Shown here: in pieces, positions 1-64,000 of the stretch
Position numbering within the stretch: position 1 is the first letter of the stretch
Layout: every line of letters starts with the position of its first letter
Sequence record: OZ035799.1
Length of the DNA stretch: 64,000 nt
Source of the DNA: Justusliebigvirus alia
Direction: 5' to 3' (one strand)
Position numbers and translations under genes: made by a program
The notes under the pieces: model-generated
The model's input: only the letters and a program-made list of their open reading frames with translations
Databases searched by the model: none
Told to the model about the DNA's origin: nothing

Positions 1-1
1 A

Positions 2-361
2 TTCCCTACTGGAACAGTTATTCATTGTGCAAGCGGTAAAAAACATGTTGTTACAGTAGGTGGTGCTTTCTTTAGTGCCAACGAGAAAATAAAAGCAACT
101 GTTACAGGTCAAACCTATCTACAGTCTAATGCTTTAAACTGGGCTAGTAATGGCTACGCTAAAGCAGCAGGTACTAAGATTGTTATTCCAGGTGCAGGTG
201 CAAATGGCGGCGATCTTGTGACAACTATAGCACGTGCTACATATGTGACAAATAGTTTGTACACAATAGATATTGCAGATCCAATTGTAACACCTACAGC
301 AGAGAATACACAAATTAAAGCTCTGAATCCTGTTACTTTTGTTACTGTCAACAATGCTTAA
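2..361 (+). CDS. 3-prime end of a virion structural gene (partial; probable tail fibre/tail-associated protein)
   Basis: Frame open from window edge to TAA 359-361; Gly/Ala/Thr-rich; followed by stem-loop and start of next fibre gene. Confidence 0.5.
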   Translation, partial: FPTGTVIHCASGKKHVVTVGGAFFSANEKIKATVTGQTYLQSNALNWASNGYAKAAGTKIVIPGAGANGGDLVTTIARATYVTNSLYTIDIADPIVTPTAENTQIKALNPVTFVTVNNA

Positions 362-365
362 TTAA

Positions 366-387
366 AAAGGGGCGAAAGCCCCTTTAT
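366..387 (+). terminator. intergenic stem-loop (GGGGC-GAAA-GCCCC) + T-run
   Basis: Perfect GC stem with GNRA-like loop between two tail genes. Confidence 0.4.
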
Positions 388-402
388 AAAAGGAGTAGTA
401 AA

Positions 403-2364
403 GTGATTTTAACACGTCCAAATAGTGCCATTGCAGACATGGTAGAGTCTCGCTATAGAAAGCGTAGAAGTTTTGCAAGTGGTTTTACCTTAAGAGATGC
501 TCGTGAAGCATTGCTCTTTGAAACTGACGGTAACTACTATCAGTGGAAAGGTTCTCTACCTAAAGTTGTACCTGCTAACTCTACTCCTACATCTACTGGA
601 GGGATTTCAGATACAGCTTGGAAAAATGTGGGTAATGCAGATGACATTGCTCAAATAGAATCAGAATTAGATGCTATTGAAGCTGAAATTGAAGATCTTA
701 GAGAATCCATTCCAGAAGCTGGTAAATCAGCTTACCAGATTGCCGTAGACAATGGTTTCCAAGGTACTGAGACAGAGTGGTTGGCTTCTTTAAAAGGTGA
801 TCCAGGTGCTCCATTAAAGCTGCTAGGGACACTATCTAATACCAACCAATTACCTACAACTGGAAACAATGCAGGAGATGCATGGATTGTAGGCGAGAAT
901 ATGTATGCTTGGGATGGTACTGCTTGGAGAAAAGTAAACTCACAGGGGCCAGAAGGTAAATCAGCTTATCAAGTTTGGCTTGCAGCAGGAAACCAAGGTA
1001 CAGAACTAGATTATCTTGCTTCAATTAAAGGTGATAAAGGGGAACCTGGCCCAGAGGGGCCACAAGGTGTACCAGGTAATAATGCTAATGGTTTTGATTA
1101 CCAAGGTGCAGCTAATTCCGTTTCAGATCTTCCTTCTGCATCTCCTGGAAACACATCTCAAGCATGGAGTATTGGTACATATCTATACGTGTCAAACGGT
1201 GTAGAATGGATCAATATGGGCGCTATAGTGGGGCCAAAAGGAGATAAAGGCGACAAAGGAGATAAGGGTAACACTGGTGATTCTGCTTATCAAGTCTGGT
1301 TAAATGCTGGTAACGTTGGTACTATTGACGAATATATTGCCTCTCTGAAAGGAGAAAAAGGTGATAAGGGAGACAAGGGTGATCAAGGTGAGCAGGGTAT
1401 ACAAGGCTTGACGGGGCCAACTGGTGCAGGGTTGACAATTATTGATATTCTGACTGACACTTCTGAACTACCACAAACTGGAGAAGATGGTGATGGTTAT
1501 CTGATCAATAATGAACTTTGGGTCTGGTTGCAAGGAGCCACAGAGTGGACAAACGTTGGTCGTTTAGCTGGTACTCCAATCACTGCAAAAGGACACGTTG
1601 CGTCTGCAAGTGCACTTCCTCCTACATCCAATTACGGTGATGCTTATTTGACGGAAGATACAGGTCATCTTTACATTTACACCTATGATGAACAAACTCA
1701 AACTGCTGAATATGTAGATATGGGTAGTTTGAAAGGTGATAAGGGTGAGAAAGGTGACGCTGGTACTAACGGTACGGATGGTGCAACTTGGATTGTTAAA
1801 ACAACAGATCCAATTTCTAGTGATGGTAAACAAGGTGATTATGCCTTTAATATCTCCACTGGTGAGGTGTTCTTAAAAACATCTGCAACTGCCTGGACTT
1901 CTCAAGGTACACTGCCTAGCATCACAGATGCACCTAGTGACGGTAAGATCTATGCTCGTAAAGATGGAGCATGGGAAGAACTCACTAGTTCTGTAGATGG
2001 TCAAGATATAGTTCCAACAAAAGTAACAACTAATTTTATAGAGGTTACAGCATACACCAACAACTCTGTTACAGGTGACTGGACACCTCCAGGAACACAT
2101 AACATGAATGTGTTGAATCTTACTGGTAACGCTACTATAAAAGCATGGCCTGGTGTCGAAGATAGTACAAAACCTAAACCATTCTCTGCAATAGTTTATC
2201 TTATCCAAGATGCCACTGGAGGTCGTACTGTTACTTTAGATCCATCTTACAAAGTAATTGGTTCTAGTGATATTAATACAGATCCTAACGGAGTAACAAT
2301 ACTACAACTAACATATTGTGGTGTTGGCGATTACGTGGATGCTATTGTTGCTAAACGCACATAA
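403..2364 (+). CDS. tail fibre protein with collagen-like Gly-X-Y repeats
   Basis: 653-aa ORF, GTG start 6 nt after AAGGAG; repeats GDKGDKGDKG, GEKGDKGDKGDQGEQGIQGLTGPTG. Confidence 0.75.
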   Translation: MILTRPNSAIADMVESRYRKRRSFASGFTLRDAREALLFETDGNYYQWKGSLPKVVPANSTPTSTGGISDTAWKNVGNADDIAQIESELDAIEAEIEDLRESIPEAGKSAYQIAVDNGFQGTETEWLASLKGDPGAPLKLLGTLSNTNQLPTTGNNAGDAWIVGENMYAWDGTAWRKVNSQGPEGKSAYQVWLAAGNQGTELDYLASIKGDKGEPGPEGPQGVPGNNANGFDYQGAANSVSDLPSASPGNTSQAWSIGTYLYVSNGVEWINMGAIVGPKGDKGDKGDKGNTGDSAYQVWLNAGNVGTIDEYIASLKGEKGDKGDKGDQGEQGIQGLTGPTGAGLTIIDILTDTSELPQTGEDGDGYLINNELWVWLQGATEWTNVGRLAGTPITAKGHVASASALPPTSNYGDAYLTEDTGHLYIYTYDEQTQTAEYVDMGSLKGDKGEKGDAGTNGTDGATWIVKTTDPISSDGKQGDYAFNISTGEVFLKTSATAWTSQGTLPSITDAPSDGKIYARKDGAWEELTSSVDGQDIVPTKVTTNFIEVTAYTNNSVTGDWTPPGTHNMNVLNLTGNATIKAWPGVEDSTKPKPFSAIVYLIQDATGGRTVTLDPSYKVIGSSDINTDPNGVTILQLTYCGVGDYVDAIVAKRT

Positions 2365-2367
2365 TCA

Positions 2368-2392
2368 AAGCCCCTTCGGGGGCTTATTATTT
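2368..2392 (+). terminator. stem-loop (AAGCCCC-TTCG-GGGGCTT) + U-rich tail
   Basis: Inverted repeat immediately after stop at 2362-2364. Confidence 0.45.
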
Positions 2393-2403
2393 AAGGAGAT
2401 TAA

Positions 2404-5217
2404 ATGTATCCTATTCCTTTATTTATGTCAACAACATCAGCTTCAGTAGTAACAGCTACATCTATAACCACTTCATCTATTGGTATTGCAATAGTTGGTA
2501 GTAAAAAGCAACTGACATACACAGTTTCACCGGAAGATGGTGCGTTATTTGATATAGCTTTTTCATCTTCAGATAATACCAAAATGGTTATAGATAATAG
2601 TGGTATGATGGAGTTTGTTGCCGAAGGTGGTTTTGATGCAATAATGACAGCTAAAAATAATTTAGGTGCTGTCTTAACTGATCAATCTGGGGGTTATGCT
2701 TCAGAATTAAGCGTGTACACTGAAAGTCTATCAGCTATGGATGTAGGCACTACTCAACAGTTGGTTGCTACAATCAGTCCAGAAGGTGCTAAAGATCTTC
2801 CAGACATGGTAATTACGTACACCACAACAGATCCAGAAGTAGCTACTGTAAGCCCTACAGGATTAATAACTGCTCTTAAAGATGGCAATTGCCGTATAGG
2901 TTGTACTGCAACGTATCAAGGAACAGTTGTGGCCTCTGATAGTTCTTATTTAGGTGTTAATGCTATTCCTGTTATTTCTAATGTAACAGCCGTGGCAAAC
3001 AGCTATGGAGACGTTCGTGTTGCTTGGGATGTAACTGATCCTCTAGATGGTGATACTTATACTGTAGAAGTATTAGATTTAAGTAATAACAGTGTCCAGT
3101 GGACTACAACAACCACGAATACTTACGCCTACTTTGATATCTCTGACTCTATTCCTCTTTATGGGTTTGCTCCAACATACCTTAAAATTAGCGTTAAGAG
3201 CACCAAAGCAGCAGCCGTTATCTTTAATAACTCAATAGCTACAGATGATTCATTCATTAAAGAAGTTATTGTCTTTGCTGGACAAGATAACGTAAATGCA
3301 CACTTTACAGAACTATCTGGTGCAAATAAAGCAGCAATGAGTAGCACAACAGCCCGTAATGCATATGCTACGCAACGTGGTTTAGCAAATGCTGAAGTTC
3401 TTCCGTTAAATACAGCTTCTGGATCATCAGCAGCAGATAAATATGCTGACGATAAAGCTGGAACAGGTACACCAGACAACTACTGGTATGATCTGGATAA
3501 CACAGCAGATGGGCCATGCTTAACTAACTTTATCACTAAAGTCACACCTTATGCAAGTAAGGTTAAAGCCATTATTTGGGGACAAGGTGAAAATGATGCT
3601 GTATCAGCATCTTCAACTGTTGCAGGTAGATACAGTAACACTACACGTTACCATGATGCTACGATAGCTATCTTTGATAAGATGCGTACAATAGTTCCTG
3701 CTTCTCAAGCAAAAATTGTTTGGCAGATCCTGGGACGTTCTTATTTATATGGTGTAGAAGTTAATGGTGTGGATTGGCAGAAGTACAGAAATGTACAAAG
3801 AACCATCTCTACAGCACGTGATGATGTTATCATTGGTTCTTGGGTAGATGGTGCTGAACGTTACAGTGGTTATGTTTATGAAGAAGGTATTGATGGTCGT
3901 ATCCATTATATTTCTTCTGTATACCAAACAGCAGCTACAAAACTTGCTAAATCAGCAGCAGACGGTACAGACTTAACATCAACGTCACCTGTTTGGGTTG
4001 ATATGGCTGTTCCAACTGGAGCAACAGCTACTTCCCAACCTAATCAAGATACAATTTTAGCATGGGATGCTCAAGGCTATAGTAAACACTACTTCCGTAA
4101 TATTAACGTCTTAACCGCATCTGTATTAACTGAACAAACGCTTAATACGAACAGTTATACGTTTACCTATGCAGATCAAGTAGAACAATATGGTTTTGCA
4201 GCAGGAACTACTGTATTTGATGTTGCATATTATGACGAAGCAAATGATGTGTTATCTCCTTTAGTACGTTTTAATGTTAATGTTACACCAGGAACTGTCG
4301 TGATGGATTATGATTTGACACAAGAAACTCTTCCAGCAGATGTGCGCGTAAACAGGAGCAACCATTATGCTAGGGCTTCTGGAGATATCCTTGTACCGAC
4401 AGAGGTTTCTGCTCCTATAGCACCTTTAGAATATATTGGTACAACGCCACAAGGTAGACGTGTTGTAGCAGCCAGCCGTACATATATCTTTATCAACAAT
4501 AACTTGACAACAGCTTCCCCGTGGTTGAAGACGAACTTGACAGTTACAGCATCAACAATCAACTCTCCGGTTGGAACTACAGCTAACACTTACAAGTTAA
4601 CACCTTCTACAACTTCAGGACAACATATTTTATCAGCGGTGAATACAGCTTCTGATATTACAGCAGGTAAACAATGGGCTGCATCTGTATTCTTGAAACC
4701 AGACGGGATCACTAAAGTCAAGCTCAAATTGACTTCAGGAGATGAGGTTAACGAAGGGACTTATGATCTTGAAGCTGGAACATTTACAGGCACAGATGCA
4801 AATATGATCGACATGGGGAATGGTTGGTATCGTGTAATCTTACATAAAGTAACGATTGCTAAACAAGCCTCTATGACTTATGAGATTATAGCTTTGAATG
4901 CCAGTGGATCAGACACTTTTGCAGGAGACGGCACTGGAGGTCTTATTGCTTGGGTTCCACAACTTGAAATGGGTGATATGACAAACCCAGTTTGGGCGGG
5001 GACACCATTTGTTTGTACTTATGCACGAGACACAGATAGTGCTGCCACCTTCACTATTCCTAAGAACGGACACACTGGCGTGGATATTTACCACACAGAT
5101 GGAACTGTGCAAAGAGAGATTTTCACTGGCACAGCTACTACTTGGATGTTGTCATTCAACGCCGCAAGTGCGGATTGGGGATCGAAATTCATTTCTGGTT
5201 TGAAATATTACGACTAA
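2404..5217 (+). CDS. large tail fibre / receptor-binding protein with Ig-like domains; possible esterase-type motif (WGQGENDA)
   Basis: 937-aa ORF, ATG after AAGGAG; Ser/Thr-rich beta-rich sequence typical of fibres/tailspikes. Confidence 0.65.
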   Translation: MYPIPLFMSTTSASVVTATSITTSSIGIAIVGSKKQLTYTVSPEDGALFDIAFSSSDNTKMVIDNSGMMEFVAEGGFDAIMTAKNNLGAVLTDQSGGYASELSVYTESLSAMDVGTTQQLVATISPEGAKDLPDMVITYTTTDPEVATVSPTGLITALKDGNCRIGCTATYQGTVVASDSSYLGVNAIPVISNVTAVANSYGDVRVAWDVTDPLDGDTYTVEVLDLSNNSVQWTTTTTNTYAYFDISDSIPLYGFAPTYLKISVKSTKAAAVIFNNSIATDDSFIKEVIVFAGQDNVNAHFTELSGANKAAMSSTTARNAYATQRGLANAEVLPLNTASGSSAADKYADDKAGTGTPDNYWYDLDNTADGPCLTNFITKVTPYASKVKAIIWGQGENDAVSASSTVAGRYSNTTRYHDATIAIFDKMRTIVPASQAKIVWQILGRSYLYGVEVNGVDWQKYRNVQRTISTARDDVIIGSWVDGAERYSGYVYEEGIDGRIHYISSVYQTAATKLAKSAADGTDLTSTSPVWVDMAVPTGATATSQPNQDTILAWDAQGYSKHYFRNINVLTASVLTEQTLNTNSYTFTYADQVEQYGFAAGTTVFDVAYYDEANDVLSPLVRFNVNVTPGTVVMDYDLTQETLPADVRVNRSNHYARASGDILVPTEVSAPIAPLEYIGTTPQGRRVVAASRTYIFINNNLTTASPWLKTNLTVTASTINSPVGTTANTYKLTPSTTSGQHILSAVNTASDITAGKQWAASVFLKPDGITKVKLKLTSGDEVNEGTYDLEAGTFTGTDANMIDMGNGWYRVILHKVTIAKQASMTYEIIALNASGSDTFAGDGTGGLIAWVPQLEMGDMTNPVWAGTPFVCTYARDTDSAATFTIPKNGHTGVDIYHTDGTVQREIFTGTATTWMLSFNAASADWGSKFISGLKYYD

Positions 5218-5224
5218 TAAAAAA

Positions 5225-5249
5225 GGAGCCTATTGGCTCCTTTTCTTTT
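5225..5249. terminator. bidirectional rho-independent terminator (GGAGCC-TATT-GGCTCC)
   Basis: Perfect 6-bp stem flanked by A-run upstream and T-run downstream, between convergent gene blocks. Confidence 0.55.
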
Positions 5250-5252
5250 ATC

Positions 5253-5684
5253 TTAATCAGTGAAAATTACGCTTACATCTTCTTTAGAAAAGAGTTTATG
5301 ATCTTCACCTTTTGTCTCAAGAGTTTCATACAGGTTAAGAAGTTCTGAAACATCTTTCTCTACCAGTTTCTTCAATGTTGCAATTTTCTGTTTGCGACTC
5401 TTAATACGTTCAGCTACAACCTTACGTTGGTATCCAGCAGTACGATAACCTGAGAAAGTTACACCAGTGAGACTTGCAGTTACAGGATCGTAATGACGTT
5501 CAATCTGAAATTTATTAAAAGGTACAGCGTCATCACGAATAATCTTCCCGCCATTACTTACTTGACGAAGACCAGTAACTTGTTCTAGTCGTGCCATAGA
5601 AATCTTTGGAGACAGACCAGAGTCCAGGTTCATACCATTGTTAATCAGTGCTTTCAGGGTGATTTTGCTGTTCAGTGTACTCAT
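5253..5684 (-). CDS. hypothetical protein
   Basis: 143-aa ORF; ATG preceded by GGAGGA; overlaps 3-prime end of methyltransferase gene by 44 nt. Confidence 0.55.
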   Translation of the reverse strand: MSTLNSKITLKALINNGMNLDSGLSPKISMARLEQVTGLRQVSNGGKIIRDDAVPFNKFQIERHYDPVTASLTGVTFSGYRTAGYQRKVVAERIKSRKQKIATLKKLVEKDVSELLNLYETLETKGEDHKLFSKEDVSVIFTD

Positions 5685-6372
5685 TTAGTCGTTCCTCCGC
5701 TTGCTTAAAAATATTTACATCGGCTTCACAGCCTAAGTATTCTCTACCTGTTAAAAGTGCCGCAACTTGTGTTGTTGCACTTCCAGAGAAGAAGTCTAAG
5801 ACTACATCTCCTTCGTTGGTGTGTATATTAATAAGGTCACAAAACAAAGTCAAGTGTTTTTGTGTTGGATGAAAACGATCTGCTCCTTGATAGATAGGAT
5901 ACTCAAACACACCCTTATGGTAGGAAGCATTGAAGGTTGGCTTAGAACCTTTAACACAAACAATAGCCATTTCTTTAGCGTTACTAAGATAGTTAACACC
6001 ACTGTTGATGGGTACAGGGTTTGTTTTAATCCATTCGATAGTACGGAACATACGAAAACCAAGCGGTTCAAGGATTTCACGTAGCTCCTGGATCTTCCAG
6101 ATATCATACCAAACTATGCAAGTACCACCTTTTCTAAGCACCCTATAGGCTTCTTTGAATACTTCTTTAAAGTAAGGAATATCTACAACATCCCAATCAC
6201 CAAAGTTGTAAGATACACGGAATCTATCCGTATCTTTTCCAGTAGGCTCTCCAGACTGAAAATTTGTGTCACGAGAAATAGCATATGGTGGGTCAGTAAG
6301 AATCAAATCTACACTATTGCTTTCGAGGGTTTGCAGGTAGTTTAATGCAGTGTTGTTTACAAATTCGCTCAT
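5641..6372 (-). CDS. DNA methyltransferase, beta-class (N6-adenine or N4-cytosine)
   Basis: 243 aa; catalytic DPPY motif N-terminal, AdoMet motif FFSGSATT C-terminal (beta-class order). Confidence 0.8.
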   Translation of the reverse strand: MSEFVNNTALNYLQTLESNSVDLILTDPPYAISRDTNFQSGEPTGKDTDRFRVSYNFGDWDVVDIPYFKEVFKEAYRVLRKGGTCIVWYDIWKIQELREILEPLGFRMFRTIEWIKTNPVPINSGVNYLSNAKEMAIVCVKGSKPTFNASYHKGVFEYPIYQGADRFHPTQKHLTLFCDLINIHTNEGDVVLDFFSGSATTQVAALLTGREYLGCEADVNIFKQAEERLNEYTEQQNHPESTD

Positions 6373-6390
6373 TATATCTCCTTCAAAGAA

Positions 6391-6412
6391 AAGGAGCCGT
6401 TAGGCTCCTTAT
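6391..6412 (-). terminator. stem-loop (GGAGCC-GTTA-GGCTCC)
   Basis: Perfect inverted repeat between SSB-like gene and methyltransferase gene. Confidence 0.4.
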
Positions 6413-6432
6413 ATTCACACAATACTTAACTA

Positions 6433-7380
6433 TTAGAAACAGTGCAGGAAGTTTCGACCATACTGCAAACCAATAGGAGCAAATGGGATATCATCATCGA
6501 AATCTTGAACAACAGGTTCTGGTTCTTTCGGTGCTGGCTCTTTCTTCTCTACTTTTTTAGTTTCTTTCTTAACTTCTTGTACTGGGGTAGACATTCCACG
6601 GATAGCAGCAGCTACTTTATCAGACAAAGCAAGAACTTCACGAGCAGCTTCAATAATCTCTTCTGCCGTTACAGTTTTACCTGTATGATCACGACAAGCG
6701 TTAAGAATTGCGTGTCCAACTGAAGCACCAAGATCATAGTCAGTCACATCAACGCCACGATCTTTAGCAATTTCTGCTTTCAGAGTAACAGTTGCAGATT
6801 GTACCACACCAGCCAAGTCGAAAGCATCACCTTTCACACCAGCACGTAGAAGCTCCAGAGCGCCGTTTACAGCGTGTCCTGTTTCAATCCCTACGGTATC
6901 ACGTTTTTTGTAGTTAGGCTTGCTACCTTCGTTATTAGATGGCTTGTTTCCACCTTTTGAAGAAGATTGTGCTTGCTGAACACCTTCTGTTGAAAGAATA
7001 GTGATTTTACCTTTAGAGGAATTGTAGTATGTTTTGCCATTCCATTCAGAAGGTTTAACATCCATAGTTAGTTCTACACCTTTTTCGATAGTAACCCACT
7101 TGTCACCATCTTTAACTTGCAGGTTTTCATGTTCTGGATGCAGTTTAACTTCACCTAGGCTAACCCAAACACCTTTATCATCAGCACTAGCACCTTTCTC
7201 TTTAATAAGCAGAGATGCTTTGTGAGTTGATTCAATTTTCTTATCTGGCTGACCTGCAACCTTAATATAAGAGACTTTCATTTCATCAAACTTATCCAGT
7301 TTGACATATTCAACGATACCTTCAGCCCAGAATGCTTCTTTTTTAGTACGACGGTCAATTTCAGAATTAATTACTGGCAT
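6433..7380 (-). CDS. putative ssDNA-binding protein with SSB-type acidic DFDDDIPF motif
   Basis: 315 aa; GAGGAG RBS; DFDDDIPF identical to E. coli SSB C-terminal tip but followed by 15 more residues. Confidence 0.5.
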   Translation of the reverse strand: MPVINSEIDRRTKKEAFWAEGIVEYVKLDKFDEMKVSYIKVAGQPDKKIESTHKASLLIKEKGASADDKGVWVSLGEVKLHPEHENLQVKDGDKWVTIEKGVELTMDVKPSEWNGKTYYNSSKGKITILSTEGVQQAQSSSKGGNKPSNNEGSKPNYKKRDTVGIETGHAVNGALELLRAGVKGDAFDLAGVVQSATVTLKAEIAKDRGVDVTDYDLGASVGHAILNACRDHTGKTVTAEEIIEAAREVLALSDKVAAAIRGMSTPVQEVKKETKKVEKKEPAPKEPEPVVQDFDDDIPFAPIGLQYGRNFLHCF

Positions 7381-7396
7381 AAATTCTCCTCTATAA

Positions 7397-7795
7397 TTAC
7401 ATTACTTTAACACAAAACTCTCGTAAAAGAGTAGCGTCAGTTTCTTCCAACAGGTATTTACCAAGACCAATACCAAATCCTATTTCACCACTTTCAAAAT
7501 GGAGGATTTGTATCTTTTCTCCACCAAGGTTAATTACTTTTGCTTTTCCAGGATTATCCAAAACATCTCGTATTGTATCCTGTAGTAGCATTAGTTCACG
7601 TTTTGTGATAGTGGTTTCAGATATCTCTTTGTTTTCTACTCTCACTGTTAAACGGTTGTATCCACCAAAGAGACATAGTATTTGAATAAAAAAGGTATTA
7701 TCTTGAGGTTCAACATCTTTTTTAGTTAGCTCAAGACGATTAGTTTCTCTACTGTAGAACGTCTCGACTAAGATTTTAGAACGATTATCTATCAT
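7397..7795 (-). CDS. hypothetical protein
   Basis: 132-aa ORF; GAGGA RBS. Confidence 0.55.
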   Translation of the reverse strand: MIDNRSKILVETFYSRETNRLELTKKDVEPQDNTFFIQILCLFGGYNRLTVRVENKEISETTITKRELMLLQDTIRDVLDNPGKAKVINLGGEKIQILHFESGEIGFGIGLGKYLLEETDATLLREFCVKVM

Positions 7796-7838
7796 TCAAG
7801 TCCTCATAATAACACATAATTATAATGTTTGTCAACAC

Positions 7839-8432
7839 TTAAATCTTAAATTCTTCACTGTTAAATGAATCCAGTGTACGTACTTCTGGTTCTTTGGGAA
7901 TGAAAACGTCTTTTACAAAGCGGAACATAGGGAAACGTTCTGCCATTTTACGGACGTGTGCTTCTTTACCTGTGTATCGGTGATTAATAGTACAAATATT
8001 AGTTTTCAGTGCAAATTCAAAATCTGGATGATATACATAATTTTGACCATCCCAGTAACACAGGCAAATAGCTACATCAAAGTTCCATACGATTTCACTG
8101 CGTACACCCTCTTCCATGATCATAAAGTTAAACTTAAGATCTTTATAGTATGCTTCAAATACCCATTTCAAATGTGGTAGTTCGGCATAAGTGTGTTCTG
8201 TTTGCTTAGTAAGTTGTTTAACATTACGTGCACCAACACCCAACATCAAAAATTTCTCTACTAGTACGAGTGTATTGTGGTTAGGCATACGCAAGTAAAT
8301 GTCAATATCTTGCGCAGGTTTCTCTAATCGCCAGTCACGTACAGCGCCGCCAGCTACAATTGCAAACGGATCTACCAGTTGGCACATACGTAATACTTCT
8401 AAAGCTCGTACTTTTTGATCTTCAATATTCAT
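7839..8432 (-). CDS. minimal nucleotidyltransferase (GGAVRD...DIDIY; CCA-adding/poly(A) polymerase head-domain-like)
   Basis: Track ORF 7839..8453 starts at GTG; in-frame ATG at 8432 has AGGAGAA RBS. Confidence 0.5.
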   Translation of the reverse strand: MNIEDQKVRALEVLRMCQLVDPFAIVAGGAVRDWRLEKPAQDIDIYLRMPNHNTLVLVEKFLMLGVGARNVKQLTKQTEHTYAELPHLKWVFEAYYKDLKFNFMIMEEGVRSEIVWNFDVAICLCYWDGQNYVYHPDFEFALKTNICTINHRYTGKEAHVRKMAERFPMFRFVKDVFIPKEPEVRTLDSFNSEEFKI

Positions 8433-8440
8433 ATTTTCTC

Positions 8441-9037
8441 CTATCGTTTCCACTCTTTGTGTTGTTCTACATGCTCAAGCATTTCATTATATAGTGCTTT
8501 AAGATGTGGAACAACTCTTTCATCTTCAATTTCAAAGAATTTTGTAAGCTGTTCTGCCTTAGCCTTCAACCAACAAAGATGCGCTTCAATTTCAGTATTA
8601 AAACGTCCCAGCGTTTTCATGCGACCGTCTACTTTTATGTTGGCTTTATACTTTTTACGATCTTTCTCGTAACTACAGCCTACCATAGTCCCATGAGATC
8701 TTTTACTTACCCTATAAGCTAAGAACTTATTAAGATCTCCTGTTACTAAAAGACAGGTATTGGGAGAGTAAACTCTCCCTCCTATAATATCTTTATCAAG
8801 TTCTAAGTTTTCCCAGTTATCCCAAGTTTGCAACCAGGAGTAGAAATTGGAGAACAGTTTCCATTCTTCACAAACCGTCACCCCCTTATAACAAGGATCA
8901 CGTTCTTGTTGACAAGGGGAGTAACACCTCCCCAACATAGCCATCCATTTCATATAATGCGGCGTTAGTTTCTTACTACCAGGTAGCGTACTCTCGCCTT
9001 CCAAATCATTAATACCTTCACCATATACGGTAAGCAT
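8441..9037 (-). CDS. putative free-standing homing endonuclease (phage HNH/AP2-type)
   Basis: 198 aa; W..M..RC...Y...VCEEW..F..F pattern and AP2-like LGRFNTEIEAHLCWLKA; lies just downstream of polymerase gene. Confidence 0.45.
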   Translation of the reverse strand: MLTVYGEGINDLEGESTLPGSKKLTPHYMKWMAMLGRCYSPCQQERDPCYKGVTVCEEWKLFSNFYSWLQTWDNWENLELDKDIIGGRVYSPNTCLLVTGDLNKFLAYRVSKRSHGTMVGCSYEKDRKKYKANIKVDGRMKTLGRFNTEIEAHLCWLKAKAEQLTKFFEIEDERVVPHLKALYNEMLEHVEQHKEWKR

Positions 9038-9064
9038 AAAAACTCCTTTAAAATCAAAGAGTTG

Positions 9065-11644
9065 TCAGTGACAACTGGCCCATGAGTTACCAACATCGTA
9101 ACCAGCAGTGAGAGGTACATTAAGATTGTAATACTCACCAGCTTTATTAACAGCGATAGATGCTAATTCTCCAGCACGACTGTAGGCTGTAAACCAACCA
9201 CCTTTTGGAGATTCATGTACGTTAGCCCAAATCTTGCCAGTACGTTTCTCTTCCTCTTCTTTCCAAGCATTAACTTTATCCAAACATTCTTTATCAATTT
9301 TCTTTTGTTCTTCTGGATCATCAACTTGAGTCCAACCTAAAGATTCTTTAGAGAACCATTTAAAATGCACCAGATCACGAGTTACTTCAAGCTGTGCTTC
9401 ATCGTGATATGCAATCATTTGTTGAACGAATGACTTATTTTTCCAGTCATCAACAAAAAAGTCAACAGCTAATCCTTCTTCTTCGATAAGATCGTCGTAG
9501 ATAACCATTGCTCTTTTTGCACAAATAACACCACCACTCTGGAACAGAGAGTTAAGTATTGCGTGTGCAGATCGTGTAGGTACTTTTCTACCATCAATAC
9601 CAAGAATGTATTTCTTACCTGTTTTAACCCAAAAATCATGCAGACGTTCTTTAAGAAGCGCAAGAGGTTTTGCAGCTTCCCAGAAAGCATCGTATACAAG
9701 CTGTCCTGTATACATATCACTACCTATAGTTTTTGCTACTTTTGCAGCTTGAGCACCATAAGTAATACCATACTTAACAGATTTAGCAGGGCTTCGTTCA
9801 AACTTACGACCAATAGTGTCAGAAATACGTCGAGCCATCATTGTATGAACATCATTAGGTTTTTCCAACAATAGAGCATTACAATATTCGTGTGGTTCCT
9901 GCTCGTACCGCCAACAGTAGTGGGATTCTATTTTTGCCTCAAGAGAATCAAAGTCATAACCAATTTGGAAGTATTTTGGAACTTCTACACCAAATAAGTT
10001 ACGCATTTCATATCCGTACAGAGATGTTACACGTGGGATATTTGCTACTAACCTATGTTTCATACGAGATGTAGCCGCATCACACGTTGCAGCAGGAGTT
10101 GGTATACGACCATCAGCCCTTACTGCTGCCAGATAACCCTTATCGTAATCCTCTTCATCTTCTTCCCAATCAGCACCACCTCCTAGAATAGAGTTCCTAC
10201 GGTGTTTATACGTAAGATACTGCACAATCTGCGTAGCATAAGGAAACTTTTCACCCAGTGCTTCCAAGTTAGGACAAATATCTTTCTCTTGCCCTTTTGT
10301 AAAGGAAGGGTTAGTAAGCACTTTAACACCACGACCTTTAGCTTTAGCAATACGATCTCTTAGTTTCCATTCCAAAGTTTCTGGTGTGCACTCCAGATGA
10401 TCACATCTGTCCTGGCAGAAGTTAGATGCTAACGTTTGATCAACATAGTCACGAATAGCTTTCTCCATCTGTGCTTCATCTTTCTTAATCTTAGTGCCAG
10501 ATTTAAGAGTGATATCTTTATCTTTATATTCAGATGGACTCCAACCTAAACCAACTAACCAGTTTTTAATATGTGTAGTGTCGTCTAAAGTAGCAGGTAC
10601 TGTAGGATCACAAATAGGTTCTTCTGCTGGAATAGGGAGTTTAAACTCTTTACCTAATGCAAATAACCACCAACCATCTTCTTTTTGTACAAGTTCACCA
10701 GAATGTTTCTCTGCAAACTTTATCATGTTACTTGAAGGTTCACCATTCTTTTTAAACTGTAGTTTAGGTGGAATGAATGATTTCAAATAACCTTTAGTAG
10801 CAGGTTTAGGAGGTAGCACAGGTTCTGCCTCTAAACGACATGCTTCCATTCGAGCATCCAGATCACGAATATTATCTTCTGCTTGTTTCATATTGAAAGC
10901 AAAGCCACGGTGCTCTTGACGTGTAATAATATCCGCTACACGTTGTTCTAAGTTAAATGGTTCAGACCACTTATTATAATCACCCCACTCTTCCATCAAA
11001 TAACGGAACACTGCGGTGTTAGCTTTGTTATCGTAAATACAGTAATACAGCATATCTGCTGCAAATGTTTTAAATCTTTCAGTTTCAGGAATGTTTTTTC
11101 TAAAATCAATTTTAACATCCCCTCCAGCTTTTTTAGATAACTCTGCCAGACTATGACCACCGAAGCGATCAGGGTTTAGTGTCTTACTTAAGATCATAGT
11201 ATCACAAATTTCAATGTTACTATTACCCCAAGTATTGTACTTAATACTGTAGTTGAGTTTAAAAAATAATTTAATTGCCAGTAAGTCGAAGTTAATGATG
11301 TTGTGTCCAACTACTTTGGTAATTTTATAGTTTGAATTACCTTTAAATTTACCTGTTCCGTTTACAAAATCAGGAAAATCTTTAAGAGGGAAATGGGTAT
11401 ATTCTAAATGCTCATATTCCTCCAGTCGGTATTCATACTTTCCGTCAGTCTCAATATACGGACGACCATCGAAAAGATATTTATCACCATCATGGAAAGC
11501 AATAATCTCTCCAGTATCATGACTTTCGCACACAATACAGTGCATTGCAAAACTATCTTTTAAACGATATGGACTTGCCAAGTAATCTACACTTTCGTCA
11601 TTAAGCAAGTTGTTACTTTCAATGTCGAAAGTAAAAGCTCCCAT
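9065..11644 (-). CDS. DNA polymerase, family A, with 3-prime-5-prime exonuclease domain
   Basis: 859 aa; N-terminal FDIE exonuclease motif; strong AAGGAGGGAG RBS. Confidence 0.9.
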   Translation of the reverse strand: MGAFTFDIESNNLLNDESVDYLASPYRLKDSFAMHCIVCESHDTGEIIAFHDGDKYLFDGRPYIETDGKYEYRLEEYEHLEYTHFPLKDFPDFVNGTGKFKGNSNYKITKVVGHNIINFDLLAIKLFFKLNYSIKYNTWGNSNIEICDTMILSKTLNPDRFGGHSLAELSKKAGGDVKIDFRKNIPETERFKTFAADMLYYCIYDNKANTAVFRYLMEEWGDYNKWSEPFNLEQRVADIITRQEHRGFAFNMKQAEDNIRDLDARMEACRLEAEPVLPPKPATKGYLKSFIPPKLQFKKNGEPSSNMIKFAEKHSGELVQKEDGWWLFALGKEFKLPIPAEEPICDPTVPATLDDTTHIKNWLVGLGWSPSEYKDKDITLKSGTKIKKDEAQMEKAIRDYVDQTLASNFCQDRCDHLECTPETLEWKLRDRIAKAKGRGVKVLTNPSFTKGQEKDICPNLEALGEKFPYATQIVQYLTYKHRRNSILGGGADWEEDEEDYDKGYLAAVRADGRIPTPAATCDAATSRMKHRLVANIPRVTSLYGYEMRNLFGVEVPKYFQIGYDFDSLEAKIESHYCWRYEQEPHEYCNALLLEKPNDVHTMMARRISDTIGRKFERSPAKSVKYGITYGAQAAKVAKTIGSDMYTGQLVYDAFWEAAKPLALLKERLHDFWVKTGKKYILGIDGRKVPTRSAHAILNSLFQSGGVICAKRAMVIYDDLIEEEGLAVDFFVDDWKNKSFVQQMIAYHDEAQLEVTRDLVHFKWFSKESLGWTQVDDPEEQKKIDKECLDKVNAWKEEEEKRTGKIWANVHESPKGGWFTAYSRAGELASIAVNKAGEYYNLNVPLTAGYDVGNSWASCH

Positions 11645-11711
11645 TCTCCCTCCTTAAAATATTTCTAAAGTCTTAATTTGTTAATACTGTACCACAAATT
11701 AATTGTTTTGT

Positions 11712-11732
11712 AAAGGGGCTTTCGCCCCTTCT
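11712..11732 (-). terminator. stem-loop (AGGGGC-TTTC-GCCCCT)
   Basis: Perfect inverted repeat in 93-nt gap upstream of polymerase gene. Confidence 0.4.
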
Positions 11733-11737
11733 TGTTA

Positions 11738-12130
11738 TTAATTGTCAGCACTTAGTTGTACTTTAATAAGGCAATTAGGGACACCATTGGTATTTCTCAA
11801 GCCTACACGTTCGATTTTAACAGTGCCTGTCAAACCATTAAAAGTGGAAACAATGTTATTAATGTTTTCATCCTTACTAGTGATATCAAGAACAACTTTA
11901 TCACTAACATTTTTCAACATACGATCTACAAGCTCTCCCACAAAACCACTGGTAGTTTGAATGAGAAGGTATAGACAACCATCCTCAAACCACAAATGTT
12001 CACCATAAGCATAACCGTATGGTTCTAATTCCGATCCGTCTTGGAATTTAAACTTAGCAATAGTTTTCGTATAATCATACGCTAAAGCAGAAGGGGATAC
12101 CCCATAGAGGATGTTTTCGTTGTCTTTCAT
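11738..12130 (-). CDS. hypothetical protein
   Basis: 130-aa ORF; AAGGAGA RBS. Confidence 0.55.
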   Translation of the reverse strand: MKDNENILYGVSPSALAYDYTKTIAKFKFQDGSELEPYGYAYGEHLWFEDGCLYLLIQTTSGFVGELVDRMLKNVSDKVVLDITSKDENINNIVSTFNGLTGTVKIERVGLRNTNGVPNCLIKVQLSADN

Positions 12131-12141
12131 ATTTTTTCTCC

Positions 12142-13914
12142 TTAATAAGAACCAGCAGGAATATTCTCTGGGTTACTTGTGTATTGATCGTAATCGTGAA
12201 GTGTAGCTGTTTTAATCTCATAGAAGAAACTACCTGCTGCACCAGTCTCTGAGAACTCACGGTTCTTTAGAATGTAGCAATATGTGCGGTTACGTTCCAT
12301 AGGATCTTCAGCTTGTTTATCACGCTCCAGCGCAATTGTGATACCAGCACCTTTAGCAAGGAAGCTACTACCCATTGCATCATCTTCTACAATATGTTCA
12401 TTACTATTGTTAGAAGACTTTTTAACGTGTGAAATTACAACAATGGTTATTGCATACTCTTTCATAATGCGTTTCAGCCACGTCGCAAGTTCCTCTTGTT
12501 GTGACACGTCCATACCAGAAAGCAAATCAGAATAAGGGTCGATAACAAGAATGGTTACTCCGAAATAAATAATCATTTCCAGAACCTTCTCTTTAATCAC
12601 ATCTACGTTAGCTCCACGATCATCACAAACATAGAAACGTGGTGTTCCATCTTCCCGTTCGTAAAAATCACGAATCTTTTCTTCATTATCTTTTAAAATC
12701 TTTTCCTTCTCTTCTTTCGTTTTACGGTGAAGAGGGATATGCAAGAATGAAGACAGTAAGTTACGAGAATACTTCTTATACGTTGCCTCCAAAGATAAAA
12801 TACCAAGAGTATGTTCTGGGTGTGCAAGAATAATGTGTTTCGTAATCTCGTTAACCAACAGTGTCTTACCGATACTTGTTTTTGCAAGTATAACAGTAAT
12901 TTCTTCTTCTACCAAGCCTCCACCTAACATATTAGAAGCAACACGCATGAATGGAGGAAGGGTAATCATTTTAGCTTCCAGGCATTCCAAGGCTGCTTCA
13001 TACAGTACGTTAGAAGCGTAAACACCAGCAGGTGTGTATAGTTTAGCTTTGAAAAAGCGATCAATAAAATGATCAATTTTTCCTTCTACTAGTGCCTGGT
13101 TAGGATCTTTAACATCAGTTAGCTCCATCACGTAAACTTTATTACGTGGTAAGATTTTAACACATTTCTCAACTGCTGCACGTCCAGCTTCATCATTGTC
13201 CATACATAGAACAATCTTTTTAAATTGGTCTAAGAATTTATAACGATGTTGAAGCTGTTTATGCAGAGATGTTTCGCCACAAGTACCAGATACTACAGCA
13301 GGAACAGGATATTTACCACCCTTGTTATAATCTTTTAGCATCTGTGTTGCAGCCAGCATATCGTGTTCACCACCAACGATTAGAATAGTACCGCTGTGGT
13401 TACGATATTTAAACTCCCCAAAAAGATCACAATCCTTTCCTGTTTCACCGATAGGATGCGAGAAATCTTTTGGATCGATACGTTGTTTATACCCAGCAAT
13501 ATTGTAATCTTTAGTTGTAGGGTATAGTGTTGAAATTACTTCGCCAGTAGCTTCATCGTACATATAGCGTACACCGAAAGGTTTAGAGATATCTTCACGA
13601 ATACCGCGATAACCTTTTGGATTAGTTCCAGTGCTGGCTTTTAGTTTATCATGTACTTCTGGATTAAACTCACTACCCAAGATATCCTCCTCTTCAATTT
13701 CTTCGCCGTGTGCATTTAACCATTTTTGATCAGGGATAGTAAAGCCACAAGAAAAACAATGTGCGCCTCGATGGTCTTCATCGGCATCTAAGCCATATAC
13801 CATCAAATTGTTTTGTGATCGATCACGCCCTCCTTTCATACAACGAGGACACCCAGTATGTCCTTCTTGACTTAGATCAATGTTATACCCATATTTATTT
13901 ACAACATAAGACAC
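12142..13914 (-). CDS. bifunctional DNA primase-helicase (T7 gp4-like)
   Basis: 590 aa; N-terminal Cys4 zinc ribbon (CPRC...CFSCGF), C-terminal P-loop helicase; GTG start after GGAGAA. Confidence 0.85.
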   Translation of the reverse strand: MSYVVNKYGYNIDLSQEGHTGCPRCMKGGRDRSQNNLMVYGLDADEDHRGAHCFSCGFTIPDQKWLNAHGEEIEEEDILGSEFNPEVHDKLKASTGTNPKGYRGIREDISKPFGVRYMYDEATGEVISTLYPTTKDYNIAGYKQRIDPKDFSHPIGETGKDCDLFGEFKYRNHSGTILIVGGEHDMLAATQMLKDYNKGGKYPVPAVVSGTCGETSLHKQLQHRYKFLDQFKKIVLCMDNDEAGRAAVEKCVKILPRNKVYVMELTDVKDPNQALVEGKIDHFIDRFFKAKLYTPAGVYASNVLYEAALECLEAKMITLPPFMRVASNMLGGGLVEEEITVILAKTSIGKTLLVNEITKHIILAHPEHTLGILSLEATYKKYSRNLLSSFLHIPLHRKTKEEKEKILKDNEEKIRDFYEREDGTPRFYVCDDRGANVDVIKEKVLEMIIYFGVTILVIDPYSDLLSGMDVSQQEELATWLKRIMKEYAITIVVISHVKKSSNNSNEHIVEDDAMGSSFLAKGAGITIALERDKQAEDPMERNRTYCYILKNREFSETGAAGSFFYEIKTATLHDYDQYTSNPENIPAGSY

Positions 13915-13926
13915 ATGATTCTCCTA

Positions 13927-14196
13927 CTAAAATGATTCGTTTGTCTCCATAATATATTGCATTTCCAAATCTTCCATATGTTTCTTAAATTGGTAAACAA
14001 TTTCCGATGGGGAAATATCTATATCAAAAAGTTCTTTTGTACCAGAATAAAACCTAATACCATCAACAATAAGACCACCATAATAATCCCAATCACTTTC
14101 TCGTGAGAAAGGGTTAGGTTCTTCATAATAGTAATCTACTTCAACAATAATAGGTTCTTTATTATCTTGTTTATACTCAAAATCAAAAGTGTTCAT
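13927..14196 (-). CDS. hypothetical protein
   Basis: 89-aa ORF; start overlaps stop of upstream gene. Confidence 0.5.
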   Translation of the reverse strand: MNTFDFEYKQDNKEPIIVEVDYYYEEPNPFSRESDWDYYGGLIVDGIRFYSGTKELFDIDISPSEIVYQFKKHMEDLEMQYIMETNESF

Positions 14197-15140
14197 TATA
14201 AATCCTCGATAAGCAGTCTGCGGGTTTCATTTAAATCATCAATATTGTAGTTATCTCTTACATACTTAGCAAGAGCCAATCCTTTCTCAATACAAACATC
14301 AGGAGATTCGATTAAGTATTCTACAATATCTTTCCACTCTTTAACTGAATCAGCAAAGAAGATTAGATCTTTAAATTCTTCAGTATAATAGTTCTCTCGT
14401 GGCGAACAAACGAGTGGCAAACCTTTAGCACCAGCTTCAAGAATTTTTAAATTACTTTTGGCATTATTAAAATGATTATTTACTAACGGAGCTATGGAGA
14501 TTTGATGACCATCGTATGCTTCCATATAACACTCATAAGGACGAATACCTTCATAAACACAATCTGGTTGAATATCTTCTTTAATTTGCAACCATTGAGC
14601 ACTACTTAACTCTTCGTGATCTCTACGAAATCCACATAAAGTTAAATCTTTACCAAAACCAGGAAGAATAGCTAAATCATGTTTATGTGTTTCACTTCCC
14701 GCCCAAACCAGTGGACTTTTAGAATAACGGTCTTTTGTCAAAGTAAATTGACCTTCGTCGTAAGGTAGTGCGTTTCTAATAACGACAACATTACGATTTA
14801 AATGACGAATTTTGTAAGCTAGGTATTCTGTTGTTACAGTAACAACATCTGCTAACTTGACCATCTCTACGATAGTCTTTGAGTGATTAGCAAATACGCC
14901 AGCCATATAATGTTCAGGATTAAGTGAATAAAAGTCATCTAAATCAACAATAATCTTAACACCTTGTGCCTTGAGGCGTTTAACCTCGTCTGCTCCATGA
15001 GAATACACTCTATTAAAAACCAAAACGTCTTTCTTAGGTTTAAACGTATTTCCAGCAAATGGCATTACAATACGATGGTAATCACAACCACTGCCTAACT
15101 TATTATCACACTTAAGTACAGGAGTATTAGGATTTACCAT
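14196..15140 (-). CDS. glycosyltransferase (GT-B fold-like)
   Basis: Track ORF starts 15179; chosen ATG at 15140 follows GAGGAGG; KILEAGAKGLPLVCSP resembles GT1/GT4 signature. Confidence 0.5.
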   Translation of the reverse strand: MVNPNTPVLKCDNKLGSGCDYHRIVMPFAGNTFKPKKDVLVFNRVYSHGADEVKRLKAQGVKIIVDLDDFYSLNPEHYMAGVFANHSKTIVEMVKLADVVTVTTEYLAYKIRHLNRNVVVIRNALPYDEGQFTLTKDRYSKSPLVWAGSETHKHDLAILPGFGKDLTLCGFRRDHEELSSAQWLQIKEDIQPDCVYEGIRPYECYMEAYDGHQISIAPLVNNHFNNAKSNLKILEAGAKGLPLVCSPRENYYTEEFKDLIFFADSVKEWKDIVEYLIESPDVCIEKGLALAKYVRDNYNIDDLNETRRLLIEDL

Positions 15141-15813
15141 GTTTTTGAGCCTCCTCATAAGAGATAAAAGTTTTACCATTGCGAAGATCCTCCAGTGATT
15201 GTTTATATTGTTCCCAGTTTACACCAATCCCCTGTTCTTTCTCTTCTTTTGACAGATTCGCAAAAGGTAAAGGATTGTCTCCAAACACATCGTCAGGATG
15301 GATAAACGCCATAATTCGAATAGGACATGGTACGCCTTGAATACCTCGGTTCAAACCTGCCAGTGGAACGCGATGAATCCACTCTGCATCTTCATATCCA
15401 TAACCGTGGGTGTATGAGCGGAAATAGCCAGCTTTCTCAATAACTGCACGGGAATACATACCAAACTGGCACATTCCTAGCTCCCAAATAACCACTTCCC
15501 CTTCAATACCTTTTACTTTATCTTTAAAGTATTCAGGCATACCAAAGAAATCCCAACCATTTTCCTTCGCCTGTTTTACAAAATATGTTTCCCAACCTTG
15601 AACAACAGGATAGCAATCATCATCAAAAATAAACCAGTAATCATACCCTTCATCATAAAACTTTTTCATCAGTTCATTACGGGCATATGCAACACCTTTT
15701 CGTTCACGATCATACTGCACAACAAAAGTAGCATTAGGATCAGTCACAAGATAATCTTTAAGAGGACGCTTACCTACAGTAATAACACCAACACCGATTT
15801 TTGTATTTTCCAA
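15127..15813 (-). CDS. glycosyltransferase family 2-like
   Basis: 228 aa; TTG start 5 nt after AAGGAG; DxD-type FIFDDDCYP and YGYEDAEW motifs. Confidence 0.55.
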   Translation of the reverse strand: MENTKIGVGVITVGKRPLKDYLVTDPNATFVVQYDRERKGVAYARNELMKKFYDEGYDYWFIFDDDCYPVVQGWETYFVKQAKENGWDFFGMPEYFKDKVKGIEGEVVIWELGMCQFGMYSRAVIEKAGYFRSYTHGYGYEDAEWIHRVPLAGLNRGIQGVPCPIRIMAFIHPDDVFGDNPLPFANLSKEEKEQGIGVNWEQYKQSLEDLRNGKTFISYEEAQKHGKS

Positions 15814-15822
15814 AATAACTCC

Positions 15823-16386
15823 TTAAATAATTTTATTCATGTCTTGACAATGTAAAAGGTGTGAAACAGCTTTCCTAGGATCATCACTACCTAAACGGTA
15901 TGTGTGAAATAAATATAACCCACGTAATAAACCTAGCCTTTTGTTGTTAGCATGTAATGCTTTAGAGAAAATTATATCAAACTGTATTGACCTTTCCTCA
16001 AAAGGTATTTCATTCCACAGGCTCTTACGAAAGAGAAGAAAGAATCCTGCTAAGATAGCATCTGTAGGTACTTCCTCTATTGAGTTTCCCCATTCTAGAT
16101 GTGCTCTTTTTGCAATCTCAATGTGGTGTAATATATTTGGATCTTCACTTCTTTCATTATTAAATAATTGATATGTTGATCCCAATCTATTACAAGATGC
16201 ACCAAGAACATCAAAATCAGGATTTGAACGGACTATTGATTCCAACCAAGCAGGTTGTTCTGGAAGAAGAAACATTGTATCAATGTCTCTTAGGCAAATC
16301 CAACTATCTTCTGGTAAGACACTTATTGTGTCATTGATACCTTTTCCAATATCTCCAGAAAGATAGGGAGTTATGTGAAATATCAT
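15823..16386 (-). CDS. glycosyltransferase-like protein
   Basis: 187 aa; GGAGGGAG RBS; LRDIDTMF acidic motif. Confidence 0.45.
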   Translation of the reverse strand: MIFHITPYLSGDIGKGINDTISVLPEDSWICLRDIDTMFLLPEQPAWLESIVRSNPDFDVLGASCNRLGSTYQLFNNERSEDPNILHHIEIAKRAHLEWGNSIEEVPTDAILAGFFLLFRKSLWNEIPFEERSIQFDIIFSKALHANNKRLGLLRGLYLFHTYRLGSDDPRKAVSHLLHCQDMNKII

Positions 16387-16443
16387 ACTCCCTCCGTATT
16401 ATTACTTTAGCATTTTTAGACTAAAAAGTCCAAATGGTTTTAC

Positions 16444-16638
16444 CTATTGATTACGTTTTGCGAGTTCCATTTGGATAGCTAAACTGTGATCTCGTGCTTC
16501 CATATACTCTTTATATGTTTCATTAAGATGATCACGACAAACATCACGCAGTTTAATCAGTTTATCTGTAGGGATACCACTAAGATCATCCCAAGATTTT
16601 ACAACTTCACCAGTATCATTGATCCCAATGGTTTTCAT
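16444..16638 (-). CDS. hypothetical protein
   Basis: 64-aa ORF; AAGGAGG RBS. Confidence 0.5.
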   Translation of the reverse strand: MKTIGINDTGEVVKSWDDLSGIPTDKLIKLRDVCRDHLNETYKEYMEARDHSLAIQMELAKRNQ

Positions 16639-16846
16639 CTACAACCTCCTTAATTGCTACAGCACAGTTTTTGCAGATACACTGCCCTTTACCTTTAGAA
16701 ATCTGGATGTAAGGTTCATTTTCATTTTCGCCCTTACGTGAGTCATATATTACAGAATTGAAGCACACAACGCAAATATTTTTTAAGATTGTATACTTAT
16801 CAACTTTCTTTTTTGTTTTAAAGTTAACTTCAATAACATCAGCCAT
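16616..16846 (-). CDS. small zinc-ribbon protein (CVVCFN...CICKNC)
   Basis: In-frame ATG at 16846 forms ATGA overlap with upstream stop. Confidence 0.45.
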   Translation of the reverse strand: MADVIEVNFKTKKKVDKYTILKNICVVCFNSVIYDSRKGENENEPYIQISKGKGQCICKNCAVAIKEVVDENHWDQ

Positions 16847-17124
16847 CAGTGTAACACTCCCAGTATGTTGCTTTGTGACATAACCATAGAACATTCAACA
16901 TTATCGTGACTACGTGAAAAACGTTCCCAAACATCTTCATCGACTCGTAAAGCTATACAAGGATAGACGTTATCATTGATCATTTCAATTGAATAAACAT
17001 CTATATTGTCTTCGTCTTCGATGAACATCATTGCAAACTGTTCTAAATGTTTCCTAATGTAATGTACATCCTCTTCTGTAAGACCAATAACAAGATAACT
17101 TGCAACGATAACGCCATCTTTCAT
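16846..17124 (-). CDS. hypothetical protein
   Basis: 92-aa ORF; AAGGAGA RBS. Confidence 0.5.
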   Translation of the reverse strand: MKDGVIVASYLVIGLTEEDVHYIRKHLEQFAMMFIEDEDNIDVYSIEMINDNVYPCIALRVDEDVWERFSRSHDNVECSMVMSQSNILGVLH

Positions 17125-17134
17125 CTATATCTCC

Positions 17135-17644
17135 TTAGCGATAGAATTGATGTTCTTTGTAGCGGTACACTAGAACCATATCTTTTTCCCAGTGTGCTCT
17201 TATTGTAGATTTTTTAAAGTATAATGCTCCTTTTGTAATATCTAATGCAATTCGTAATTCTGGAAAATGCGTATCGAGATAAAGTAGACGTTCTGCTATA
17301 GCCTTAGCTTCCTTCCACTTATCACGTTCCATAACGTTGAATGTCTTTGTGTAAGAGAATTGTCCTTTTTGAAACAAAACTTCTTTTATAGTATCAGGGA
17401 AATATGAATCTCTAGCCCTATTTAATACTACATTACCAACAGCAGACATACCGCGCTTTCCTTGATTACGACTTTCTGCATAGATTGCACAAGCTAATAG
17501 ATTTTCTTTACTATCACGCTTTGTACACTTGTGAACTACTTTAGCAGTTTTTACGTTTGCAGCTTCGGCTTGCGCCACAACAGGTGTAAATGTAAAAGCA
17601 GTTAAGGATAGTAACGCAATTGCGACAAAGGTTTTTATTGACAA
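17135..17644 (-). CDS. secreted cell-wall hydrolase (SleB/CwlJ-like) with signal peptide
   Basis: TTG start after AGGAGG; signal peptide ending AQA; AESRNQG...AVGNVVLNR motif. Confidence 0.6.
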   Translation of the reverse strand: MSIKTFVAIALLSLTAFTFTPVVAQAEAANVKTAKVVHKCTKRDSKENLLACAIYAESRNQGKRGMSAVGNVVLNRARDSYFPDTIKEVLFQKGQFSYTKTFNVMERDKWKEAKAIAERLLYLDTHFPELRIALDITKGALYFKKSTIRAHWEKDMVLVYRYKEHQFYR

Positions 17645-17735
17645 ACTTGCCTCCTATTTTGTTAAACGAACTTTTATTGTAACACAGAAGAGGCTGTTTT
17701 GCAAGTGGAGGGGGATAATCCCCTCTTACACCCTG

Positions 17736-18338
17736 TTAGATGTTGTAAACCTTCGTATGAGTTACTACACCATCTTCTACAAAATCAATACGTTCTTGAT
17801 CCGTAACTAGTGCAGACAATACTTTAAATTTAATTGTTACACGTTCAAAAGCTGGTTGACCATCTTTAAGATAATTATGTTCAGTTGTTACTGTCTTGTT
17901 TACAAAATCAACTTTTGCTTTACCGTTTTCACGCAAGTGGAATGTTTTTCCTGCTTTATACACAATTTCAACATTACCTTCGAGAGTAATTCCTTCGAAA
18001 AGTTCACCCTCTTCTTCATTTTCTTCACTTTTGAACAGACGACGAAACTCTTCCATATCAAGATAAACAACATCTTCAGAATAACTATCAGTAAGGTATG
18101 TCTTACCATCCATTAACCCGAAATATTGCCAGATCGCAGAATAAACATCACTAGTTGATCCAAGGGTATCTCTGAGTTTAGTTCCACGGATTACTTCATA
18201 AACTTCAAAATTGAAACCAGACTGCAAAGCATTAAACAGTACATCACTAACTTCTAAAGCATAATCTTCATTGTTGTCAATATCCACAAGAAAATTGCCG
18301 CTACGAATAAGTTTTTGACCTTCTAAAGTAATACTCAT
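17736..18338 (-). CDS. hypothetical protein
   Basis: 200-aa ORF; GAGGAGAA RBS; flanked by stem-loops. Confidence 0.55.
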   Translation of the reverse strand: MSITLEGQKLIRSGNFLVDIDNNEDYALEVSDVLFNALQSGFNFEVYEVIRGTKLRDTLGSTSDVYSAIWQYFGLMDGKTYLTDSYSEDVVYLDMEEFRRLFKSEENEEEGELFEGITLEGNVEIVYKAGKTFHLRENGKAKVDFVNKTVTTEHNYLKDGQPAFERVTIKFKVLSALVTDQERIDFVEDGVVTHTKVYNI

Positions 18339-18390
18339 TGTTTTCTCCTCTTCTATTTAAAATATGCGCCCCGAAGGGCGCTATGATTTA

Positions 18391-18987
18391 TTACTCGAAC
18401 CAATCGTCGCCAGCGCCAAACGCTTTAACTACATCATAAATGTCAAGTCCAGCTTTACCTACACCATATGCTTTCAGTTTCCATTCGTTATCTTCCCGCA
18501 CCAGGGAGGCAACGTGGCAAATGGTATTACCTGCAAGTTCTGGAGCCAAGAAGTCAAAGTCCAGCAGTTCAACGTTACGTTCATCATCGAAGATTTTAAG
18601 GAAACCTTCGGTAGCGTGACCAAGGCGTTTCTTACCCGTTTCGTCATCAATAGTAATTACGAATGCAATTTCCTGTGCTTCAGCAGAGATATTATCCAGT
18701 GTAACATCAATCTGCTCCATTTGCCCTACACCGTCACGAACATCTTCACCTGCAAAAGTAGAACGTTCAGGATCAAATTTCTGTGCGTAGCATACCAAGT
18801 GGCGAGGAGACAACAGTTCCGGCAGACCAGATGCATTGTGTCGGCAAATCAGAGCACTAACATCCAGATCCAGTTTTTCGTTAGATTTCCAAGAGAATTC
18901 CAGACGAATGCGTTTCAGTGCTGGTGCAATCTTTTTCAGAGAAACTTTTTCGCTAGAACCTTTTTTCAGGGAAATTTTCTGAGTCAT
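18391..18987 (-). CDS. terD: TerD-domain protein
   Basis: 198 aa; ISLKKG start, DLDVSA, EIAFVITIDD, EWKLKAYG blocks typical of TerD family. Confidence 0.75.
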   Translation of the reverse strand: MTQKISLKKGSSEKVSLKKIAPALKRIRLEFSWKSNEKLDLDVSALICRHNASGLPELLSPRHLVCYAQKFDPERSTFAGEDVRDGVGQMEQIDVTLDNISAEAQEIAFVITIDDETGKKRLGHATEGFLKIFDDERNVELLDFDFLAPELAGNTICHVASLVREDNEWKLKAYGVGKAGLDIYDVVKAFGAGDDWFE

Positions 18988-19059
18988 AATTTATTATCTC
19001 CTTTGTTGTTAATTTACGTTGTCTATTTTACTAATCTTTTCTACAAAGTCAAGCGTTTT

Positions 19060-19854
19060 TTACGCTTTTGCTCCAAATTTTTTAACCCACTCGCCAAACT
19101 CTTCAGATAGCAGTTTATCGTAAAGTTCTTCGTCAGACAAGGACAAATCTGCAATACCGATAAAATCAACATTATCGTATTCTTTTGCCAAGTCTTTCAG
19201 GAATTTAAAGTTTGCATTACCTACACCAACCATAAACCAGTAAACAGGAGTGTTGCGGTGTTTGTTCAGCAAACTACGTACTGCTGAAGTATCCATGTTC
19301 TCCCCGTCAGTTTGGAAGAAAATCATTGCAGGAGTACGATCAACTTGTGCATCAGTATCTACAACCTGTTCTACAACAGTACGTGTAACTTCTACACGTT
19401 CTTTTTTACCAGTTAGTTTAGCAAGGAAACCCTTAGCCGGAACTTCTTCATATTCAACGACTTCGCGTGTAATATTTTTCGTAGGTACACTACCGAAGTA
19501 TGTACCATAGATCTCTTGCATTACTGGAGCATAAGCTGTACCACCATTGATGCAAACATTAGACATGCAAGAGCCGACATAATCATCATATACATCAGCC
19601 GTTGCAGGAGGCAGTTCAAAAGAAGAACTATTGAAAGCCCACATGTCAATCTGTGCATTATCATCAAACTTCATACCAAACGGCAGCAGCTTACCTACAA
19701 AATCACTAACAGTGCCATCACGATACAGCTCACACATACTCCCCGAAATATCTAAGGCGCTACCGACACGAAGAACAACATCGTTAATCTTTTTCTTACG
19801 CAGAGATACAGTAAGAGTTTCTTGACGTTTTTTAAGACTGATTTTATTGGACAT
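19060..19854 (-). CDS. von Willebrand factor A domain protein (TerY-like)
   Basis: 264 aa; MIDAS motif LDISGSM; AAGGAGA RBS. Confidence 0.55.
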   Translation of the reverse strand: MSNKISLKKRQETLTVSLRKKKINDVVLRVGSALDISGSMCELYRDGTVSDFVGKLLPFGMKFDDNAQIDMWAFNSSSFELPPATADVYDDYVGSCMSNVCINGGTAYAPVMQEIYGTYFGSVPTKNITREVVEYEEVPAKGFLAKLTGKKERVEVTRTVVEQVVDTDAQVDRTPAMIFFQTDGENMDTSAVRSLLNKHRNTPVYWFMVGVGNANFKFLKDLAKEYDNVDFIGIADLSLSDEELYDKLLSEEFGEWVKKFGAKA

Positions 19855-19855
19855 A

Positions 19856-20125
19856 TTATTTCTCCTTTCTGAGTGTAATGTTAGTAACTTCTAAATCCAC
19901 TTCTACCATTTCTGTATCATATGAAATACAGCTAAGTTGACCTCTTTGTGAACCGTTCAGACACATTGCTTGGTTTGTATTAACCTTAATAAACACTAAG
20001 TTTCTGAACGTATCTAAACCAGAATCTTGATAGGCAACATAATATACAAATGTATCACCTACGTCAAGTTCTCCAAAACATTTAGGTTCATCTGATTTGT
20101 CGTCTTTGATATTAAATTTAAGCAC
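19856..20125 (-). CDS. hypothetical protein
   Basis: 89-aa ORF; GTG start after AAGGAGGAG. Confidence 0.45.
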   Translation of the reverse strand: MLKFNIKDDKSDEPKCFGELDVGDTFVYYVAYQDSGLDTFRNLVFIKVNTNQAMCLNGSQRGQLSCISYDTEMVEVDLEVTNITLRKEK

Positions 20126-20681
20126 TATCTCCTCCTTTACCTACTTTCCAACCTAAATAGAAAGCCTCTCTAGTGATTTTTTGCAACTCGTTTAAAGAGA
20201 TAGTTACAACTAAATCATCTTCAATTTCTAGCTTTGAGTCTTCTTCTGTCTCAATGCAAGTATTATGCACTTTGTGGTAAGGATTGTCAACACGTTTAAA
20301 TTTATTATTTTCAGTGCTGAAGAAGCAATCTGGATCTTCTTCCCCATCACCCCAACCCTGGTTAGGATCTTCTTCAGATCTTTCTGTTGGGATCTCGCCT
20401 GTAAAGTGCTCTTCTAATACCAGAGCAATCCCATCTCCAAGATCGGAAGAGAACATCAAATTACAAACTTCTTCCCAAGGCATAGACCACTTAAATCTTT
20501 TACGATTGCCATGTTTATCTTCTTCGTTAGAGAAAACACTACCATAACTATCATAATTCCCATACATCTCTTCGACAACCTTACCACCTTTCAAAAGAAA
20601 TAGGTAGCAAGGAGAGCCATCGAAAGAGGTAGAAAGAGCAGCATTACCAGACTCTTTGCACAAGAAACTAAAACACCCCAT
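20118..20681 (-). CDS. hypothetical protein
   Basis: 187-aa ORF; start overlaps upstream stop. Confidence 0.5.
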   Translation of the reverse strand: MGCFSFLCKESGNAALSTSFDGSPCYLFLLKGGKVVEEMYGNYDSYGSVFSNEEDKHGNRKRFKWSMPWEEVCNLMFSSDLGDGIALVLEEHFTGEIPTERSEEDPNQGWGDGEEDPDCFFSTENNKFKRVDNPYHKVHNTCIETEEDSKLEIEDDLVVTISLNELQKITREAFYLGWKVGKGGDSA

Positions 20682-20881
20682 TATACACCAGCCTTAAGAT
20701 CAATTAAGGCCAAAGTTGTTTCAGAGTGTGTTTGCTCGTCTACAGGTGCAGTCATATGATAATACAAAAAATCTTCGGCATCATACCAATCTGATTCTTG
20801 ACCTTGTTTCCAACCATCAATGAAAGCATCTTCCATAATGGTTTGCAATTCTTCACGAGTTAAGTGAATATCTTTACTCAT
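20681..20881 (-). CDS. hypothetical protein
   Basis: 66-aa ORF; AGAGGAGAA RBS. Confidence 0.45.
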   Translation of the reverse strand: MSKDIHLTREELQTIMEDAFIDGWKQGQESDWYDAEDFLYYHMTAPVDEQTHSETTLALIDLKAGV

Positions 20882-21087
20882 TACACATTCTCCTCTTTTA
20901 CCAATTCCATCGTTGAATTGTCAAAACCATCTTTAGAAGAATAGGTATAGACAGAACGTAGTTCTCGCAGGACAGTGAATACATTAGGATCATCTAACCA
21001 AGTATCCTGGAGGAGAACATAACGATCTTCATTGTCATACTGAACAGCAATCATAGAACCAGACAGTTTGTAAATTTTAATATTCAT
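20881..21087 (-). CDS. hypothetical protein
   Basis: Track ORF starts at GTG 21114; in-frame ATG at 21087 has AAGGAGA RBS. Confidence 0.45.
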   Translation of the reverse strand: MNIKIYKLSGSMIAVQYDNEDRYVLLQDTWLDDPNVFTVLRELRSVYTYSSKDGFDNSTMELVKEENV

Positions 21088-21100
21088 AATATATTTCTCC

Positions 21101-22204
21101 TTAAAGTAGACCACGTTTAACAGTTTGAATCATACCATCTTCAAGAGATTGCACTTCTTGAATGTAATCAATACGAGCAGCACGGGCTTCAGTGTTGATT
21201 CGGTTAGTTTCTTCCAACATTTTAACTAAGTTTTCTTGATCACGACGCAATGTTTCAATATCCAATACTTGACGATTAGCAAGTTGTGTAGCTTCAATTT
21301 GGTTTTGTGCAGCCAGATCACTACCCATTGCAATAGCAGCATTAAATTCATTCAGTACATTGTTCTGCGTATCGGCTGCTTTCTTCTGGCGTAGACTTTC
21401 AATATACATAGAAAAGTTTGCAGAGTAAGCAGGAATAACATTATTCACAATATTACGGGCTGATCGCATCAAACTTGCAGATACTTTCTGCATACTTTGT
21501 ACACGTGGCCCCATCTGAACACACAGTAAGCGTAAGGCTTTCAGGTCTGCAATACGAATTTCAAGCAGATCCATAGTATCACGAGTACGTTGACGCTCTT
21601 CTACCTCATTTTCAGGTAGTGTATTAAGGCGAATTTCTTCTTTTTCATAAGTAGCTGTTAGAAGCTCTATATCCCTGTTTAAGCTAAGAGCATATTTTGC
21701 AATAGCTTCTTCTAAACGTTGCAGATATCGTAAAGAATCTTCTTCTTTTTTCAAGTCTGTTTGGAGTGTCTTTACCAAACCTTCAATACGGTTATTGATG
21801 GTGTCAAATTCTCCAAACAAATCTTCTTTCATACCTAAAACTTTCTTAACTAGTTTACCTAAACCTTTAGATTGTTTAATAGAGTTAGGATCAAGTTGCT
21901 TTGCTTGCTTAATAAGTGCAGTTAAACGTTCACTCATTTCATCTCCCTGAGATGAACGCTGGTGTTTAAGCACTTCAGCATTAAGGTTACGAAGAGTAAG
22001 TCCTGCATCAGCACCAACCTGTTCAATCTCTTCACGAGACATTGGAGGCAGCATTTGTACAGGTCGTGCAACAGCAGGGGCATATACAGGGCTTGCATCC
22101 ATAGCACTTGGAGCAAACAAAGACTTACTTTTTTCTGTTGTTGCCGTGAATACACTCATTTCAGACGGTTTGCTTTTTACGGCACTGATAAAAGGACTGG
22201 ACAT
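21101..22204 (-). CDS. TelA/KlaB-like (toxic anion resistance family) protein
   Basis: 367 aa, helical/coiled-coil; GGAGGAAA RBS; family call from overall pattern only. Confidence 0.45.
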   Translation of the reverse strand: MSSPFISAVKSKPSEMSVFTATTEKSKSLFAPSAMDASPVYAPAVARPVQMLPPMSREEIEQVGADAGLTLRNLNAEVLKHQRSSQGDEMSERLTALIKQAKQLDPNSIKQSKGLGKLVKKVLGMKEDLFGEFDTINNRIEGLVKTLQTDLKKEEDSLRYLQRLEEAIAKYALSLNRDIELLTATYEKEEIRLNTLPENEVEERQRTRDTMDLLEIRIADLKALRLLCVQMGPRVQSMQKVSASLMRSARNIVNNVIPAYSANFSMYIESLRQKKAADTQNNVLNEFNAAIAMGSDLAAQNQIEATQLANRQVLDIETLRRDQENLVKMLEETNRINTEARAARIDYIQEVQSLEDGMIQTVKRGLL

Positions 22205-22272
22205 TCAATTTCCTCCATATTCTTTAGTAGATGGTGATACCTCTGTACCACCATCATAACACAAATTAAGTA

Positions 22273-23124
22273 TTAAACAAACATATCTAAATAATTTGTA
22301 GTAATAAATGCTCCATCTGCTTCCAGATTAACATAACCAGTAGCATTAGTGGTTAAGAAATCCAGATCGAAGGACTCTTTAACACCCCGTACCTCAATAC
22401 GAGAGATATCGAATACAGGTAGTGTAACAGCCTCTTCGTGCAATACCGTACCTTTGTATGTTGCCTTAATGATAAACTTGATATTACCCGTTCCAGCATC
22501 ATACAAAACACTTTCAAACCCTTTGAGAGTATACTTATCACCAGAAGTGAAGTGCAAAGTTGCTTTGTTTACAGTACGTTTCTTACGAGGAGTTCCTTTC
22601 ACACGTTTATGATCACTACGTTTTTTGTACTTAGGAATGAATACAAACGATACATTCTGAAGAAAGGTATCAACATCCAGGATTTTAATATCCTCTGTTG
22701 CAGCAAATTTTGAAGTCGTTGCATCAAAATGCTTTTCCCTGCGATCATACATAAAGATATCAAACCGATCTTCTAAATCAAACAAATTATGTATTTTAAT
22801 TTCAGAATGCTTGCGCATTGCAGCAACCTTGAACTCTTCAAAACGTGGGTGTTCTACAAGTTCTTCAAGTTTTACACCAAAGACAGTATATTGTTTCGAA
22901 GTTTTTTCTGGCGTTGGCATTACAGAAGCATAATCACCGATTGCGCTTTTAAAGCAAAATTGTTCTTGACCTGTATTTTTACCAACGAATTTACAGTATT
23001 CGTCATCGTGCATACTTTCTTTGGTAGTACCAACAAACTCAAAACCATCTTTATTCTTCTCAAGAATTTCTTGATTAAAGATCCAACCTTCCAGGCGATA
23101 CACTTTACCAACTTCTAGTTTCAT
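22273..23124 (-). CDS. hypothetical protein
   Basis: 283-aa ORF; AAGGAGAA RBS. Confidence 0.55.
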   Translation of the reverse strand: MKLEVGKVYRLEGWIFNQEILEKNKDGFEFVGTTKESMHDDEYCKFVGKNTGQEQFCFKSAIGDYASVMPTPEKTSKQYTVFGVKLEELVEHPRFEEFKVAAMRKHSEIKIHNLFDLEDRFDIFMYDRREKHFDATTSKFAATEDIKILDVDTFLQNVSFVFIPKYKKRSDHKRVKGTPRKKRTVNKATLHFTSGDKYTLKGFESVLYDAGTGNIKFIIKATYKGTVLHEEAVTLPVFDISRIEVRGVKESFDLDFLTTNATGYVNLEADGAFITTNYLDMFV

Positions 23125-23159
23125 CTGTTTCTCCTTCTTATTTAATCTGTATTAAATTA

Positions 23160-23750
23160 TTAACGACGACGTGAGCTACTAAAACTACGTTTCGACGAAG
23201 AATAACTTTTCGAAGACTTACTATAAGAGCTAATAGGGCTTGAGTAAGACTTACGAGCAGAGTAATCACTATTCACTTTTGTTGTTGACGGGCGTGAATA
23301 CGTTTGTACACTTTGCTGCTTAATTGTGTTTTGTTTAGTGGTTGTATATGTATTTCCTTGTTTATCATAAAAACTATGCTTTTGTGTTGTATATGCTTTA
23401 CTGTTAGTTGTAGGAGCAGCGTTGTTATTAATAATTGTTGTGCTGCTACCACCATCTCTATAACCGCCACCGCCACTATTACCACTCAACATATGACCAA
23501 GAAGCATACCTGTAGCAAACTCACCTACGCCAGAAGAACCACTGCCGCCTCCTTGCACAACAACTGTTGAAGGTTGTGCAGGTGCTGCTTGAACAACTTG
23601 AGGTGCAGGCTGATTTACATATTGTTCATCTACCATCTGATTTGGTGTTTGTTGGTAACGTTGATTTTGTACATTTTCAGAATCATCACAACCTACCAGC
23701 AATGCACTACCTAATACAACTGCAACAATAAAAGATTTAATGTTTTTCAT
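23160..23750 (-). CDS. lipoprotein with glycine-zipper segment and Ser/Tyr/Lys-rich tail
   Basis: ATG at 23750 (GAGGG RBS) gives signal peptide ending at lipobox LVGC; GMLLGHMLSG glycine zipper. Confidence 0.55.
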   Translation of the reverse strand: MKNIKSFIVAVVLGSALLVGCDDSENVQNQRYQQTPNQMVDEQYVNQPAPQVVQAAPAQPSTVVVQGGGSGSSGVGEFATGMLLGHMLSGNSGGGGYRDGGSSTTIINNNAAPTTNSKAYTTQKHSFYDKQGNTYTTTKQNTIKQQSVQTYSRPSTTKVNSDYSARKSYSSPISSYSKSSKSYSSSKRSFSSSRRR

Positions 23751-23943
23751 TTGTAACCCTCTCATTTAAAGTCTCAACACAATTTTTAAAATCCCTAGAG
23801 AAACAATACATCTGTTCTCCGTTCCTGTTGATAGTAATTGTATGGTTATCAATATATGTTGTCAAGATAAAAATCAAACAAAACAACCCTAGAGCAAAAC
23901 AAATATTTTCAAACAGAATCCAAAGAACACGTAAAACCACCAT
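23737..23943 (-). CDS. small membrane protein
   Basis: 68 aa; GAGGTG RBS; hydrophobic core. Confidence 0.4.
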   Translation of the reverse strand: MVVLRVLWILFENICFALGLFCLIFILTTYIDNHTITINRNGEQMYCFSRDFKNCVETLNERVTNEKH

Positions 23944-23982
23944 CAGATCACCTCAACAAAGCCCCCGAAGGGGCTTAATGAA

Positions 23983-24960
23983 TTAAGCAACAGTCTGGTC
24001 TTCTTTTTCAGGGAAGATTAAACTTGCAATAACACCCAGCCCAAGAGTACCTAACACAATATACATACTGATCGTCGGATCAATGTGTGCTGGCAGGAAA
24101 CTCACTTTTGCGTGCAGAGTTTCTGCAAACGGGTGATACATCAGTTTTACACCCACAAATACCAGGACTACGATAACTGCTTTCTCCAGATGAACCAAAT
24201 ACTTCAGTGCAACACTAAGAACAAAGAACAGAGCACGTAAACCTAAGATTGCACAGAGCATCGAAGAGAACACCAGCAGAGGTTCTTGTGTCACCGCAAT
24301 TACTGCTGGAACAGAGTCTACTGCAAAGATTACGTCAACCATTTCCATTACAAACACACAAACCAGAGCCGGAGTTGCTACACGAACACCATTTTTGATT
24401 GTGAAGAACTTCTCACCATCCATCTGATCAGATACAGGGAACAGCTTACGAACAATGCGAGTAGCCCAGTGTTTAGAGTAATCAACTTCTGCATCATTAT
24501 CCCCAGCGAATACCATTTTAGCCGCACAGAAAAGGATGACAGCACCGAAGAAGATATTAACATACCAGCCCAAACTCAACAAGTAAGTGCCTACTGCTAC
24601 AAACACACCTCGGAAGACAATCGCACCTGCAATACCCCAAAGTAGAATTTTGTGCTGCAAGTGTGTGCTTTTAATACCAAAACTTGCGAAGACTGCCACA
24701 AATACTACTAAGTTATCTACAGAAAGAGATTTCTCCAACACATACCCACTCAAGAACAAGCTCGCAAAATCAGCACCGTGTTGGAAGTATACAAAACCAT
24801 AGTAGGCTAATGATACCCCAATCCAGAAAATTGACCAGCCAATTGCAGATTTAAATGAAATTTCTTTGTTTTCTCTGTGTCCAAAGAAGTCAATACAAAT
24901 CGACAAGACTAAAATACCCACTAAAACAACCACATCAATAATTGGGAAACCCAGTTGCAT
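23983..24960 (-). CDS. terC: TerC-family integral membrane protein
   Basis: 325 aa, multi-pass hydrophobic; signature EKSLSVDNLVVF; AGAGGAGAA RBS. Confidence 0.75.
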   Translation of the reverse strand: MQLGFPIIDVVVLVGILVLSICIDFFGHRENKEISFKSAIGWSIFWIGVSLAYYGFVYFQHGADFASLFLSGYVLEKSLSVDNLVVFVAVFASFGIKSTHLQHKILLWGIAGAIVFRGVFVAVGTYLLSLGWYVNIFFGAVILFCAAKMVFAGDNDAEVDYSKHWATRIVRKLFPVSDQMDGEKFFTIKNGVRVATPALVCVFVMEMVDVIFAVDSVPAVIAVTQEPLLVFSSMLCAILGLRALFFVLSVALKYLVHLEKAVIVVLVFVGVKLMYHPFAETLHAKVSFLPAHIDPTISMYIVLGTLGLGVIASLIFPEKEDQTVA

Positions 24961-25037
24961 TCTTTTCTCCTCTTTAATGCGGAGGACAATCCTCCGCTCT
25001 ATGTCTTATACTATAAACTGTTTTTAAAGAAAGTCAA

Positions 25038-25286
25038 CTAGTTCAGTTCTGTAATTTTAAGTTTATCTTCTTTGTTAATGATAGGGAAAGCTACAGCATC
25101 ACCTACGTCATCAATAAAGCAAATAGCAAGACCACCTTCCACTTTGCTAATCTGACCATTAAAGGCGTGATACGGGGCAGGAACTTGATCTCCATCTTCA
25201 AGGAGAATAGCCTCGTAAACCTTGCCGATAGTACAATCACGAGTGTTTCTAAATTTTTCAAGCACTTCAACATTTACTTTACGCAT
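25038..25286 (-). CDS. hypothetical protein
   Basis: 82-aa ORF; upstream stem-loop GCGGAGGA-CAA-TCCTCCGC. Confidence 0.5.
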   Translation of the reverse strand: MRKVNVEVLEKFRNTRDCTIGKVYEAILLEDGDQVPAPYHAFNGQISKVEGGLAICFIDDVGDAVAFPIINKEDKLKITELN

Positions 25287-25300
25287 ATAAAAATCCTCTC

Positions 25301-25507
25301 TTATTTGTTAGATTGAAAGATACCACGAAGTACCGCAAGAATGAACGTCACACAGACTACACTCCAAAACGTTACAGGAACATGATGCCAGTCTAAGCCG
25401 ATAATGTCAATCATATAATTGTATGCTAAAAGCAGTAGCCAACTAGGGATTAACACAATCAAGAACACAACAATAAAACAACCTAATACTGCTAAAACAC
25501 CTGCCAT
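25301..25507 (-). CDS. small membrane protein
   Basis: 68 aa, two hydrophobic helices; AAGGAGAA RBS. Confidence 0.45.
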   Translation of the reverse strand: MAGVLAVLGCFIVVFLIVLIPSWLLLLAYNYMIDIIGLDWHHVPVTFWSVVCVTFILAVLRGIFQSNK

Positions 25508-25516
25508 ACTTTCTCC

Positions 25517-26233
25517 TTATTTCAGTTTGTAAACAATTACATTTAAACCTTTGTTTACTAGAGTTTCTTCGATCATAAGTTTTACAATATTCCAAGAACC
25601 TCCAGCCAAACCACAACCAAGCATTGGTAAACCTACAATTTTACCGCCTGAAGATACAACATCGTCTCCCATACTATCTAACGCATTATAGATAGCTTCA
25701 TAATTCAGGTCACGCTTGCCTTCCTCACGACGACTATAACCATATTGTCCATATAAATTATAAATTGTCAAATTGTTTTCTGTATACTTGGTAAACGTAC
25801 CTAATTTTTTATAATCACCACGTTTAGTGGCACAATCTGCTTTAAACGCACCAGGCCACTTGCTTTTAATTTTTGGTGCAATACCACTACCCATAGTGCA
25901 AAAACAGTTACAGCAGTGTGCTATAGCGTCTATATCGCCTCTCTCGGCTGCTGCTAAAAGATCACCGTATACCTCAATGATACCTGCTGGATAACTTGTT
26001 ACAATTTCATCTTCCCAGTACATTTTCTCTACACCACCGATCAGTGCAAAGTTTTGTGTAATGCGATCATCAATATAGTTAAGACCTGAAACATACACAG
26101 CGTATTCATCCTGTGCTGTAATACCTTGCACACGAATTCTTAAGACACCATCTTTATCTGTTGCTACACGCCCAAAATCTTTTTCTGTAATATTGGTGAT
26201 AGGATCTCCGAAAGTCATTACTTTATTAGACAT
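25517..26233 (-). CDS. macro-domain protein (ADP-ribose binding/processing)
   Basis: Track ORF starts 26350 inside PRTase gene; ATG at 26233 removes overlap; DAIAHCCNCFCTMGSGIA and GLPMLGCGLAGG resemble macro motifs. Confidence 0.45.
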   Translation of the reverse strand: MSNKVMTFGDPITNITEKDFGRVATDKDGVLRIRVQGITAQDEYAVYVSGLNYIDDRITQNFALIGGVEKMYWEDEIVTSYPAGIIEVYGDLLAAAERGDIDAIAHCCNCFCTMGSGIAPKIKSKWPGAFKADCATKRGDYKKLGTFTKYTENNLTIYNLYGQYGYSRREEGKRDLNYEAIYNALDSMGDDVVSSGGKIVGLPMLGCGLAGGSWNIVKLMIEETLVNKGLNVIVYKLK

Positions 26234-27083
26234 AATAATCCCCTTTAACATTAGATTTGTTGATAATGTTGCTTTCAAAAAATTGACGTAGGAAATCAAA
26301 GTTCTCTTTATATTTTTCAATGTTATTGTAGCCTTCTGCAAGGCAACCAAAGAACAGTTGTTCTACATAATACAAAGGAAGTTGTGAAAGTGCAATTTTA
26401 AAATCAACTTCGCTTTGACTCATTAGATACTTAATAGGACGAACCAAACATTTAGCATCAGTTTCTTGCTTAATCATTTTAATAAAAGCTGCCAGGTTAT
26501 TGATATAGTTGAAGTTAAGTGCAGCTTCGGTATTGGCTTCTGTACCTTCATACTTTGCAAAGTACAGGAAAAACGTATCGTTTTCAACACCTTCTTTGTC
26601 TAAAATTTCAATAAGTTTTTCTTCGTGCGTTCCTGTAATATTAACATCATCAATGAAAATCAGAGTTTTATTACCCCAGAAATCACGATTGATAGAGAAA
26701 GTGTCACCATCGATCAAAGCCTTACGATCTTCTTTGCTAAGAAATCCATAATCATTGATATAGCTCACTTTACGATGAACGATATCCCACTCCACTGGTT
26801 TACCACCTTTGATAGAGATTAGGTAGTTGAGGTGGTCTACAAAATGTTCAGATAACACTGTAGCTGCATTTTTCACATAGTTATATGGAGATGGAATAAC
26901 AACAAAACTTTCATTTACCAGTCGTTCTTCATACTTAGAAAAGAAACTTTCAGCCAGAATGCGCCCCATTCTTTTTGCTGCCTGGTTACTACCAAACTTT
27001 AGTTTGGAATAATCTGCAATGTTAAATTTTGCTTCCTTCAGGTTAGTAAAAGTATTAGCAAAATGTTGAATTTGATTACGCAT
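26226..27083 (-). CDS. type I phosphoribosyltransferase
   Basis: 285 aa; PRPP-binding motif LIFIDDVNITGTH. Confidence 0.65.
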   Translation of the reverse strand: MRNQIQHFANTFTNLKEAKFNIADYSKLKFGSNQAAKRMGRILAESFFSKYEERLVNESFVVIPSPYNYVKNAATVLSEHFVDHLNYLISIKGGKPVEWDIVHRKVSYINDYGFLSKEDRKALIDGDTFSINRDFWGNKTLIFIDDVNITGTHEEKLIEILDKEGVENDTFFLYFAKYEGTEANTEAALNFNYINNLAAFIKMIKQETDAKCLVRPIKYLMSQSEVDFKIALSQLPLYYVEQLFFGCLAEGYNNIEKYKENFDFLRQFFESNIINKSNVKGDYYV

Positions 27084-27732
27084 TAATAAGTTCCTCTTTT
27101 TTAAGTTTAGCCAACAAGTCTTCTGGATTAATAATATGACAGAACTTCATCCCTATGTCAACAGCTTTTCCATCATAGATCAAACTATCTCCAACGTGTA
27201 AGATCTCCTCTGGTGCGAGATCAAACGTTACCATTTCATCAAAAGAGAGTTTAAAAAACCTAGGATCTGGTTTACACAAGCAAAACTCATCAGAAAAATG
27301 CATAAAGTCAAATGGTAATTTTGTCAAGCCAGAATATACAGCTAAGAAACTACCAGGTACAAAATTGGTATTGCTCTTAATACTCAAAGAATAGGTTGAA
27401 CTTAGCTCTTCCAACTTCTTGCAAAGTTCAGGGTTTAATGTTGGAGGATGTTTTATAAACATTGCTAAACAGTCTCTTTTTAACCCATCTACTTTATCAA
27501 GATCAATGTTCAAACGAGCAGAAAGTGTTTCCCAAGCATTTCTAGATGTTCCACAAATGCCTTTTTCTGCTTTTAAATCCAGGAGAGTTTTTACCTCTTT
27601 ATATACGGTAGCTGCTTCTACCTCAGAACAAGAGGCATACTCGGCAATAACCTTGTTGCGTTCTTCTGCATACAAAGGATTAGCAGTAATAAGAGTATTC
27701 CATACATCAAAAGAAATATGCTTAACAGTCAT
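27076..27732 (-). CDS. HAD-superfamily phosphatase
   Basis: ATG at 27732 follows GGAGGA; motif I FDVWNT and motif IV HVGDS..D. Confidence 0.6.
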   Translation of the reverse strand: MTVKHISFDVWNTLITANPLYAEERNKVIAEYASCSEVEAATVYKEVKTLLDLKAEKGICGTSRNAWETLSARLNIDLDKVDGLKRDCLAMFIKHPPTLNPELCKKLEELSSTYSLSIKSNTNFVPGSFLAVYSGLTKLPFDFMHFSDEFCLCKPDPRFFKLSFDEMVTFDLAPEEILHVGDSLIYDGKAVDIGMKFCHIINPEDLLAKLKKEELINA

Positions 27733-27734
27733 TT

Positions 27735-27890
27735 TTAATCCTCCGTCCAAAAGAATATCATCTGCTTAATTTTATTGATCTCTTGATGTAGTAACTTTCC
27801 AGCATGTGATTGATCTTTAATATTGACAGCAAGAATTTCAAGCTCCGTCAGTTTTTCTTGGATAGCTTTATATTCATCATCTGTAAGCAT
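27735..27890 (-). CDS. small hypothetical protein (51 aa)
   Basis: Not in track (<60 aa); ATG after GGGGAAG; fills gap between flanking genes. Confidence 0.3.
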   Translation of the reverse strand: MLTDDEYKAIQEKLTELEILAVNIKDQSHAGKLLHQEINKIKQMIFFWTED

Positions 27891-27901
27891 TTTCTTCCCC
27901 T

Positions 27902-28093
27902 TTAGAATGGTAATCTTTGTATGTCACTTATCCCCACACCAAGAAGTCTAGCAATATCCTTATCTAAAAGCAACTCTTTTTGTTCTAAAATGTTAATCAG
28001 ATCTCCTAATACTTCTTTAATGTCACGATCATTTTTAGCAACGTGACCACCTGCCGTATCAACTTTATCTTTAAAAACAAAGTAATGATCCAT
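27902..28093 (-). CDS. hypothetical protein
   Basis: Track start 28105; ATG at 28093 has GGAGGG RBS. Confidence 0.45.
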   Translation of the reverse strand: MDHYFVFKDKVDTAGGHVAKNDRDIKEVLGDLINILEQKELLLDKDIARLLGVGISDIQRLPF

Positions 28094-28139
28094 AATACCC
28101 TCCATATAAATAAAGGAGGCTTTCGCCTCCTTTTATCAC

Positions 28140-29300
28140 TTAGTAAGAACGACCACCAAACACATACTCTGTGTAGTTTTTACGTTCTTTGTTTTTAATA
28201 ACAACTTCAATGTTGTTGCCTTTATCATCGGTGAACACAAAGTGATAACCGTCACCACCCATTGTACGGATGTGTTTTTCATCATACGTCAGCAAGATAC
28301 GGTCTACACCCCAGTAGTAGTCACCTTCTTCATCTTTGTCTTCTACTGTAACGACCCCTTCCATTTCAGGAAGATGCTCTTCTCCTAGCTTATGGTCTAC
28401 AGCTACAACATAACGATTACCGCTAAACAAACCCTGTGCTGTCATACCGTCAATATCGGTATCTGCCGAAACATCTCCTGTACGATCTACACCGTTGACT
28501 TTCAGAAGTTTAACTTCTTTTGCAGCATAGCGGTGTTCAGTAATACTGATACCCATTAATGCAAGTGCATCAGAGAATTTGTCATTAGGGTAACGGTTAA
28601 GTTCTTCTACTAATGACTGAACAATATCAAAGTTCAAGTCCACGGACAGATTATAAAGCGTTTCAAAATCTGGTAAAAAGGCTTTGTTCTCCAGATTTTT
28701 AGCCAGATAGTCATCCATAGTAGCTTTAGGTAGTTTCTTATAGCTAAAGCTGTAGAAAATACGGCTAGGGCGATTACGCAAAAATTCTGATACATAACCA
28801 TCATTTTTAGTCAATACAAACAGCTTGTCATAGCCACCAACACCATCCAGCAGGGTAAGCAAACCATCCTGTGCATCTTTTTCAGCATACAGTTTATCAA
28901 ATTCATCGATCATAATCATCACAGGTTGTGTGATTTTAGACATAAAATTGATAAAGCCTTCACCATTAAAAGCACTACCGATAGAAATAGTAGGAATACC
29001 CATTTCACGAAGAGCAGAAGACAGCATTTTAGCTTGCAAAGTTTTACCGCTACCCTTCGTACCCTCAAGGAGAACACCTGTGTTTTTACCTTTACGGCTA
29101 AGGAACGTCTTGATAATACGTTCTGATTTATCATCAGTATCACCGTATGTTACTGAAGGGACTTCCATATCGTTTTTAGGATACAGGAAGAACTCACCAC
29201 TTTGAGTAACACCTACACCAAAAGTTCCTGCTGGAATTTCTTCAATATCTGTGCCAGACTTCTGACGCAGGAAGATTTGATTGCCGAATACTGTAAACAT
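28140..29300 (-). CDS. AAA+ ATPase (paralog A)
   Basis: 386 aa; Walker A GTKGSGKT, Walker B MIMIDEFDK; collinear similarity to the + strand ATPase at 44833-45960. Confidence 0.75.
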   Translation of the reverse strand: MFTVFGNQIFLRQKSGTDIEEIPAGTFGVGVTQSGEFFLYPKNDMEVPSVTYGDTDDKSERIIKTFLSRKGKNTGVLLEGTKGSGKTLQAKMLSSALREMGIPTISIGSAFNGEGFINFMSKITQPVMIMIDEFDKLYAEKDAQDGLLTLLDGVGGYDKLFVLTKNDGYVSEFLRNRPSRIFYSFSYKKLPKATMDDYLAKNLENKAFLPDFETLYNLSVDLNFDIVQSLVEELNRYPNDKFSDALALMGISITEHRYAAKEVKLLKVNGVDRTGDVSADTDIDGMTAQGLFSGNRYVVAVDHKLGEEHLPEMEGVVTVEDKDEEGDYYWGVDRILLTYDEKHIRTMGGDGYHFVFTDDKGNNIEVVIKNKERKNYTEYVFGGRSY

Positions 29301-29320
29301 AGTTTTCTCCTCTGTTTAAT

Positions 29321-29791
29321 TTAGTCAGATTCCCAAATGTTGTCTTTCTTAATCCACATTCGTTGATTATCTGAACCTCTATAACGTTTCGTTGTTGGTT
29401 GATTCATATCATACTTACCATCTATCACTATGTCAACCAGTTTTTTAATTTTTTCTGGAATTTCTTCAAAAAGATATCCTGTATATAAGACAATATCTTT
29501 TTTGTTTCCAAAACAATCTCTTACCTTTTCAAGAACATACTCTACAGTGTCAATGTTCTCTTTGTCAAGAGGTTCACCACCTAAAACGGTTAATCCTTTA
29601 ATGAAAGGTCGAGATAAATCTTTCAAGATAAGATCTAATGTTTCAGTAGTGAACTCTTGTCCGTAGTTATACGACCAGGCTTTCTGGTTAAAGCAGCCAC
29701 GGCAACCGTGGCTACAACCGCTCACCCACAAAGAGCATCTTACACCGTCACCGTTGAGCATGTCAACAGGTTCATATCCGGCGTAATTCAA
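29321..29791 (-). CDS. nrdG: anaerobic ribonucleotide reductase activating protein
   Basis: 156 aa; TTG start; N-terminus MNYAGYEPVD and radical-SAM CSHGCRGC resemble E. coli NrdG. Confidence 0.85.
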   Translation of the reverse strand: MNYAGYEPVDMLNGDGVRCSLWVSGCSHGCRGCFNQKAWSYNYGQEFTTETLDLILKDLSRPFIKGLTVLGGEPLDKENIDTVEYVLEKVRDCFGNKKDIVLYTGYLFEEIPEKIKKLVDIVIDGKYDMNQPTTKRYRGSDNQRMWIKKDNIWESD

Positions 29792-30729
29792 AAATGTTTC
29801 TCCCTTTCTAATACTTCTTGCATTTTACCTTTATTATAAGGGCGAGAGTTAGGGGCAGAAAGGTATCCTGACACTCTTCTGATTACAGATATAGATTCTT
29901 CCTCATGATTGCCACAACTTGGACACTCGAAGCCTTTAGCTGTTGCCTTAAATTCACCATGAAAACCACATTTGAAACACTGATCTACAGGTTGGTTCAC
30001 GCCAAAATAAGGAATTTTGTTGTAGGCATAATCTACAAGAGTTTCCAGTGCTTGCAAGTTATTTTTAAGGTTTGGTGTTTCTACATAACCTATGTTCCCA
30101 CCATTACTGATTTGTGCAAAACCTTCCTCATAATCCCACTTTTGGAACGGGGTAGTGTGCATCCACACAGGTTGATGGAAAGAGTTTGTCAAGTAGTCAC
30201 GATCAATAGAACCTGGATAGCGATCATTTAATGCTTTGGCAAATTTATAGCACAAGGATTCTGCTGGTGTTCCATACAAACTAAAAGCTAAACCAGAACG
30301 TTCTTTAAATGTGCCACAGATATCCTTCATATATTGAAGGATGTTTTTACCCATTGCTTTTGGATTGGTGTTACCTGGGTATAAAATCTCCATAGCTTCT
30401 GCTAAACCTACATAACCGATACTAATAGAGGCATAACCACCTTCGAATAGCTTACCAATCTCTTCATTAGCTTCTAGTCGAGCTAAAGCCCCTTCCATAA
30501 ACAATGTAGGGTTTTGAGATGCTTTGGTATGTCTAATACGGTTAACACGTAGTATATGTGCCTTATACGCCATCTCCATATGTTGTTCCAACAGTTCAGT
30601 AAATAAGATGCCCTTTTCACGGGACTCTGCTGCAATGATAGGTAAGTTTAAAGAAACCACGCCTAAGTTGAAACGACCATCATATTTTTCACCTTGCTCT
30701 GTTGCATAGTATGACAAGAAACTTCTACA
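29788..30729 (-). CDS. nrdD: anaerobic ribonucleoside-triphosphate reductase, exon 2
   Basis: Frame continues from exon 1 across intron (MG|CRSFLSYY); glycyl-radical motif RVSGYL near C-terminus. Confidence 0.8.
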   Translation of the reverse strand, partial: CRSFLSYYATEQGEKYDGRFNLGVVSLNLPIIAAESREKGILFTELLEQHMEMAYKAHILRVNRIRHTKASQNPTLFMEGALARLEANEEIGKLFEGGYASISIGYVGLAEAMEILYPGNTNPKAMGKNILQYMKDICGTFKERSGLAFSLYGTPAESLCYKFAKALNDRYPGSIDRDYLTNSFHQPVWMHTTPFQKWDYEEGFAQISNGGNIGYVETPNLKNNLQALETLVDYAYNKIPYFGVNQPVDQCFKCGFHGEFKATAKGFECPSCGNHEEESISVIRRVSGYLSAPNSRPYNKGKMQEVLEREKHF

Positions 30730-31009
30730 CATTATGTTCAAAGTGGCTCGCAAGGCCACTCCCGCACCATTACGTGCTGCTGCATGTCACCATGCAGATC
30801 AGACTATATCTTCATGCTTAAAGCATGTCTACCATTTGGGGTGTCATAGGCTTACACCCTACGCTGCTACATTCATCACAGCTAGTCGTTAGGCATTTCG
30901 TAATAGTACCCCCCTTCTTCTGTGTTGGGAGTTCTGTTACGTTTAGCACGGGATTGTCTCGTTGAGAGTTCCCCCGTTTAGGCAGATTTTACATGAGCAG
31001 TTATAGTTT
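30730..31009 (-). ncRNA. group I self-splicing intron (ORF-less) in nrdD
   Basis: 280-nt non-coding insert; exon 1 ends in U, intron ends in G; core CUAAACGGGGGAACUCUC...GACAAUCCCGUGCUAAA resembles T4 td/nrdD intron core; P7-like GACUAG/AUAGUC. Confidence 0.7.
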
Positions 31010-31867
31010 ACCCATGCTTGTGACGCGACCATCTGAAGATCCTGTAACTTCTTTGTTTAAAGGTACAGAGATAAAATCAGGATAAATGCGTTCAGCACAA
31101 CACTCCATTGCCAGTTGCTTCAAATCATAGTTTGGATCGCCAGCTTTCATGTTAACACCATCTTCCAAGAAGAAGATAACTTTAGGAAACACAGGAGTTA
31201 CCCTATCTTTTCCTAATCCTTGTTTGTGCACCATTAGGTAGTTTTTAGTGATCATTCTACCAAAAGCAGAGGTATCCAAACCTAAACTAATTGTTATAAA
31301 AGGTGACTGACCATTTACACTCATTAGAGTGTTCACTTGGTAGATTAAAGTTTGCATTGCATCATAGACCTGTTTATCTACCATACGCATAGCAATATCA
31401 TAATCACCAACATCAGCATATATTTTATTAAAACTTGCTTTAACGTATTGACTAAGCCCAGTATCAACATGTGCACAAGTTTGTCCACCATATTGGCTAG
31501 AAGCTACTGCTTGAATAATTTGAGTTAGGACAGTAGTCGCTACACCGATAGATTTTGGTTTTTCAATATGTGCATTACCAATACGGAAACCGTTCTCAAG
31601 CATATCTTGGTAATTTACCAGGCAACAATTAGTTAAAGGTGAGAGTAAATAATCTAAATCGTGGATGTGACCATACCCACTTTTATGCCATTCTGCCAGA
31701 TCTTCCGGTAAAATATGGGTCATTGCCATGTGCTTGCTTAGGATACCTGCTAGTAAATCTCGGTGAGTATTAACAATCATTGCAGGTTTGTTTGCATTTT
31801 CACGAGTAAATTCTTCGGATGTTTGTTCGAGGAATCCGATTACATCCTCATATAGTTTTTGGGTCAT
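31010..31867 (-). CDS. nrdD: anaerobic ribonucleoside-triphosphate reductase, exon 1
   Basis: ATG after GGAGGA; track ORF runs into intron and stops after 3 extra codons. Confidence 0.8.
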
Positions 31868-31956
31868 TAATCCTCCGTGGAAAATAAAAGCCAGCTTAAT
31901 GCTGGCTTTAGGGTGGATCTTTATTTTAAATCTTTTTCGTAAGATTGTCCTTGATC

Positions 31957-32907
31957 TTAGTCAAGGTTTTTGGTAATACGTGTACAACCGTCAGAAGTCA
32001 AACCGTCAACTTGAGTTTCCCAAGTGCCATGAATATTTCGGAACAATGTTGTTACACCTTTTGGTTCATTAATAATGATTGCCATAACAAGTTTAGGATC
32101 GATAACAGACATAATCTTTTCCTCAATACCCTCTGTAATAACATTATTGCGCACAATATTAATTGCATCTTCTTGTACAGTAAGAGCACTTACGTTCTTA
32201 AGAGTATATACCTGCTGCGTAGTGTAAATGATACGAACATAACTTACAGAACGAGTAGGCACAGGTTTACGCGGTCGGCGAAAACGTGGTTTTGGTGAAG
32301 ATTCAGTCTTACTTTCATTTTTTGAATAATACTCCTCAAACAGTTTAGTAAATGTTTTTACATCAACTACAAACCGATCTTTCCTATATGGAGAATTCTT
32401 ATGTGCACCATTAATACCACTGTTTTCATCGAAGAAAGTAATGTTTTCTTCAGTTGAATACATTAGATAATGATCTGCATTTTTCCAATGTGGTTGTGGA
32501 CAATGAGGATTACAAACGGAAAGCAAGTAATTAATATTTTCTTCCGTGGCCTCAGTATCCAGGAAGCACGTATTATGCACAGTCAGTTGTACTTTTTCAG
32601 CCATATCTTTTTCTTTATCCTCTTTAGCAAGATATTCAGTACGAATAATCTCCAGAAAACCTTCAGGTGTTACTTCCATAAATTTATATTCAGGATGAAG
32701 CTCCATATATTCAAATCCACAACCATCTAATTGCTGTAGGAAGTTAGGGTAGAAGAACAAATCATTAACACTGTGAATCAGATCATTGATTTCTGCTTCA
32801 GTTGTGTAACCAAAACTCTTGTGAATTGCTTCGTTAAGAATATGCAGGATACCCATCTCTTCTGCTGCTTTTTTAACTTCCAGTTTATTAGCGTAAAATG
32901 CAATCAT
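31957..32907 (-). CDS. hypothetical protein
   Basis: 316-aa ORF; AAGGAGAA RBS; terminator-like hairpin downstream. Confidence 0.55.
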   Translation of the reverse strand: MIAFYANKLEVKKAAEEMGILHILNEAIHKSFGYTTEAEINDLIHSVNDLFFYPNFLQQLDGCGFEYMELHPEYKFMEVTPEGFLEIIRTEYLAKEDKEKDMAEKVQLTVHNTCFLDTEATEENINYLLSVCNPHCPQPHWKNADHYLMYSTEENITFFDENSGINGAHKNSPYRKDRFVVDVKTFTKLFEEYYSKNESKTESSPKPRFRRPRKPVPTRSVSYVRIIYTTQQVYTLKNVSALTVQEDAINIVRNNVITEGIEEKIMSVIDPKLVMAIIINEPKGVTTLFRNIHGTWETQVDGLTSDGCTRITKNLD

Positions 32908-32924
32908 TATGTTCTCCTTCTAAA

Positions 32925-33359
32925 TTAGTTTAAAATTTCTTTTGCAATGGTAGAAGCAAGTTTTCCATCATATTGATTCGGATACTCTGCTTTAAGGTGT
33001 TTCATCATATCTGGCATTTTCTTGCCTGTCAAGGCAAATTCTTCAGCAATAGCTCGAAGATCATCTTCAGATAGCATTTCTGGCAAATATTTTTCCAGAG
33101 TGGTGATATCACGCATAGCTCGCTCACACTTGCTAATGGAGGCATTAACTTTCTTAAGCGAGTCTAGTTCCTCTTTAGCGTGTGCAATACCAATCTTAAC
33201 AATGTTAATCATAATATCGTCTTCTGATTTGTTTAGATTTGCCTTTTGAGTACGAGCAAGGTCAAACTCACCAATAATATTAGTTAACAAAGCAAAAGCA
33301 CCCTTATCGGTTGTACGTGCTAAGATACGATCTGCTTTCATTTGTGTCACAATAGACAT
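32925..33359 (-). CDS. GatB/YqeY-domain protein
   Basis: 144 aa; LEKYLPEMLSEDDLRAI...KKMPDMMKHLKAEYPNQYDGK matches YqeY pattern. Confidence 0.6.
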   Translation of the reverse strand: MSIVTQMKADRILARTTDKGAFALLTNIIGEFDLARTQKANLNKSEDDIMINIVKIGIAHAKEELDSLKKVNASISKCERAMRDITTLEKYLPEMLSEDDLRAIAEEFALTGKKMPDMMKHLKAEYPNQYDGKLASTIAKEILN

Positions 33360-33371
33360 TCTATTCTCCTC

Positions 33372-33944
33372 TTATTTGCTAATGCTTTGAGTCTTGTTTA
33401 CAACACGATTTATTGCCAGTGAAGCCCTAGGCTCTGCAATACCTGTTGCATAGATATAAGGATGACCTCTTGGAGACTCCCTCATACCGAATGAACCTAA
33501 TTCTAAACCATATTCATCCTCTATGTCAACCCCAATATTAGTGGGTACTAAATATGTTTTAACTCCATAATAAGTAGAGAAGAAACAGCGCATAGAGTTA
33601 GCATACTCTTCAATTGTAGCATCAGGGTAGAACTCAATCAACTCCAATTTCAAGAAAATATTGAAATGAGTATCATCTAAATTTTCTTCTGTACGGTAAC
33701 ATGGTGTTAGTGCCATATAAGGATTACCTGCTGCAAATTCAAAACCATCCTTCTCCATTTGCAGGAAAGATTGTTCTGCACTAGCTACATAGTATTTACC
33801 GTTAGGATGACCTAATGGGCGATCCTCTTTATTTTCTGGTAGTGTGTACGCCAGTATATCAGCATCCACGAGGTATGGAACTTCTAACATTTGTGCAAAC
33901 CGACCATAGTAATCAATAGCTTGAGCTATTACTTCAACATTCAT
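33372..33944 (-). CDS. class II aminoacyl-tRNA-synthetase-like catalytic core protein (tentative)
   Basis: 190 aa; motif-2-like YRTEENLDDTHFNIFLKLELIEF and motif-3-like GLELGSFGMRE. Confidence 0.35.
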   Translation of the reverse strand: MNVEVIAQAIDYYGRFAQMLEVPYLVDADILAYTLPENKEDRPLGHPNGKYYVASAEQSFLQMEKDGFEFAAGNPYMALTPCYRTEENLDDTHFNIFLKLELIEFYPDATIEEYANSMRCFFSTYYGVKTYLVPTNIGVDIEDEYGLELGSFGMRESPRGHPYIYATGIAEPRASLAINRVVNKTQSISK

Positions 33945-34192
33945 GAGCGACCTCCATTGCGGAATGCACGTTTAGTAATGTTCGACATAGTGATCAAATC
34001 TTGAAGCGTCATATCAGGAAAATGCTGTTCAAGAACACCTTCAACAGCGCCTACAATATCTGATAACTCAATAAGTTGCATCAGCTTGCAATCTTGATCA
34101 ATAGCATCTTGAAGTTCATAAAGCTCTTCTTGAATCTTAGCAACAGAACCATATTCCTCTTTGCTAATCTCCTTCAAATGATACCCTGCCAC
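33941..34192 (-). CDS. MazG/HisE-like all-alpha NTP pyrophosphohydrolase (tentative)
   Basis: 83 aa; GTG start after AAGGGGG; short acidic helical protein. Confidence 0.4.
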   Translation of the reverse strand: MAGYHLKEISKEEYGSVAKIQEELYELQDAIDQDCKLMQLIELSDIVGAVEGVLEQHFPDMTLQDLITMSNITKRAFRNGGRS

Positions 34193-34346
34193 TTTAACCC
34201 CCTTAGTTTACCAGTTTATTTATGTCTGGTAAAAGATTTATTTCACCTAAAAAATCACCTTCACCTTCCTCTAACCAACTCTCATATGCTTGTGCATGAT
34301 TATAGTTACCATCAAAAGAATCTGCAACAAATTTTTCTACAGTTTT

Positions 34347-36977
34347 TCAATATCTGCCAGCGCCAAATACACCAAGTTTAATACCATTGATCGGTAAAGT
34401 GGTGCTTGTTGGTACTTTCTCTGTTGCAACACGGTTGATATCTATAATCTCCTGTACGGTTGTATTCCATTGTAAGCATTTAACACAACGGGTGTGCGCT
34501 ACATACAGTAGGTTTCGCTCTGCCTCTTCTAGTCCTACCCATTCACCAGTCTTTTTATCATAGTTGGAAGGAAAATCATTAGCAACAATAACCTGATCCC
34601 ACTCCAAACCTTTAGACTTGTGTGCTGTAGTCAGTGTGACTTTTGCTGTAGGGGAATTTCTATGCGTTCTAAGTGTATGTGCTATAGTGTTTGCCTTACC
34701 AGAAACTACGATGTTTAACAAGCGTTTAGCATCTGGATCAGCCTCTGCACACTCAACAAATTCATCCCAGTCTGCATAAGGTAATACAGTTTCATGTTTT
34801 ACTTTCTCAATATCTCCTCTCCGAAGAGCATTAACACTATCTACCATAGAGATAAAATCCCTGGTATCTACGTTAATAATAATTTCTTCCCCATCTGCAA
34901 TACGATCCATTGCCTCCATAAGCAAGGTTAAATTCTTGCGAAAGATGATAGTGTAAGGTTTTGTATAGTCTACAACATCTGATTTGTAGCTACCTACTAC
35001 AGTATCAAAGCCTTTACCAACCAAAGGATGACGCAAAGGTTCTTTATCACTTAAAATCATATTGGCAATGTTTGCCACTTTGGGGCCAAAACGGAAGCAA
35101 GCAGTTAATGGAAGCTCTGCCCCATACTTAGCTGTTTCAATCATCATATTAGAGCTACCTCTAAATTGATAAATACAGTTGTGGCTAAGAATTTCATTGC
35201 CAAAGAAGTTAGCAGTATCCTCTACTTCAATATCATAGTAGATACCCTCACTATCTACAATATCCACAATCTCTTCTGCTGTTACAGTATCACCATCTTT
35301 TACCAACACAGACATGCCTTTAAACAAACCCGCTGCCGGAATTAAGTTATATTTGGCAGTGTCTACAGAGGACATGCATTCTTTTAAAGATGCAAACGGA
35401 ACTATTTCAAGGATCTTTTGTGCAAAACTCAATGCTTCACAATAAGAATTGAAATATTTACGTACACGGTAACGACCTTCCAATTTAGCAACACTTACGC
35501 TTACACCTGCTTTAATGAGTGAAGCATAGATCGGCATTTCACTTTCTGTCCACTCAAAACTGACTTGTGTTCCTTTACAACCTTGTGCTCGCAAAGTCAC
35601 TGTTAACATTTTTCTTTCATCTACTGCACAATTGATGCTGTGCCAATGTGGATAAGCAAAATGATAGTCTTTATCCTCTAAAAGTTTAAAACCATTCTGT
35701 CCGAATTGTTCAAAGATGTTATTGATCCTTTCTTGATTAATGCCGCGTGAACTTGCTTCAAATACACAAGTAGGAATGCCATATTGTAAACTGTATGCCA
35801 TTTCTTTTTCCATAGCAGCTTCGCGATTTTCAACAATGTCCAACACCCATAATTTCTGTGCTTTTTCAGAACGTGTACGTTGCCCCAGTTTAGAAAAACC
35901 TTCTTTATCATCGAATTTGTTAGTGATCCCTACTCGGAAACCTAAATCTTTCCTCCACATTAGGTATACCACCATCTGGTCATCTTTCAGAACATAGGAT
36001 GAAGCCCAAATACGATGGTTATGTGTCATATCTAAAGTTTTACCTGTAGCAGTAATAATATTCCTACCTTTTGTACGTGTAGATAAAGTCTTATTTGTTA
36101 CTTTTCTAAATGTAACTTTACCATTAGAATAAGACTCTACCTTATCACCGATTTGCAGGTCTTTCATTGTAACCTGACCATTCTCGGTGTTAAGTACCGT
36201 GTTTTCCGACACACATTGGAATTCATCGCCAACTACCACAATTTGTTTTGCAGATTTAGCATTTCGCAGAATAGACAAGAATGCAGGGTTAACATCCTGG
36301 AATTCATCACCAAAAATAATATCATAACCAAGATCAGCACCAGATAATTCAAACAATTTTACATAGGTGTCATGCGTCATCAAAGTATCTGTGTTAGGAT
36401 CGATGCGCTCTCGCCACAATTGTTTTGCATACTTAACTACTTCTGTAATTAGTTTGTGTTCGTTAATACCTTTTCTTTTAATATCTGCAAGATGTACACC
36501 AGGAAAATGTTTACGGCTGATAAAAGGATCATCCGAAAATTCAAACTTACCTACGGTTTGCTTGATCATTAAACCAATCATAGCACGAGTTAAAAGTGTT
36601 TTCCCTCGTTTATCAATAAGATTATTAATCTTAAATTTCTTTGCTATCTCGCTACCTGTACCTGCAACGTTAACATACTGTCCTTCTGGTCGTGACAGTT
36701 TTGCACGTAAACGATGATCCAGGAATTGATAGCAAATAGAATGCAATGTACGGCATTCTACATTTAGTGGCATCTTACGTCGTGCTTCTTCTGCCATGCT
36801 TTTATTGAAAGCTAAGTAAAGAATGCGATCTTCTGTACTGTTAGCCAGCAAATAAAGTGTTGACGTTTTGCCTGATCCAGATTTAGCTTGGATAGTTAAA
36901 AAGCGATGGTCTGGAAAAGCCTCCTTAATAGCTGTTTGCTCTTCTGTTGGAGTGAAGCTCAACTCTTTCTTAGCCAT
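34347..36977 (-). CDS. SF1 DNA helicase (UvrD/RecD/Dda-like) interrupted by an intein
   Basis: ATG at 36977 after AGAGAGG; Walker A AKSGSGKT, motif II GDEFQD, motif III split as GDEFQ|intein|CIYQFRGS, motif VI YVAHTR. Confidence 0.8.
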   Translation of the reverse strand: MAKKELSFTPTEEQTAIKEAFPDHRFLTIQAKSGSGKTSTLYLLANSTEDRILYLAFNKSMAEEARRKMPLNVECRTLHSICYQFLDHRLRAKLSRPEGQYVNVAGTGSEIAKKFKINNLIDKRGKTLLTRAMIGLMIKQTVGKFEFSDDPFISRKHFPGVHLADIKRKGINEHKLITEVVKYAKQLWRERIDPNTDTLMTHDTYVKLFELSGADLGYDIIFGDEFQDVNPAFLSILRNAKSAKQIVVVGDEFQCVSENTVLNTENGQVTMKDLQIGDKVESYSNGKVTFRKVTNKTLSTRTKGRNIITATGKTLDMTHNHRIWASSYVLKDDQMVVYLMWRKDLGFRVGITNKFDDKEGFSKLGQRTRSEKAQKLWVLDIVENREAAMEKEMAYSLQYGIPTCVFEASSRGINQERINNIFEQFGQNGFKLLEDKDYHFAYPHWHSINCAVDERKMLTVTLRAQGCKGTQVSFEWTESEMPIYASLIKAGVSVSVAKLEGRYRVRKYFNSYCEALSFAQKILEIVPFASLKECMSSVDTAKYNLIPAAGLFKGMSVLVKDGDTVTAEEIVDIVDSEGIYYDIEVEDTANFFGNEILSHNCIYQFRGSSNMMIETAKYGAELPLTACFRFGPKVANIANMILSDKEPLRHPLVGKGFDTVVGSYKSDVVDYTKPYTIIFRKNLTLLMEAMDRIADGEEIIINVDTRDFISMVDSVNALRRGDIEKVKHETVLPYADWDEFVECAEADPDAKRLLNIVVSGKANTIAHTLRTHRNSPTAKVTLTTAHKSKGLEWDQVIVANDFPSNYDKKTGEWVGLEEAERNLLYVAHTRCVKCLQWNTTVQEIIDINRVATEKVPTSTTLPINGIKLGVFGAGRY
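35178..36215 (-). mobile_element. intein (~346 aa) within helicase motif III
   Basis: Starts Cys (CVSENTVL), block B THNH, ends SHN followed by Cys; middle region large enough for an endonuclease domain. Confidence 0.7.
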
Positions 36978-36978
36978 T

Positions 36979-37455
36979 TCAACCTCTCTTAATTTGTTTA
37001 ACAAGCATAGGAACAAAATCTCGTTTTAAAATTTGTTCAATAATATGATCAGGTAGCTGTTGGAAATTATAATTAAAAGCTACTGTCTCACCTTTAGGTG
37101 TTTCTACCCGCACATATAACATGTTACGAAGTTTATCCACTTGTGCTGTATATTCTAAACCATGTAATTGATGCATTGCAAACATCAAATCATCAGTTTC
37201 AGTTTGGAATCTATCATTTGCTTGCATTAAGGACAAGGTAAAAGGTAGATTTTCCCTAAGAGCCACCTTCTTAGGAACTAGTGAAGGAAAATACTCACCA
37301 ATAACTTCCTGTGTAAGCTGGATACACTCTTTTTCAATTTGGTTTTGTTCCTTAAGTTCACAAACACTTTTTTGTAAAGTGTTAACCTCTTTTTGCAAAG
37401 CTGCTAGTTGAGCACTTAACTTTCTTTTTTGATTACGACCAAAACGTTTAGACAT
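36979..37455 (-). CDS. hypothetical coiled-coil protein
   Basis: 158-aa ORF; GGGGGAAA RBS. Confidence 0.5.
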   Translation of the reverse strand: MSKRFGRNQKRKLSAQLAALQKEVNTLQKSVCELKEQNQIEKECIQLTQEVIGEYFPSLVPKKVALRENLPFTLSLMQANDRFQTETDDLMFAMHQLHGLEYTAQVDKLRNMLYVRVETPKGETVAFNYNFQQLPDHIIEQILKRDFVPMLVKQIKRG

Positions 37456-37463
37456 ATTTCCCC

Positions 37464-37979
37464 CTAGTAAAACCCTTTAACAATCTGTATTAACTCGGCA
37501 CAACGGTTGACCAACTTTTCCTCATACAATACACGTTGTGGCATATGTTGTATAATATACTCCATTTGCTCATGCCATGTCCACTTTTCTTTTTTGTCTG
37601 GGATAACATCACTAGCACGAGAATTATCTTTTAATGTTTGTATAATCCAATTGCTTGGAAAGTGCTCTCCACCTTTCTTAAATGGTTTATAGTGGCCTAG
37701 AGTGAATTGAGAATCCCCTGTTAGAGCACCCAATTTATTTAGATGGATAATCAAACTACGAAACACGTAGTATTCATAGATGTTATCCACCGTATAGCAA
37801 GCATAATATTTCAAGATGCCCTTATCTCGCGGATACTTACCAACATCCAGATTGCACCAGTTGACATTTTCTGGATCATAGTGGTGTTCCTTAAGCCATA
37901 TTTCTCTTTCATCAAAGTCTGGATATATTACCGCTCTGCTTACAGAGTCAACAAGTGGAGATTGAGCATCAAAAAACAT
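37464..37979 (-). CDS. hypothetical protein
   Basis: 171-aa ORF; AAGGAAAA RBS. Confidence 0.5.
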   Translation of the reverse strand: MFFDAQSPLVDSVSRAVIYPDFDEREIWLKEHHYDPENVNWCNLDVGKYPRDKGILKYYACYTVDNIYEYYVFRSLIIHLNKLGALTGDSQFTLGHYKPFKKGGEHFPSNWIIQTLKDNSRASDVIPDKKEKWTWHEQMEYIIQHMPQRVLYEEKLVNRCAELIQIVKGFY

Positions 37980-38000
37980 TATATTTTCCTTATTGGTTTG

Positions 38001-38366
38001 TTAAACGTTTTCTAAATCTTTTAAGGCATTACCCAACGTTAAAACAATAACATCGTTTGCTGCCTCTTCCCCATTAATATTGGTGAAATTTGGTGTGACA
38101 AAAGTAACCATATAAAACTCGTCCACCTGGAAGACAGCAATAACACCGTCCATCTTAACATCTTGACGAAATGAAAAACCAAGCATCTTCTCTTGCAAAG
38201 GCATATCCCCTTCCTTCATTACTGCCAGGGAGTTTTCAGGAATGTTATATTTATCTGCTCCGATGTAGATGTACGTAATGTTATCTTTATCGTGATGATA
38301 CAGGGTTGCTTTTTCCATATCTAAACCTGACAGATCAAATACGTTAATTTCTTGTGTAGTCTTCAT
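38001..38366 (-). CDS. hypothetical protein
   Basis: Track start 38441; ATG at 38366 has GGGAGAA RBS and removes overlap. Confidence 0.45.
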   Translation of the reverse strand: MKTTQEINVFDLSGLDMEKATLYHHDKDNITYIYIGADKYNIPENSLAVMKEGDMPLQEKMLGFSFRQDVKMDGVIAVFQVDEFYMVTFVTPNFTNINGEEAANDVIVLTLGNALKDLENV

Positions 38367-38730
38367 AAATATTCTCCCAAATCCAATAATCATCTGTGTA
38401 AGTAGGATGCCTTTTATCCCACTCTGTTCTAGCCCAAGCAACCGCTGCTACCAACACATCACCATGACAAGGTTGAGGTGCGCAGAAGCAAACTAAGTCT
38501 TTCCCTTCTAATTCTAACAAATCCTCAAGAGTGATTTTACCACAACGAATTTGTTCCCACAACCACTCTTTATATCTTTGTATAGTTGATCCTCGTGGTT
38601 CATCATCCTTTAACTTAAAAGGATTTGCAAACTTTGAGGCTTTTAACCCCATATGAGGCATAGCTCTGCCAATGTACACTGCACCTTCAGGTATTACTTT
38701 ACCTAAGTGGTAAAAATTTAATACTTTCAT
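38344..38730 (-). CDS. hypothetical protein (DUF4326-like pattern)
   Basis: Track start is TTG at 38754; first in-frame ATG at 38730. Confidence 0.4.
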   Translation of the reverse strand: MKVLNFYHLGKVIPEGAVYIGRAMPHMGLKASKFANPFKLKDDEPRGSTIQRYKEWLWEQIRCGKITLEDLLELEGKDLVCFCAPQPCHGDVLVAAVAWARTEWDKRHPTYTDDYWIWENIYEDYTRN

Positions 38731-38731
38731 A

Positions 38732-39082
38732 TTAACCCAAACACATCTGTGCAATCAAGCCCTGTATAAATTTATTAGCTTCTTTACTGTCGTAGTCAGT
38801 CTCTTCTGGATATCCATCTTCATCGTACACAACTGTACCTTCAATATACCCTGCCTCAATTAAGGCGCGGATCATATCAAATTGCCAGCATGAGTTACCA
38901 AATGGACGTTTACCATTAAAACACTCTTCTTCTCTCCATAACGTAGAGAGTAGTTGTCGGAAATATTCCCGTACAGTGACAGTACCAAGATCTGAATCCT
39001 CAAACATAACATCCAGGGCATCAGGATTGCTTTTCTCTACATAAGGGATATATTTAACACCATTAATAGTTACATCAAGCAT
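38732..39082 (-). CDS. hypothetical protein
   Basis: 116-aa ORF; AAGGAGAA RBS. Confidence 0.5.
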   Translation of the reverse strand: MLDVTINGVKYIPYVEKSNPDALDVMFEDSDLGTVTVREYFRQLLSTLWREEECFNGKRPFGNSCWQFDMIRALIEAGYIEGTVVYDEDGYPEETDYDSKEANKFIQGLIAQMCLG

Positions 39083-39445
39083 TTATTTCTCCTTATCATC
39101 ATATTCTAAGAACATATCTGCACGATATGCTTTACGCTCTTCAAACTTAGCAGGATCTACAACAATAAGCAATACAAGGTTAACATCTAAATACTTCTTA
39201 ACAAATAGAAATAAATCTTTTCCACAGTTAAAACCTACACCAGTATAGGCATCCCCATATTGATCTACTGATTTAATCTTCTTACTAACCGTACATTCTA
39301 TGCTATTCTTTTCTTCTTGGTATAAGGCTTTCCCACCCCAATATGTAAAGAATTTAGTACCGTCAGCACCAAGTTTAAAACCTTCTGTTGCATGCCCAGC
39401 AAATGAAAGTAAACATAACCAAGTGATCATCAGGTACTTTAGCAT
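39083..39445 (-). CDS. secreted/periplasmic protein with signal peptide
   Basis: ATG at 39445 gives signal peptide MLKYLMITWLCLLSFAGHA; track start is upstream GTG. Confidence 0.45.
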   Translation of the reverse strand: MLKYLMITWLCLLSFAGHATEGFKLGADGTKFFTYWGGKALYQEEKNSIECTVSKKIKSVDQYGDAYTGVGFNCGKDLFLFVKKYLDVNLVLLIVVDPAKFEERKAYRADMFLEYDDKEK

Positions 39446-39446
39446 T

Positions 39447-39929
39447 TTAACCACCCAATTGCAAATGTTTAGAAAGAACAATATCCCACTGATCACCACA
39501 ACCGTTATCTATGCGGAACATAATGTACGTATCATCTTCTTCTACGACATATAACACCTCATAGGAATTACAACAGCCTTCCCAATTTTTAACAGCCTCT
39601 GGTGTATCATGTGTAAAAATTTCATTACCATCATATGACCAAAACAAAGGGGTGAGGTTTTCGAACGTCAGTGAAGTAGGGTTTACTTCATCTTTAACTG
39701 CTTCCTCGTATTCTTTATGCGTTTGTACTGCTTTAGTTAGTGTACTCATGTCTATCTCCTTTTCTCCTTCTTGACTATGGAGGATAGCGAACTCTCTAAA
39801 CTCCACTTCACGCCATGTTTTCAGGTAGTGCTTTATAATTTTATCAACATCTACCTGTTCAACATTACTTTTCAAGCAATAGTAATCATGGTCTTCGCCC
39901 ATTCTACCCCATATGCTGTACATTGTCAT
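39447..39929 (-). CDS. hypothetical protein
   Basis: 160-aa ORF. Confidence 0.45.
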   Translation of the reverse strand: MTMYSIWGRMGEDHDYYCLKSNVEQVDVDKIIKHYLKTWREVEFREFAILHSQEGEKEIDMSTLTKAVQTHKEYEEAVKDEVNPTSLTFENLTPLFWSYDGNEIFTHDTPEAVKNWEGCCNSYEVLYVVEEDDTYIMFRIDNGCGDQWDIVLSKHLQLGG

Positions 39930-40197
39930 CTGATTGATCCTTTACATTGCTCTTGGTATACACAGGAATAACATCGTCGTGATCTTTATTACTTTCATCT
40001 GTTAAAGCCCAAAACAATTTACCTGCTGGATGTTTAAAGATGTAAGCAATAGGTTCCTTTTCCTGGGCTTCTTTGCTACGGATACCATCCCGCCAGGCAA
40101 GCCAAGTGTAGATCATCATTTCTTGACGCTCTTCTTCGTTAGGCCACATATGTGGTGGGAAGTTTTTATCAAACCATTGCTTAAATTCTTCAGTCAT
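39904..40197 (-). CDS. hypothetical protein
   Basis: 97-aa ORF; AAGGAG RBS. Confidence 0.5.
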   Translation of the reverse strand: MTEEFKQWFDKNFPPHMWPNEEERQEMMIYTWLAWRDGIRSKEAQEKEPIAYIFKHPAGKLFWALTDESNKDHDDVIPVYTKSNVKDQSDDNVQHMG

Positions 40198-40207
40198 AAT
40201 CTACTCC

Positions 40208-40372
40208 TTAGCGTACAAAGTTAACTTCTGCTTCTTTCAGTTTTGACACTTCTACATAACCACCATGATCATCTTTAATCCATTCTTTTCCTTTACGGAT
40301 GATAACAGGATATGTAGAGTGAGTAAGTTTAGGTACAGATCTTTTTGTTTTAGTGATAGAAATGTTTTGCAT
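40208..40372 (-). CDS. small hypothetical protein (54 aa)
   Basis: Not in track; ATG after AAGGAGACT; stop 10 nt before next gene. Confidence 0.4.
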   Translation of the reverse strand: MQNISITKTKRSVPKLTHSTYPVIIRKGKEWIKDDHGGYVEVSKLKEAEVNFVR

Positions 40373-40432
40373 AGTAGTCTCCTTAGTAAATTTTACATAG
40401 AGTCTAGATTATTTAGTAGATAGAGTCAATAA

Positions 40433-40699
40433 CTAATTACTGTTAGATCTGTATTCTGTCTTCCATTCACAATGGTAAACTTCAACAGGTTCTAACTTCC
40501 AATGTTCAGGAACTAGTTCAGGACAATATCTACAAAAGAGAAATAGATAGATAACTAAGACAGGTATTAAATAGTAAAATGGTATACGATCATAACCATA
40601 CTTACGAGATAACATGTAGACATATAGATAGGGTATAACAATTAATCCTATAACTATAAGTAAGAAGAGAAGTATAAACCTTAGTGTAGTAACATCCAT
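40433..40699 (-). CDS. small membrane protein
   Basis: 88 aa, two hydrophobic helices; AGGAGAA RBS. Confidence 0.5.
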   Translation of the reverse strand: MDVTTLRFILLFLLIVIGLIVIPYLYVYMLSRKYGYDRIPFYYLIPVLVIYLFLFCRYCPELVPEHWKLEPVEVYHCEWKTEYRSNSN

Positions 40700-40863
40700 A
40701 GTATTCTCCTATACAGTAATATACTCTGTTCCTGCCCCTCCATGAGTGACAGGAACAATATCTATAGAGAATACTAACTCGCTTCGCTCGTCACCTTTCA
40801 GGTTTAGGGTAGCATGTTTTTCTGAAAAAGTCAATACTCTCCACAAAACTTTACAAAATACTT

Positions 40864-41136
40864 TTACATAGGTACAACAGAGTCTGTTTTGAAGTCGTAC
40901 ATATGATTTACACCTGTGATTTTTGACATAGAGATTGCACGTTTAGCACCTGCAATTACCTGGTCTGTCTTCTTAATCTCTTCACGGAACTTACGTACAG
41001 TTAAAGAGAAGAAACGATGATCCATCCATTGACGATTCACACGATCACGCTTGAAGTGACGGAAATCTTCAATCTGTTTATTGCGCAATCGGCGCAGTAC
41101 ATGCAATAGTTGATAGTAAGGGTGTTTATTTTTCAT
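40864..41136 (-). CDS. hypothetical basic protein
   Basis: 90-aa ORF; GGAGAA RBS. Confidence 0.5.
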   Translation of the reverse strand: MKNKHPYYQLLHVLRRLRNKQIEDFRHFKRDRVNRQWMDHRFFSLTVRKFREEIKKTDQVIAGAKRAISMSKITGVNHMYDFKTDSVVPM

Positions 41137-41139
41137 AAA

Positions 41140-41568
41140 TTATTCTCCAAATCGAAAGTCGTCAATATCATCAAACCATACACAATGGCGAGTCCTTTCT
41201 TTTTCTGTTGCAGATATTGTTTCAACAGCTTTAGGACTAAGCACAACAGGAATGTAACGAATAGGTCGTTCATAATAGTAGCCATACTTTTCTGTATTAG
41301 CTGCCTCAAAGACTTTACGGCGTTCTTCAAGATCTTCTATGGTGAATCCTACCATATAACCATCATGTTTGCTACCCCATCCTTCCTCACTTTCAACAAT
41401 TGGGATATAAAAGCCGTTACGCGTCCCTGACGCTGGTTTTTCTTGAGCCTGAAGGCAAGCCTCCCATCCTGCTTTAAAGACGTTATAGAGCGATTTACGC
41501 ACGTTATGAGTGCCGCTTTCGCTTGCTGGATAGAGTTCATTAAATTTATCTTGGATTTGTTGTGTCAT
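41140..41568 (-). CDS. hypothetical protein
   Basis: 142-aa ORF; AAGGGG RBS. Confidence 0.5.
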   Translation of the reverse strand: MTQQIQDKFNELYPASESGTHNVRKSLYNVFKAGWEACLQAQEKPASGTRNGFYIPIVESEEGWGSKHDGYMVGFTIEDLEERRKVFEAANTEKYGYYYERPIRYIPVVLSPKAVETISATEKERTRHCVWFDDIDDFRFGE

Positions 41569-41711
41569 ACTCGCCCCTTAGTGATTATTTGACCAGCTAA
41601 ACAAATAGCTTGTAGTACAATAAAGAAGTAGCCTAATTTTACACTACCCAATACCCAGAATGCAATGTTTGCAAACAAACAAAAAGCAATATTAAGTCTA
41701 AAGAATAACAT

Positions 41712-41912
41712 TTAATCCCCTTCATATTTAGGTAAAGGCATATATGCCACAATAGGAGGGTAATCAAAGTGAAAATGATGGTTCACCACAATAATCTTAC
41801 CAGACATACTTTTATGCACTTCACAATACCCTTTTTCACCATCTTCCATTACCACCACATACTCACCTAGTGGGATATCGTATGGATCTTCTACTTTTAC
41901 CCATTCTGTCAT
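41712..41912 (-). CDS. hypothetical protein
   Basis: 66-aa ORF; ATGA overlap with upstream gene. Confidence 0.45.
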   Translation of the reverse strand: MTEWVKVEDPYDIPLGEYVVVMEDGEKGYCEVHKSMSGKIIVVNHHFHFDYPPIVAYMPLPKYEGD

Positions 41913-42178
41913 TTTGGAAACACCTCTTGTCCATCTTCATGCATTTGTAGTAAAGTTTCACAGATTTCATACACATCTTGATATGTTACAACTGAGAGAT
42001 CAGATTCTTGATCTTCGACAAGCATAGCACAAAGAGCTTTAATGTCAATACCTTTACAATGTTCCGTAGCTATACGGTACATTTCACCATCCTCCCAAAC
42101 AATTGGTTGCGGAAGCAAAACGTCTGTACCATCTTCACAAGTTACAATGTAGTCTGCAATATTATCACGAATTTTCAT
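41909..42178 (-). CDS. hypothetical protein
   Basis: 89-aa ORF; AAGGGGG RBS; ATGA overlap. Confidence 0.45.
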   Translation of the reverse strand: MKIRDNIADYIVTCEDGTDVLLPQPIVWEDGEMYRIATEHCKGIDIKALCAMLVEDQESDLSVVTYQDVYEICETLLQMHEDGQEVFPK

Positions 42179-42432
42179 TGTACTACCCCCTTAAATCCAG
42201 ATGTGCTGCCAGTTTTAACTTTTGCTTTAAGATGTTCCAACTCTACCATAGGTGTTGCTACTTGTATAGGATTTTCCTCAACCTCATGAATATAATATTC
42301 ATAATAAGCATACTTACCAATAGAGTGCAGATACTTAATGGCATGTTCAGGCGAATCTGCTTCGACATACCCTAAATCTTTTGTGGTACGACCTTCACAA
42401 TCACCTTCGGTAGTTACATGATAAAGTGTCAT
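42175..42432 (-). CDS. hypothetical protein
   Basis: 85-aa ORF; GAGGAGG RBS. Confidence 0.5.
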   Translation of the reverse strand: MTLYHVTTEGDCEGRTTKDLGYVEADSPEHAIKYLHSIGKYAYYEYYIHEVEENPIQVATPMVELEHLKAKVKTGSTSGFKGVVQ

Positions 42433-42581
42433 AAAACCTCCTCATAGTAAGGTAAAGCCTTGATCAGTTGTTCTGAAGTGCCATTTTGTACCCACGTAAC
42501 ACCATTGTCAACAGAAACATACCCTTTTTTGTCAATAAATTTACGCAGACAGCCAGTGAACTTATTTTTGTAGATAACCAT
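42429..42581 (-). CDS. small hypothetical protein (50 aa)
   Basis: Not in track; ATG after AAGGAG; TGA overlaps next ATG. Confidence 0.4.
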   Translation of the reverse strand: MVIYKNKFTGCLRKFIDKKGYVSVDNGVTWVQNGTSEQLIKALPYYEEVL

Positions 42582-42593
42582 CTTTACTCCTTG

Positions 42594-42947
42594 TTACATC
42601 CACAGATTATGGAAATACTTAGCAAACAAAATGCGACCTTCTAAACGATCTTGCCGCTGCTTTTCATTAACTTCTTCTGGTGGAGTTGAGTCCTTAAAAG
42701 AAGACTCCATTTTTTCAAGAATTTCTAACCAGTGCTCTGATGCTCGTTCTTCCATATAAGGTAGATAGTCACCTTTAGCGTGTGGGTACATCCGACGAAG
42801 TAACCCACTAGGAATTTTAACATTATTTGTGGCTATCACTTTTGCACGATATGCAGAAAGTGCATTGTAGATCAGTTTACTTAGTGTCACATCTAAATCA
42901 AGAAGATCACTCTCTTCAAATTGAATTTCATCGTGTACAATTTTCAT
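42594..42947 (-). CDS. hypothetical protein
   Basis: 117-aa ORF; AAAGGAGAG RBS. Confidence 0.5.
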   Translation of the reverse strand: MKIVHDEIQFEESDLLDLDVTLSKLIYNALSAYRAKVIATNNVKIPSGLLRRMYPHAKGDYLPYMEERASEHWLEILEKMESSFKDSTPPEEVNEKQRQDRLEGRILFAKYFHNLWM

Positions 42948-42958
42948 ATCACTCTCCT

Positions 42959-43249
42959 TTATAGTAAAACACGTTTTGCACTGCTTGGTGCATTGTCGAA
43001 CATGTTTATCACTTTGTCAAGTTTGTGTATTAACTCGTTCGTAATGTTCCACTCTTTGTATGATCTCCATTGTTTCTTATTCTCACCTACCTGGTGTAAA
43101 ACTTTGATTGGTGCATTCAAACGTACATTGCGTTCTTTGTCCTCTTCAAAAGAGGCTAACCATTTTTCGTTATGCCCATGAACAGCAATAATAATGCCAA
43201 AACCATCAAAAGTTTCTGTAATATTCTTAGTTGCTAGTGTGATGTTCAT
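42959..43249 (-). CDS. hypothetical protein (first gene of leftward block)
   Basis: 96-aa ORF; AGAGGT RBS; divergent intergenic region upstream. Confidence 0.5.
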   Translation of the reverse strand: MNITLATKNITETFDGFGIIIAVHGHNEKWLASFEEDKERNVRLNAPIKVLHQVGENKKQWRSYKEWNITNELIHKLDKVINMFDNAPSSAKRVLL

Positions 43250-43312
43250 ATCTAACCTCTTTTGTTACGATACACACACACAGAGTACCAGAAATTAATT
43301 TCAGATCAAGTA

Positions 43313-43341
43313 TTGACATACTGTTTTATTGTGCTAATCTT
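43313..43341 (+). promoter_or_regulatory. putative sigma70 promoter (TTGACA-N17-AATCTT) in divergent intergenic region
   Basis: Perfect -35 hexamer, weak -10; 30 nt upstream of RBS/ATG at 43373. Confidence 0.3.
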
Positions 43342-43372
43342 AATGCATACACAAATGAGAGGAGATAAACGA

Positions 43373-43924
43373 ATGCAAAACATCGATCTTACTTGGATAG
43401 AAGCCAAAGAAGCAATGTTAAAAGGCAAACGCGTTAAACATAAATACTTCTGCGAAGGAGAATGGTTTGAAATGCGTAACCGATCCATTGTAGATGAAAA
43501 AGGGAATGACATGCAACAATGGTTCAAAAATGAAATTTGGCAGGGAACAGGTTGGTCTGTAGTTGAAGAGCAGCCTAGCTCAAGCGCACTGTTTAGCCCT
43601 ACTATGTATCGCGTTATCGGTGCTTTAGTTGTTGATCACGGAATTGCAGTGGAAAAAGAATGCTGGGAAGAGGTATCTTTTTTCAACCTGGCTTCTTATG
43701 CAAAAAGCCATATGCACTTGTTTGAAGAAGGGGATGAATTTGTTCTTCGTATGCGATACGGCAAAGAATTCAGATTACCACTTGATAACGATGTAGACAC
43801 TGTTGTAAAATGGTTAGCAGAGCATTATGCTTACGATGCAATTTGTGGTCGCAGCTTCGGCAACGAACGCTGGGACATGATTTGTGAAAAATATGATTTT
43901 GAGCCGGAGTACGGAGTTTTATAA
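43373..43924 (+). CDS. hypothetical protein
   Basis: Track ORF 43262..43924 starts at TTG upstream of promoter; ATG at 43373 follows GAGAGGAG. Confidence 0.55.
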   Translation: MQNIDLTWIEAKEAMLKGKRVKHKYFCEGEWFEMRNRSIVDEKGNDMQQWFKNEIWQGTGWSVVEEQPSSSALFSPTMYRVIGALVVDHGIAVEKECWEEVSFFNLASYAKSHMHLFEEGDEFVLRMRYGKEFRLPLDNDVDTVVKWLAEHYAYDAICGRSFGNERWDMICEKYDFEPEYGVL

Positions 43925-44175
43925 TGTTAAGTATCAAACCTAAAATGATAACAGAAGACGAAGCAGACTTTATTTTCAAATGTGGACGTGTATGGAGAGA
44001 ATTCACAAAAGGGAATGAAGTAGTGGTTGTTGTCGAACACAAGATATCTATTCAGGATCTGTTTGGACAATATGTTGATGTTATTAAATTAGGTATTGAC
44101 AAGGGTTTAGTTGAGGTGTTAACATTAGATCAAGTTGAAGCAGAGCACCTCGATAAAGTGGTGGTTGAATTTTAA
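43924..44175 (+). CDS. hypothetical protein
   Basis: 83-aa ORF; start overlaps upstream stop (TAATG). Confidence 0.5.
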   Translation: MLSIKPKMITEDEADFIFKCGRVWREFTKGNEVVVVVEHKISIQDLFGQYVDVIKLGIDKGLVEVLTLDQVEAEHLDKVVVEF

Positions 44176-44195
44176 AATACAGACGGGAGAAAGGT

Positions 44196-44369
44196 ATGAG
44201 TTTCTTTGTTACAGTATTTATGGCTATCTGGATTGTAGTCTCACTCGTTCTTTTCCTGGTGGGTTGTCTGGAAGAGATTAAGAAAGCGGTTATTTGCGGT
44301 TTCTTTGGCTTTATTATCTCTCCTGCCTGGATGTGGTTCTTCATTATGATTGGTTTCCTTAAAAGGTAA
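44196..44369 (+). CDS. small membrane protein (57 aa)
   Basis: Not in track; ATG after GGGAGAAAGG; two hydrophobic segments. Confidence 0.4.
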   Translation: MSFFVTVFMAIWIVVSLVLFLVGCLEEIKKAVICGFFGFIISPAWMWFFIMIGFLKR

Positions 44370-44383
44370 GTGAGGAATAAAGA

Positions 44384-44821
44384 ATGAGTAAAACAAACGC
44401 AATCGCAGATAAAGCAACGGATGTACTTCTGAACATGGTTAACGTCACTATTCAAACAATGAGTGATGTTGTGGAGTTTGGAAAACAACAAATTCCAGAA
44501 GTAATCCATCAATTATTAGTGTGGAAAGCAGTATCCGCAGGTTTATGGCAACTTTTTAGTATTTGCTTTATGGTTATTACTTTTATTGCTGTGCGGAACC
44601 TCGTAAAAGCAATTAAAGATAAAGAATGCCTGTGGTCACGAGATCGCTATGGTGAAGTATCTGCTTTACCTATTGTTGGCCTTGTTGTCTGTGCTTTCTT
44701 TTTCTTTTTAGGATTTGTTATTTTCTTTTCGAATTTTGATTGGCTAAAAATCATTATTGCACCAAAAGTGTATCTGATTGAATTTGCTGCTGATTTAATT
44801 CGTTCATCTCAACAAAAATAA
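44384..44821 (+). CDS. membrane protein
   Basis: 145 aa; GAGGA RBS; hydrophobic helices. Confidence 0.5.
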   Translation: MSKTNAIADKATDVLLNMVNVTIQTMSDVVEFGKQQIPEVIHQLLVWKAVSAGLWQLFSICFMVITFIAVRNLVKAIKDKECLWSRDRYGEVSALPIVGLVVCAFFFFLGFVIFFSNFDWLKIIIAPKVYLIEFAADLIRSSQQK

Positions 44822-44832
44822 AAGGGGTTAAA

Positions 44833-45960
44833 ATGAAATACACGATTTATGGTGATATTGTAAGTGTAAATAAAGATATGGGCGTGGAATCTAACTATCT
44901 TCCACCTGGATTCTATACTGTTAGTCGTGATCCCCTTGGCAATTACTTTTTAAGCCGTGGTAATCTAACAGGTGTACCGGATGTTCTGTATGGTGAAACA
45001 GAAAAACGAGCAAATCACGTTATTCGTACATTCCATCGCCGGAGTGCACAAGGTAAAAATACAGGTTTGCTCCTGACAGGCACTAAGGGCAGTGGTAAAA
45101 CTATGTTAGCCAAACTCATTAGTCGTGACCTTGTAGAAGAAGGTATTCCAACTATTATGGTTACTCAAGCCTACAGTGATGCTAATTTCATTGAGCTTAT
45201 TAGCAAGATCACCGACAAAGCAGTGATTATTTTTGACGAGTTTGATAAAGTATATGAGAAGAAACAAGATCAAGAAGCACTTCTCACTTTGTTAGATGGT
45301 ACTGGCAGTGGTAATAAACTGTTTATTCTGACTAAAAACAGTGGTTTTATCTCTGAATTCTTTTTAAATCGTCCTAGTCGTGTGTTTTATAATTTTAATT
45401 ATGATAAAATCTCACTAGAAACTATGATTGACTATTTAGATAAAAACCTGGATAACAAAGCACACTTTGATAATTTCCAAAGACTTTGGGATGTAAGTTT
45501 AGAGTTGTCCTTTGATGTGATCCAAGGTATAGTAGAAGAACTTAATTTCTACCCTGATTTATCCTTTAAAGAATGCATCTCTATGATGGGCGTTTCTTTG
45601 GGTGGTGGTAATAAGTGGGATATCAGCAGCGTTGTTATTAATGGGAAACTTCAGAAAGTTAGCTGGGTATCTAGTTGGCATAACTTCACACCTGCAATCT
45701 TTTTAGGTGGCTCGTGCACACTAGACGTGTACTTGTCATCTCCAAGTGATGCAGACTCTAAAGAAGCCCTTGCTAATAGCTCTTACGTGGTTTTTGATGA
45801 TGAAGGAGATGCTCGAATTCCATTGAATGCGACAAAAATGAAAGCAGATCTTATTACAGGCGGTAAAATCGTTGTGTTTAGTGATGATCCAGAAGATTCT
45901 TTCCGTATTGTTCTGGAACCAACTATCACCAATGGTGCAACTTTGGCAAGCGTGTTTTAA
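44833..45960 (+). CDS. AAA+ ATPase (paralog B)
   Basis: 375 aa; Walker A GTKGSGKT, Walker B IIFDEFDK; many conserved blocks shared with 28140-29300 gene. Confidence 0.75.
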   Translation: MKYTIYGDIVSVNKDMGVESNYLPPGFYTVSRDPLGNYFLSRGNLTGVPDVLYGETEKRANHVIRTFHRRSAQGKNTGLLLTGTKGSGKTMLAKLISRDLVEEGIPTIMVTQAYSDANFIELISKITDKAVIIFDEFDKVYEKKQDQEALLTLLDGTGSGNKLFILTKNSGFISEFFLNRPSRVFYNFNYDKISLETMIDYLDKNLDNKAHFDNFQRLWDVSLELSFDVIQGIVEELNFYPDLSFKECISMMGVSLGGGNKWDISSVVINGKLQKVSWVSSWHNFTPAIFLGGSCTLDVYLSSPSDADSKEALANSSYVVFDDEGDARIPLNATKMKADLITGGKIVVFSDDPEDSFRIVLEPTITNGATLASVF

Positions 45961-45975
45961 GTAAGCCAGCAAATA

Positions 45976-46000
45976 AAAACCCGCTCCGGCGGGTTTTCTT
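45976..46000 (+). terminator. rho-independent terminator (CCCGC-TCCG-GCGGG + T-run)
   Basis: GC stem followed by TTTTCTT after ATPase gene. Confidence 0.5.
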
Positions 46001-46034
46001 GTATTGATGCCAGATTTAATAAGAGGAGTAATAG

Positions 46035-47207
46035 ATGACAGCACCAAAATCATGGGAACAATATAAAGAAGAATTAACACCCCTTGCTAAAAATCGCAAT
46101 ATTCAAATCCTGGGTTATGTTGGTGAATGGAAAGGGAACAAGACTAAACTTAAGCTATCTTGCCCTAAACATGGAGAGTGGAACACCACGAACATTAATG
46201 ATTTTAAGAAGGGACGTGGTTGTCCTATCTGTTCTGGTAAGAAGCCGTTAACATGGGAAACAGAATTGCCGATCTTGGAAGAGATAGCACAGAAGAGGGG
46301 GTATCAGGTGTTAGGGTACGTGGGAGAATGGAAAGGGAATAAAACAAAACTTGATTTGTTGTGTCATTGTGGTAATAAATGGGATACTACAAGTATTAAC
46401 AATTTTAAACGTGGTAGCGGTTGTCCACAATGTAAGAGGGAGAGACAAACAATGTCCGACGATCAACATATTGCAGATTTCTTTTCTACAGGGGAATTTA
46501 AGGAAGGCACTATCTTCACCAATACAGGGAAACGTAACAAGCGTGATGCAGTATGGATGGTTGAGTGTCCTGTTTGCTCCCATGATGAATATGTTCAAGC
46601 AGGTGTTTGTGATGGTAAATTTTACTCTGCAGGACATAACCTTAAACAAGGGTATATTCCGTGTCGTTGTGGGAACTATCAGTATACAGAAGACCAGATC
46701 ACCTATAGGGTAAAAAAGGAAGTAGAAGGGAAAGGGTATGTCTGGGTAGATTGGATTACCAAACCCTCTTCTATAGGTAAGTTTAAATATCTTTGTCTTG
46801 TGCATGGTGATCAGATAGGGAGTGCTCGTAATTTATTAAGCCTCGGTCAAGGTTGTCCACAGTGTGCTGGTCATAATCAACAGCAATTATATATTAATAT
46901 TGTTAAAGATAATGATATTATAGTTGCTCTTAAGTTTGGTATATCTAAAGATAGCGATAGACGATTAAACGGTCAAAATAGCCGTAATCTGTTTTTTATG
47001 GAGCGTATTTGTTTATATGATTTTAGCACAGTGAAACAATGTAAGGCTGCTGAAAGAGCTATAAAGAAAAAATTAAAAACTGGTATTTTAACGGAAAGAG
47101 AGTTGAAAGACGGTTATACAGAAACAGTAAGTGTTTCTGATTTGGAAAATCTTCAAAAAATTATTACACAATATGGTGGCAAATTAGTATACAGTAAGGA
47201 GATGTAA
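46035..47207 (+). CDS. tandem zinc-ribbon protein, possible homing-endonuclease-like/DNA-binding protein
   Basis: 390 aa; two ~45-aa repeats (LGYVGEWKGNKTKL...C..HG.W...IN.FK.G.GCP.C) plus two degenerate Cys4 units. Confidence 0.35.
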   Translation: MTAPKSWEQYKEELTPLAKNRNIQILGYVGEWKGNKTKLKLSCPKHGEWNTTNINDFKKGRGCPICSGKKPLTWETELPILEEIAQKRGYQVLGYVGEWKGNKTKLDLLCHCGNKWDTTSINNFKRGSGCPQCKRERQTMSDDQHIADFFSTGEFKEGTIFTNTGKRNKRDAVWMVECPVCSHDEYVQAGVCDGKFYSAGHNLKQGYIPCRCGNYQYTEDQITYRVKKEVEGKGYVWVDWITKPSSIGKFKYLCLVHGDQIGSARNLLSLGQGCPQCAGHNQQQLYINIVKDNDIIVALKFGISKDSDRRLNGQNSRNLFFMERICLYDFSTVKQCKAAERAIKKKLKTGILTERELKDGYTETVSVSDLENLQKIITQYGGKLVYSKEM

Positions 47208-47759
47208 ATGCGGATTACTGATAAGTATGTGTTCTTCTTTTCAGCAAAAGATGAATTTAGCAACTGGTATCTATCATCTTTTATTGAACCTTTAGCACCC
47301 AAGTATAATAATTCTATTACAAGTTCTGTTGAATTTACTTGTGTGGAACAATATATGATGTGGAGAAAAGCATGTTTGTTTTATGATTACAGTATTGCAT
47401 CTTCTATTTTAACCGGAGATCTAAGATATACAGGAGAAAAAGAACAAGCATATTATAAACGACTAGGCAGATTAGTTAAAGATTATGATGAAGATACCTG
47501 GGCTTCTTTACGGGAGAAGATTGTCAAGCGTGGTTTGTATCTTAAATACACACAAAATGAAGATCTCAAAAATAAACTTATCGCTTACGCAGATAAGGAG
47601 TTCGTAGAGGCAAGCCCTTATGATTCTATTTATGGTATCAAAATGGGGATGTGGGATCGTGACGTGGAAAATAAGGACTGTTGGAAAGGACAAAATCTTT
47701 TAGGAAAATGGCATACAGACCTTGCTGTTTATCTAAAAGCACAATCTGATATTTCCTGA
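47208..47759 (+). CDS. NADAR/YbiA-like (DUF1768) protein
   Basis: 183 aa; FSNWY and EQYMMWRKA motifs typical of NADAR family; starts at stop of upstream gene. Confidence 0.55.
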   Translation: MRITDKYVFFFSAKDEFSNWYLSSFIEPLAPKYNNSITSSVEFTCVEQYMMWRKACLFYDYSIASSILTGDLRYTGEKEQAYYKRLGRLVKDYDEDTWASLREKIVKRGLYLKYTQNEDLKNKLIAYADKEFVEASPYDSIYGIKMGMWDRDVENKDCWKGQNLLGKWHTDLAVYLKAQSDIS

Positions 47760-47974
47760 TATTTTGAAAATTTTTATTTTTATAAAAAGGGGTGTGGGTT
47801 TCATGTACGGAAATTCACCCTCTGAATAATATATCCAGAGTAAGTATTATTTTGTACTCTGTTAATAAATTATTTAATTTGTTTGTTGGAATATGTTATC
47901 TGGTTTTTAAAAGGCATACTATCTCTTAACTACTACTTATAACAGAACAGTAAAATCATTTTTATAAAAAGGAC

Positions 47975-48180
47975 AAAATTATTTAAAGTTTTTACAGATT
48001 TTTGGGTACAAATTTAGAAAATGAAAAGTTCAAGTTTGGTCAAAATTATTTAAAGTTTTTGTACGTATTTCTATCCAGATTTTGAAAATGAAAACTTCAA
48101 TTTTTTAAAAATTCCCCAGTTTATTTAAAGTTTTTTTGCCTTTTTCCGTAGAAAAATCAAAAATGAAAAGTTCAATTTCG
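47975..48180. repeat. three copies of ~55-bp direct repeat (AAAATTATTTAAAGTTTTT...GAAAATGAAAAGTTCAA)
   Basis: Both sub-motifs recur three times in same order within 200 bp of AT-rich non-coding DNA. Confidence 0.6.
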
Positions 48181-48198
48181 TGTTTTTATGGGTGTGCG

Positions 48199-48312
48199 TA
48201 TGATAATCATTTTCATTTGTAAATGAGAATCATTATCATTTAAGTATGTAAGTGATAATCATTCTCACTAAGAGAATGAGAATCATTAGCAAATGAGAAT
48301 TTTTCTCATTTA
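48199..48312. promoter_or_regulatory. cluster of five Fur-box-like palindromes
   Basis: TGATAATCATTTTC, TGAGAATCATTATC, TGATAATCATTCTC, GAGAATCATTAGC and perfect palindrome AAATGAGAA-TTT-TTCTCATTT; up to 13/14 match to GATAATGATAATCATTATC core. Confidence 0.45.
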
Positions 48313-48573
48313 GAGAATAACGCGCAGGGGTGGTGTTTGTCTCGCGCTCCCGTGTCCCCTCGCCATACAATAAGAATAGCATAACCAACAACAAAAGCAA
48401 GCGATTATTTTTATCTTTACATTTCTTTACAAATTTATTTTAGACGAGCTACCGGCGATCAACCTTCCAACCAGTAGTGCCCTGGTATGTTAGCCCCGCC
48501 TTTACGCCGTGGGGGTGGCGTTTCCTCTTCTGTATGTAAAACAGTATAAGCCCGATCCCTGGGCTTGTCAAGA

Positions 48574-48840
48574 TTATTTTTTGTTTTCTTGCCAGGATAG
48601 GACACCTAACCAAAAATACATGTCGCCCCGCGCCCCTGGCGGGATCTTGCTTTCCCCGCCGCCACTGCAAGCCCATAGATAACCATTTACGAACGTATCA
48701 AAGTGATCTATCTCTTCCACCTTATGATTGCCCAGGTTGAGAACGGTTTCAACCTTTAAGCCCGTTGCGCTTGCTACCTGGTGCACCGTGCCGCCTTGCC
48801 AGCCCAATGAGTGCATGAGATGTAAAGGAGTATTTGTCAT
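48574..48840 (-). CDS. hypothetical protein encoded in GC-rich island
   Basis: 88-aa ORF (MTNTPLHLMHSLGWQGG...) with AAAGGG RBS; surrounding ~600 bp clearly more GC-rich than rest of window. Confidence 0.3.
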   Translation of the reverse strand: MTNTPLHLMHSLGWQGGTVHQVASATGLKVETVLNLGNHKVEEIDHFDTFVNGYLWACSGGGESKIPPGARGDMYFWLGVLSWQENKK

Positions 48841-49105
48841 GGTATCGCCCTTTCTTTGATGTGCGCCCTGGTTGGCGCGGTAGAAAGATAATAGCCGTTT
48901 CCTTTATAGATAGCAAGCAAAAAAGAAATGAAAAAAGATTAAAAAAATGGTTGACGTTCCTCACCTGGTAGCGTAGTATTCATCTTGTCGAGGGGGCGAG
49001 GCACAACGACAATAAACAAAAGGAGGGCGCAATGTAGGACGGGCAAAGGTGAGGATCTCCACAATCCACCGTCACAATAACATTACTTATAAAAGGTTGA
49101 TAACG

Positions 49106-49201
49106 ATGATCAAGAAAGAAAACAGCTTGACGGTTGGAACGATTAACGCTATCATTCTTGCCGTTCCATTTTGGGTTGTAGTAGCGGTTATTATTTTTTA
49201 A
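49106..49201 (+). CDS. possible small membrane peptide (31 aa)
   Basis: ATG with weak AAGG; hydrophobic; not in track. Confidence 0.2.
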   Translation: MIKKENSLTVGTINAIILAVPFWVVVAVIIF

Positions 49202-49209
49202 AAATATTC

Positions 49210-49267
49210 TTGACAACGTTTTTTAATCTGATAAGATGTATCACATAGGGCGGCAATAGTGCCGCTC
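49210..49267 (+). promoter_or_regulatory. promoter-hairpin cassette (TTGACA ... CACATAGGGCGGCAATAGTGCCGCTC)
   Basis: sigma70 -35, then conserved CACATAGGG element with stem GCGGCA/TGCCGC, ~22 nt before ATG 49290. Confidence 0.55.
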
Positions 49268-49289
49268 ATAACAGAAGAGAGAAATAATC

Positions 49290-49562
49290 ATGGCATCATA
49301 TAGCGCATCAATGATTGTAATGGGTATCACTGGTAAACCTATGCGCGGTGGCGGATCTTTCGCTAACATCAATATTGATGGACGTTTATCCCTGGACGCA
49401 GCGATCACAGTGGCACGGGAAACGTTTAAAAAAGAATGTAATTTCAATAAACAAGATTATCTCGGCTTCGTTATTGAAAAAACCGCGCGCTTTGTTGATT
49501 ATAAAAGCCCGAAAATGATCGACACTACACTAAAGGCGCAAGATGTAGCTTTTTTGCTTTAA
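49290..49562 (+). CDS. hypothetical small early-type protein
   Basis: 90-aa track ORF behind cassette. Confidence 0.6.
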   Translation: MASYSASMIVMGITGKPMRGGGSFANINIDGRLSLDAAITVARETFKKECNFNKQDYLGFVIEKTARFVDYKSPKMIDTTLKAQDVAFLL

Positions 49563-49565
49563 GGC

Positions 49566-49625
49566 TTGACACTGAAAAATAATTTGGTAATATATACCAC
49601 ATAAGGCGGGAAATGGTTTCCCGCC
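49566..49625 (+). promoter_or_regulatory. promoter-hairpin cassette (TTGACA ... GGCGGGAAATGGTTTCCCGCC)
   Basis: Perfect 9-bp inverted repeat with TGG loop downstream of -35/-10. Confidence 0.6.
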
Positions 49626-49647
49626 AAATCAAAGAAAGGGTAACACA

Positions 49648-50010
49648 ATGAGCAAGCAAATCAATACTATCATGTTAAACCTGGTATCTTTCCGTGATGA
49701 CGTGAAAAATCTTTCGCGTGATGCAGTGGATGCACGGATCGAAAGCTATCGCACACAGATCGCAACATTACCGTTAAAACGTGATCAACATGCCGCTAAT
49801 ATGATGCTTGATGCTATGATTAAAAAGATGATTCAGTGTGATCTTACCCTGGCTTATGAATATGCTGGCGATCTCTTTGTAACGTATAATAAGCCCGTTC
49901 CAGGTATGAGCACCACGGAAGAATTGCATGCCTTAAATCTGCGACAAGATGCATGGGATAACATGCGCCGTGTTATGGTATGGGCCGAAAGCGGTAAAAT
50001 TTACGAATAA
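49648..50010 (+). CDS. hypothetical protein
   Basis: 120-aa track ORF; AAAGGG RBS. Confidence 0.6.
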   Translation: MSKQINTIMLNLVSFRDDVKNLSRDAVDARIESYRTQIATLPLKRDQHAANMMLDAMIKKMIQCDLTLAYEYAGDLFVTYNKPVPGMSTTEELHALNLRQDAWDNMRRVMVWAESGKIYE

Positions 50011-50016
50011 AAACGG

Positions 50017-50070
50017 TTGACATTGCACGAAAACCTGATAAGCTATCTTAAAGCGGGAATAGTTCCCGCT
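50017..50070 (+). promoter_or_regulatory. promoter-hairpin cassette (TTGACA ... AGCGGGAATAGTTCCCGCT)
   Basis: -35 hexamer plus 8-bp stem variant of the conserved hairpin. Confidence 0.55.
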
Positions 50071-50088
50071 TACATAGGATAAAACTTT

Positions 50089-50235
50089 ATGAAACAATAT
50101 GTAATGAGTATTCACACCAAAAACGGCGCTACTGTTACGACTCCGGCACGGTTTGCACTTGTAAACCGTTGCAAGAGACTAAAACGAGAGCTAAAAAATA
50201 ACCGTGCAACCGGTTTTAAACGCTGGGGAGGATAA
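50089..50235 (+). CDS. small basic protein (48 aa)
   Basis: Not in track; directly behind cassette; stop overlaps RBS of next gene. Confidence 0.45.
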   Translation: MKQYVMSIHTKNGATVTTPARFALVNRCKRLKRELKNNRATGFKRWGG

Positions 50236-50237
50236 TC

Positions 50238-50498
50238 TTGTTTTTTCTAAAAGTTTTTGATAATGTGATCGCTTTTGAACATGCTACGACGTTCGACCTG
50301 GCGAGATACGCTATCAGGTTTAAAGATAATGTTTATCCCCGTGCTGGCGGCGGTTACACTATTTTTAATCATCGTAATGCGCAACTAACAGATATAACGA
50401 ATCCAGATCCTGGAGTGTATCGCATAGGCTGGCTACCGTCAAAAGACGCTGCAAGCATGTTTAAGGTATGTAAACTACTAACAGAAGAGGCGAACTAA
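50238..50498 (+). CDS. hypothetical protein
   Basis: 86 aa; TTG start 5 nt after GGGGAGGA. Confidence 0.5.
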   Translation: MFFLKVFDNVIAFEHATTFDLARYAIRFKDNVYPRAGGGYTIFNHRNAQLTDITNPDPGVYRIGWLPSKDAASMFKVCKLLTEEAN

Positions 50499-50499
50499 C

Positions 50500-51054
50500 A
50501 TGGGGCGTGAATATGTGATCCAGTCCTGGGTAAAGCATGATGCTAATGATCCGCGCATAATACCAGATGACATGATCGATCACATGGTAGGGTATAGCGG
50601 GGAGCAGATAGGAAATCGAGCGGCAAAGAGCAACGGCAACACCAGGACGCGATCCGTTCGCCCTGGATGGCTGGCGAATGGTAACGCTGACATTGCAAGC
50701 GCCGCAGATCCAAGCGATGACGCTAAAAATAATCCCTTATACAGCATTGATCCGGCTTTTAAGGTGTTGGAAGAGTATCCCGCTAAATTAGCCGCACTAG
50801 ATAAGGCATACGAAGAAAAGCGCATGGCATGGACTGTATACAACACCGCTAAAATGGTGCTAGATGCAAAATTGATTAAAGCCCAGGAGAAGATCAATAA
50901 ACTTGTTGCAGTAGCGCAAGAGGAAGACCAGGGCGACCAGGAGGAAGAGGAAGAAATCATGCCTACCCTGGAAGAGGAAGAGATCCAGCCATACATGCCG
51001 ACGGAAGAGGAAAAAAGACAAGCCTTAAAAAATTATGAAAATTGCATTGTGTAA
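50500..51054 (+). CDS. hypothetical protein with acidic C-terminal tail
   Basis: 184-aa track ORF; C-terminus EEDQGDQEEEEE. Confidence 0.55.
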   Translation: MGREYVIQSWVKHDANDPRIIPDDMIDHMVGYSGEQIGNRAAKSNGNTRTRSVRPGWLANGNADIASAADPSDDAKNNPLYSIDPAFKVLEEYPAKLAALDKAYEEKRMAWTVYNTAKMVLDAKLIKAQEKINKLVAVAQEEDQGDQEEEEEIMPTLEEEEIQPYMPTEEEKRQALKNYENCIV

Positions 51055-51057
51055 GGC

Positions 51058-51113
51058 TTGACATATGCAAACAAGCCCCGTAATATATACCACATAGAGC
51101 GGGGCAACGCCTC
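51058..51113 (+). promoter_or_regulatory. degenerate promoter-hairpin cassette
   Basis: TTGACA, TAATAT, then CACATAGAGCGGGGCAACGCC (imperfect copy of conserved element). Confidence 0.4.
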
Positions 51114-51132
51114 AAAGGTGAAATAAAAATCA

Positions 51133-51161
51133 CTTGACACCTGAAATCAGTAAGCTATAAT
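51133..51161 (+). promoter_or_regulatory. consensus sigma70 promoter (TTGACA-N17-TATAAT)
   Basis: Perfect -35 and -10 hexamers with 17-bp spacer, ~37 nt upstream of ATG 51199. Confidence 0.65.
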
Positions 51162-51198
51162 GCTTATATAGATTGAAACATTACTAAGGAATAAAAGC

Positions 51199-51378
51199 AT
51201 GGCTATTATTGCAAAGACTGAGATCGTAGGTTTAGATTCTATCATCCTGGCATATGAGGAAGCTATAGAAATGTATGTGGTTTCCTATGGTGATTATATC
51301 CGTGAATATAAATTTATTGATCTAGCTTTTGAATGTTATATTCACCAGGTCAATAAAGCCTATGATGATTATCGTTAA
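51199..51378 (+). CDS. small hypothetical protein (59 aa)
   Basis: Not in track; AAGGAATAA RBS; downstream of consensus promoter. Confidence 0.45.
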   Translation: MAIIAKTEIVGLDSIILAYEEAIEMYVVSYGDYIREYKFIDLAFECYIHQVNKAYDDYR

Positions 51379-51397
51379 AAGTTTTAGTCTTGTGCTA

Positions 51398-51426
51398 TTG
51401 ACAACGAACGATAGTACAAGCATAAT
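51398..51426 (+). promoter_or_regulatory. sigma70 promoter (TTGACA-N17-CATAAT)
   Basis: Hexamers upstream of ATG 51474; no hairpin in this copy. Confidence 0.5.
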
Positions 51427-51473
51427 AACTTTTATCGGGAATACTCCTAACTAATCAAAAGAGATTAAAGACT

Positions 51474-51839
51474 ATGGCTAAAAATATCAATGTTTCTGCT
51501 TATGCTACCCTGGCTAACACTGCTAAAATTGAACTATCCAGCATTGAAGCGGTACATATTAGCGCCCGTCGCTGGTTTCAAAAGTCTTATGGTAATACTT
51601 ATTTCTCTTTGATGGTTGACGTTGAGATCGGCGGTAAACTGATTGAAGTCGTTAACGTTCCGTTTCATTATGGTTATGGTGATCATTTTGATACCGTTGC
51701 CCTGGAAGAGTTTAGCAAGGTTATCAACCTGGAAGGTAAAGACTTTTCAAATTATGCTTACCTTTCCCGTTTTTGCCGTGACAATGGGATCGCTGTATAC
51801 AGTCATGCAAGCGATGTTAAACGTAAAAAAGATTTATAA
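51474..51839 (+). CDS. hypothetical protein
   Basis: 121-aa track ORF. Confidence 0.6.
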   Translation: MAKNINVSAYATLANTAKIELSSIEAVHISARRWFQKSYGNTYFSLMVDVEIGGKLIEVVNVPFHYGYGDHFDTVALEEFSKVINLEGKDFSNYAYLSRFCRDNGIAVYSHASDVKRKKDL

Positions 51840-51845
51840 AAAGCA

Positions 51846-51903
51846 TTGACAGCACGAATAAAAAGCATATAATACTTATATCGAGAGCGGGAATAGTTCC
51901 CGC
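51846..51903 (+). promoter_or_regulatory. promoter-hairpin cassette (TTGACA-N16-TATAAT ... GCGGGAATAGTTCCCGC)
   Basis: Near-consensus promoter followed by conserved stem-loop. Confidence 0.6.
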
Positions 51904-51927
51904 CTCACTGAAAAAGAGATTAACATC

Positions 51928-52167
51928 ATGGCTAAATCTAAAATGTACAACGGTCACAAAAACAAAACTCATTGGAATGTAAGCCTTTGGATTAATAACG
52001 ATGAATCGTTATACTTATACGCTGTAGGTTTAATAAATGAGTGTGGTAATAAAGATAAAGCGGCGGATCTAATGTGCTACAGATTAAAACAGGACGGAAT
52101 CACTCATACACCTGATGGTTTCAAGTATAGTAAAACTGCAATCCGTGCCGCTATGGTTGGAATGTAA
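51928..52167 (+). CDS. hypothetical protein
   Basis: 79-aa track ORF. Confidence 0.6.
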   Translation: MAKSKMYNGHKNKTHWNVSLWINNDESLYLYAVGLINECGNKDKAADLMCYRLKQDGITHTPDGFKYSKTAIRAAMVGM

Positions 52168-52180
52168 AGGAGACATAAAA

Positions 52181-52261
52181 ATGAAACATCGTTCGACCTA
52201 TCTCACAAAACGTTTTAGCTTAGATCATAAATTGGGCTATTACGGAAGAAATAGAAAATAA
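52181..52261 (+). CDS. possible micro-ORF (26 aa)
   Basis: ATG after AAAGGAGAC; ends at next promoter. Confidence 0.25.
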   Translation: MKHRSTYLTKRFSLDHKLGYYGRNRK

Positions 52262-52262
52262 T

Positions 52263-52322
52263 TTGACACTGTTTAAAATTCTGGTATAGTTTATCACATA
52301 GGGCGGGAAATGGTTTCCCGCC
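52263..52322 (+). promoter_or_regulatory. promoter-hairpin cassette (TTGACA-N16-TATAGT ... GGCGGGAAATGGTTTCCCGCC)
   Basis: Same 21-nt hairpin as at 49605, 53182, 57503. Confidence 0.6.
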
Positions 52323-52344
52323 AAATCAAAGAAAGGTTATCATT

Positions 52345-52572
52345 ATGGCTATCGTTATTGTTCGCGTATCCGGTACGGTTGGAATCTCTCAGGTAGTAGC
52401 AGTTATCACAGAGAAGAAAGGGGATGATCTTCACTCCTCCTTGAATAGCTGGGCGGTCGCTAACTTTGGGCAATGGTCGAGCGTTGAGTACATCGAAGCC
52501 TACCAGGTGCCAACGATTAGCCTAACCGATCTGAATGTTGATCGCTTGTTGTGCCTGGATCAATTAAATTAA
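52345..52572 (+). CDS. hypothetical protein
   Basis: 75-aa track ORF. Confidence 0.6.
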   Translation: MAIVIVRVSGTVGISQVVAVITEKKGDDLHSSLNSWAVANFGQWSSVEYIEAYQVPTISLTDLNVDRLLCLDQLN

Positions 52573-52580
52573 AAATAATA

Positions 52581-52638
52581 TTGACAAGATAACTAAAATC
52601 AGTAAAATGTAATGCATAGGGCGGCAATAGTGCCGCTC
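52581..52638 (+). promoter_or_regulatory. promoter-hairpin cassette (TTGACA ... GGGCGGCAATAGTGCCGCTC)
   Basis: Same hairpin variant as at 49248 and 56429. Confidence 0.55.
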
Positions 52639-52659
52639 CTAGTGAGAGAGATTATCAAA

Positions 52660-52875
52660 ATGACTAATATCCGCACCTTGTTAAAAAATGCAAAGCAAGT
52701 TTTATTTTCAGATGACGAATATTTTAATAAAGATATTACAGGCGTGAAAAATTTAAAAGACGTGAAGGATGTTATCGGTATCCGTGGATCTTTACGTAAA
52801 GGTGACATATACGGTAACAAGGTGCAATATAAACTGTCAAAAGATTATGATTTTACTTTGACATTTATTTCATAA
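52660..52875 (+). CDS. hypothetical protein
   Basis: Track ORF 52612 starts inside cassette; ATG at 52660 follows cassette. Confidence 0.55.
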   Translation: MTNIRTLLKNAKQVLFSDDEYFNKDITGVKNLKDVKDVIGIRGSLRKGDIYGNKVQYKLSKDYDFTLTFIS

Positions 52876-52881
52876 AACCGC

Positions 52882-52942
52882 TTGCAATACTGCAAAAATA
52901 AAGTAAACTGTACTCATCAAGGCGGTGGAATAGCCCACCGCC
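52882..52942 (+). promoter_or_regulatory. promoter-like TTGCAA plus hairpin GGCGGTGG-AATAG-CCACCGCC
   Basis: 8-bp perfect stem with AATAG loop as in other cassettes. Confidence 0.45.
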
Positions 52943-52965
52943 TAACAAAGAGAAGAGGAAACATC

Positions 52966-53136
52966 ATGATCACTTTCGCTACCCGTGAAGCCGCTCGCAA
53001 CGTTGCACGTAAAGTTAACGCCGCCAACCTGGGCGCTACGCTTAAAGCCCCGGTAAAAGATGAATCAGGTAAATGGATCTTCCCTGGTCTGCGTCACGCT
53101 GATAAGCTGGGAACGTTAACGCTAAAAAATAAATAA
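52966..53136 (+). CDS. small hypothetical protein (56 aa)
   Basis: ATG after AGAGAAGAGGAAA; track ORF extends upstream through hairpin. Confidence 0.5.
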   Translation: MITFATREAARNVARKVNAANLGATLKAPVKDESGKWIFPGLRHADKLGTLTLKNK

Positions 53137-53143
53137 AATCCGC

Positions 53144-53202
53144 TTGACAGTAGCATCATTTATAAGTAAAGTAACAACAACGGCGGGAAATGGTTTCCCG
53201 CC
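53144..53202 (+). promoter_or_regulatory. promoter-hairpin cassette (TTGACA ... GGCGGGAAATGGTTTCCCGCC)
   Basis: -35 hexamer and conserved 21-nt hairpin. Confidence 0.6.
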
Positions 53203-53222
53203 ATCAATAAAGAGATAAGATC

Positions 53223-53582
53223 ATGAAATCAGTAAAAGCAATTAAAACTTACATTGTGTCGGCTATTTCTTTTGATGGTACTACAACCGAAAAAGAAAAG
53301 ATCACCGAACTGATGCGCCGTTTTAACTCTGAATACTGGTATCCCGATAATCAAAAACGTTACAATTATAACGTGATCAAGGCGATAGCCTCATGGTTAC
53401 AAGGTTTACCGTCAGAAATCAATATTGCTTTTGATTATAACGAGATCGATCACTTGTTAATTGAATGGAAGTACATAAAAGAAACAAGCAAAGAAACAAC
53501 CGTTACCCGTGAGCGGGAAAATTATTGGTTATATATTGCAAGCATGATCGTAATCCTGGCAAAACAGCATAACGTGGCGTAA
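53223..53582 (+). CDS. hypothetical protein
   Basis: 119-aa track ORF. Confidence 0.6.
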   Translation: MKSVKAIKTYIVSAISFDGTTTEKEKITELMRRFNSEYWYPDNQKRYNYNVIKAIASWLQGLPSEINIAFDYNEIDHLLIEWKYIKETSKETTVTRERENYWLYIASMIVILAKQHNVA

Positions 53583-53597
53583 TTAAGAGGAAGAAAC

Positions 53598-53735
53598 ATG
53601 AACGCATCACAGCAGATCGAAAAATTCAACCGCAGCAAGGCGCGTAAAGATTGGAACGAAGAGATCACCAAAAAAGGCGACAAGCGGAACAAAACAAAGA
53701 GAGATCGCAGCACAAAAAGATACTGGAACGAATAA
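53598..53735 (+). CDS. small highly basic protein (45 aa)
   Basis: Not in track; ATG after AAGAGGAAGAAA; followed by terminator. Confidence 0.4.
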   Translation: MNASQQIEKFNRSKARKDWNEEITKKGDKRNKTKRDRSTKRYWNE

Positions 53736-53742
53736 CAAAAAA

Positions 53743-53763
53743 GGGCGCAATAAGCGCCCTTTT
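53743..53763 (+). terminator. rho-independent terminator (GGGCGC-AATAA-GCGCCC + T-run)
   Basis: Same terminator sequence recurs at ~59124. Confidence 0.55.
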
Positions 53764-53853
53764 AGCTTATATAGAGGCTTGTTACCCATAGGCAATGGTA
53801 ATGCCAGGATAAGCCTATAAACCACGTTAGACAGCTTTACAGGAGCTTTAAAA

Positions 53854-54036
53854 ATGAAATTAGAAGAAATAAGCAAGGCACTAGCCCAGGGGCAAAGGTT
53901 AAACGCCCGTTATCGTGATCAATATGGCTTCATAACCAGCGGCGTGATCCTGGGGATTGAAGGCAATAAGATTTTTATTGACACGTTGAAAAACGTTGTA
54001 TATAGTGACAATATAATCTCAATAAAACATATATGA
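53854..54036 (+). CDS. hypothetical protein
   Basis: 60-aa track ORF; AGGAG RBS. Confidence 0.5.
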   Translation: MKLEEISKALAQGQRLNARYRDQYGFITSGVILGIEGNKIFIDTLKNVVYSDNIISIKHI

Positions 54037-54044
54037 GGCAAGAA

Positions 54045-54446
54045 ATGAAAAAATTATTGATCGCTGGTTTAATCTCTTTTGGCATGGTTGGAACATCTAG
54101 CGCGGCGATATCCTCCACAGTAGCAGAATTAAGCGCCGTTGATGCAATGGAAAACGTCATGCTTATTAATAATGCGATCCCCGATGAAATCATGGAGGAT
54201 TCACACATGATCGCTTATGGTGCTGTTACACAACTAACGGCAAAAATAGATAAATCTATTGTTAATGGCTTAAATGAAGATGTACCATGTGAAATTATTA
54301 CCAGTGTGCTCACTACTCAAAATTTTACGCCGTGGTTAAAAAGTATTCAAAAAGTACACAGTACAGCCGCAGATCGTAGCAATGAAAAACTAGTGTCAGC
54401 ACTTGCAACGTATACCCTAGCAAAATGTACCGAGATAAAAGATTGA
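54045..54446 (+). CDS. secreted protein with signal peptide
   Basis: MKKLLIAGLISFGMVGTSSAA signal peptide; track start 54033 is 4 codons upstream. Confidence 0.5.
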   Translation: MKKLLIAGLISFGMVGTSSAAISSTVAELSAVDAMENVMLINNAIPDEIMEDSHMIAYGAVTQLTAKIDKSIVNGLNEDVPCEIITSVLTTQNFTPWLKSIQKVHSTAADRSNEKLVSALATYTLAKCTEIKD

Positions 54447-54493
54447 CAATATAGAAAGCACGTTATAAGATACACACAACAAAGGAGAACTAC

Positions 54494-54796
54494 ATGAACG
54501 GCATAGCTAAAACGTTTTTTCTTTTTTCTGGTGTAAATGATCCATCAATAAAAGTCGATAGTGTAAAAGAAAACAATACTATCACAGCTAAATTGTCTCA
54601 AGATGAAACAAATAACGTGCTAATCATTAATCTTAAAGAAATAACAAAAGGTTATTACACTATTGCTTACCATGCGATCTATAATGCTGGTACTAGTGAG
54701 GAAGTGCAAACAAGCAACAACGAAAGCGCGGCGCTACCTGGTGATCTGGTGCTGGGCGTTATCAGTTTAATTGTCAATGATTTTTTTAAGGAGTAA
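54494..54796 (+). CDS. hypothetical protein
   Basis: 100-aa track ORF; AAAGGAGAA RBS. Confidence 0.55.
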   Translation: MNGIAKTFFLFSGVNDPSIKVDSVKENNTITAKLSQDETNNVLIINLKEITKGYYTIAYHAIYNAGTSEEVQTSNNESAALPGDLVLGVISLIVNDFFKE

Positions 54797-54800
54797 AACC

Positions 54801-54896
54801 ATGCCCTATTTACATTTATTTTTCGGTATCTTATTGACAGGATCTTTTTTCTTCTGTATGCTTGTTTCTATTGTAAACCACGTTTTAAGACATTAA
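54801..54896 (+). CDS. possible hydrophobic peptide (31 aa)
   Basis: ATG 4 nt after AAGGAG; not in track. Confidence 0.3.
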   Translation: MPYLHLFFGILLTGSFFFCMLVSIVNHVLRH

Positions 54897-54905
54897 GGAA
54901 ACAGC

Positions 54906-55025
54906 ATGAAAATTATTCCCGTACAGTATAGCGTAATAAATCCAGCATATGAGGAAGGAAGGAAAACAAGCATGGCTTTATGTTGTATTGCTACTATAGC
55001 CATGTTATTATATATTGTGTTTTAA
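54906..55025 (+). CDS. possible small membrane protein (39 aa)
   Basis: ATG after AAGGAAACAGC; hydrophobic C-terminus. Confidence 0.3.
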   Translation: MKIIPVQYSVINPAYEEGRKTSMALCCIATIAMLLYIVF

Positions 55026-55054
55026 TAGGTTTTATAGTTGTACGCTTTAAAGGC

Positions 55055-55085
55055 TTGACAATTTTTTGTTATGCTTTAAAATATA
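55055..55085 (+). promoter_or_regulatory. putative sigma70 promoter (TTGACA)
   Basis: -35 hexamer upstream of ATG 55126; no clear hairpin. Confidence 0.35.
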
Positions 55086-55125
55086 TCTTGAAAACGGCAA
55101 AGGCCGCAAACAAAAGGGTAAAATT

Positions 55126-55449
55126 ATGAAATCTGTGATCGGTGTTTATTTGGATAACTCTGATTTTTTCTATCATCGTGCGCGTTTCCTTGATGCGATT
55201 GAAATGATAGAATCAGGCTTTAAAGAGTATCGCCTTGCACATGATGACCTGGAAGCATTACAGGGCAATAGTGTTTTTACATTGCAAGCTAAAGCACTAT
55301 GCAAAAGCCGGATCGACATTGCAAGCAAAAAGATAGAACGCGGCATGTCCTGGTTGCGCACCGCAGAAATCAACATGGGGCAATGGTACGGCGAAAACTT
55401 AGAAAATAAACACACTTTTGTAAATGTAGAAAATATTAAAGATTATTGA
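55126..55449 (+). CDS. hypothetical protein
   Basis: Track ORF 55066 begins at TTG inside promoter; ATG at 55126 after AAAGGG. Confidence 0.5.
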   Translation: MKSVIGVYLDNSDFFYHRARFLDAIEMIESGFKEYRLAHDDLEALQGNSVFTLQAKALCKSRIDIASKKIERGMSWLRTAEINMGQWYGENLENKHTFVNVENIKDY

Positions 55450-55511
55450 TTGACAGCACACCTGATAAGTAATATATTGTATCTCATAGAGCGGGGAAAT
55501 GGTTTCCCCGC
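55450..55511 (+). promoter_or_regulatory. promoter-hairpin cassette (TTGACA ... GCGGGGAAATGGTTTCCCCGC)
   Basis: -35 directly after upstream stop; conserved hairpin variant. Confidence 0.6.
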
Positions 55512-55531
55512 CTTAACAGAAGAGATAAGAT

Positions 55532-55816
55532 ATGAAGATCACAAAAGCACTTTCCAACTATGCAGCACGTCGCGGCTTATGCTTAACCGTTGAAAACTTA
55601 GGGAAAGAAGATTTTTTGTGCTTTTGGGAGCTTGAGAATGATAATGAGTGGATCTTCTCTTATTCTATCTGCAAAGATCAAAATGGTTGCTTGTTAACAT
55701 GGCGAGGTAATATCTATTTACCGGAAGAAATAAAACAAGAATTACCAGGCACGATCATGACTGAGAAACAGCTTAAGGAAGTGATCAATTTTGTAGGGCA
55801 AAACATTAAAAAATAA
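55532..55816 (+). CDS. hypothetical protein
   Basis: 94-aa track ORF. Confidence 0.6.
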   Translation: MKITKALSNYAARRGLCLTVENLGKEDFLCFWELENDNEWIFSYSICKDQNGCLLTWRGNIYLPEEIKQELPGTIMTEKQLKEVINFVGQNIKK

Positions 55817-55817
55817 T

Positions 55818-55877
55818 TTGACAGTAGGCAAACAACGTAGTAAAGTTTATCACATAGGGCGGGAAATGGTTTCCCGC
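55818..55877 (+). promoter_or_regulatory. promoter-hairpin cassette (TTGACA-N17-TAAAGT ... GGGCGGGAAATGGTTTCCCGC)
   Basis: Conserved TATCACATAGGGCGGG element. Confidence 0.6.
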
Positions 55878-55900
55878 TCACAACAAAAGAGAAACAAATC

Positions 55901-56071
55901 ATGATCCCGACTATGTTTTACGTATCGCGCAAAGGTCACAATATTTTTTGGTCTGAAGATTTAAATGAAGCCATGACGTTTGCCCGTGATCGTGTTGCTA
56001 TCGGTGGCGTTAATATTACCGTAACCGATGAAAACGGCATTGAATACTACAACGGCGACGATGAAGAGTAA
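55901..56071 (+). CDS. small hypothetical protein (56 aa)
   Basis: Not in track; ATG ~23 nt after hairpin. Confidence 0.45.
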   Translation: MIPTMFYVSRKGHNIFWSEDLNEAMTFARDRVAIGGVNITVTDENGIEYYNGDDEE

Positions 56072-56078
56072 TTAATAA

Positions 56079-56100
56079 GGCGGGGGGAGTATTCCCCGCC
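56079..56100 (+). promoter_or_regulatory. stand-alone hairpin (GGCGGGGGGAGTATTCCCCGCC)
   Basis: Variant of conserved stem-loop without upstream -35, 20 nt before ATG 56120. Confidence 0.4.
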
Positions 56101-56119
56101 ATCAATAAAGAGATAAATC

Positions 56120-56389
56120 ATGAAAATATCATTGGACGTTGCAATCAAGGCCATCGAATCCGGTTACACCCTGGTAAAAGATGATAAGGCTAAAATAGTG
56201 CATCATGTTAACAAGGAAACAGGCGAAAGCATGATCACATATAAAGCCGCCTACTTTCTCCAATCAGTAGCAGATCCGCGCGTACAGCGCCAGGTCACGG
56301 CGGCTATTGCTAAAAAATTATGTGCTTTACAGGGCACAAGTTTTAACGAGATCCCGCCGTGTTTTGACTGGTCGAGCTTGAAAAAATAG
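56120..56389 (+). CDS. hypothetical protein
   Basis: 89-aa track ORF. Confidence 0.6.
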   Translation: MKISLDVAIKAIESGYTLVKDDKAKIVHHVNKETGESMITYKAAYFLQSVADPRVQRQVTAAIAKKLCALQGTSFNEIPPCFDWSSLKK

Positions 56390-56390
56390 T

Positions 56391-56448
56391 TTGACAAAAA
56401 TTATAAATCGGGTAGAATGTATTTCGTAGGGCGGCAATAGTGCCGCTC
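56391..56448 (+). promoter_or_regulatory. promoter-hairpin cassette (TTGACA-N16-TAGAAT ... GGGCGGCAATAGTGCCGCTC)
   Basis: Good -10 and conserved hairpin. Confidence 0.6.
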
Positions 56449-56469
56449 GCAACTAAAAGAGAAATCATC

Positions 56470-56664
56470 ATGGCGCTTAAAAAACTAACAAGCAATACTC
56501 GTTGGGATGAAATCGACGGGGAAGTATACATTTTCGCCCGTAAACCAGGTGATCAAAAATGGTCAAAGGCTTTTACTTGTCACCCTGCAACAATAGATCT
56601 AATAAAAAGTAAAGGTTTACGTGAAGCAGTAGCGAGAAGTTTACTGATTCCTTGTAAAAAATAG
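56470..56664 (+). CDS. hypothetical protein
   Basis: Track ORF 56440 starts within hairpin; ATG at 56470 after AAAGAGAAA. Confidence 0.55.
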   Translation: MALKKLTSNTRWDEIDGEVYIFARKPGDQKWSKAFTCHPATIDLIKSKGLREAVARSLLIPCKK

Positions 56665-56665
56665 T

Positions 56666-56727
56666 TTGACAATATGCGGTTATCTGGTAAAGTGTACCAC
56701 GTAGGGCGGGGCAATAAGGCAACGCCC
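56666..56727 (+). promoter_or_regulatory. promoter plus degenerate hairpin (TTGACA ... GGGCGGGGCAATAAGGCAACGCCC)
   Basis: -35 hexamer; imperfect copy of conserved element. Confidence 0.45.
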
Positions 56728-56745
56728 ACTAATGAGGGTAAAATC

Positions 56746-56850
56746 ATGTTAGAGAAAATTTTCACGGTTGTAATAGTGGGCCTGGCGTTATCGGTTGGAG
56801 TGATTGCAACTATGGCTAACATGATCCTATCTTCCCACGGTATTGGATAA
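56746..56850 (+). CDS. small membrane peptide (34 aa)
   Basis: Not in track; ATG after GAGGG; one hydrophobic helix. Confidence 0.35.
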   Translation: MLEKIFTVVIVGLALSVGVIATMANMILSSHGIG

Positions 56851-56860
56851 GGTGAATCAA

Positions 56861-57076
56861 ATGATCACGAATAAGACAGGTAAAACGGAATTTTTACGCG
56901 GCTTGCAAATAGGTAAACCTGAGATCTGGCATTGCACTAAAAGACCACGTGACGAAATGAAAGATTTCACCGCTACTTTACAACGTGTTAAAATATCTAT
57001 CACACAGAAAAAAGCCTTGTTAGTAGTAGAAAACGAGATCCCGCAAACCATTATTATTGTCGAGCGTACAGCATGA
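56861..57076 (+). CDS. hypothetical protein
   Basis: Track ORF 56843 starts at TTG; ATG at 56861 after AAGGTG. Confidence 0.5.
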   Translation: MITNKTGKTEFLRGLQIGKPEIWHCTKRPRDEMKDFTATLQRVKISITQKKALLVVENEIPQTIIIVERTA

Positions 57077-57459
57077 AAACTGAAATCATTAACGAAATGA
57101 TCAACGGCTATAAAGAAGCCTTTATTTTTGCCGAACCAGCGACGGATCACAATGGGGAATATATTGAGAATCTAGACGATTATGATTTTTCTCCTAGCGC
57201 CCTGAAACGTATTACCAGCGATGTGACCGCCTTTTGTAGTGCCAATGTTGCCGCTATCTCTGAGGCAATGAGCGACGGCGCAACAGCAAACCAGATCGGG
57301 AATGACTTACATTTCACCCGTAACGGTCACGGCGTAGGCTTTTGGGATCGCCCTGAAATATACACTACTAACACCGCCAACCGCCTAACAAATGCAGCTA
57401 AATTAATGCCATCGGTGCATGCTTACATTGGTGAAGATAATTTGATTTATATTGAATAA
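57073..57459 (+). CDS. hypothetical protein
   Basis: 128-aa track ORF; ATGA overlap with upstream gene. Confidence 0.55.
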   Translation: MKTEIINEMINGYKEAFIFAEPATDHNGEYIENLDDYDFSPSALKRITSDVTAFCSANVAAISEAMSDGATANQIGNDLHFTRNGHGVGFWDRPEIYTTNTANRLTNAAKLMPSVHAYIGEDNLIYIE

Positions 57460-57464
57460 AAGTA

Positions 57465-57523
57465 TTGACACCGATCCCCAGTATGGTATTATTTACCACG
57501 TAGGCGGGAAATGGTTTCCCGCC
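57465..57523 (+). promoter_or_regulatory. promoter-hairpin cassette (TTGACA ... GGCGGGAAATGGTTTCCCGCC)
   Basis: Conserved 21-nt hairpin. Confidence 0.6.
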
Positions 57524-57546
57524 AGGTAATCAAAAAGGTAAATACT

Positions 57547-57936
57547 ATGCGCAACCTGGTTTCTGTTTCTAACGTTGAAAAATTCCAATCTTTACAGGGT
57601 ATCGTTAACAACGTAGCGCCTTTTTTAGTCAATGGCTTGATTGCAAAGATGAAGAATAAACATCATGCCGCATGGTCTGCTTACTGCTTTGACAATGATG
57701 AAAAAGCGGCTGAAATGATGTTAAATATGCTGTTAGACAGTGTAGAATCATCTTTACCGGAAAACATCGCAGAAGAGATCACCTATCGTTATAATATGGC
57801 GATCACTTACCAGGAGGTTGCGCAATTTAATATGATGGATGATGACGAACAACAGGATCAGGAAATTTTCTGGGAGTATGCTGATCGCCAATCGGCTTTT
57901 GATGAAAAATTAGCGATGTATTATAATGAATATTAA
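57547..57936 (+). CDS. hypothetical protein
   Basis: Track ORF 57511 starts within hairpin; ATG at 57547 after AAAAAGG. Confidence 0.55.
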   Translation: MRNLVSVSNVEKFQSLQGIVNNVAPFLVNGLIAKMKNKHHAAWSAYCFDNDEKAAEMMLNMLLDSVESSLPENIAEEITYRYNMAITYQEVAQFNMMDDDEQQDQEIFWEYADRQSAFDEKLAMYYNEY

Positions 57937-57952
57937 TACACGGTAAAAGAAA

Positions 57953-57976
57953 GGGGCGCACTAAGCGCCCTTTTTT
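57953..57976 (+). terminator. rho-independent terminator (GGGGCGC-ACTAA-GCGCCCC + T6)
   Basis: GC stem plus TTTTTT after stop at 57936. Confidence 0.6.
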
Positions 57977-58322
57977 GTATTCTTTTTTCACAATGGAAGC
58001 GACACGTAAAGAATAGGCGTAAAGGTGGCGTAAAACCATCTAAAACCGACTGTAACCGCTTAAACAAGGTAGGAATGATTAATCACCTTACCAGGATGAA
58101 AAAGCCGTTATAAAGCTATCTAGAGCGTTTAAAGCACATAGGAAATAATTTGCTTTTTATCTTGCCTTTTATTCTGCTTTTGATTATTATTATGGAACGG
58201 GCGGCACCTGGGGACAGGGGGAAGATAATCACCGGACGACCCCGCTATATATTGATAGCTAACATCTATCAAACAACAAAACATCAAAGAAATAAACTAT
58301 CAAATCTTTACAATCTCATCTA

Positions 58323-58351
58323 TTGACCGATAAATCATAGCAGTTTAATAT
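58323..58351 (+). promoter_or_regulatory. sigma70 promoter (TTGACC-N17-TAATAT)
   Basis: ~50 nt upstream of ATG 58400, after ~440-bp non-coding stretch. Confidence 0.45.
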
Positions 58352-58399
58352 TGTTTTTAGAGGGTAGAACATACCCAAAACGAAAACAGGAAAAAGAAA

Positions 58400-58636
58400 A
58401 TGAAAGAAGTCATGATCCTCAAAAAATCACCTATTTTACGTGGTGGCTTTATCGCTTACTCTGATGATCTGTTAATTGCAACGGTTGCAAAAATACTAAA
58501 ATCAGAAGAGGATAGTAAAAACGGCGTTTATCGTATCTGTTTCACCCGTGGGAAATTGCAAGGCAAGATCGCCTATGCTTTTGATTTACAAGATGTAAAT
58601 GATAAAATCTGCGCTGTTATTGATTATGCAAAATAA
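58400..58636 (+). CDS. hypothetical protein
   Basis: 78-aa track ORF. Confidence 0.55.
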   Translation: MKEVMILKKSPILRGGFIAYSDDLLIATVAKILKSEEDSKNGVYRICFTRGKLQGKIAYAFDLQDVNDKICAVIDYAK

Positions 58637-58648
58637 TTAACTTTCTTA

Positions 58649-58700
58649 TTGACACCGGATCACGCTTACATTATTATTTATCACGTAGGGCAAATCATTT
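58649..58700 (+). promoter_or_regulatory. promoter plus degenerate conserved element (TTGACA ... TATCACGTAGGGCAAATC)
   Basis: -35 hexamer; CACGTAGGGC retains 5-prime half of conserved element without stem. Confidence 0.4.
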
Positions 58701-58723
58701 TAAACGGTAAACGAGGAAACACC

Positions 58724-59107
58724 ATGAGCAATATCATCAACCTGGCAGCGACTGTAAACGGTAAAGACTTTAACGGCGCTGTAGACCGTGATCCTATGTG
58801 GTGCTTATCAGTGTTTAAAGGCGACCTGGTTGAAGTTAGAACAACCGAAGGGTATAGCGATGATTATAAATGCGAGATCCATTTACATAACTGGTACACG
58901 GGTAAAACTTATGCGCTGAATCACGCGTTTATCGGGAAAATTGAATATCGCGAAATGATCGACGAAGAAACGGGGCAAGATTTTAGCGATTATGTTTATA
59001 TTCGTTCCGAAACATTAGCCGAACGGTTGATCGAGAAAATGAAAGCAAAAAATAAAATTAATTTATCTCATTGGATTGATATAACAAACGATCCAGCTTA
59101 TCAGTAA
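58724..59107 (+). CDS. hypothetical protein
   Basis: Track ORF 58649 begins in promoter; ATG at 58724 after ACGAGGAAA. Confidence 0.55.
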   Translation: MSNIINLAATVNGKDFNGAVDRDPMWCLSVFKGDLVEVRTTEGYSDDYKCEIHLHNWYTGKTYALNHAFIGKIEYREMIDEETGQDFSDYVYIRSETLAERLIEKMKAKNKINLSHWIDITNDPAYQ

Positions 59108-59123
59108 ATAACATTCCATACAA

Positions 59124-59149
59124 GGGCGCAATAAGCGCCCTTTCTTTTT
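59124..59149 (+). terminator. rho-independent terminator (GGGCGC-AATAA-GCGCCC + T-run)
   Basis: Identical stem-loop to 53743; ends the small-gene array. Confidence 0.6.
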
Positions 59150-59354
59150 ACCTCAATAAAGATGATAGCTTTTACCTATCAAAAACGTTCACCGAAAAAA
59201 GTGAATAGATCGCGGTATCGAGCTAATCAAGGAGCAGATGAACAACCATACCATGAAGATCATAAGGCGCTTACAACGTGTTTTAGACCGCTTATTTTTA
59301 ATTTCTTCATGCAACTATCTGGCAAAAACAGCCTTTTTCTTGTCTTTCCTCTTA

Positions 59355-59430
59355 AATGATAATCATTCTTATTTATAGCTGATTATTTATGCAATAAACT
59401 GCATAATGCAATAATGATAATCATTCTTAA
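59355..59430. promoter_or_regulatory. two Fur-box-like motifs (AATGATAATCATTCTTA; AATGATAATCATTCTTAA)
   Basis: 12-13/14 match to Fur-box core, in AT-rich non-coding DNA. Confidence 0.4.
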
Positions 59431-59796
59431 CTTATGACCATCTAACCTATAAAATAATAAGTTATCTAACTAAATTAAAACTAATTATCTTACTTTTATT
59501 TATAACTTACTGTTACTATCTCATTGATAACCTTATATTAAACAACAATAACTAATATAAATCATTACTAAGCTAAATATAATCTATCTAACCTTTAAAA
59601 CTATAACTATAATCTATTGAATTATTGCACAAAGTAACTATTAAATCGTTAGTAACATTACTAAATAATTAATATCCTATTTATTTATGATCTAATCTTT
59701 ACCTTACTATCTATTACCTAAATAATCATTTTATACCGTAATCATTTCATACAATAATTATAACAAGAAATATAATTAGCAAGCGTATCATTAGCA

Positions 59797-59954
59797 GCCT
59801 ATGCCGGACACATAGGCGGCTAATAATAACGCAACTACACACCCCACATAATAACCATCACCGATAGTTATTATTTGTGCTTATGTAGCTTGCAACAACT
59901 GCAAGCGCAACAATATACATGGTATATTGTATTCCCTTACATTGTTGCGGTGCG
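59797..59954. repeat. nested inverted repeats (GCCTATG-N7-CATAGGC; ACAATATAC-ATG-GTATATTGT; GCGCAACAAT...ATTGTTGCG)
   Basis: Perfect palindromes read directly from sequence. Confidence 0.55.
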
Positions 59955-59990
59955 TTATTATTAGCTAATGTTTAGAACATTGGCTATAAT

Positions 59991-60063
59991 ATAAGCTATC
60001 CAATAATATAAGCTATCCAATAATAATAAGCTATACAATAATAATAAGCTATACAATAATAAA
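59991..60063. repeat. four tandem 17-18-bp direct repeats (ATAAGCTATCCAATAAT x2, AATAAGCTATACAATAAT x2), iteron-like
   Basis: Head-to-tail repeats in AT-rich intergenic DNA. Confidence 0.6.
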
Positions 60064-60227
60064 CATCGTGAATAATGATGCTGATGATCATAATGCGCCA
60101 CCTTCCAGGGCGGCGCTATGTGAACACAAAGAAATCTTTCTTGTCAAGAAAAATATTAACACTATTGCGCAAAATTATTTATATATGAATAGATGGTTTT
60201 TCATACTATTGCCCCTATAACATACCT

Positions 60228-60284
60228 CATTTGTTGCAATGTACCTTCCTATTTGTTGAGTATAGTTATAGCCTATTTGTTGAG
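60228..60284. repeat. three copies of (C)TATTTGTTGAG-type motif
   Basis: CATTTGTTGC, CTATTTGTTGAG, CTATTTGTTGAG spaced ~20 bp apart. Confidence 0.45.
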
Positions 60285-60353
60285 CCTACTTTCTTAAAAG
60301 CGCAATAAAGTAGAAATATCTTGATTTTTAGTCGGTTTTATAGTACAGAAAGT

Positions 60354-60377
60354 ATGCAAATGATAATCATTATCAGC
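60354..60377. promoter_or_regulatory. Fur-box-like motif (AAATGATAATCATTATCAG)
   Basis: Contains TGATAATCATTATC, 14/14 to Fur-box core. Confidence 0.45.
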
Positions 60378-60540
60378 TATCTTCCACGGGTAGCACTATT
60401 TCACGCCAGATCATTTCATTTGGCAAGGTGTATATAGATGTTTAGACTTGCCAAGCCATTGATTTACTTAGAATTTATCTGTTTTGTTGTGAGTAGTACC
60501 TTTCTTGCTCAGAAAATAATCAAAAGTCTTATAAGTCATT

Positions 60541-60574
60541 GAATGATAATGCAAATGATAATTATTCTCATTGA
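60541..60574. promoter_or_regulatory. tandem degenerate Fur-box-like motifs (GAATGATAATGCAAATGATAATTATTCTCATTGA)
   Basis: Repeated GATAAT half-sites. Confidence 0.35.
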
Positions 60575-60944
60575 TATTTGAGGGGGACGGTCGGCAGAAA
60601 TCGGGGGGCGCTGAAAATCGCGTTAAGCACCTCTCGCAAGCGAGCAGTATTTTGCGGCAAGTTATTGATATTATTGACTTTACGCTTATGAAAAGGGGGT
60701 GTGTCGAAATAAATCGGGTATACCGGAAAATTTTTGTGGCATAGATATTTATTTGTCTATATTATGTACAAAGGGGTGTGTTAAAAATATTAGGTATATA
60801 TAGAATAATTGATAGGGAAATCCTATGCTAATCCCTCCATTAATGATGTTCCTATGTTACTGTTCTTGTAATAGATGAAAAGACGCTGTATGATGTGTGG
60901 CATGAAACGTAAACTTACAACGTAAACTTATAAAGGAGTCTGAT

Positions 60945-61322
60945 ATGTGTGTTCCTCTTAGCAGTCCACTGCTGTTAGAATTTTACAAAGCATGGATGCA
61001 AGATCATTCCTCAATGCATCGTGAGAATGTTGGTTTGTGTATTTGCCTTATGGATTATCTGGCAACCACTATGTCAAAGAAAAAACCTACGCGAGAAGAT
61101 ATAGAACATTTCAAAATGGTTCGCAGTAAAACGCTGGAAGAGATGAAATTGCAATTCACGTGTGCTGGGCTATCCTCCTTCCTGCCCTTTAATGATGATC
61201 TTCTGTGTTATGAAGATGAAGGTAAGAAACATTCTTGCCATACTAACCCAGAGAGATTGCAGTGGGTGAAAGATCGTATTGCCGATTCATGTTTGGTGTT
61301 AGGGGGTGATAATGAAAAGTAA
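60945..61322 (+). CDS. Cys/His-containing small protein, paralog 1
   Basis: 125 aa; AAAGGAG RBS; motifs FYKAW, GLC.CL.DY, QFTCAGL, LPFN.D, CHTN..RLQWVKDRI. Confidence 0.6.
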   Translation: MCVPLSSPLLLEFYKAWMQDHSSMHRENVGLCICLMDYLATTMSKKKPTREDIEHFKMVRSKTLEEMKLQFTCAGLSSFLPFNDDLLCYEDEGKKHSCHTNPERLQWVKDRIADSCLVLGGDNEK

Positions 61323-61680
61323 TATTCCGTTGAGTAGTGCAGCTTTAATACGATTCTATAAAGCATGGATTGCCAACCATCCGGCAATGAATCGCACAAC
61401 GAGTGGCTTGTGTGGTTGTCTGGTAGATTATGTAGATGATTTTGTTGGTGAGGTAACTAGAGAAGAAGATAAAAGATGGCGTGATCGTTTGTTGGATAGT
61501 TTGAAATACGAAATGAGGAAACAATTTACATGTGCAGGACTGGACTACAATCTTCCGTTCAATGCAGATTGCATGGATTACCTTTCAGAATGTATAGACT
61601 TGGCGTGTCATACCAACACGTTACGTCTTCAATGGGTGAAAGACAGAATCGAAGATGCAAATAATGCTTGCATTGAATAG
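61312..61680 (+). CDS. Cys/His-containing small protein, paralog 2
   Basis: Track start is GTG at 61306; ATG at 61312; same motif set as paralog 1. Confidence 0.6.
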   Translation: MKSNIPLSSAALIRFYKAWIANHPAMNRTTSGLCGCLVDYVDDFVGEVTREEDKRWRDRLLDSLKYEMRKQFTCAGLDYNLPFNADCMDYLSECIDLACHTNTLRLQWVKDRIEDANNACIE

Positions 61681-61751
61681 AAATGCCTGTACACTGTGTT
61701 CCATAAGATATGCAATATCGCGCATAACAAAACTACTAATGAGAGGTGTAA

Positions 61752-62210
61752 ATGAAAACTGTATCTTTGTATCTTGCTAACACGGAGCGTGTACATAATC
61801 TTGTAAAAGAATGCGGTGTGAGTGTTCAATTTAACATAGGAACGCCTTCCGTGGTGACAGGCAGCGAGATGTGTGTTATTGATTTCATCAATGAATATTT
61901 TCGTGGGAAGCCTATTGCTCGTCACTTCATTCGAGAAATGCGAGATGTACAACAGGATTATGAATTCTACCCAGAAATTTGTGAACGCTATGAAACTATT
62001 CTTAGTTCTGTAGAAGATCCAGATACCAGTGAAACAGGTGTTTCCCACTTACTGTGGATGTTGAATGAAATCCAGGATGGGTGTAATGATATGTCTGAAA
62101 CCAAACGCCATCGTTGGCTAGGCTATATTCAGGGTGTTATGGTTATGAAAAACCTTATTACAGTTGATGATGAACGTAACGCTACGCGCCCCGTCTTTAA
62201 TGGAGCATAA
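61752..62210 (+). CDS. hypothetical protein
   Basis: 152-aa track ORF; GAGGTG RBS. Confidence 0.55.
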   Translation: MKTVSLYLANTERVHNLVKECGVSVQFNIGTPSVVTGSEMCVIDFINEYFRGKPIARHFIREMRDVQQDYEFYPEICERYETILSSVEDPDTSETGVSHLLWMLNEIQDGCNDMSETKRHRWLGYIQGVMVMKNLITVDDERNATRPVFNGA

Positions 62211-62211
62211 C

Positions 62212-62427
62212 ATGAAAAGCATCCAGGTGTGTATTGAAAATAATTGTGGTTATCTGGGATTGACACACGTTGCTTTCCCTCTTATGTTAGATGCCGATAT
62301 CGCTTACAGCGGAGTTGCTTATGTGTCATTCAAGACAATGAGCCAAGTACCTGGCTGGAAGTGGGAAGTAGTTGATGTTGTTGAAGGAGAAGACTATGTT
62401 TTCCTTCCACACGAATATACTGTTTAA
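62212..62427 (+). CDS. hypothetical protein
   Basis: Track ORF 62164 overlaps upstream gene; ATG at 62212 follows GGAG. Confidence 0.45.
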   Translation: MKSIQVCIENNCGYLGLTHVAFPLMLDADIAYSGVAYVSFKTMSQVPGWKWEVVDVVEGEDYVFLPHEYTV

Positions 62428-62441
62428 AAGAGGAAAAGAAG

Positions 62442-62618
62442 ATGGATAAACAAACTACTGTGTACTTAGTAACAAAGAATACCCCAGGCTGGAGCCAATG
62501 CAGCACTGTACCTTACAAAATCTGTGCAACATTAGAACTAGCACAACGTGCAGAAGCAGAAGTGAATGCCATGCAATACAGCTATGGTGAAATCATTCCT
62601 TTTACTCTTGAACAATAA
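62442..62618 (+). CDS. small hypothetical protein (58 aa)
   Basis: Not in track; ATG after AAGAGGAAAAGAAG. Confidence 0.4.
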   Translation: MDKQTTVYLVTKNTPGWSQCSTVPYKICATLELAQRAEAEVNAMQYSYGEIIPFTLEQ

Positions 62619-62629
62619 GGAGTTGTGTA

Positions 62630-63082
62630 ATGTTTGAAATTGGTAAAGTGTATCGTTTTAAAAACCCATCTTATATCCGTAAGTTTGCTAACGTGTCTGA
62701 GTGCAATAGCAGGATTGCTTCTTTTTTAGGTGATTCCTATTTTCGTGTATTAGATGTGGATGACTGGTATGGTGTCACTGCTTTGCAATCCTTAGCAGGA
62801 GAACAAGAAATTATCGCTCAAAATGAAGGAGACTTTCTTCAGTGTTACACGTTGCTTGCAAAAAGTGAGTTTGAGTATTTTGTAGAAGTCTTAGAGGAAG
62901 CACCAAAAAGTAAACACGAAGAGAAATACCTGCTTGTAGTGGATGGAGTTCCGATCATGGAAACCATCTCCCGTGAGGAAGTTGAAAAAGAGGCGAAACG
63001 TTACAAACTGGATCGTACACAGAGTGTAGTTGAAGTCTATTCTCTTGTTGGTGTTGCAGATATTCATGTGAACATTGTATAA
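62630..63082 (+). CDS. hypothetical protein
   Basis: 150-aa track ORF; AAGGAG RBS. Confidence 0.55.
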   Translation: MFEIGKVYRFKNPSYIRKFANVSECNSRIASFLGDSYFRVLDVDDWYGVTALQSLAGEQEIIAQNEGDFLQCYTLLAKSEFEYFVEVLEEAPKSKHEEKYLLVVDGVPIMETISREEVEKEAKRYKLDRTQSVVEVYSLVGVADIHVNIV

Positions 63083-63085
63083 TAT

Positions 63086-63298
63086 ATGTGTAATGACAGA
63101 TACATTCTTCGTGTATCTGATAAGTCTCCTATGTTTGACTGGCGGGGCTGGTGGCTACTGGCTCCGATGCAAGGTCTGACTGACGTGGAAAAGGAGGCTT
63201 ATGTGTATACAAAAGAAGATATAGAAGATAACCTTTATTTGACAGATAACATTAAGAATGGTATCTTTGAGTGTAAATTGAAAGGAGAGGAAGAATGA
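63086..63298 (+). CDS. hypothetical protein
   Basis: 70-aa track ORF. Confidence 0.45.
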   Translation: MCNDRYILRVSDKSPMFDWRGWWLLAPMQGLTDVEKEAYVYTKEDIEDNLYLTDNIKNGIFECKLKGEEE

Positions 63299-63594
63299 CT
63301 GTTACAGAAAAACTGCGTTGTATTGCAAAGCAAAGTGGAGAAGGCTTATGGTTTCCTATTGATGAAGTTATTCAGGACTGTTATGATCAGGCTAAGACTG
63401 GCAAATATTCCAAAGCATTTAAACCATCTGTTTTCGGTTTGGATGACTATCCGACAAATGAACAAGCAAGGAAACGCCAAGTTGATTTGATTGATCTTGC
63501 TATGGAAGCACTACGAGAGCGTGGGCTTAGTAAGGTGTATGCTTTAAACACCAAAGAGGGTTTTGTAGATTCAGTGATCGTAGATTGGCATTAA
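63295..63594 (+). CDS. hypothetical protein
   Basis: 99-aa track ORF; ATGA overlap. Confidence 0.5.
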   Translation: MTVTEKLRCIAKQSGEGLWFPIDEVIQDCYDQAKTGKYSKAFKPSVFGLDDYPTNEQARKRQVDLIDLAMEALRERGLSKVYALNTKEGFVDSVIVDWH

Positions 63595-63603
63595 GGAGAA
63601 GCC

Positions 63604-63972
63604 ATGCAAGAAAATAATAAAGTGTGTAACATGAAAAGCAGCCCCTATTTGCTACAATTTTATGAGTGGTGGTTAGAACAAGAAGATACAAACTTTAGCA
63701 AAAAGCATTATGGTCTTTGCACGTGTCTTGTAGACTTCTTATACAATATTGCTTGGATAAAAGATGTTGAGAATGTATCAAAGCTCCAATCCTCTGTACG
63801 AGAGGAAATGAAGGAACAATTTAAGAAAGCGGGTTTGAACCATTTACATCCGTTTAATACGGATTTCTCGCACTACTTTACGGAAACAGAGCTAGGCATT
63901 GCACACCTTAATAAAGAACGTGTACAATGGGTGATTGATCGTATTCGTGATATGGAGGAATACAATGGTTAA
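63604..63972 (+). CDS. Cys/His-containing small protein, paralog 3
   Basis: 122 aa; AAGGAGAAG RBS; shares FYEWW, GLCTCLVDFL, QFKKAGL, HPFNTD, ERVQWVIDRIRD with paralogs 1-2. Confidence 0.6.
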   Translation: MQENNKVCNMKSSPYLLQFYEWWLEQEDTNFSKKHYGLCTCLVDFLYNIAWIKDVENVSKLQSSVREEMKEQFKKAGLNHLHPFNTDFSHYFTETELGIAHLNKERVQWVIDRIRDMEEYNG

Positions 63973-64000
63973 GTTTAAAACTTTCTGTGCAATCACTGTT
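63965..64000 (+). CDS. 5-prime end of next gene (partial)
   Basis: ATG overlapping end of paralog 3, open to window edge. Confidence 0.25.
   Translation, partial: MVKFKTFCAITV

Follow-up and report, generated by a model that had tools for sequence, protein, structure and literature searches.

The coliphage Justusliebigvirus alia, a phi92-like myovirus, holds a 10-kb block of small genes of unknown function built of serial units of about 80 nt, each of which runs from a sigma-70 promoter through a GC-rich hairpin and an A-rich leader with the ribosome site to a start codon. The block comprises about 33 small ORFs and lies in a 64,000-nt stretch of record OZ035799.1 (hereafter, the window); in the 148-kb genome, the promoter-plus-hairpin unit is found only there and in one further copy. 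These units are probably analogues of the promoter-early stem-loop (PeSL) cassettes of RB49/phi1, T4/PST, and KVP40/nt-1 (Arbiol et al. 2010, PMC2839356; Comeau et al. 2014, PMC4122927). Transcription would turn the stem-loop into a 5′-proximal hairpin that protects or insulates the mRNA, and the repeats would drive recombination. At the level of function, the units would thus represent a new instance of the PeSL-like organisation already known from T4-like phages. All 10 array proteins examined were assigned to PHROG families without a known function, and a Pfam gathering threshold was reached by none of them. An earlier note had placed a promoter and stem-loop array at 49210–59149; this array is real and far above chance, and the main block falls inside that range, although the additional copy, on the − strand, falls outside it.

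The motif TTGACA-N16/17-TANNNT is observed 28 times in the whole window, against 2.9 ± 1.6 expected from shuffles. The + strand between 49210 and 58677 (9.5 kb) contains 19 exact sites, in agreement with the TTGACA promoter array noticed previously, and three additional near-consensus sites at 51398 (CATAAT), 52882 (TTGCAA), and 58323 (TTGACC). Strong hairpins, with ΔG of −14 to −19 kcal/mol and z of −3 to −5, follow 13 of the 21 array promoters. A promoter and a hairpin were initially described at nearly every small gene; several array promoters, however, lack a hairpin of this type, and one hairpin lacks a promoter. The hairpin is missing at the promoters 51134, 51398 (decayed), 53978, 54443, and 58649 (lost), and at the intragenic promoter 54834; promoter 55055 has only a weak hairpin, and promoter 58323 has one of a different, unrelated kind.

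The array, with all its cassettes on the + strand, opens with a cassette at 49210–49289, where the −35 box TTGACA starts at 49210, the −10 box TAAGAT ends at 49237, the hairpin GGGCGGCAATAGTGCCGCTC occupies 49248–49267 (ΔG −14.4, z −4.8), and the ATG lies at 49290. In the second cassette (49566–49647), the promoter at 49566–49593 is followed by the strong hairpin GGCGGGAAATGGTTTCCCGCC (49605–49625) and the ATG at 49648, and in the third (50017–50088), a TTGACA/TAAGCT promoter is followed by the strong hairpin AAGCGGGAATAGTTCCCGCTT (50051–50071) and the ATG at 50089. A remnant cassette at 51058–51133 retains its promoter and a degenerate hairpin, GAGCGGGGCAACGCCTC (51097–51113), without an ORF, and adjoins a perfect-consensus promoter (12/12) without a hairpin at 51134–51198 (ATG 51199). 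The next promoter, TTGACA/CATAAT, lies in the unit at 51398–51473 with the decayed hairpin CGGGAATACTCC (ATG 51474). Strong hairpins are then found in five cassettes: 51846–51927, with a perfect promoter, hairpin GCGGGAATAGTTCCCGC at 51887–51903, and ATG 51928; 52263–52344, whose promoter has a TGn extended −10 (hairpin 52302–52322; ATG 52345); 52581–52659, with GGGCGGCAATAGTGCCGCTC again (52619–52638; ATG 52660); 52882–52965, with a TTGCAA/TAAACT promoter and AGGCGGTGGAATAGCCCACCGCCT (52920–52943, ΔG −18.7; ATG 52966); and 53144–53222 (hairpin 53182–53202; ATG 53223). A bidirectional intrinsic terminator at 53739–53763, made up of an A-tract, a GC stem, and a T-tract, belongs to a class unlike the cassette hairpins.

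Strong hairpins resume in the cassettes at 55450–55531, with GCGGGGAAATGGTTTCCCCGC (55491–55511; ATG 55532), and 55818–55900, with GGGCGGGAAATGGTTTCCCGCTC (55857–55879; ATG 55901). The promoterless hairpin GGCGGGGGGAGTATTCCCCGCC (56079–56100, in a unit at 56079–56119) begins 8 nt past the upstream stop and ends 19 nt before the ATG at 56120; five relatives conserve it. Three further cassettes carry strong hairpins at 56391–56469 (hairpin 56429–56448; ATG 56470), 56666–56745, and 57465–57546 (hairpin 57503–57523; ATG 57547); the middle one holds a variant hairpin, GGGCGGGGCAATAAGGCAACGCCC (56704–56727; ATG 56746), which is invariant in six phages. True intrinsic terminators close the second block (57948–57976) and the whole array (59122–59142), and between them a promoter unit at 58649–58723 keeps the leader CACGTAGGGC, having lost its hairpin (ATG 58724). 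The sole copy outside the array, at 24968–25037 on the − strand, combines a TTGACT/TATAGT promoter with the hairpin GCGGAGGATTGTCCTCCGC (24979–24997), and the gene behind it (23983–24960) encodes a multi-pass membrane protein of 325 residues.

The hairpins share a general design rather than one sequence. The main type, the 22-mer GGGCGGGAAATGGTTTCCCGCC, is present in 5 copies with at most one mismatch, where none is expected, and approximately six stem types can be distinguished, with a common GCGG…CCGC base and a variable inner stem. The copies, initially reported as at least 12 near-identical ones, are therefore not all alike; 13 or 14 hairpins follow promoters. The start region of the cassettes is conserved as YYAC(A/G)TAG before the stem-loop, while the leader that follows it is A-rich and unstructured, with a weak Shine-Dalgarno sequence.

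The same geometry is retained in related phages. In six phages, a covariance model detects 45 copies on the sense strand. These phages represent five genera (Justusliebigvirus, Phapecoctavirus, Citrobacter phage Tr1, Seunavirus/Certrevirus, and Vequintavirus), between which the genomes otherwise align poorly. Among the 64 matches to the model (antisense matches included), 97.3% of cells are paired and two-sided changes occur at 7 of the 9 pairs, values reached by none of 500 shuffles. Pairing is thus kept through compensatory changes, although the covariance check does not tell RNA structure from conservation of a DNA palindrome, as G·U and A·C cells among the non-Watson-Crick ones (12 vs. 7) do not differ significantly. 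The stem begins 8–13 nt (mode 11) past the end of the −10 box in 35/35 promoter-bearing copies, and the hairpin ends 17–25 nt before the ATG in about 39 of 44. A strong promoter is absent at 10 of the 45 hairpins, and the distance to the ATG is still kept. A single gene can be preceded by differing hairpin types in different phages, with a hairpin always present; the gene starting at 55901, for instance, has other types in ESCO8, muut, and 536P1.

Of the three roles that the earlier note had proposed for the palindrome, a 5′ mRNA hairpin is the best anatomical fit, whereas a repressor operator is disfavoured, and a processing or antitermination signal is less probable, with no enrichment of a boxA-like element and no Rfam match. 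Searches of the literature found no transcript mapping for this phage group, so +1 is a prediction. The stem starts at about +2 to +7 of the predicted transcript, and when +1 is set 6–8 nt past the −10 box, some 3–6 unpaired nucleotides are predicted ahead of it. A hyperplastic early-gene region would have been assembled from a repeated, portable expression cassette, in which the host RNA polymerase probably initiates a few nucleotides ahead of the stem, so that each transcript would open with a stable 5′-proximal hairpin abutting the ribosome-binding site. Since 5′ secondary structure makes Escherichia coli mRNA more resistant to RppH and RNase E (PMC3997798), the hairpin would most likely guard the message from 5′-end-dependent decay through these enzymes, and it probably also insulates the ribosome-binding site from upstream sequence, read-through polycistronic RNA included. 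An overhang of 3–6 nt may, however, suffice for RppH or RNase E to engage, and protection could then be partial. The genes are probably expressed early, for which the hairpin is not needed, because TTGACA promoters that function without one are numerous elsewhere in the genome, and the array itself contains several.

According to the original view of PeSLs, the stem-loop would instead be an attenuator or terminator that damps upstream transcription, so that its own promoter dominates the expression of each gene. In RB49/phi1, a PeSL stem-loop lowered lacZ expression to the same degree as rrnB T1 (PMC2839356), the hairpins described here are strong and intergenic, and many of them are marked as terminators, mostly on the opposite strand, in the annotation of phage Paula. 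In the sense direction, however, all 13 cassette hairpins have 0–2 T in the 8 nt past the stem, and the three genuine terminators of the region look different, with A-tract and T-tract flanks. Moreover, an efficient terminator downstream of the predicted start of its own promoter would abort its own transcript, a conflict avoided in RB49, where the stem-loops lie within promoter DNA (in the −35/−10 interval or over the −10). This makes attenuation unlikely for alia, and intrinsic terminators, a candidate class for the cassette hairpins, were rejected on sequence grounds, given the missing U-tract and the position of each hairpin ahead of the gene that its promoter serves. A DNA operator, with a dimeric phage or host repressor bound to the palindrome and shutting off the cassette promoters jointly, is less probable still. 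A palindrome centred at about +15 would suit a common repressor block of initiation or escape, its outer GGCGG/CCGCC arms are conserved, and the G·U and A·C counts give RNA no significant edge over such a site. Nevertheless, 37 distinct copies differ in the spacing of the GCGG…CCGC arms, which is 8, 9, 10, 11, 12, or 13 nt, a variation that makes a dimer operator unlikely, and inner-arm sequences are freely swapped, even replaced wholesale, with complementarity retained. Hairpins also persist before promoterless genes, where the fixed distance is to the ATG and not to a promoter, and other strong array promoters lack the site.

An RNA element recognised by a trans-acting factor would account for the conservation across subfamilies of the stem base (GGCGG/CCGCC), the loops (UGG, UAG, or AUAG), and the 5′ flank AC(A/G)UAG, as well as for the fixed distance to the ribosome-binding site. 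N/boxB-like antitermination, RegA-like translational repression, and early mRNA decay timed by an endonuclease have all been considered under this reading, which is nonetheless improbable. Stems vary from 6 to 10 bp and loops from 3 to 6 nt, no Rfam family matches the hairpin, and no candidate binding protein was identified, the array proteins all falling in PHROG families without a known function. No boxA-like partner is enriched either, with 77 matches at up to three mismatches against 63 expected, and a single one, at 55507, directly after a cassette hairpin, which counts against the antitermination part of the earlier proposal. It is very doubtful, on the other hand, that the hairpin has no molecular function and merely hitch-hikes in a repeat spread by recombination or gene conversion. 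Cassette types have clearly been copied between positions, and copies have decayed or been lost at 51058, 51398, and 58649, but the two-sided changes that keep pairing and the geometry shared by five poorly alignable genera argue against it.

Promoter-proximal hairpins act in antitermination at lambda nut, where boxB is accompanied by boxA, and at HK022 put. As in alia, an RNA hairpin appears in these systems soon after a phage early promoter, but they have one hairpin per operon, rather than one at almost every gene, and alia shows no boxA enrichment, while its stems are longer and variable in sequence. A 5′ stem-loop of the class that stabilises mRNA is present in the T7 gene 10 leader. Within this class, the ompA and papA stem-loops of E. 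coli (PMC3997798) also place a stable hairpin near the 5′ end, ahead of the ribosome-binding site, although each belongs to a single leader and not to a multi-copy family, and the 5′ end in alia is a predicted one, with 3–6 unpaired nucleotides before the stem. Intrinsic terminators have in common with the alia element a GC-rich hairpin in intergenic DNA, and the labels in phage Paula reflect mechanical annotation; the missing U-tract and the location between a promoter and the gene it drives set the alia hairpin apart.

The closest likeness is to the PeSLs, whose authors treated comparable elements in other phages as analogues. Both are repeated intergenic units (about 80–100 nt) that occupy a hyperplastic region made up of small ORFans, both combine a sigma-70 consensus promoter and a GC-rich stem-loop with a Shine-Dalgarno sequence and a start codon, and in both, the indel and replacement junctions of close relatives fall within the units. 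However, they share no sequence similarity: RB49 stems read GGGGATC…GATCCCC, and the covariance model finds only weak generic hairpin matches in the RB49 hyperplastic region. PeSL stem-loops fall into five subclasses of placement, most commonly between −35 and −10 or over the −10, and a direct check in RB49 located them mostly inside the promoter, whereas the alia stem always lies 8–13 nt past the −10, within the predicted transcript, and, as far as sequence can tell, is devoid of terminator features. The lineages differ as well, with alia in Stephanstirmvirinae/Vequintavirinae and the PeSL phages in Straboviridae.

Because the unit of about 80 nt is repeated before nearly every gene, it can be used as recombination homology, by which single genes would be deleted, inserted, replaced, or horizontally exchanged. 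Neither the repeated PeSL-like cassette nor its place as a site of gene gain, loss, and exchange among related phages appeared in the earlier note. Comparison with Paula, ESCO8, KKE7M, and muut yields 24 breakpoints of indels or replacements, of which 21 fall between −20 and +80 of a −35 start, with junction overlaps of 7–27 nt at several of them. Intergenic breakpoints are partly expected from survivorship, as gene-sparing indels alone persist. One gene has been exchanged with a Vequintavirus, as seen in sequence identity: the protein encoded at 56470–56664 is 98% identical to JEP1_119 of that phage, and the identity block begins at the hairpin and ends in the next −35 box.

The array of small genes on the + strand at 49210-59149 of the window represents a real, non-random and conserved feature. 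This block is 100% identical to positions 81210-91149 of Justusliebigvirus alia OZ035770.1, and 95–97% identical to its counterparts in other phi92-like myoviruses (Stephanstirmvirinae). The complete 64-kb window has no exact-string match in OZ035770.1, with coordinates that agree, indicating at least one small difference outside the 10-kb query. The window contains 28 sites with the promoter pattern TTGACA-N16/17-TANNNT, where dinucleotide shuffles give 2.9 ± 1.6. Nineteen of them are + strand sites of the stretch from 49210 to 58677, and three near-consensus promoters come on top of these exact array sites. A hairpin of −14 to −19 kcal/mol (42-nt segment; z-scores of −3 to −5 against shuffles) comes after 13 of the 21 array promoters, and the commonest hairpin, GGGCGGGAAATGGTTTCCCGCC, is found five times at no more than one mismatch (expected 0). 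The earlier note, which described about 18 promoters each bearing a conserved stem-loop, was therefore right about the array, which stands far above shuffles, but among the array promoters a strong hairpin is restricted to those 13.

Of the further copies, the hairpin behind promoter 51398 is decayed, whereas promoter 58649 has lost it and retains CACGTAGGGC, and a promoterless hairpin is located at 56079-56100. Promoter 51058 is the first of two promoters 76 nt apart (51058-51198); with its degenerate hairpin and no ORF behind it, it resembles what a deleted gene cassette would leave behind. In all 148 kb of the genome, a promoter combined with such a hairpin occurs only in the array block and in a single − strand copy (window 24968-25037). 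This copy drives a 325-aa multi-pass membrane protein (23983-24960, − strand), which by eye looks TerC/Alx-like.

The cassette hairpins can be told apart from terminators. Genuine intrinsic terminators, in which a GC stem is flanked by an A-tract and a T-tract, are found at 53739-53763, 57948-57976 and 59122-59142, and split the array into three blocks. The cassette hairpins all share a GCGG...CCGC base, with a variable inner stem and a loop of 3–6 nt (UGG, UAG, AUAG), and hold only 0–2 T residues in the 8 nt past the stem. Efficient termination in the sense direction is also implausible because each hairpin sits between the predicted start and its own gene. Nevertheless, the deposited annotation of phage Paula (LR865361.1, locus 1892-8396) calls many of these hairpins "terminator", mostly on the strand opposite the genes, a label that automatic prediction has probably produced in error; recognition of the cassettes would thus correct the labels that deposited genomes currently carry. 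Downstream of the terminator at 57948-57976, and up to promoter 58323, there are some 420 bp (57977-58399) in which no ORF is convincing, with no Rfam or tRNA match; the rV5 paper mentions a big ORF-free stretch within the small-gene region of that phage.

The geometry of the cassette was defined with a covariance model seeded with seven window copies, which was preferred to a MAFFT alignment of all window copies, as the latter is not structure-aware. The model recovered 45 sense-strand copies in six phages: alia, Phapecoctavirus 536P1, Citrobacter phage Tr1, Seunavirus FENT2, Certrevirus PcCB7V, and Vequintavirus JEP1. The stem begins 8–13 nt past the −10 hexamer, most often 11 nt (22 of 35 copies), and lies 17–25 nt from the start codon in approximately 39 of 44 copies. 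Ten hairpins without a strong promoter still keep the ATG distance, so the hairpin is linked at least as closely to the ribosome-binding site as to the promoter; the promoterless one at 56079 is kept in Paula, ESCO8, KKE7M, muut, and 536P1. Assuming standard sigma-70 geometry, transcription would start 6–8 nt past the −10 box; the first bases of the RNA would then be A(CA)UAG, with pairing setting in at about +3 to +7. Several promoters of Pectobacterium phage PcCB7V (5995-9040) share another conserved leader, GACGGCATAGACAAACGAAAGCAA, without a hairpin, an indication that conservation of the CATAG start region does not depend on the stem-loop.

Pairing within the hairpin is under selection. 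In an alignment of all 64 matches, antisense hits included, which is biased towards structure because it was fitted to the model, standard pairs occupy 97.3% of the cells and seven of nine pairs have changed on both sides. The observed values are not matched by any of 500 shuffles, and they collapse in slid registers. A finding that does not rest on the model is that the stem type in front of one and the same gene differs between phages: the gene at 55901 has GAAATGGTTTC in alia, CAATAGTG in ESCO8 and muut, and CGGAATGGTCCA in 536P1. The covariance check in related phages had been proposed as a way of separating RNA structure from a DNA site; it established that pairing is kept, but not at which level, since the non-Watson–Crick cells (12 G.U versus 7 A.C) show no significant strand asymmetry, and a strand-symmetric stem finder run earlier was likewise ambiguous.

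The closest known entity to these units is the PeSL (promoter-early stem-loop) cassette of T4-like phages (PMC2839356, PMC4122927), made up of a sigma-70 promoter, a GC stem-loop, a Shine-Dalgarno sequence and a start codon. Copies of it recur in hyperplastic regions rich in ORFans and bring about modular shuffling. The alia cassettes are of the PeSL type, in another phage lineage. Direct inspection of RB49 revealed stem-loops of the form GGGGATC...GATCCCC, placed in the spacer that separates −35 from −10 or over the −10 box. Being unrelated in sequence and located within the promoter, they identify the alia units as analogues rather than homologues; in contrast to those of RB49, the alia stem-loop is always in the predicted transcript and lacks terminator features. 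A host origin of the unit was discarded, with zero similarity across 5,426 complete E. coli genomes. Matches to the 14-mer ATCACATAGGGCGG in IMG/VR (113) are mostly single and scattered, the query being too short to inform, and a Rfam search of 48000-60500 (E ≤ 1) gave no family and only three sub-threshold chance hits. No tRNA was found by the tRNA scan. The searchable literature, which does not extend to the phi92 and PVP-SE1 genome papers, holds no description of such units in phi92-like, rV5-like or Justusliebigvirus phages, and no transcriptome of the phi92/rV5/Justusliebigvirus group was found in it.

Regarding function, the uniform placement of the stem-loop in the 5'-UTR points to a role at the mRNA level. 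In E. coli mRNAs, 5' secondary structure stabilises against RppH and RNase E (PMC3997798), and similar protection by the cassette hairpin would be the best-fitting explanation. As for the repressor operator also put forward in the earlier note, a rigid dimer form is unlikely given the conserved-arm spacing of 8–13 nt and the presence of promoterless copies. Antitermination of the boxA/Nus type, suggested by "CGCTCACAACA" after some hairpins, was rejected, as boxA is not enriched. It is improbable that the hairpin and its conserved AC(A/G)TAG flank form a specific site for a phage factor, which may be an RNA-binding regulator timing mRNA stability or translation for all cassettes co-ordinately, or may act on a single-strand-hairpin recombination site, giving integron-like mobility of ORFan cassettes between rV5-like and phi92-like phages.

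Recombination does occur at the cassettes. Measured against four close relatives, breakpoints of indels or replacements number 24, of which 21 fall within −20 to +80 of a −35 start. This clustering is partly survivorship, since an indel that spares genes has to end between them; the overlapping repeats of 7–27 nt at several junctions are a more specific signal. Precise cassette-to-cassette deletions are seen in muut (51205-51474 and 52606-52895), which, like ESCO8 and KKE7M, also has single-gene insertions. The protein of the 64-aa ORFan at 56470-56664 is 98% identical to JEP1_119 of Vequintavirus JEP1 (L009, 12089-12283), whereas the remaining genes common to both phages share 70–76% identity, and the near-identical DNA extends from the hairpin TAGGGCGGCAATAGTGCCGCTC to the −35 box of the next cassette TAGTTTGACAATAT. 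This points to a recent inter-subfamily exchange with cassette sequences as borders. Integron-like, site-specific recombination at the hairpin was rejected, as junctions spread from +4 to +76, over the promoter spacer, hairpin and ribosome-binding site, a distribution that homologous exchange fits better.

If confirmed, the PeSL principle, by which regulatory cassettes also act as recombination modules for accessory genes, would hold not only in T4-like phages but also in the therapeutic coliphages of the large rV5/phi92 group, and the turnover of ORFan-rich early regions, inter-subfamily exchange included, would be explained. The uniform in-transcript stem-loop further hints at a compact natural module for expression (promoter, 5' hairpin, ribosome-binding site), whose putative stabilising or insulating effect could be reused. 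A variant hairpin with a large internal loop, GGGCGGGGCAATAAGGCAACGCCC (56704-56727), is the same in all six of the Stephanstirmvirinae compared, in a context of down to 94% identity, and stands 5' of a 34-aa hydrophobic peptide (56746-56850).

Follow-up and report, generated by a model that had tools for sequence, protein, structure and literature searches.

The untranslated, AT-rich stretch at positions 59341–60300 of a 64,000-nucleotide window (hereafter the window) from Justusliebigvirus alia, a phi92-like myovirus infecting E. coli, is probably a concatemer-junction and packaging control region, situated in the right subterminal DNA of a chromosome bounded by short direct repeats in the style of T7. 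A sequence-only reading of the stretch had proposed a replication origin, with a terminal-repeat or pac region as the alternative, and it is the alternative that is supported, since a homologue of the direct terminal repeat (DTR) of phi92 adjoins the stretch at 60283–60625 and seven database records break at the boundaries of that repeat.

The phi92 genome (FR775895.2) is annotated with DTR-L at 1–343 and DTR-R at 148270–148612. Identity between the window and phi92 is 97.5% over the repeat together with its right flank, and both the length (343 bp) and the boundaries of the repeat are equal. Homologous terminal repeats are annotated in public records of phi92 and other Stephanstirmvirinae, among which the UAB_1 record, like that of phi92, carries the repeat at both ends; terminal repeats have been reported across the whole subfamily (PMC12695924), and PhageTerm gave a 342-bp repeat for BME3 (PMC12210895). 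In the alia record, a circularised assembly of 148,442 bp, the repeat was found once. By homology, the same sequence is expected at both ends of alia virion DNA, and the homologues place the predicted physical ends at 60283 (left) and 60625 (right). The right boundary (60624/60625) corresponds to the break point of the UAB_1, BME3, Klebsiella phi1_175008 and Schickermooser records, and the left boundary (60282/60283) to that of VEcB, a PD06-like contig and Ro121lw. Breaks at the same two homologous boundaries in seven independent records, which come from three lineages, indicate fixed, sequence-specific ends. Given the repeat and these seven breaks, the stretch is therefore the right subterminal untranslated region: its last 18 bases fall within the DTR and the remaining 940 bp lie directly to the left of it (Table 1).

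Table 1. Features in and around the untranslated gap at the alia chromosome end (positions in the window; a dot marks features given without strand)
Feature	Position	Strand	Description
Intrinsic terminator	59122–59142	+	8-pair stem then TCTTTTT; closes the right-end block of small early genes
Fur-box-like site A	59352–59370	.	TTAAATGATAATCATTCTT, 14/19 against GATAATGATAATCATTATC, exact AATGATAATCATT core
Fur-box-like site B	59410–59428	.	AATAATGATAATCATTCTT, 16/19
AT-rich, G-poor tract	59430–59780	.	GC ~19%; C53, G13 in 340 bp
Multi-helix folded element	59778–59966	-	~180 nt; the nested palindromes of the sequence-only reading
H1	59797–59817		inverted repeat
Long-range stem	59819–59833 with 59951–59965		15 bp, perfect inverted repeat, missed by the sequence-only reading
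H2	59848–59874		
H3	59888–59906		
H4	59910–59930		Justusliebigvirus only
18-bp tandem array	59986–60062	.	ATAAGCTAT(C/A)CAATAATA, 4.4 copies
GC-rich hairpin	60095–60116	.	GCGCCACC-TTCCA-GGGCGGCGC
Three-motif ATTTGTTG array	60228–60284	+	final copy ends at the left DTR boundary (...TTGTTG^AGCC...)
Direct terminal repeat	60283–60625	.	343 bp, one collapsed copy; from alignment to the phi92 DTR
Fur-box-like site C	60356–60374	.	GCAAATGATAATCATTATC, 17/19; 73 bp inward of the left DTR boundary
Inverted repeat within the DTR	60419–60453	.	TTGGCAAG-N19-CTTGCCAA
Fur-box-like site D	60551–60569	.	GCAAATGATAATTATTCTC, 15/19, within a GATAAT hexamer run
Untranslated leader	60626–60944	+	from the repeat to the first left-end early gene (60945–61322)

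Both DTR boundaries read GTTR^AGC in two genera: the left one is TTGTTG^AGCC in alia and ATGTTG^AGCA in Phapecoctavirus, and the right one CGTTA^AGCAC. The ATTTGTTG motif is the left cut-site motif itself, present in 1–5 copies in 13 Justusliebigvirus genomes with the last copy always abutting the boundary, and its copy number varies as that of slippage products does. Three such motifs had been claimed, of which two are exact copies of TATTTGTTGAG (60250–60260 and 60274–60284), while the third, at 60228–60238, is the variant CATTTGTTGCA. Genome-wide, GTTRAGCMC has two matches against 1.6 expected, a motif too short for a test. Inside the repeat, the inverted repeat at 60419–60453 keeps its core, TTGGCA...TGCCAA, in most lineages and is degenerate in three Phapecoctavirus genomes.

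The palindromes to the left of the cut site are one multi-helix element of about 180 nt that is kept by compensatory changes, and its existence as RNA or single-stranded DNA is predicted. Both palindromes described earlier are there, the 7-bp inverted repeat (GCCTATG at 59797–59803, CATAGGC at 59811–59817) as well as ACAATATAC-ATG-GTATATTGT at 59910–59930. For the 193-nt palindrome block, the fold z-scores were −6.2 (minus-strand RNA), −5.8 (plus-strand RNA) and −7.7 (minus-strand DNA), and none of 200 shuffles folded as well, which indicates that the structure is not due to chance. Compensatory changes were found in 14 of 47 pairs (54 cells) with 99.2% of cells paired, values that 0 of 500 shuffles reached and that compare with 26–51% pairing in slid controls; in arall, a compensated change lies in the 15-bp long-range stem and the loop of H2 is inverted. 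RNAalifold gave −56.2 kcal/mol for the minus strand and −49.5 for the plus strand, and a covariance model, which found one copy in the 64-kb window, scored 184 bits on the minus strand against 33 on the plus strand. Preference for the minus strand derives from some six wobble events versus one (p ~0.06), and covariation cannot separate RNA from single-stranded DNA for this element. By BLAST, the element was located as a single copy at 133 places in 132 phage records; it has no Rfam match. Protein-anchored retrieval from IMG/VR returned five loci, four of them without the element, and was outperformed by a DNA pattern scan, which returned 14 metagenome matches, five of which were chance matches and were discarded. 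The distance from the element to the cut site is variable, the fixed segment between hairpin and repeat measuring 131–210 bp within the genus with the 18-bp-repeat segment in addition, and this variation argues against a rigidly phased complex.

A close parallel to this arrangement is the T7-type junction. On the T7 map, pac signals and a hairpin intermediate lie by the right-end repeat, and short repeats flank it. The alia end likewise combines a short non-permuted repeat, short motifs beside it and a hairpin block inside the right end. In T7 the repeat must be duplicated when concatemers are processed for packaging, and a hairpin intermediate is known (PMC4281155, citing Chung and Hinkle 1990). 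The two systems differ in that they share no sequence similarity, that alia is a 148-kb myovirus relying on host RNA polymerase with no phage-polymerase promoter, and that the alia block is a 180-nt multi-helix structure that lies over 300 bp away from the cut and is accompanied by Fur-like boxes. In the packaging reading, terminase would recognise and cut concatemers at GTTR^AGC on both sides of a single junction repeat, which would then be duplicated by strand displacement or by synthesis primed from a hairpin or by primase, as has been suggested for T7. In single-stranded form, probably as the minus strand, the folded element may act in this duplication or in priming, and host Fur may bind the boxes on either side in an architectural or a regulatory role. 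A covarying element beside the repeat offers a concrete handle on how phages with short repeats duplicate them when cutting concatemers, and the location of the chromosome ends shows engineers of phi92-like therapeutic phages which 1.8 kb to keep intact.

A more distant comparison is provided by the rV5-like phage LL12, which has a short terminal repeat of 459 bp (a PhageTerm prediction; PMC6658697) in a 2.5-kb untranslated gap, with a structure about 210 bp from the repeat that is closed by a 17-bp long-range stem and matches the model weakly (28.8 bits). LL12 differs from alia in that its untranslated gap contains no Fur box (at most five mismatches) and no GTTR^AGC, and in that the sequences are unalignable. 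Short repeats without Fur boxes and the weak match to the element in LL12 count against the packaging reading.

Iterons beside an AT-rich unwinding region had been read as the architecture of an origin, an interpretation that was not supported in the form argued. Origins of the iteron type (lambda ori, plasmid oriV) combine conserved 17–22-bp repeats, an AT-rich region and a cognate initiator gene, whereas alia shares with them its AT-rich tract and the 18-bp direct repeats, the latter in four copies in this isolate alone. The four tandem 17–18-bp repeats do exist at 59986–60062 (TRF: period 18, 4.4 copies, 96% matches, score 126), but four copies are private to this isolate against one or two in 12 relatives, so that conservation in related phages fails. 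The array is a strain-specific expansion, a filler that is not conserved, and it is the most variable spot of the gap, the bin 60000–60049 having no invariant column among seven genomes. Across the window 12 matches to the DnaA box were found, none of them in the gap (59108–60944), and no initiator-like gene lies beside the gap, its neighbours being a Gp30.8-like protein and small proteins with no known function. The AT-rich DNA of about 450 bp is present as described (~59300–59800, GC 0.195–0.24, GC skew −0.42 to −0.60); an unwinding-type region of ~19–24% GC over ~450 bp does not by itself define a family of origins. Its AT-rich composition is conserved across genera, and it adjoins the element supported by covariation.

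A different kind of origin, in which a leftward minus-strand transcript forms a persistent RNA–DNA hybrid in the AT-rich tract and primes synthesis towards the left in the manner of ColE1 RNA II, T7 or T4, is unlikely, though several observations fit it. Such a transcript would carry the folded element in its 5′ part and would be rich in G relative to C over the tract; the minus strand gives the element its better fold and more wobble pairs; the easily melted composition of the tract is kept in all lineages, its skew giving the minus-sense strand more G than C; and the local GC skew flips sign at the element. That T7 carries a secondary origin immediately inside the terminal repeat at its right end likewise speaks for this reading. 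Against it, there is no convincing minus-strand promoter to the right of the element, the sole candidate starting inside the long-range stem, and the gap has neither DnaA boxes nor an adjacent initiator, while the 18-bp repeats are not conserved. Moreover, GC skew follows the direction of transcription genome-wide; cumulative skew, tried as a replication signal, mirrored gene orientation only and was rejected.

The tract itself is unalignable between genera, and yet each of the 10 lineages tested has retained low GC and an excess of C over G there (skew −0.21 to −0.61). In alia a variable tandem repeat of 16 bp lies within it (59721–59758), and both this and the 18-bp array vary as slippage products do. 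A C-rich, G-poor stretch followed by hairpins is the architecture of a Rho-dependent terminator, and it is present here, with Rho dependence being a prediction from composition and fold. In such a scheme read-through from the right-end early operon would yield an unstructured RNA that loads Rho, and the hairpins would pause polymerase, so that the junction is kept free of transcription as by an insulator. Over 340 nt, the plus-strand C/G ratio is 1.5–4 in all lineages (53/13 here and 1.5–2.6 in other genera), and the tract begins about 290 nt past the intrinsic terminator (59142), with stable hairpins downstream of it. We consider this explanation improbable, however, as a pause site needs no 15-bp long-range stem kept by compensation, the pattern of wobble pairs favours the other strand and the upstream intrinsic terminator already looks strong.

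The boxes flanking the unit were defined against the 19-bp enterobacterial Fur consensus GATAATGATAATCATTATC or as arrays of the hexamer GATAAT. Sites resembling this consensus bracket the unit as a whole and also occur within either end of the repeat, with matches of 14–17 of 19 positions at four sites and a hexamer array at site D, as in enterobacterial Fur boxes. Sites A and B fall within the stretch singled out by the sequence-only reading and had been missed by it, as had the 343-bp repeat. Site A is near-invariant in eight Justusliebigvirus genomes. All relatives with fetched DNA of sufficient extent have a Fur box (at most four mismatches) 329–491 bp left of H3, and among them are Phapecoctavirus, Klebsiella phages and metagenome contigs. 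On the other side, a box lies 525–666 bp right of H3 in all relatives whose fetched DNA reaches there (471 bp in L025). Site C is kept in Justusliebigvirus and weaker in Phapecoctavirus, and the E. coli sequences that match it best are found 67 bp upstream of a gene for an FTR1-family iron permease; site D, 56 bp inward of the right boundary, precedes an invariant TGATATTTG and a GC-rich block. The Fur-like boxes hold their position across genera while the surrounding sequence diverges. Statistically, the window has five matches with at most three mismatches, at four sites, where 0.02 would be expected, and 11 matches with at most four mismatches were found in the whole genome, seven of them in two untranslated gaps, against 1.9 in composition-preserving shuffles. 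The second of these gaps is internal, and its Fur-like array at 48.2 kb has a BLAST match to T5-like phages; the two gaps have only the 20–25-nt Fur-like units in common.

These numbers also bear on the rather doubtful possibility that the stretch is an iron-responsive unit, in which Fur-Fe2+ bound at 59352, 59410, 60356 and 60551 would control terminal promoters whose product is a non-coding RNA with the folded element or the first early genes, or the boxes would titrate Fur as the genome replicates and thereby relieve the repression of host iron uptake. The excess of matches in the window and in the two gaps, the kept positions of the boxes in gaps that otherwise share nothing, the location of the most similar E. 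coli sequences in an iron permease promoter region and a weak promoter-like sequence (TTAACT-17-TAAAAT, 59427–59455) abutting box B all favour it. No box, however, lies over a strong −10/−35 pair, and promoter-like sites occur at chance level; repression of early promoters under plentiful iron seems costly for a virulent phage, and a phage-encoded protein may recognise the same palindrome. The promoter-like sites near the boxes, at 59427–59455 (+) and 60571–60543 (−), are weak, and the promoter scan gave 17 such sites versus 15.2 expected, none of at least 10/12 inside the gap. Promoter candidates built by hand around the boxes were unconvincing, and two candidate phage-specific promoter motifs, AAATCGGGTATA and AAAGGGGTGTGT, were not enriched within the 64-kb window. 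In the literature searched, Fur boxes in phages were described upstream of sit operons in temperate lambdoid phages, and no paper was found on Fur boxes in virulent phages or on Fur together with an injection-stop signal. The alia sites differ from the usual ones in belonging to a virulent phage, in lying in or beside a terminal repeat and in not being clearly placed over a promoter.

The likeness of the boxes to T5 repeats raises a further reading, namely an entry site resembling the injection stop of T5, where repeats, palindromes and boxes for host proteins near the end would pace or arrest DNA transfer. The untranslated region of T5, like that of alia, is large, is tied to a terminal repeat, abounds in direct repeats, palindromes and boxes for host proteins, and is more strongly conserved than the genes around it; its annotated injection-stop region (9140–10149) holds five to six TTTTTAAATGAGAATCATT repeats that are Fur-box-like and lie near DnaA boxes, and the T5 Fur-like AAATGAGAATCATT repeats are similar to those of alia. 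The 48.2-kb array, with its BLAST match to T5-like phages, is situated 12.4 kb from the right end, or 8.3% of the genome, and the first step of T5 transfer covers 7.9% (10.1101/866236). On the other hand, the T5 repeat is about 10 kb, two-step entry of phi92-like phages is hypothetical, and the paired DnaA boxes in inverted repeats on which the T5 region is built have no counterpart in 59108–60944, where no DnaA box was found. The closest sequence match to T5 is, moreover, the internal 48.2-kb gap and not the terminus stretch, and we regard an entry-site function of the stretch as very improbable. A broader proposal, that Fur is a conserved cis-acting partner of the control regions at or near the genome ends of two unrelated groups of virulent coliphages, the phi92-like and the T5-like phages, and that, separately, the folded element serves repeat duplication or priming, is possible but tentative. 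If true, Fur would serve as an iron sensor, would set the pace of genome entry or of early transcription, or, through its titration, would turn host iron uptake on. Fur sites that are conserved in position and akin to the injection-stop repeats of T5 would tie the development of a virulent phage to host iron.

It is scarcely credible that the stretch is a functionless AT-rich spacer whose repeats and palindromes arose by chance or slippage. Variation in the manner of slippage is indeed seen in both tandem arrays (18 bp and 16 bp) and in the ATTTGTTG copies, and the spacer reading holds for the tandem arrays only; what is seen of the boundaries, the boxes and the element already contradicts it, given the compensatory changes in the palindrome block and the conservation of Fur boxes and cut-site motifs across genera. 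The gap is also mostly better conserved than the adjoining genes, with 80–98% of columns invariant over most of its length versus 0–44% in the adjoining early genes.

The gap extends over 1,837 bp (59108–60944) between the last plus-strand early gene (58724–59107; Gp30.8-like, a homologue of Phi92_gp248, Pfam PF06019) and the first left-end early gene. As reported earlier, it is entered through a terminator closing the gene array (8-bp stem and T-run), which is annotated likewise in Paula, phAPEC8 and Schickermooser, and it is devoid of convincing ORFs, all being at most 65 aa. None of them is conserved: the two longest, the 46-aa ORF at 59238–59378, preceded by AAGGAG, and the 65-aa ORF at 59162–59359, are broken by stops in phi92 or phAPEC8, have no Pfam or PHROG match and were rejected as genes. 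The apparent conservation of gap ORFs is at the DNA level, the peptide NDNHSYL, for example, being a translated Fur box. Several public records list 9–11 hypothetical proteins within the gap, and such small-ORF calls should stop. None of the records inspected carried an annotation for the G-poor tract, the array of cut-site motifs, the Fur-like boxes or the folded element. Both strands of 58500–61500 gave a single match in Rfam 15, a chance-level snoRNA (E = 0.86), and no tRNA or tmRNA was found. A sigma-70 scan of the leader (60626–60944) gave no strong match, and between 60650 and 60799 the leader has 96–100% of columns invariant within the genus. The GC-rich hairpin at 60095–60116, which has no T-run on either strand, is likewise conserved in the genus.

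The segment 59100-61000 of the window (positions 32001-96000 of the record) was found to be 100% identical to 91100-93000 of Justusliebigvirus alia OZ035770.1 and 92-95% identical to ~40 other phi92-like E. coli myoviruses (Stephanstirmvirinae). The gene 5′ of the untranslated gap is a homologue of Phi92_gp248, which closes the phi92 record, and the genes 3′ of the gap match the first genes of phi92, in which 343-bp direct terminal repeats are annotated (FR775895.2, 1-343 and 148270-148612). Four records, those of Salmonella phage UAB_1 (repeat annotated), BME3, Klebsiella phage phi1_175008 and Phapecoctavirus Schickermooser, end no more than one base from the right boundary of the aligned repeat, and the left boundary coincides with a break in the VEcB record, a PD06-like contig and Phapecoctavirus Ro121lw, whose record ends in ...GGGAATGTTG and starts with AGCAAGTTCTC... 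A 342-bp repeat was reported for BME3 by PhageTerm (PMC12210895), and terminal repeats have been described throughout the subfamily (PMC12695924). Together, the alignment and the boundary-matching record breaks indicate that 59341-60300 most probably represents the 940 bp immediately inward of the right physical end, with the repeat beginning in its last 18 bases. In OZ035770.1 the repeat occurs only once, and this record is therefore a circularly opened assembly. In physical order, the left end is followed by ~10 kb of small plus-strand genes that lead away from it, and plus-strand genes lead toward the right end for ~18 kb.

One proposal of the sequence-only reading, a terminal-repeat region, was thus right on homology and conserved boundaries, by which the locus would belong to the short-repeat terminus class. 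Its preferred proposal, a replication origin made of iterons and an AT-rich region, was not supported as argued, because the defining features of the iteron-origin class fail: the 18-bp tandem repeats were rejected as iterons, since their copies are not kept in relatives (1-2 in each of twelve other Justusliebigvirus genomes; zero invariant columns in the 50-bp bin 60000-60049 among seven full-length gaps), no DnaA box was found in the gap and no initiator-like gene adjoins it. A transcription-primed origin is a less probable alternative reading. Within 3 kb of 59341-60300, a promoter was matched strongly at one place only, just 5′ of the Gp30.8-like gene. All features listed in that reading were present in the sequence, including the stretch of ~1.7 kb without convincing ORFs. 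The two longest ORFs of the gap were rejected as genes, as stop codons break both in phi92 or phAPEC8, and what looks like conservation of these ORFs lies at the DNA level. PQ226818.1, OR525700.1, PP925843.1 and others carry 9-11 'hypothetical proteins' (30-47 aa) annotated in the gap, calls that gain no support from conservation.

Coordinates of features in and around the terminus gap and in the second untranslated gap
Feature	Position	Strand	Remark
Near-consensus sigma-70 promoter	58649-58677		TTGACA-17-TATTAT (11/12)
Untranslated gap	59108-60944		1,837 bp; ORFs ≤65 aa only
Terminator	59122-59142
Very AT-rich DNA	around 59300-59800		GC 0.195-0.24; GC skew down to -0.60
Fur core AATGATAATCATT, exact	59355, 59413, 60359		boxes A, B, C
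Fur core AATGATAATCATT, one mismatch	60554		box D
16-bp tandem repeat AATAATCATTTCATAC	59721-59758		2.4 copies; right edge of AT-rich tract
Inverted repeat GCCTATG/CATAGGC	59797-59817		7-bp stem
Palindrome ACAATATAC-ATG-GTATATTGT	59910-59930		hairpin H4
18-bp tandem repeat	59986-60062		4.4 copies; TRF score 126
ATTTGTTG	60228, 60250, 60274
Direct terminal repeat	60283-60625		alignment of phi92 FR775895.2 repeat to window
Three ~67-bp repeats	47974-48170		gap 47760-49290
Dense array, 5-6 Fur-box-like sites	48196-48310		gap 47760-49290
GC-rich part with possible small ORF	about 48440-48840	minus	gap 47760-49290
Strong sigma-70-like promoters	48951; 49211		TTGACG...; TTGACA-17-TAAGAT; gap 47760-49290

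At either boundary of the repeat, one and the same strand shows GTTR^AGC, with TTGTTG^AGCC here and ATGTTG^AGCA in Phapecoctavirus at the left, and CGTTA^AGCAC at the right. Among 13 genomes the upstream copy number of ATTTGTTG, the predicted left cut-site motif, ranges from 1 to 5, and in every case the left boundary is precisely where the last copy ends; the three motifs noted earlier stand in this form, the exact TATTTGTTGAG being found in two of the three. Between the boundaries, the mid-repeat (60400-60500) varies among Justusliebigvirus (40% invariant columns, and 86-94% at the repeat ends), and constraint on the ends only is suggested.

The palindromes of the sequence-only reading are parts of one conserved folded element. 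From phage records, IMG/VR and metagenomes we gathered 21 distinct homologues, 18 of which were used for the fold. The consensus comprises hairpin H1 (7-8 bp) and a long-range stem of 15 bp, in which 59819-59833 pairs with 59951-59965; inside this stem lie a stem of 4-5 bp and hairpins H2 (9 bp) and H3 (8 bp), H4 being an extra hairpin of Justusliebigvirus. On the minus strand, standard pairs occupied 99.2% of cells, with compensatory changes at 14 of 47 pairs; none of 500 shuffles reached any of five measures, and slid partners paired at 26-51%. The consensus was more stable on the minus than on the plus strand (-56.2 vs -49.5 kcal/mol; covariation terms -4.45 vs -2.64), the covariance model scored 184 bits and 33 bits, respectively, and single-sequence folds gave z of -5.8 to -7.7. 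Independent changes giving G.U in the shared helices (~6 on the minus vs 1 on the plus strand, p ~0.06) favour the minus strand, which is suggestive only. BLAST located the element at 133 places in 132 phage records, the covariance model found no second copy in the window, and an Rfam search gave no match better than E 0.86. In phage arall, the long-range stem carries a compensated double change (A-T to T-A), and the H2 loop is inverted (ACC to GGT) with a perfect stem (arall locus L002 3740-3790, window 59848-59874), the signature of hairpin- or cruciform-mediated inversion.

The AT-rich tract is not alignable between genera; a low GC content and an excess of C over G (skew -0.21 to -0.61) were kept in 10 of 10 lineages tested, and in the same comparison GC skew was positive to the right of the folded element. 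A less probable alternative role of the tract would be that of a Rho-dependent insulator. At the tract's edge, the copy number of AATAATCATTTCATAC, which includes a Fur half-site-like AATCATT, varies, with one more unit in inny and fewer in the PD06-like genome.

These comparisons establish the end positions, a common cut-site sequence, variable arrays, a structure-constrained element, a composition-constrained tract and conserved Fur-consensus sites, and we infer that the locus serves as the control region of the concatemer junction in packaging of the T7 type. There, terminase would cut at GTTR^AGC on either side of a single junction copy of the repeat, which would then need duplication; T7 models mentioned in PMC4281155 involve strand displacement or primase-primed synthesis, and a hairpin intermediate. 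Lying close to the right end, a folded element that is strand-specific would be a plausible cis-acting part of this duplication. In the rV5-like phage LL12, a gap of 2.5 kb contains a predicted 459-bp repeat and, ~210 bp from this repeat, a ~220-nt structure (LL12 locus L035 2638-2856) with a perfect long-range closing stem of 17 bp (ACATAATATAAAAGCAG...CTGCTTTTATATTATGT), which matches the element model weakly (28.8 bits) and may be its analogue in a sister subfamily; the LL12 gap contains no Fur boxes. The terminal repeat itself was already annotated in phi92, and what is new at the locus is its folded element, together with the array of cut-site motifs and the Fur-like boxes.

With ≤3 mismatches to the 19-bp Fur consensus, the window gave 5 matches at 4 sites vs 0.02 expected. 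In the 148-kb genome, 4/4 matches with ≤3 mismatches and 7/11 with ≤4 fell in two untranslated gaps, and block shuffles gave 1.9 matches. Relatives whose retrieved DNA extends far enough carry a Fur-like box on either side of H3, at 329-491 bp to its left and at 471-666 bp to its right, the latter near the repeat's right end, with sequences varying within the consensus. Box C is found 73 bp inside the left boundary of the repeat and box D 56 bp inside the right one. For box C, the best E. coli matches are located 67 bp upstream of a gene for an iron permease of the FTR1 family. No convincing promoter was found overlapping a Fur-like box, and our literature search found no paper on Fur boxes in virulent phages. 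Control of a transcript by Fur, or a sink for Fur, is likewise a less probable alternative.

A T5-like entry control site is an improbable reading, and several of these origin, Fur, Rho and entry-control readings could be true together. In the annotated injection-stop region of T5 and relatives, the paired DnaA boxes are immediately followed by 5-6 copies of TTTTTAAATGAGAATCATT(ATC) that fit the Fur consensus (T5 NC_005859 about 9560-9720, locus L043 about 1160-1320; VSe12 locus L042 858-880 and 1210-1400); the DnaA boxes are treated in the most detailed study of the region, which never mentions Fur (10.1101/866236).

Several minor observations were made. The first two left-end genes (60945-61322 and 61306-61680, 17-base overlap) are paralogues, both phrog_2510 (unknown function); gene content after the left end differs among relatives, arall being without these two. 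MG065639, MG065645, MG065656 and MG065689, which are named 'Campylobacter phage' and give Campylobacter jejuni as their host, share 95% identity with the present E. coli phage over the gap, and these host labels look doubtful. A second large untranslated gap, 47760-49290, follows ATPase, HNH-endonuclease and NADAR genes; its distance to the right end of the chromosome is 12.4 kb (8.3% of the genome), and most of this query is conserved in 55 phage records.

Follow-up and report, generated by a model that had tools for sequence, protein, structure and literature searches.

In this work, three small paralogous genes (P1, P2 and P3) in a 64,000-nucleotide stretch of DNA (hereafter the window) from Justusliebigvirus alia, a phi92-like E. 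coli phage, were placed in a family that also contains gp3 of coliphage N4 and gp006 and gp010 of phi92. The N4 gp3-like proteins are a well-defined "dark" family and not a new kind of system. With a little less than even confidence, P1-P3 and a fourth copy beyond the window are interpreted here as accessory paralogs of the early gene cluster that would act as binders in the first minutes of infection, on a conserved scaffold with variable surfaces. Our best guess for their role is that of dispensable immediate-early host-interaction proteins.

The ORFs of 122-125 aa starting at 60945, 61312 and 63604 are present where an earlier note, made from the letters of this DNA, had placed them (Table 1), and the paralogy that it proposed was confirmed by pairwise tblastn. 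P1 and P2 share 47% identity (E 1e-28), P1 and P3 41% (E 1e-22), and P2 and P3 37% (E 3e-17); E values among the three span 1e-16 to 1e-29, and the next-best matches to the paralogs in the rest of the window all have E > 0.4. By alignment and HMM, the similarity is highly significant and not at the level of chance. The motifs that had been listed in order (L..FY.(A)W, GLC.CL.D(Y/F), QF(T/K)(C/K)AGL, LPFN.D and (C)H(T/L)N..R(L/V)QWV.DRI.D) were all found, in the same order. P1 and P2 are, as described, directly tandem; the start of P2 overlaps the 3' end of P1 by 11 nt, and the two genes may therefore be translationally coupled; the same ATG is used for P2 in the annotation of phage inny (P0003). 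P3 is the orthologue of phi92 gp006 and is labelled Phi92_gp006 in the Paula annotation. The cluster of three described in the earlier note holds for these genes, although its count was incomplete, since a fourth copy lies past the window end. Exactly four copies were found when the whole 148-kb genome was searched in six frames with the family HMM, all of them on the plus strand and no further than ~4.3 kb into the early gene cluster.

Table 1. Positions of the paralogs, of the elements of the upstream leader and of the predicted P3 helices (nucleotides of the window unless an accession is given; helices in P3 residue numbers).
Feature	Position	Strand	Remarks
AT-rich non-coding leader	59110-60944	.	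upstream of paralog cluster
Terminator-like hairpin	59122-59142		precedes leader; terminator scan
Fur-box-like palindromes in leader	59355, 59413, 60356-60374, 60554		counted against shuffles
Four 18-nt tandem repeats in leader	59991-60062		
P1	60945-61322	+	125 aa; ORF, AAGGAG 5' of ATG
P2	61312-61680	+	122 aa; ATG at 61312, GGGGG run 7 nt upstream
P3	63604-63972	+	122 aa; AAGGAG 6 nt upstream
Fourth paralog	OZ035770.1 96596-97180		194 aa; ~600 nt past window end
P3 helices (AF2 model)	14-25, 31-35, 38-53, 58-75, 88-97, 104-121		

P1 heads the early operon and comes directly after the 1.8-kb leader, presumably the region from which that operon is regulated. The Fur-box-like motif recurs in the equivalent region of four related phages. 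The family genes of phiWec179 and ZCKP1 also come first after the same leader. In a Rhizobium T7-like phage, genes 2 and 3, leftmost at 0.2-1.5 kb, belong to the family, and an N4-like Erwinia phage has a family gene adjoining an RNAP subunit gene. In several phage lineages that are unrelated to each other, family genes are thus on the part of the genome that enters the cell first. From genome position (first after the leader, plus strand) and from the N4 paradigm, we infer that the four alia copies (P1-P4) would be made early.

All three proteins match phrog_2510 (E 7e-22, 4e-24 and 1e-25 for P1, P2 and P3, respectively), as do 122 of 122 diverse relatives (E down to 1e-31). Against our own family HMM, P1 and P2 score 159 and 200 bits, and the three paralogs range from 121 to 200 bits. 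At 50% identity the family splits into at least 1,126 clusters, and all members seen in this analysis belong to phages or are prophage-like genes; word-index homology searches with a prophage-type domain and with the two-domain fusion P0021 gave almost no matches. Members are of ~100-125 aa and acidic (pI 5.2-5.9), and share with P1-P3 the motif order SS..L..FY..W, G-L-C-x-[NC]-L, EM..QF..AGL....PFN, Y..E and [C]-[HY]-x-N..R..WV, for which column frequencies were taken from an alignment of 184 family domains. The phrog_2510 profile has 219 positions, of which single-domain proteins match only the first ~110, and two-domain members exist; among 178 proteins, 14 double-domain fusions and one triple-domain fusion were counted. 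Scans of the paralogs and the 122 relatives against Pfam, NCBIfam and PADLOC gave nothing above threshold, no housekeeping domain was matched, and no solved structural relative of the P1-P3 family was found in the PDB. PHROG 2510 is a catalogue cluster without function, structure or domain definition; like it, the related phrog_6418, phrog_27059 and phrog_2176 are all annotated "unknown function". The literature on PHROG 2510, phi92 early genes, EaA, N4 gp3 and accessory-gene screens yielded no functional data for the family.

The AF2 model of P3 (pLDDT 87, pTM 0.81) is all-alpha with six helices, and family members in BFVD align to it with TM 0.55-0.74. A model of P0021, built to see how its two domains pack against each other, reached a pTM of 0.64, and its N-terminal domain, which is covered by two full-length sequences only, has a pLDDT of ~50. 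The 184 aligned domains share at most ~50% identity, with hypervariable segments at 24-36, 43-67 and 86-100. The near-invariant polar residues are R106 (99%), C39 (96%), Q72 (92%), N103 (92%) and E68 (91%), and Y20, C39, E68, Q72, R106 and usually H101 stand out. The GLC, PFN and (C)H.N motifs lie at loop-to-helix junctions of the P3 model. Crl, the sigma-S binding protein (PF07417 / NF008217), was considered as a relative because of the P3 stretch FYEWWLEQE (Pfam E 0.09, NCBIfam E 0.012), which reaches 13.1 bits against a Pfam cut-off of 27 and in P3 only. Crl has an alpha/beta fold; it was rejected because the matches are sub-threshold and the P3 model is all-helical. The sole match to a PADLOC defence component (Cas12d, 12.6 bits, P3) is spurious. 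The Justusliebigvirus protein Atd1, a MazG-like enzyme, is unrelated to the family.

Close relatives differ in the P1/P2 slot: it can be absent or hold one, two or three copies, the single copy being a P1/P2 hybrid. A P1+P2 segment that is at least 80% complete is found in only 19 of 120 related phages. Phage cardinal is without both P1 and P2, EC.P2 has one hybrid gene made of a P1 body and a P2 tail, and in ZCKP1 the two genes are replaced by divergent gene bodies carrying the same tail; the P2 C-terminal tail RIEDANNACIE is kept in the cassette variants of EC.P2 and ZCKP1. Four copies are present in the alia genome and up to seven in others; T4-like phage JC221 carries four in tandem, and phiWec179 three in tandem plus more. 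Judged from the gene content of relatives, P1 and P2 are accessory and not core genes, and their slot is dispensable and variable. Orthologues of P2 evolve under purifying selection (dN/dS ~0.19 for P2 against phiWec179), and whole-gene dN/dS gave no sign of positive selection; alia and Paula have too few differences to compare, and the paralog pairs are saturated at synonymous sites.

We hypothesize that the paralogs would be produced during the first minutes of infection and would work as binders rather than through a housekeeping activity. The aromatic core faces of helices 1, 4 and 6 together with S13, N85 and N103 would form a rigid scaffold displaying the three hypervariable segments (24-36, 43-67, 86-100), so that the host (or defence) target, or the variant of a single ligand, could differ from one paralog to the next. 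P1-P2 heterodimers would be possible, and the natural two- and three-domain fusions suggest that the domains can work side by side. The P1/P2 slot would be rebuilt via recombination inside the conserved 3' motif. An inhibitor or counter-defence role would fit the context. The elements of that context are the head of the early operon, the variation of the P1/P2 cassette and the multi-copy arrays in unrelated phage lineages. No inhibitor, sponge or takeover factor that has been characterised was found to resemble the family.

The residues conserved across very different proteobacterial hosts also bear on other readings, and by their pattern a small ligand-binding or catalytic site would fit them at least as well as diversified protein binding. 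In such a module, C39, H/Y101, N103, E68, Q72, R106 and Y20 would form a pocket that binds or acts on a small molecule conserved across Proteobacteria, e.g., a nucleotide-derived signal or cofactor, and the paralogs would differ in ligand preference. The very high conservation of polar and aromatic residues over domains this divergent argues for it, the three junction motifs could converge at one end of the modelled bundle, and Ea-type mosaic proteins hold the domain where EaA of SEN22 has an all-alpha PF04447 pyrophosphohydrolase. However, there is no similarity to an enzyme or sponge of known structure, and a relation to the MazG-like PF04447 module was rejected (hhalign probability 0.2%, no Pfam match in the 122 members). 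Moreover, H101 is substituted in 29% of members, up to seven copies per genome would be unusual for sponges or enzymes, and S13, N85 and N103 lie just before predicted helix starts and thus may be structural N-caps. We regard this module as unlikely. It is also unlikely, in our estimate, that an unrecognised phage fold represents a new class of immediate-early effectors built on a conserved Cys pocket, the paralog arrays being a specificity panel reshuffled by recombination; such an effector might, for example, bind, sense or modify a conserved metabolite or signalling nucleotide of the host.

The earlier note had also taken conserved Cys and His positions as a sign of metal binding. The candidate ligands in P3 numbering are C39, C41, C100 and H101, and over the 184 domains the first Cys, that of GLC, is indeed conserved (96%), whereas C41 (20%), C100 (54%) and H101 (71%) are not conserved family-wide. 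A Cys/His zinc-binding domain in which the metal site is central, with structural zinc and possibly a nucleic-acid binding or regulatory role, is accordingly very doubtful: Cys or His occupies all four positions in only 20 of 184 domains (19 of them CCCH) and two or fewer in 96, the commonest pattern is C-N-C-H, and C41 and C100 are not associated (Fisher p = 0.58, 184 domains). The proteins are acidic, and no match to any zinc-finger or HTH family was obtained. What speaks weakly for metal is that C41 and H101 tend to occur together (odds ratio 6, p = 0.001, uncorrected for phylogeny), that both Cys/His motifs are at or adjoin predicted helix starts, and that P1 and P2 carry C, C, C and H at 39, 41, 100 and 101 and P3 C, C, - and H, so a metal site limited to a subfamily is possible. 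A role in inter-phage competition or superinfection exclusion, or in regulating the phage's own early-to-middle switch instead of acting on the host, is highly improbable. Genes heading the early operon would suit it equally well, and a temperate P22-like phage carries the domain in a gene of its ea region, but the family domain has no DNA-binding features and no signal or TM segments. Furthermore, P1 and P2 are missing from viable relatives, which makes an essential regulatory role unlikely for them.

A large family left blank by current libraries now has a name, boundaries, a motif definition and a confident fold model. Because it lies in the first-entering DNA and is swapped as a cassette among near-identical phages, it is a promising place to look for a new host-takeover or counter-defence activity. 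Natural isogenic-like variants are at hand in alia, which has P1 and P2, in EC.P2, which has the hybrid, and in cardinal, which has neither. Should the genes prove to lack a phenotype, they would be one more small accessory phage gene family.

Among known systems, the nucleotide sponges Acb2, Tad1 and Tad2 and the protein inhibitor Ocr are likewise small, early, accessory, patchy in distribution and located in variable hot-spots. The likeness is one of genomic behaviour only, as the family shows no sequence or fold similarity to solved structures. In the P22-like (Lederbergvirus) Ea mosaic proteins P0143, P0144, P0146 and P0160, the family domain is the central module, and the N- and C-terminal modules are shared with annotated EaA/Eaa/EaD proteins. 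To our knowledge, EaA proteins have no assigned function, and none was found in the literature searched. The statement that the EaA protein contains the domain is false for the annotated EaA of SEN22, where a dATP/dGTP pyrophosphohydrolase (PF04447) sits in the slot of the family domain behind an identical N-terminal module; it holds only for the other EaA-module mosaics and for Salmonella phage GE_vB_TR, whose domain-bearing ORFs lie ~1 kb upstream of an integrase-like ORF.

A further comparison is with N4 gp3 (ABK54374.1), which scores 71 bits against the family HMM and is clearly homologous; it is also a tractable member of the family in a model phage. Its motifs GLC, PFN and CHLN..R..W follow the family order. 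Neither the N4 review (PMC4496689) nor the literature searched describes a function for it. It is the third gene of the N4 early region, at 1214-1528, and is single-copy in N4 as opposed to the four copies in alia. In N4, transcription of the early region is carried out by the injected virion RNAP (PMC4496689); the phi92-like leader, by contrast, seems to depend on host promoters. In position, N4 gp3 and P1-P3 are alike, N4 gp3 lying within ~1.5 kb of the left end of the genome.

The segment 58000-64000 of the window was 100% identical to positions 90000-96000 of OZ035770.1 (Justusliebigvirus alia), and window coordinates are those of this record minus 32000. The phage is a phi92-like myovirus (Stephanstirmvirinae) with a genome of 148 kb, and records of related E. 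coli phages number about 130. Five 'Campylobacter phage' records of about 146 kb (listed: MG065639, MG065645, MG065656 and MG065689), with C. jejuni as the stated host, were 95.8% identical to the alia region over 99% of 6 kb, and their sequences point to a likely host mis-assignment or contamination. The GC skew, negative at first, turns positive at around 43-44 kb (window ~43000-45000), which may mark a putative coding-strand switch between two divergent gene blocks.

The cluster of three small paralogs (P1, P2 and P3) described in the earlier note proved to be real and has now been extended by a fourth copy, P4. The alignment of P1, P2 and P3 contains 36 invariant columns, among them the motifs listed earlier, and the three match one another in tblastn at E 1e-16 to 1e-29, while every other match in the window had E > 0.4. 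P4, found by the same tblastn on the DNA past the window end, is more divergent (~30% identity) and carries a 75-aa C-terminal extension that is absent from P1, P2 and P3. A family HMM run on all six-frame ORFs of the whole genome gave a total of four copies. The start of P2 is most likely the ATG at 61312, which follows the GGGGG run and is the start codon annotated for its orthologue in phage inny; P2 therefore overlaps the 3' end of P1 by 11 nt.

Coordinates of the paralogs and of neighbouring genes with a database likeness (window positions unless another record is named; L001 is a compared sequence piece)
Feature	Coordinates	Size	Basis or likeness
P1	60945-61322	125 aa	ORF listing; AAGGAG ribosome-binding site
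P2	61306/61312-61680		ORF listing; GGGGG run precedes ATG 61312
P3	63604-63972	122 aa	ORF listing; AAGGAG ribosome-binding site
P4	OZ035770.1 96596-97180 = L001 8597-9181, ~600 nt past window end	194 aa	phi92 gp010 orthologue
Early gene product	62630-63082	150 aa	N-terminal part weakly like T4 GoF mRNA-metabolism modulator, phrog_2980 E 3e-6
Cys-rich early gene product	L001 8194-8418	74 aa	weakly like Lar-like restriction alleviation proteins, phrog_3592 E 8e-4
T4 gp30.8 homologue	58724-59107, just upstream of leader		PF06019 E 4e-29

The family is already catalogued as PHROG 2510, and its proteins are deposited as hypotheticals; in the annotation of phage Paula, P3 is Phi92_gp006, P4 is Phi92_gp010, and both P1 and P2 are phAPEC8_0019, all hypothetical proteins. 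P1, P2 and P3 matched phrog_2510 (unknown function) at E 1e-22 to 1e-25, and none had a match above threshold in Pfam, NCBIfam or PADLOC. All 122 diverse family members matched phrog_2510 as well, with no match in Pfam and only two isolated, chance-level matches in NCBIfam. When 1.84 billion representatives were searched exhaustively with the profile, 1,126 clusters reached E <= 1e-3 and 386 of them E <= 1e-10. Two- or three-domain natural fusions account for 15 of 178 family proteins. The AlphaFold2 model of P3, obtained with 23 sequences as input, has six helices (pLDDT 87, pTM 0.81); no solved structural relative of this confident helical model was found, and its BFVD matches were solely uncharacterised proteins from phages of Rhizobium, Pectobacterium, Achromobacter, Burkholderia, Delftia, Shigella and Escherichia. 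The family is real, large and uncharacterised, and all members encountered in this analysis came from phages or prophage-like genes. The literature search on its function, N4 gp3 included, returned nothing.

P1-P4 are confined to the opening ~4.3 kb of a long series of small + strand genes, which begins after a terminator-like hairpin followed by a 1.8-kb non-coding leader; for the neighbouring genes nothing beyond the weak likenesses to T4 GoF and Lar and the upstream T4 gp30.8 homologue was found. Family members also come first after this leader in the relatives that were examined, but in varying number and sequence: phiWec179 carries a tandem of three and additional copies, ZCKP1 two divergent members. 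At least 80% of the P1+P2 segment is present in just 19 of 120 related phages, and most Phapecoctavirus phages have P2 without P1. In EC.P2 (L013 327-692) a single hybrid gene joins the P1 body to the P2 tail, with the junction within the conserved RLQWVKDRI-coding stretch, and in phage cardinal (L014 2501-2549) a deletion has removed the P1/P2 slot except for the last ~50 nt of P2, with P3 kept. It follows that P1 and P2 are dispensable, and that recombination among the paralogs reshapes their slot. The family is accessory and recombinationally plastic, and EC.P2 and cardinal represent natural slot variants that are ready comparators for phenotyping. The nearest relative of P1 is P2, and vice versa (50%). 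P3 and P4 are old paralogs, since each resembles members of unrelated origin (48% and 34%) as closely as it does the paralogs of its own genome. The dN/dS among P2 orthologues is ~0.19; diversity arises through cassette replacement, not detectable positive selection.

The leader also contains Fur-box-like palindromes (59355-60572), which occur at 48219-48290 as well. Four sites (48219, 48272, 59410 and 60356) match the E. coli Fur consensus GATAATGATAATCATTATC with <=3 mismatches against 0.02 expected, the best being 60356-60374 with 2 mismatches, and the core AATGATAATNATTMT has 10 matches against 0.26 expected. Paula, phiWec179, cardinal and ZCKP1 all share the motif in this leader, and in phiWec179 and ZCKP1 the first family gene follows it after ~360-377 nt, as it does in alia. 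Early transcription could be under iron/Fur-responsive control, or the motif could be a phage operator with no more than a likeness to a Fur box; the literature searched offered no account of Fur boxes in lytic phages. Also inside the leader, at 59991-60062, four head-to-tail 18-nt repeats ATAAGCTAT(C/A)CAATAATAA look iteron-like.

Across 184 family domains (P3 numbering), the most conserved positions were Y20, P83, F84 and R106 (99% each), followed by F73 and W109 (97% each), C39 (96%), G37 and F19 (95% each), W23 (93%), Q72 and N103 (92% each) and E68 (91%). A large part of the motif set probably marks out the scaffold, because conserved positions in helices 1, 4 and 6 have a helix-like i, i+3/i+4 spacing, and S13, N85 and N103, which could be N-caps, are placed just ahead of predicted helix starts. 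Residues 24-36 (4-26 residues), 43-67 (12-32) and 86-102 (7-25) are hypervariable in sequence and length. We tentatively hypothesize, at a little under an even chance, that P1-P4 would be immediate-early proteins of host interaction (takeover or counter-defence), which would act by binding through variable surfaces carried on a conserved scaffold; the inhibitor role raised in the earlier note is a plausible candidate.

Ligand binding or catalysis in a conserved pocket is unlikely, and is retained mainly because a purely structural role does not account for the near-invariance of C39. A zinc-centred protein is improbable, since the ligand set is not family-wide. Position 41 is Cys in 20% and Asn in 65% of domains, C100 is present in 54%, and H101 in 71%, with Tyr at 101 in 12%. 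Cys or His occupies all four candidate positions in only 20 of the 184 domains (19 of them CCCH), 96 have two or fewer candidate ligands, and no association between C41 and C100 was found across the 184. Since C39 alone is family-wide, a zinc site is not a family feature, and the metal binding suggested earlier from the Cys and His residues is a weak inference; P1 and P2 do have the CCCH pattern, and a putative subfamily zinc site is conceivable in these two. Roles in competition or regulation are the least probable. As a subject for experiment the family is well posed, but it is not a surprise.

The family occupies a leading or early-end position in several unrelated phage lineages. Gp3 of coliphage N4 is a member (71 bits, genome position 1214-1528), as are genes 2 and 3 of the Rhizobium T7-like phage RHph_TM33, gene 3 being a double domain, and an early gene adjoining an RNAP subunit in the N4-like Erwinia phage Fifi287. 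Further tblastn matches were obtained in T1-like phages and Akiravirus. In the mosaic proteins P0143-P0160 the family domain is the central module, and other modules are common to 'EaA/Eaa' proteins of P22-like phages; in one of these, Salmonella phage GE_vB_TR, an integrase-like ORF lies ~1 kb downstream of the ORFs that carry the domain. The annotated EaA of Salmonella phage SEN22 (L016 3001-3936) was without the family domain on direct check. Its 44-residue N-terminal module is identical to that of P0160, whereas the following module is a PF04447 dATP/dGTP pyrophosphohydrolase in SEN22 EaA, not homologous on comparison to the N4 gp3-like domain of P0160. It means that payloads are swapped behind a common N-terminal module in these Ea-type proteins.

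The T4-like Yersinia phage JC221 has four consecutive members downstream of DNA ligase, and another gp30.8 homologue shares a short contig (L006) with a family member. The gp30.8/gene 30.x surroundings may be a recurrent neighbourhood of the family: the gene 30.x cluster of T4 lies just downstream of DNA ligase, as the JC221 array does.
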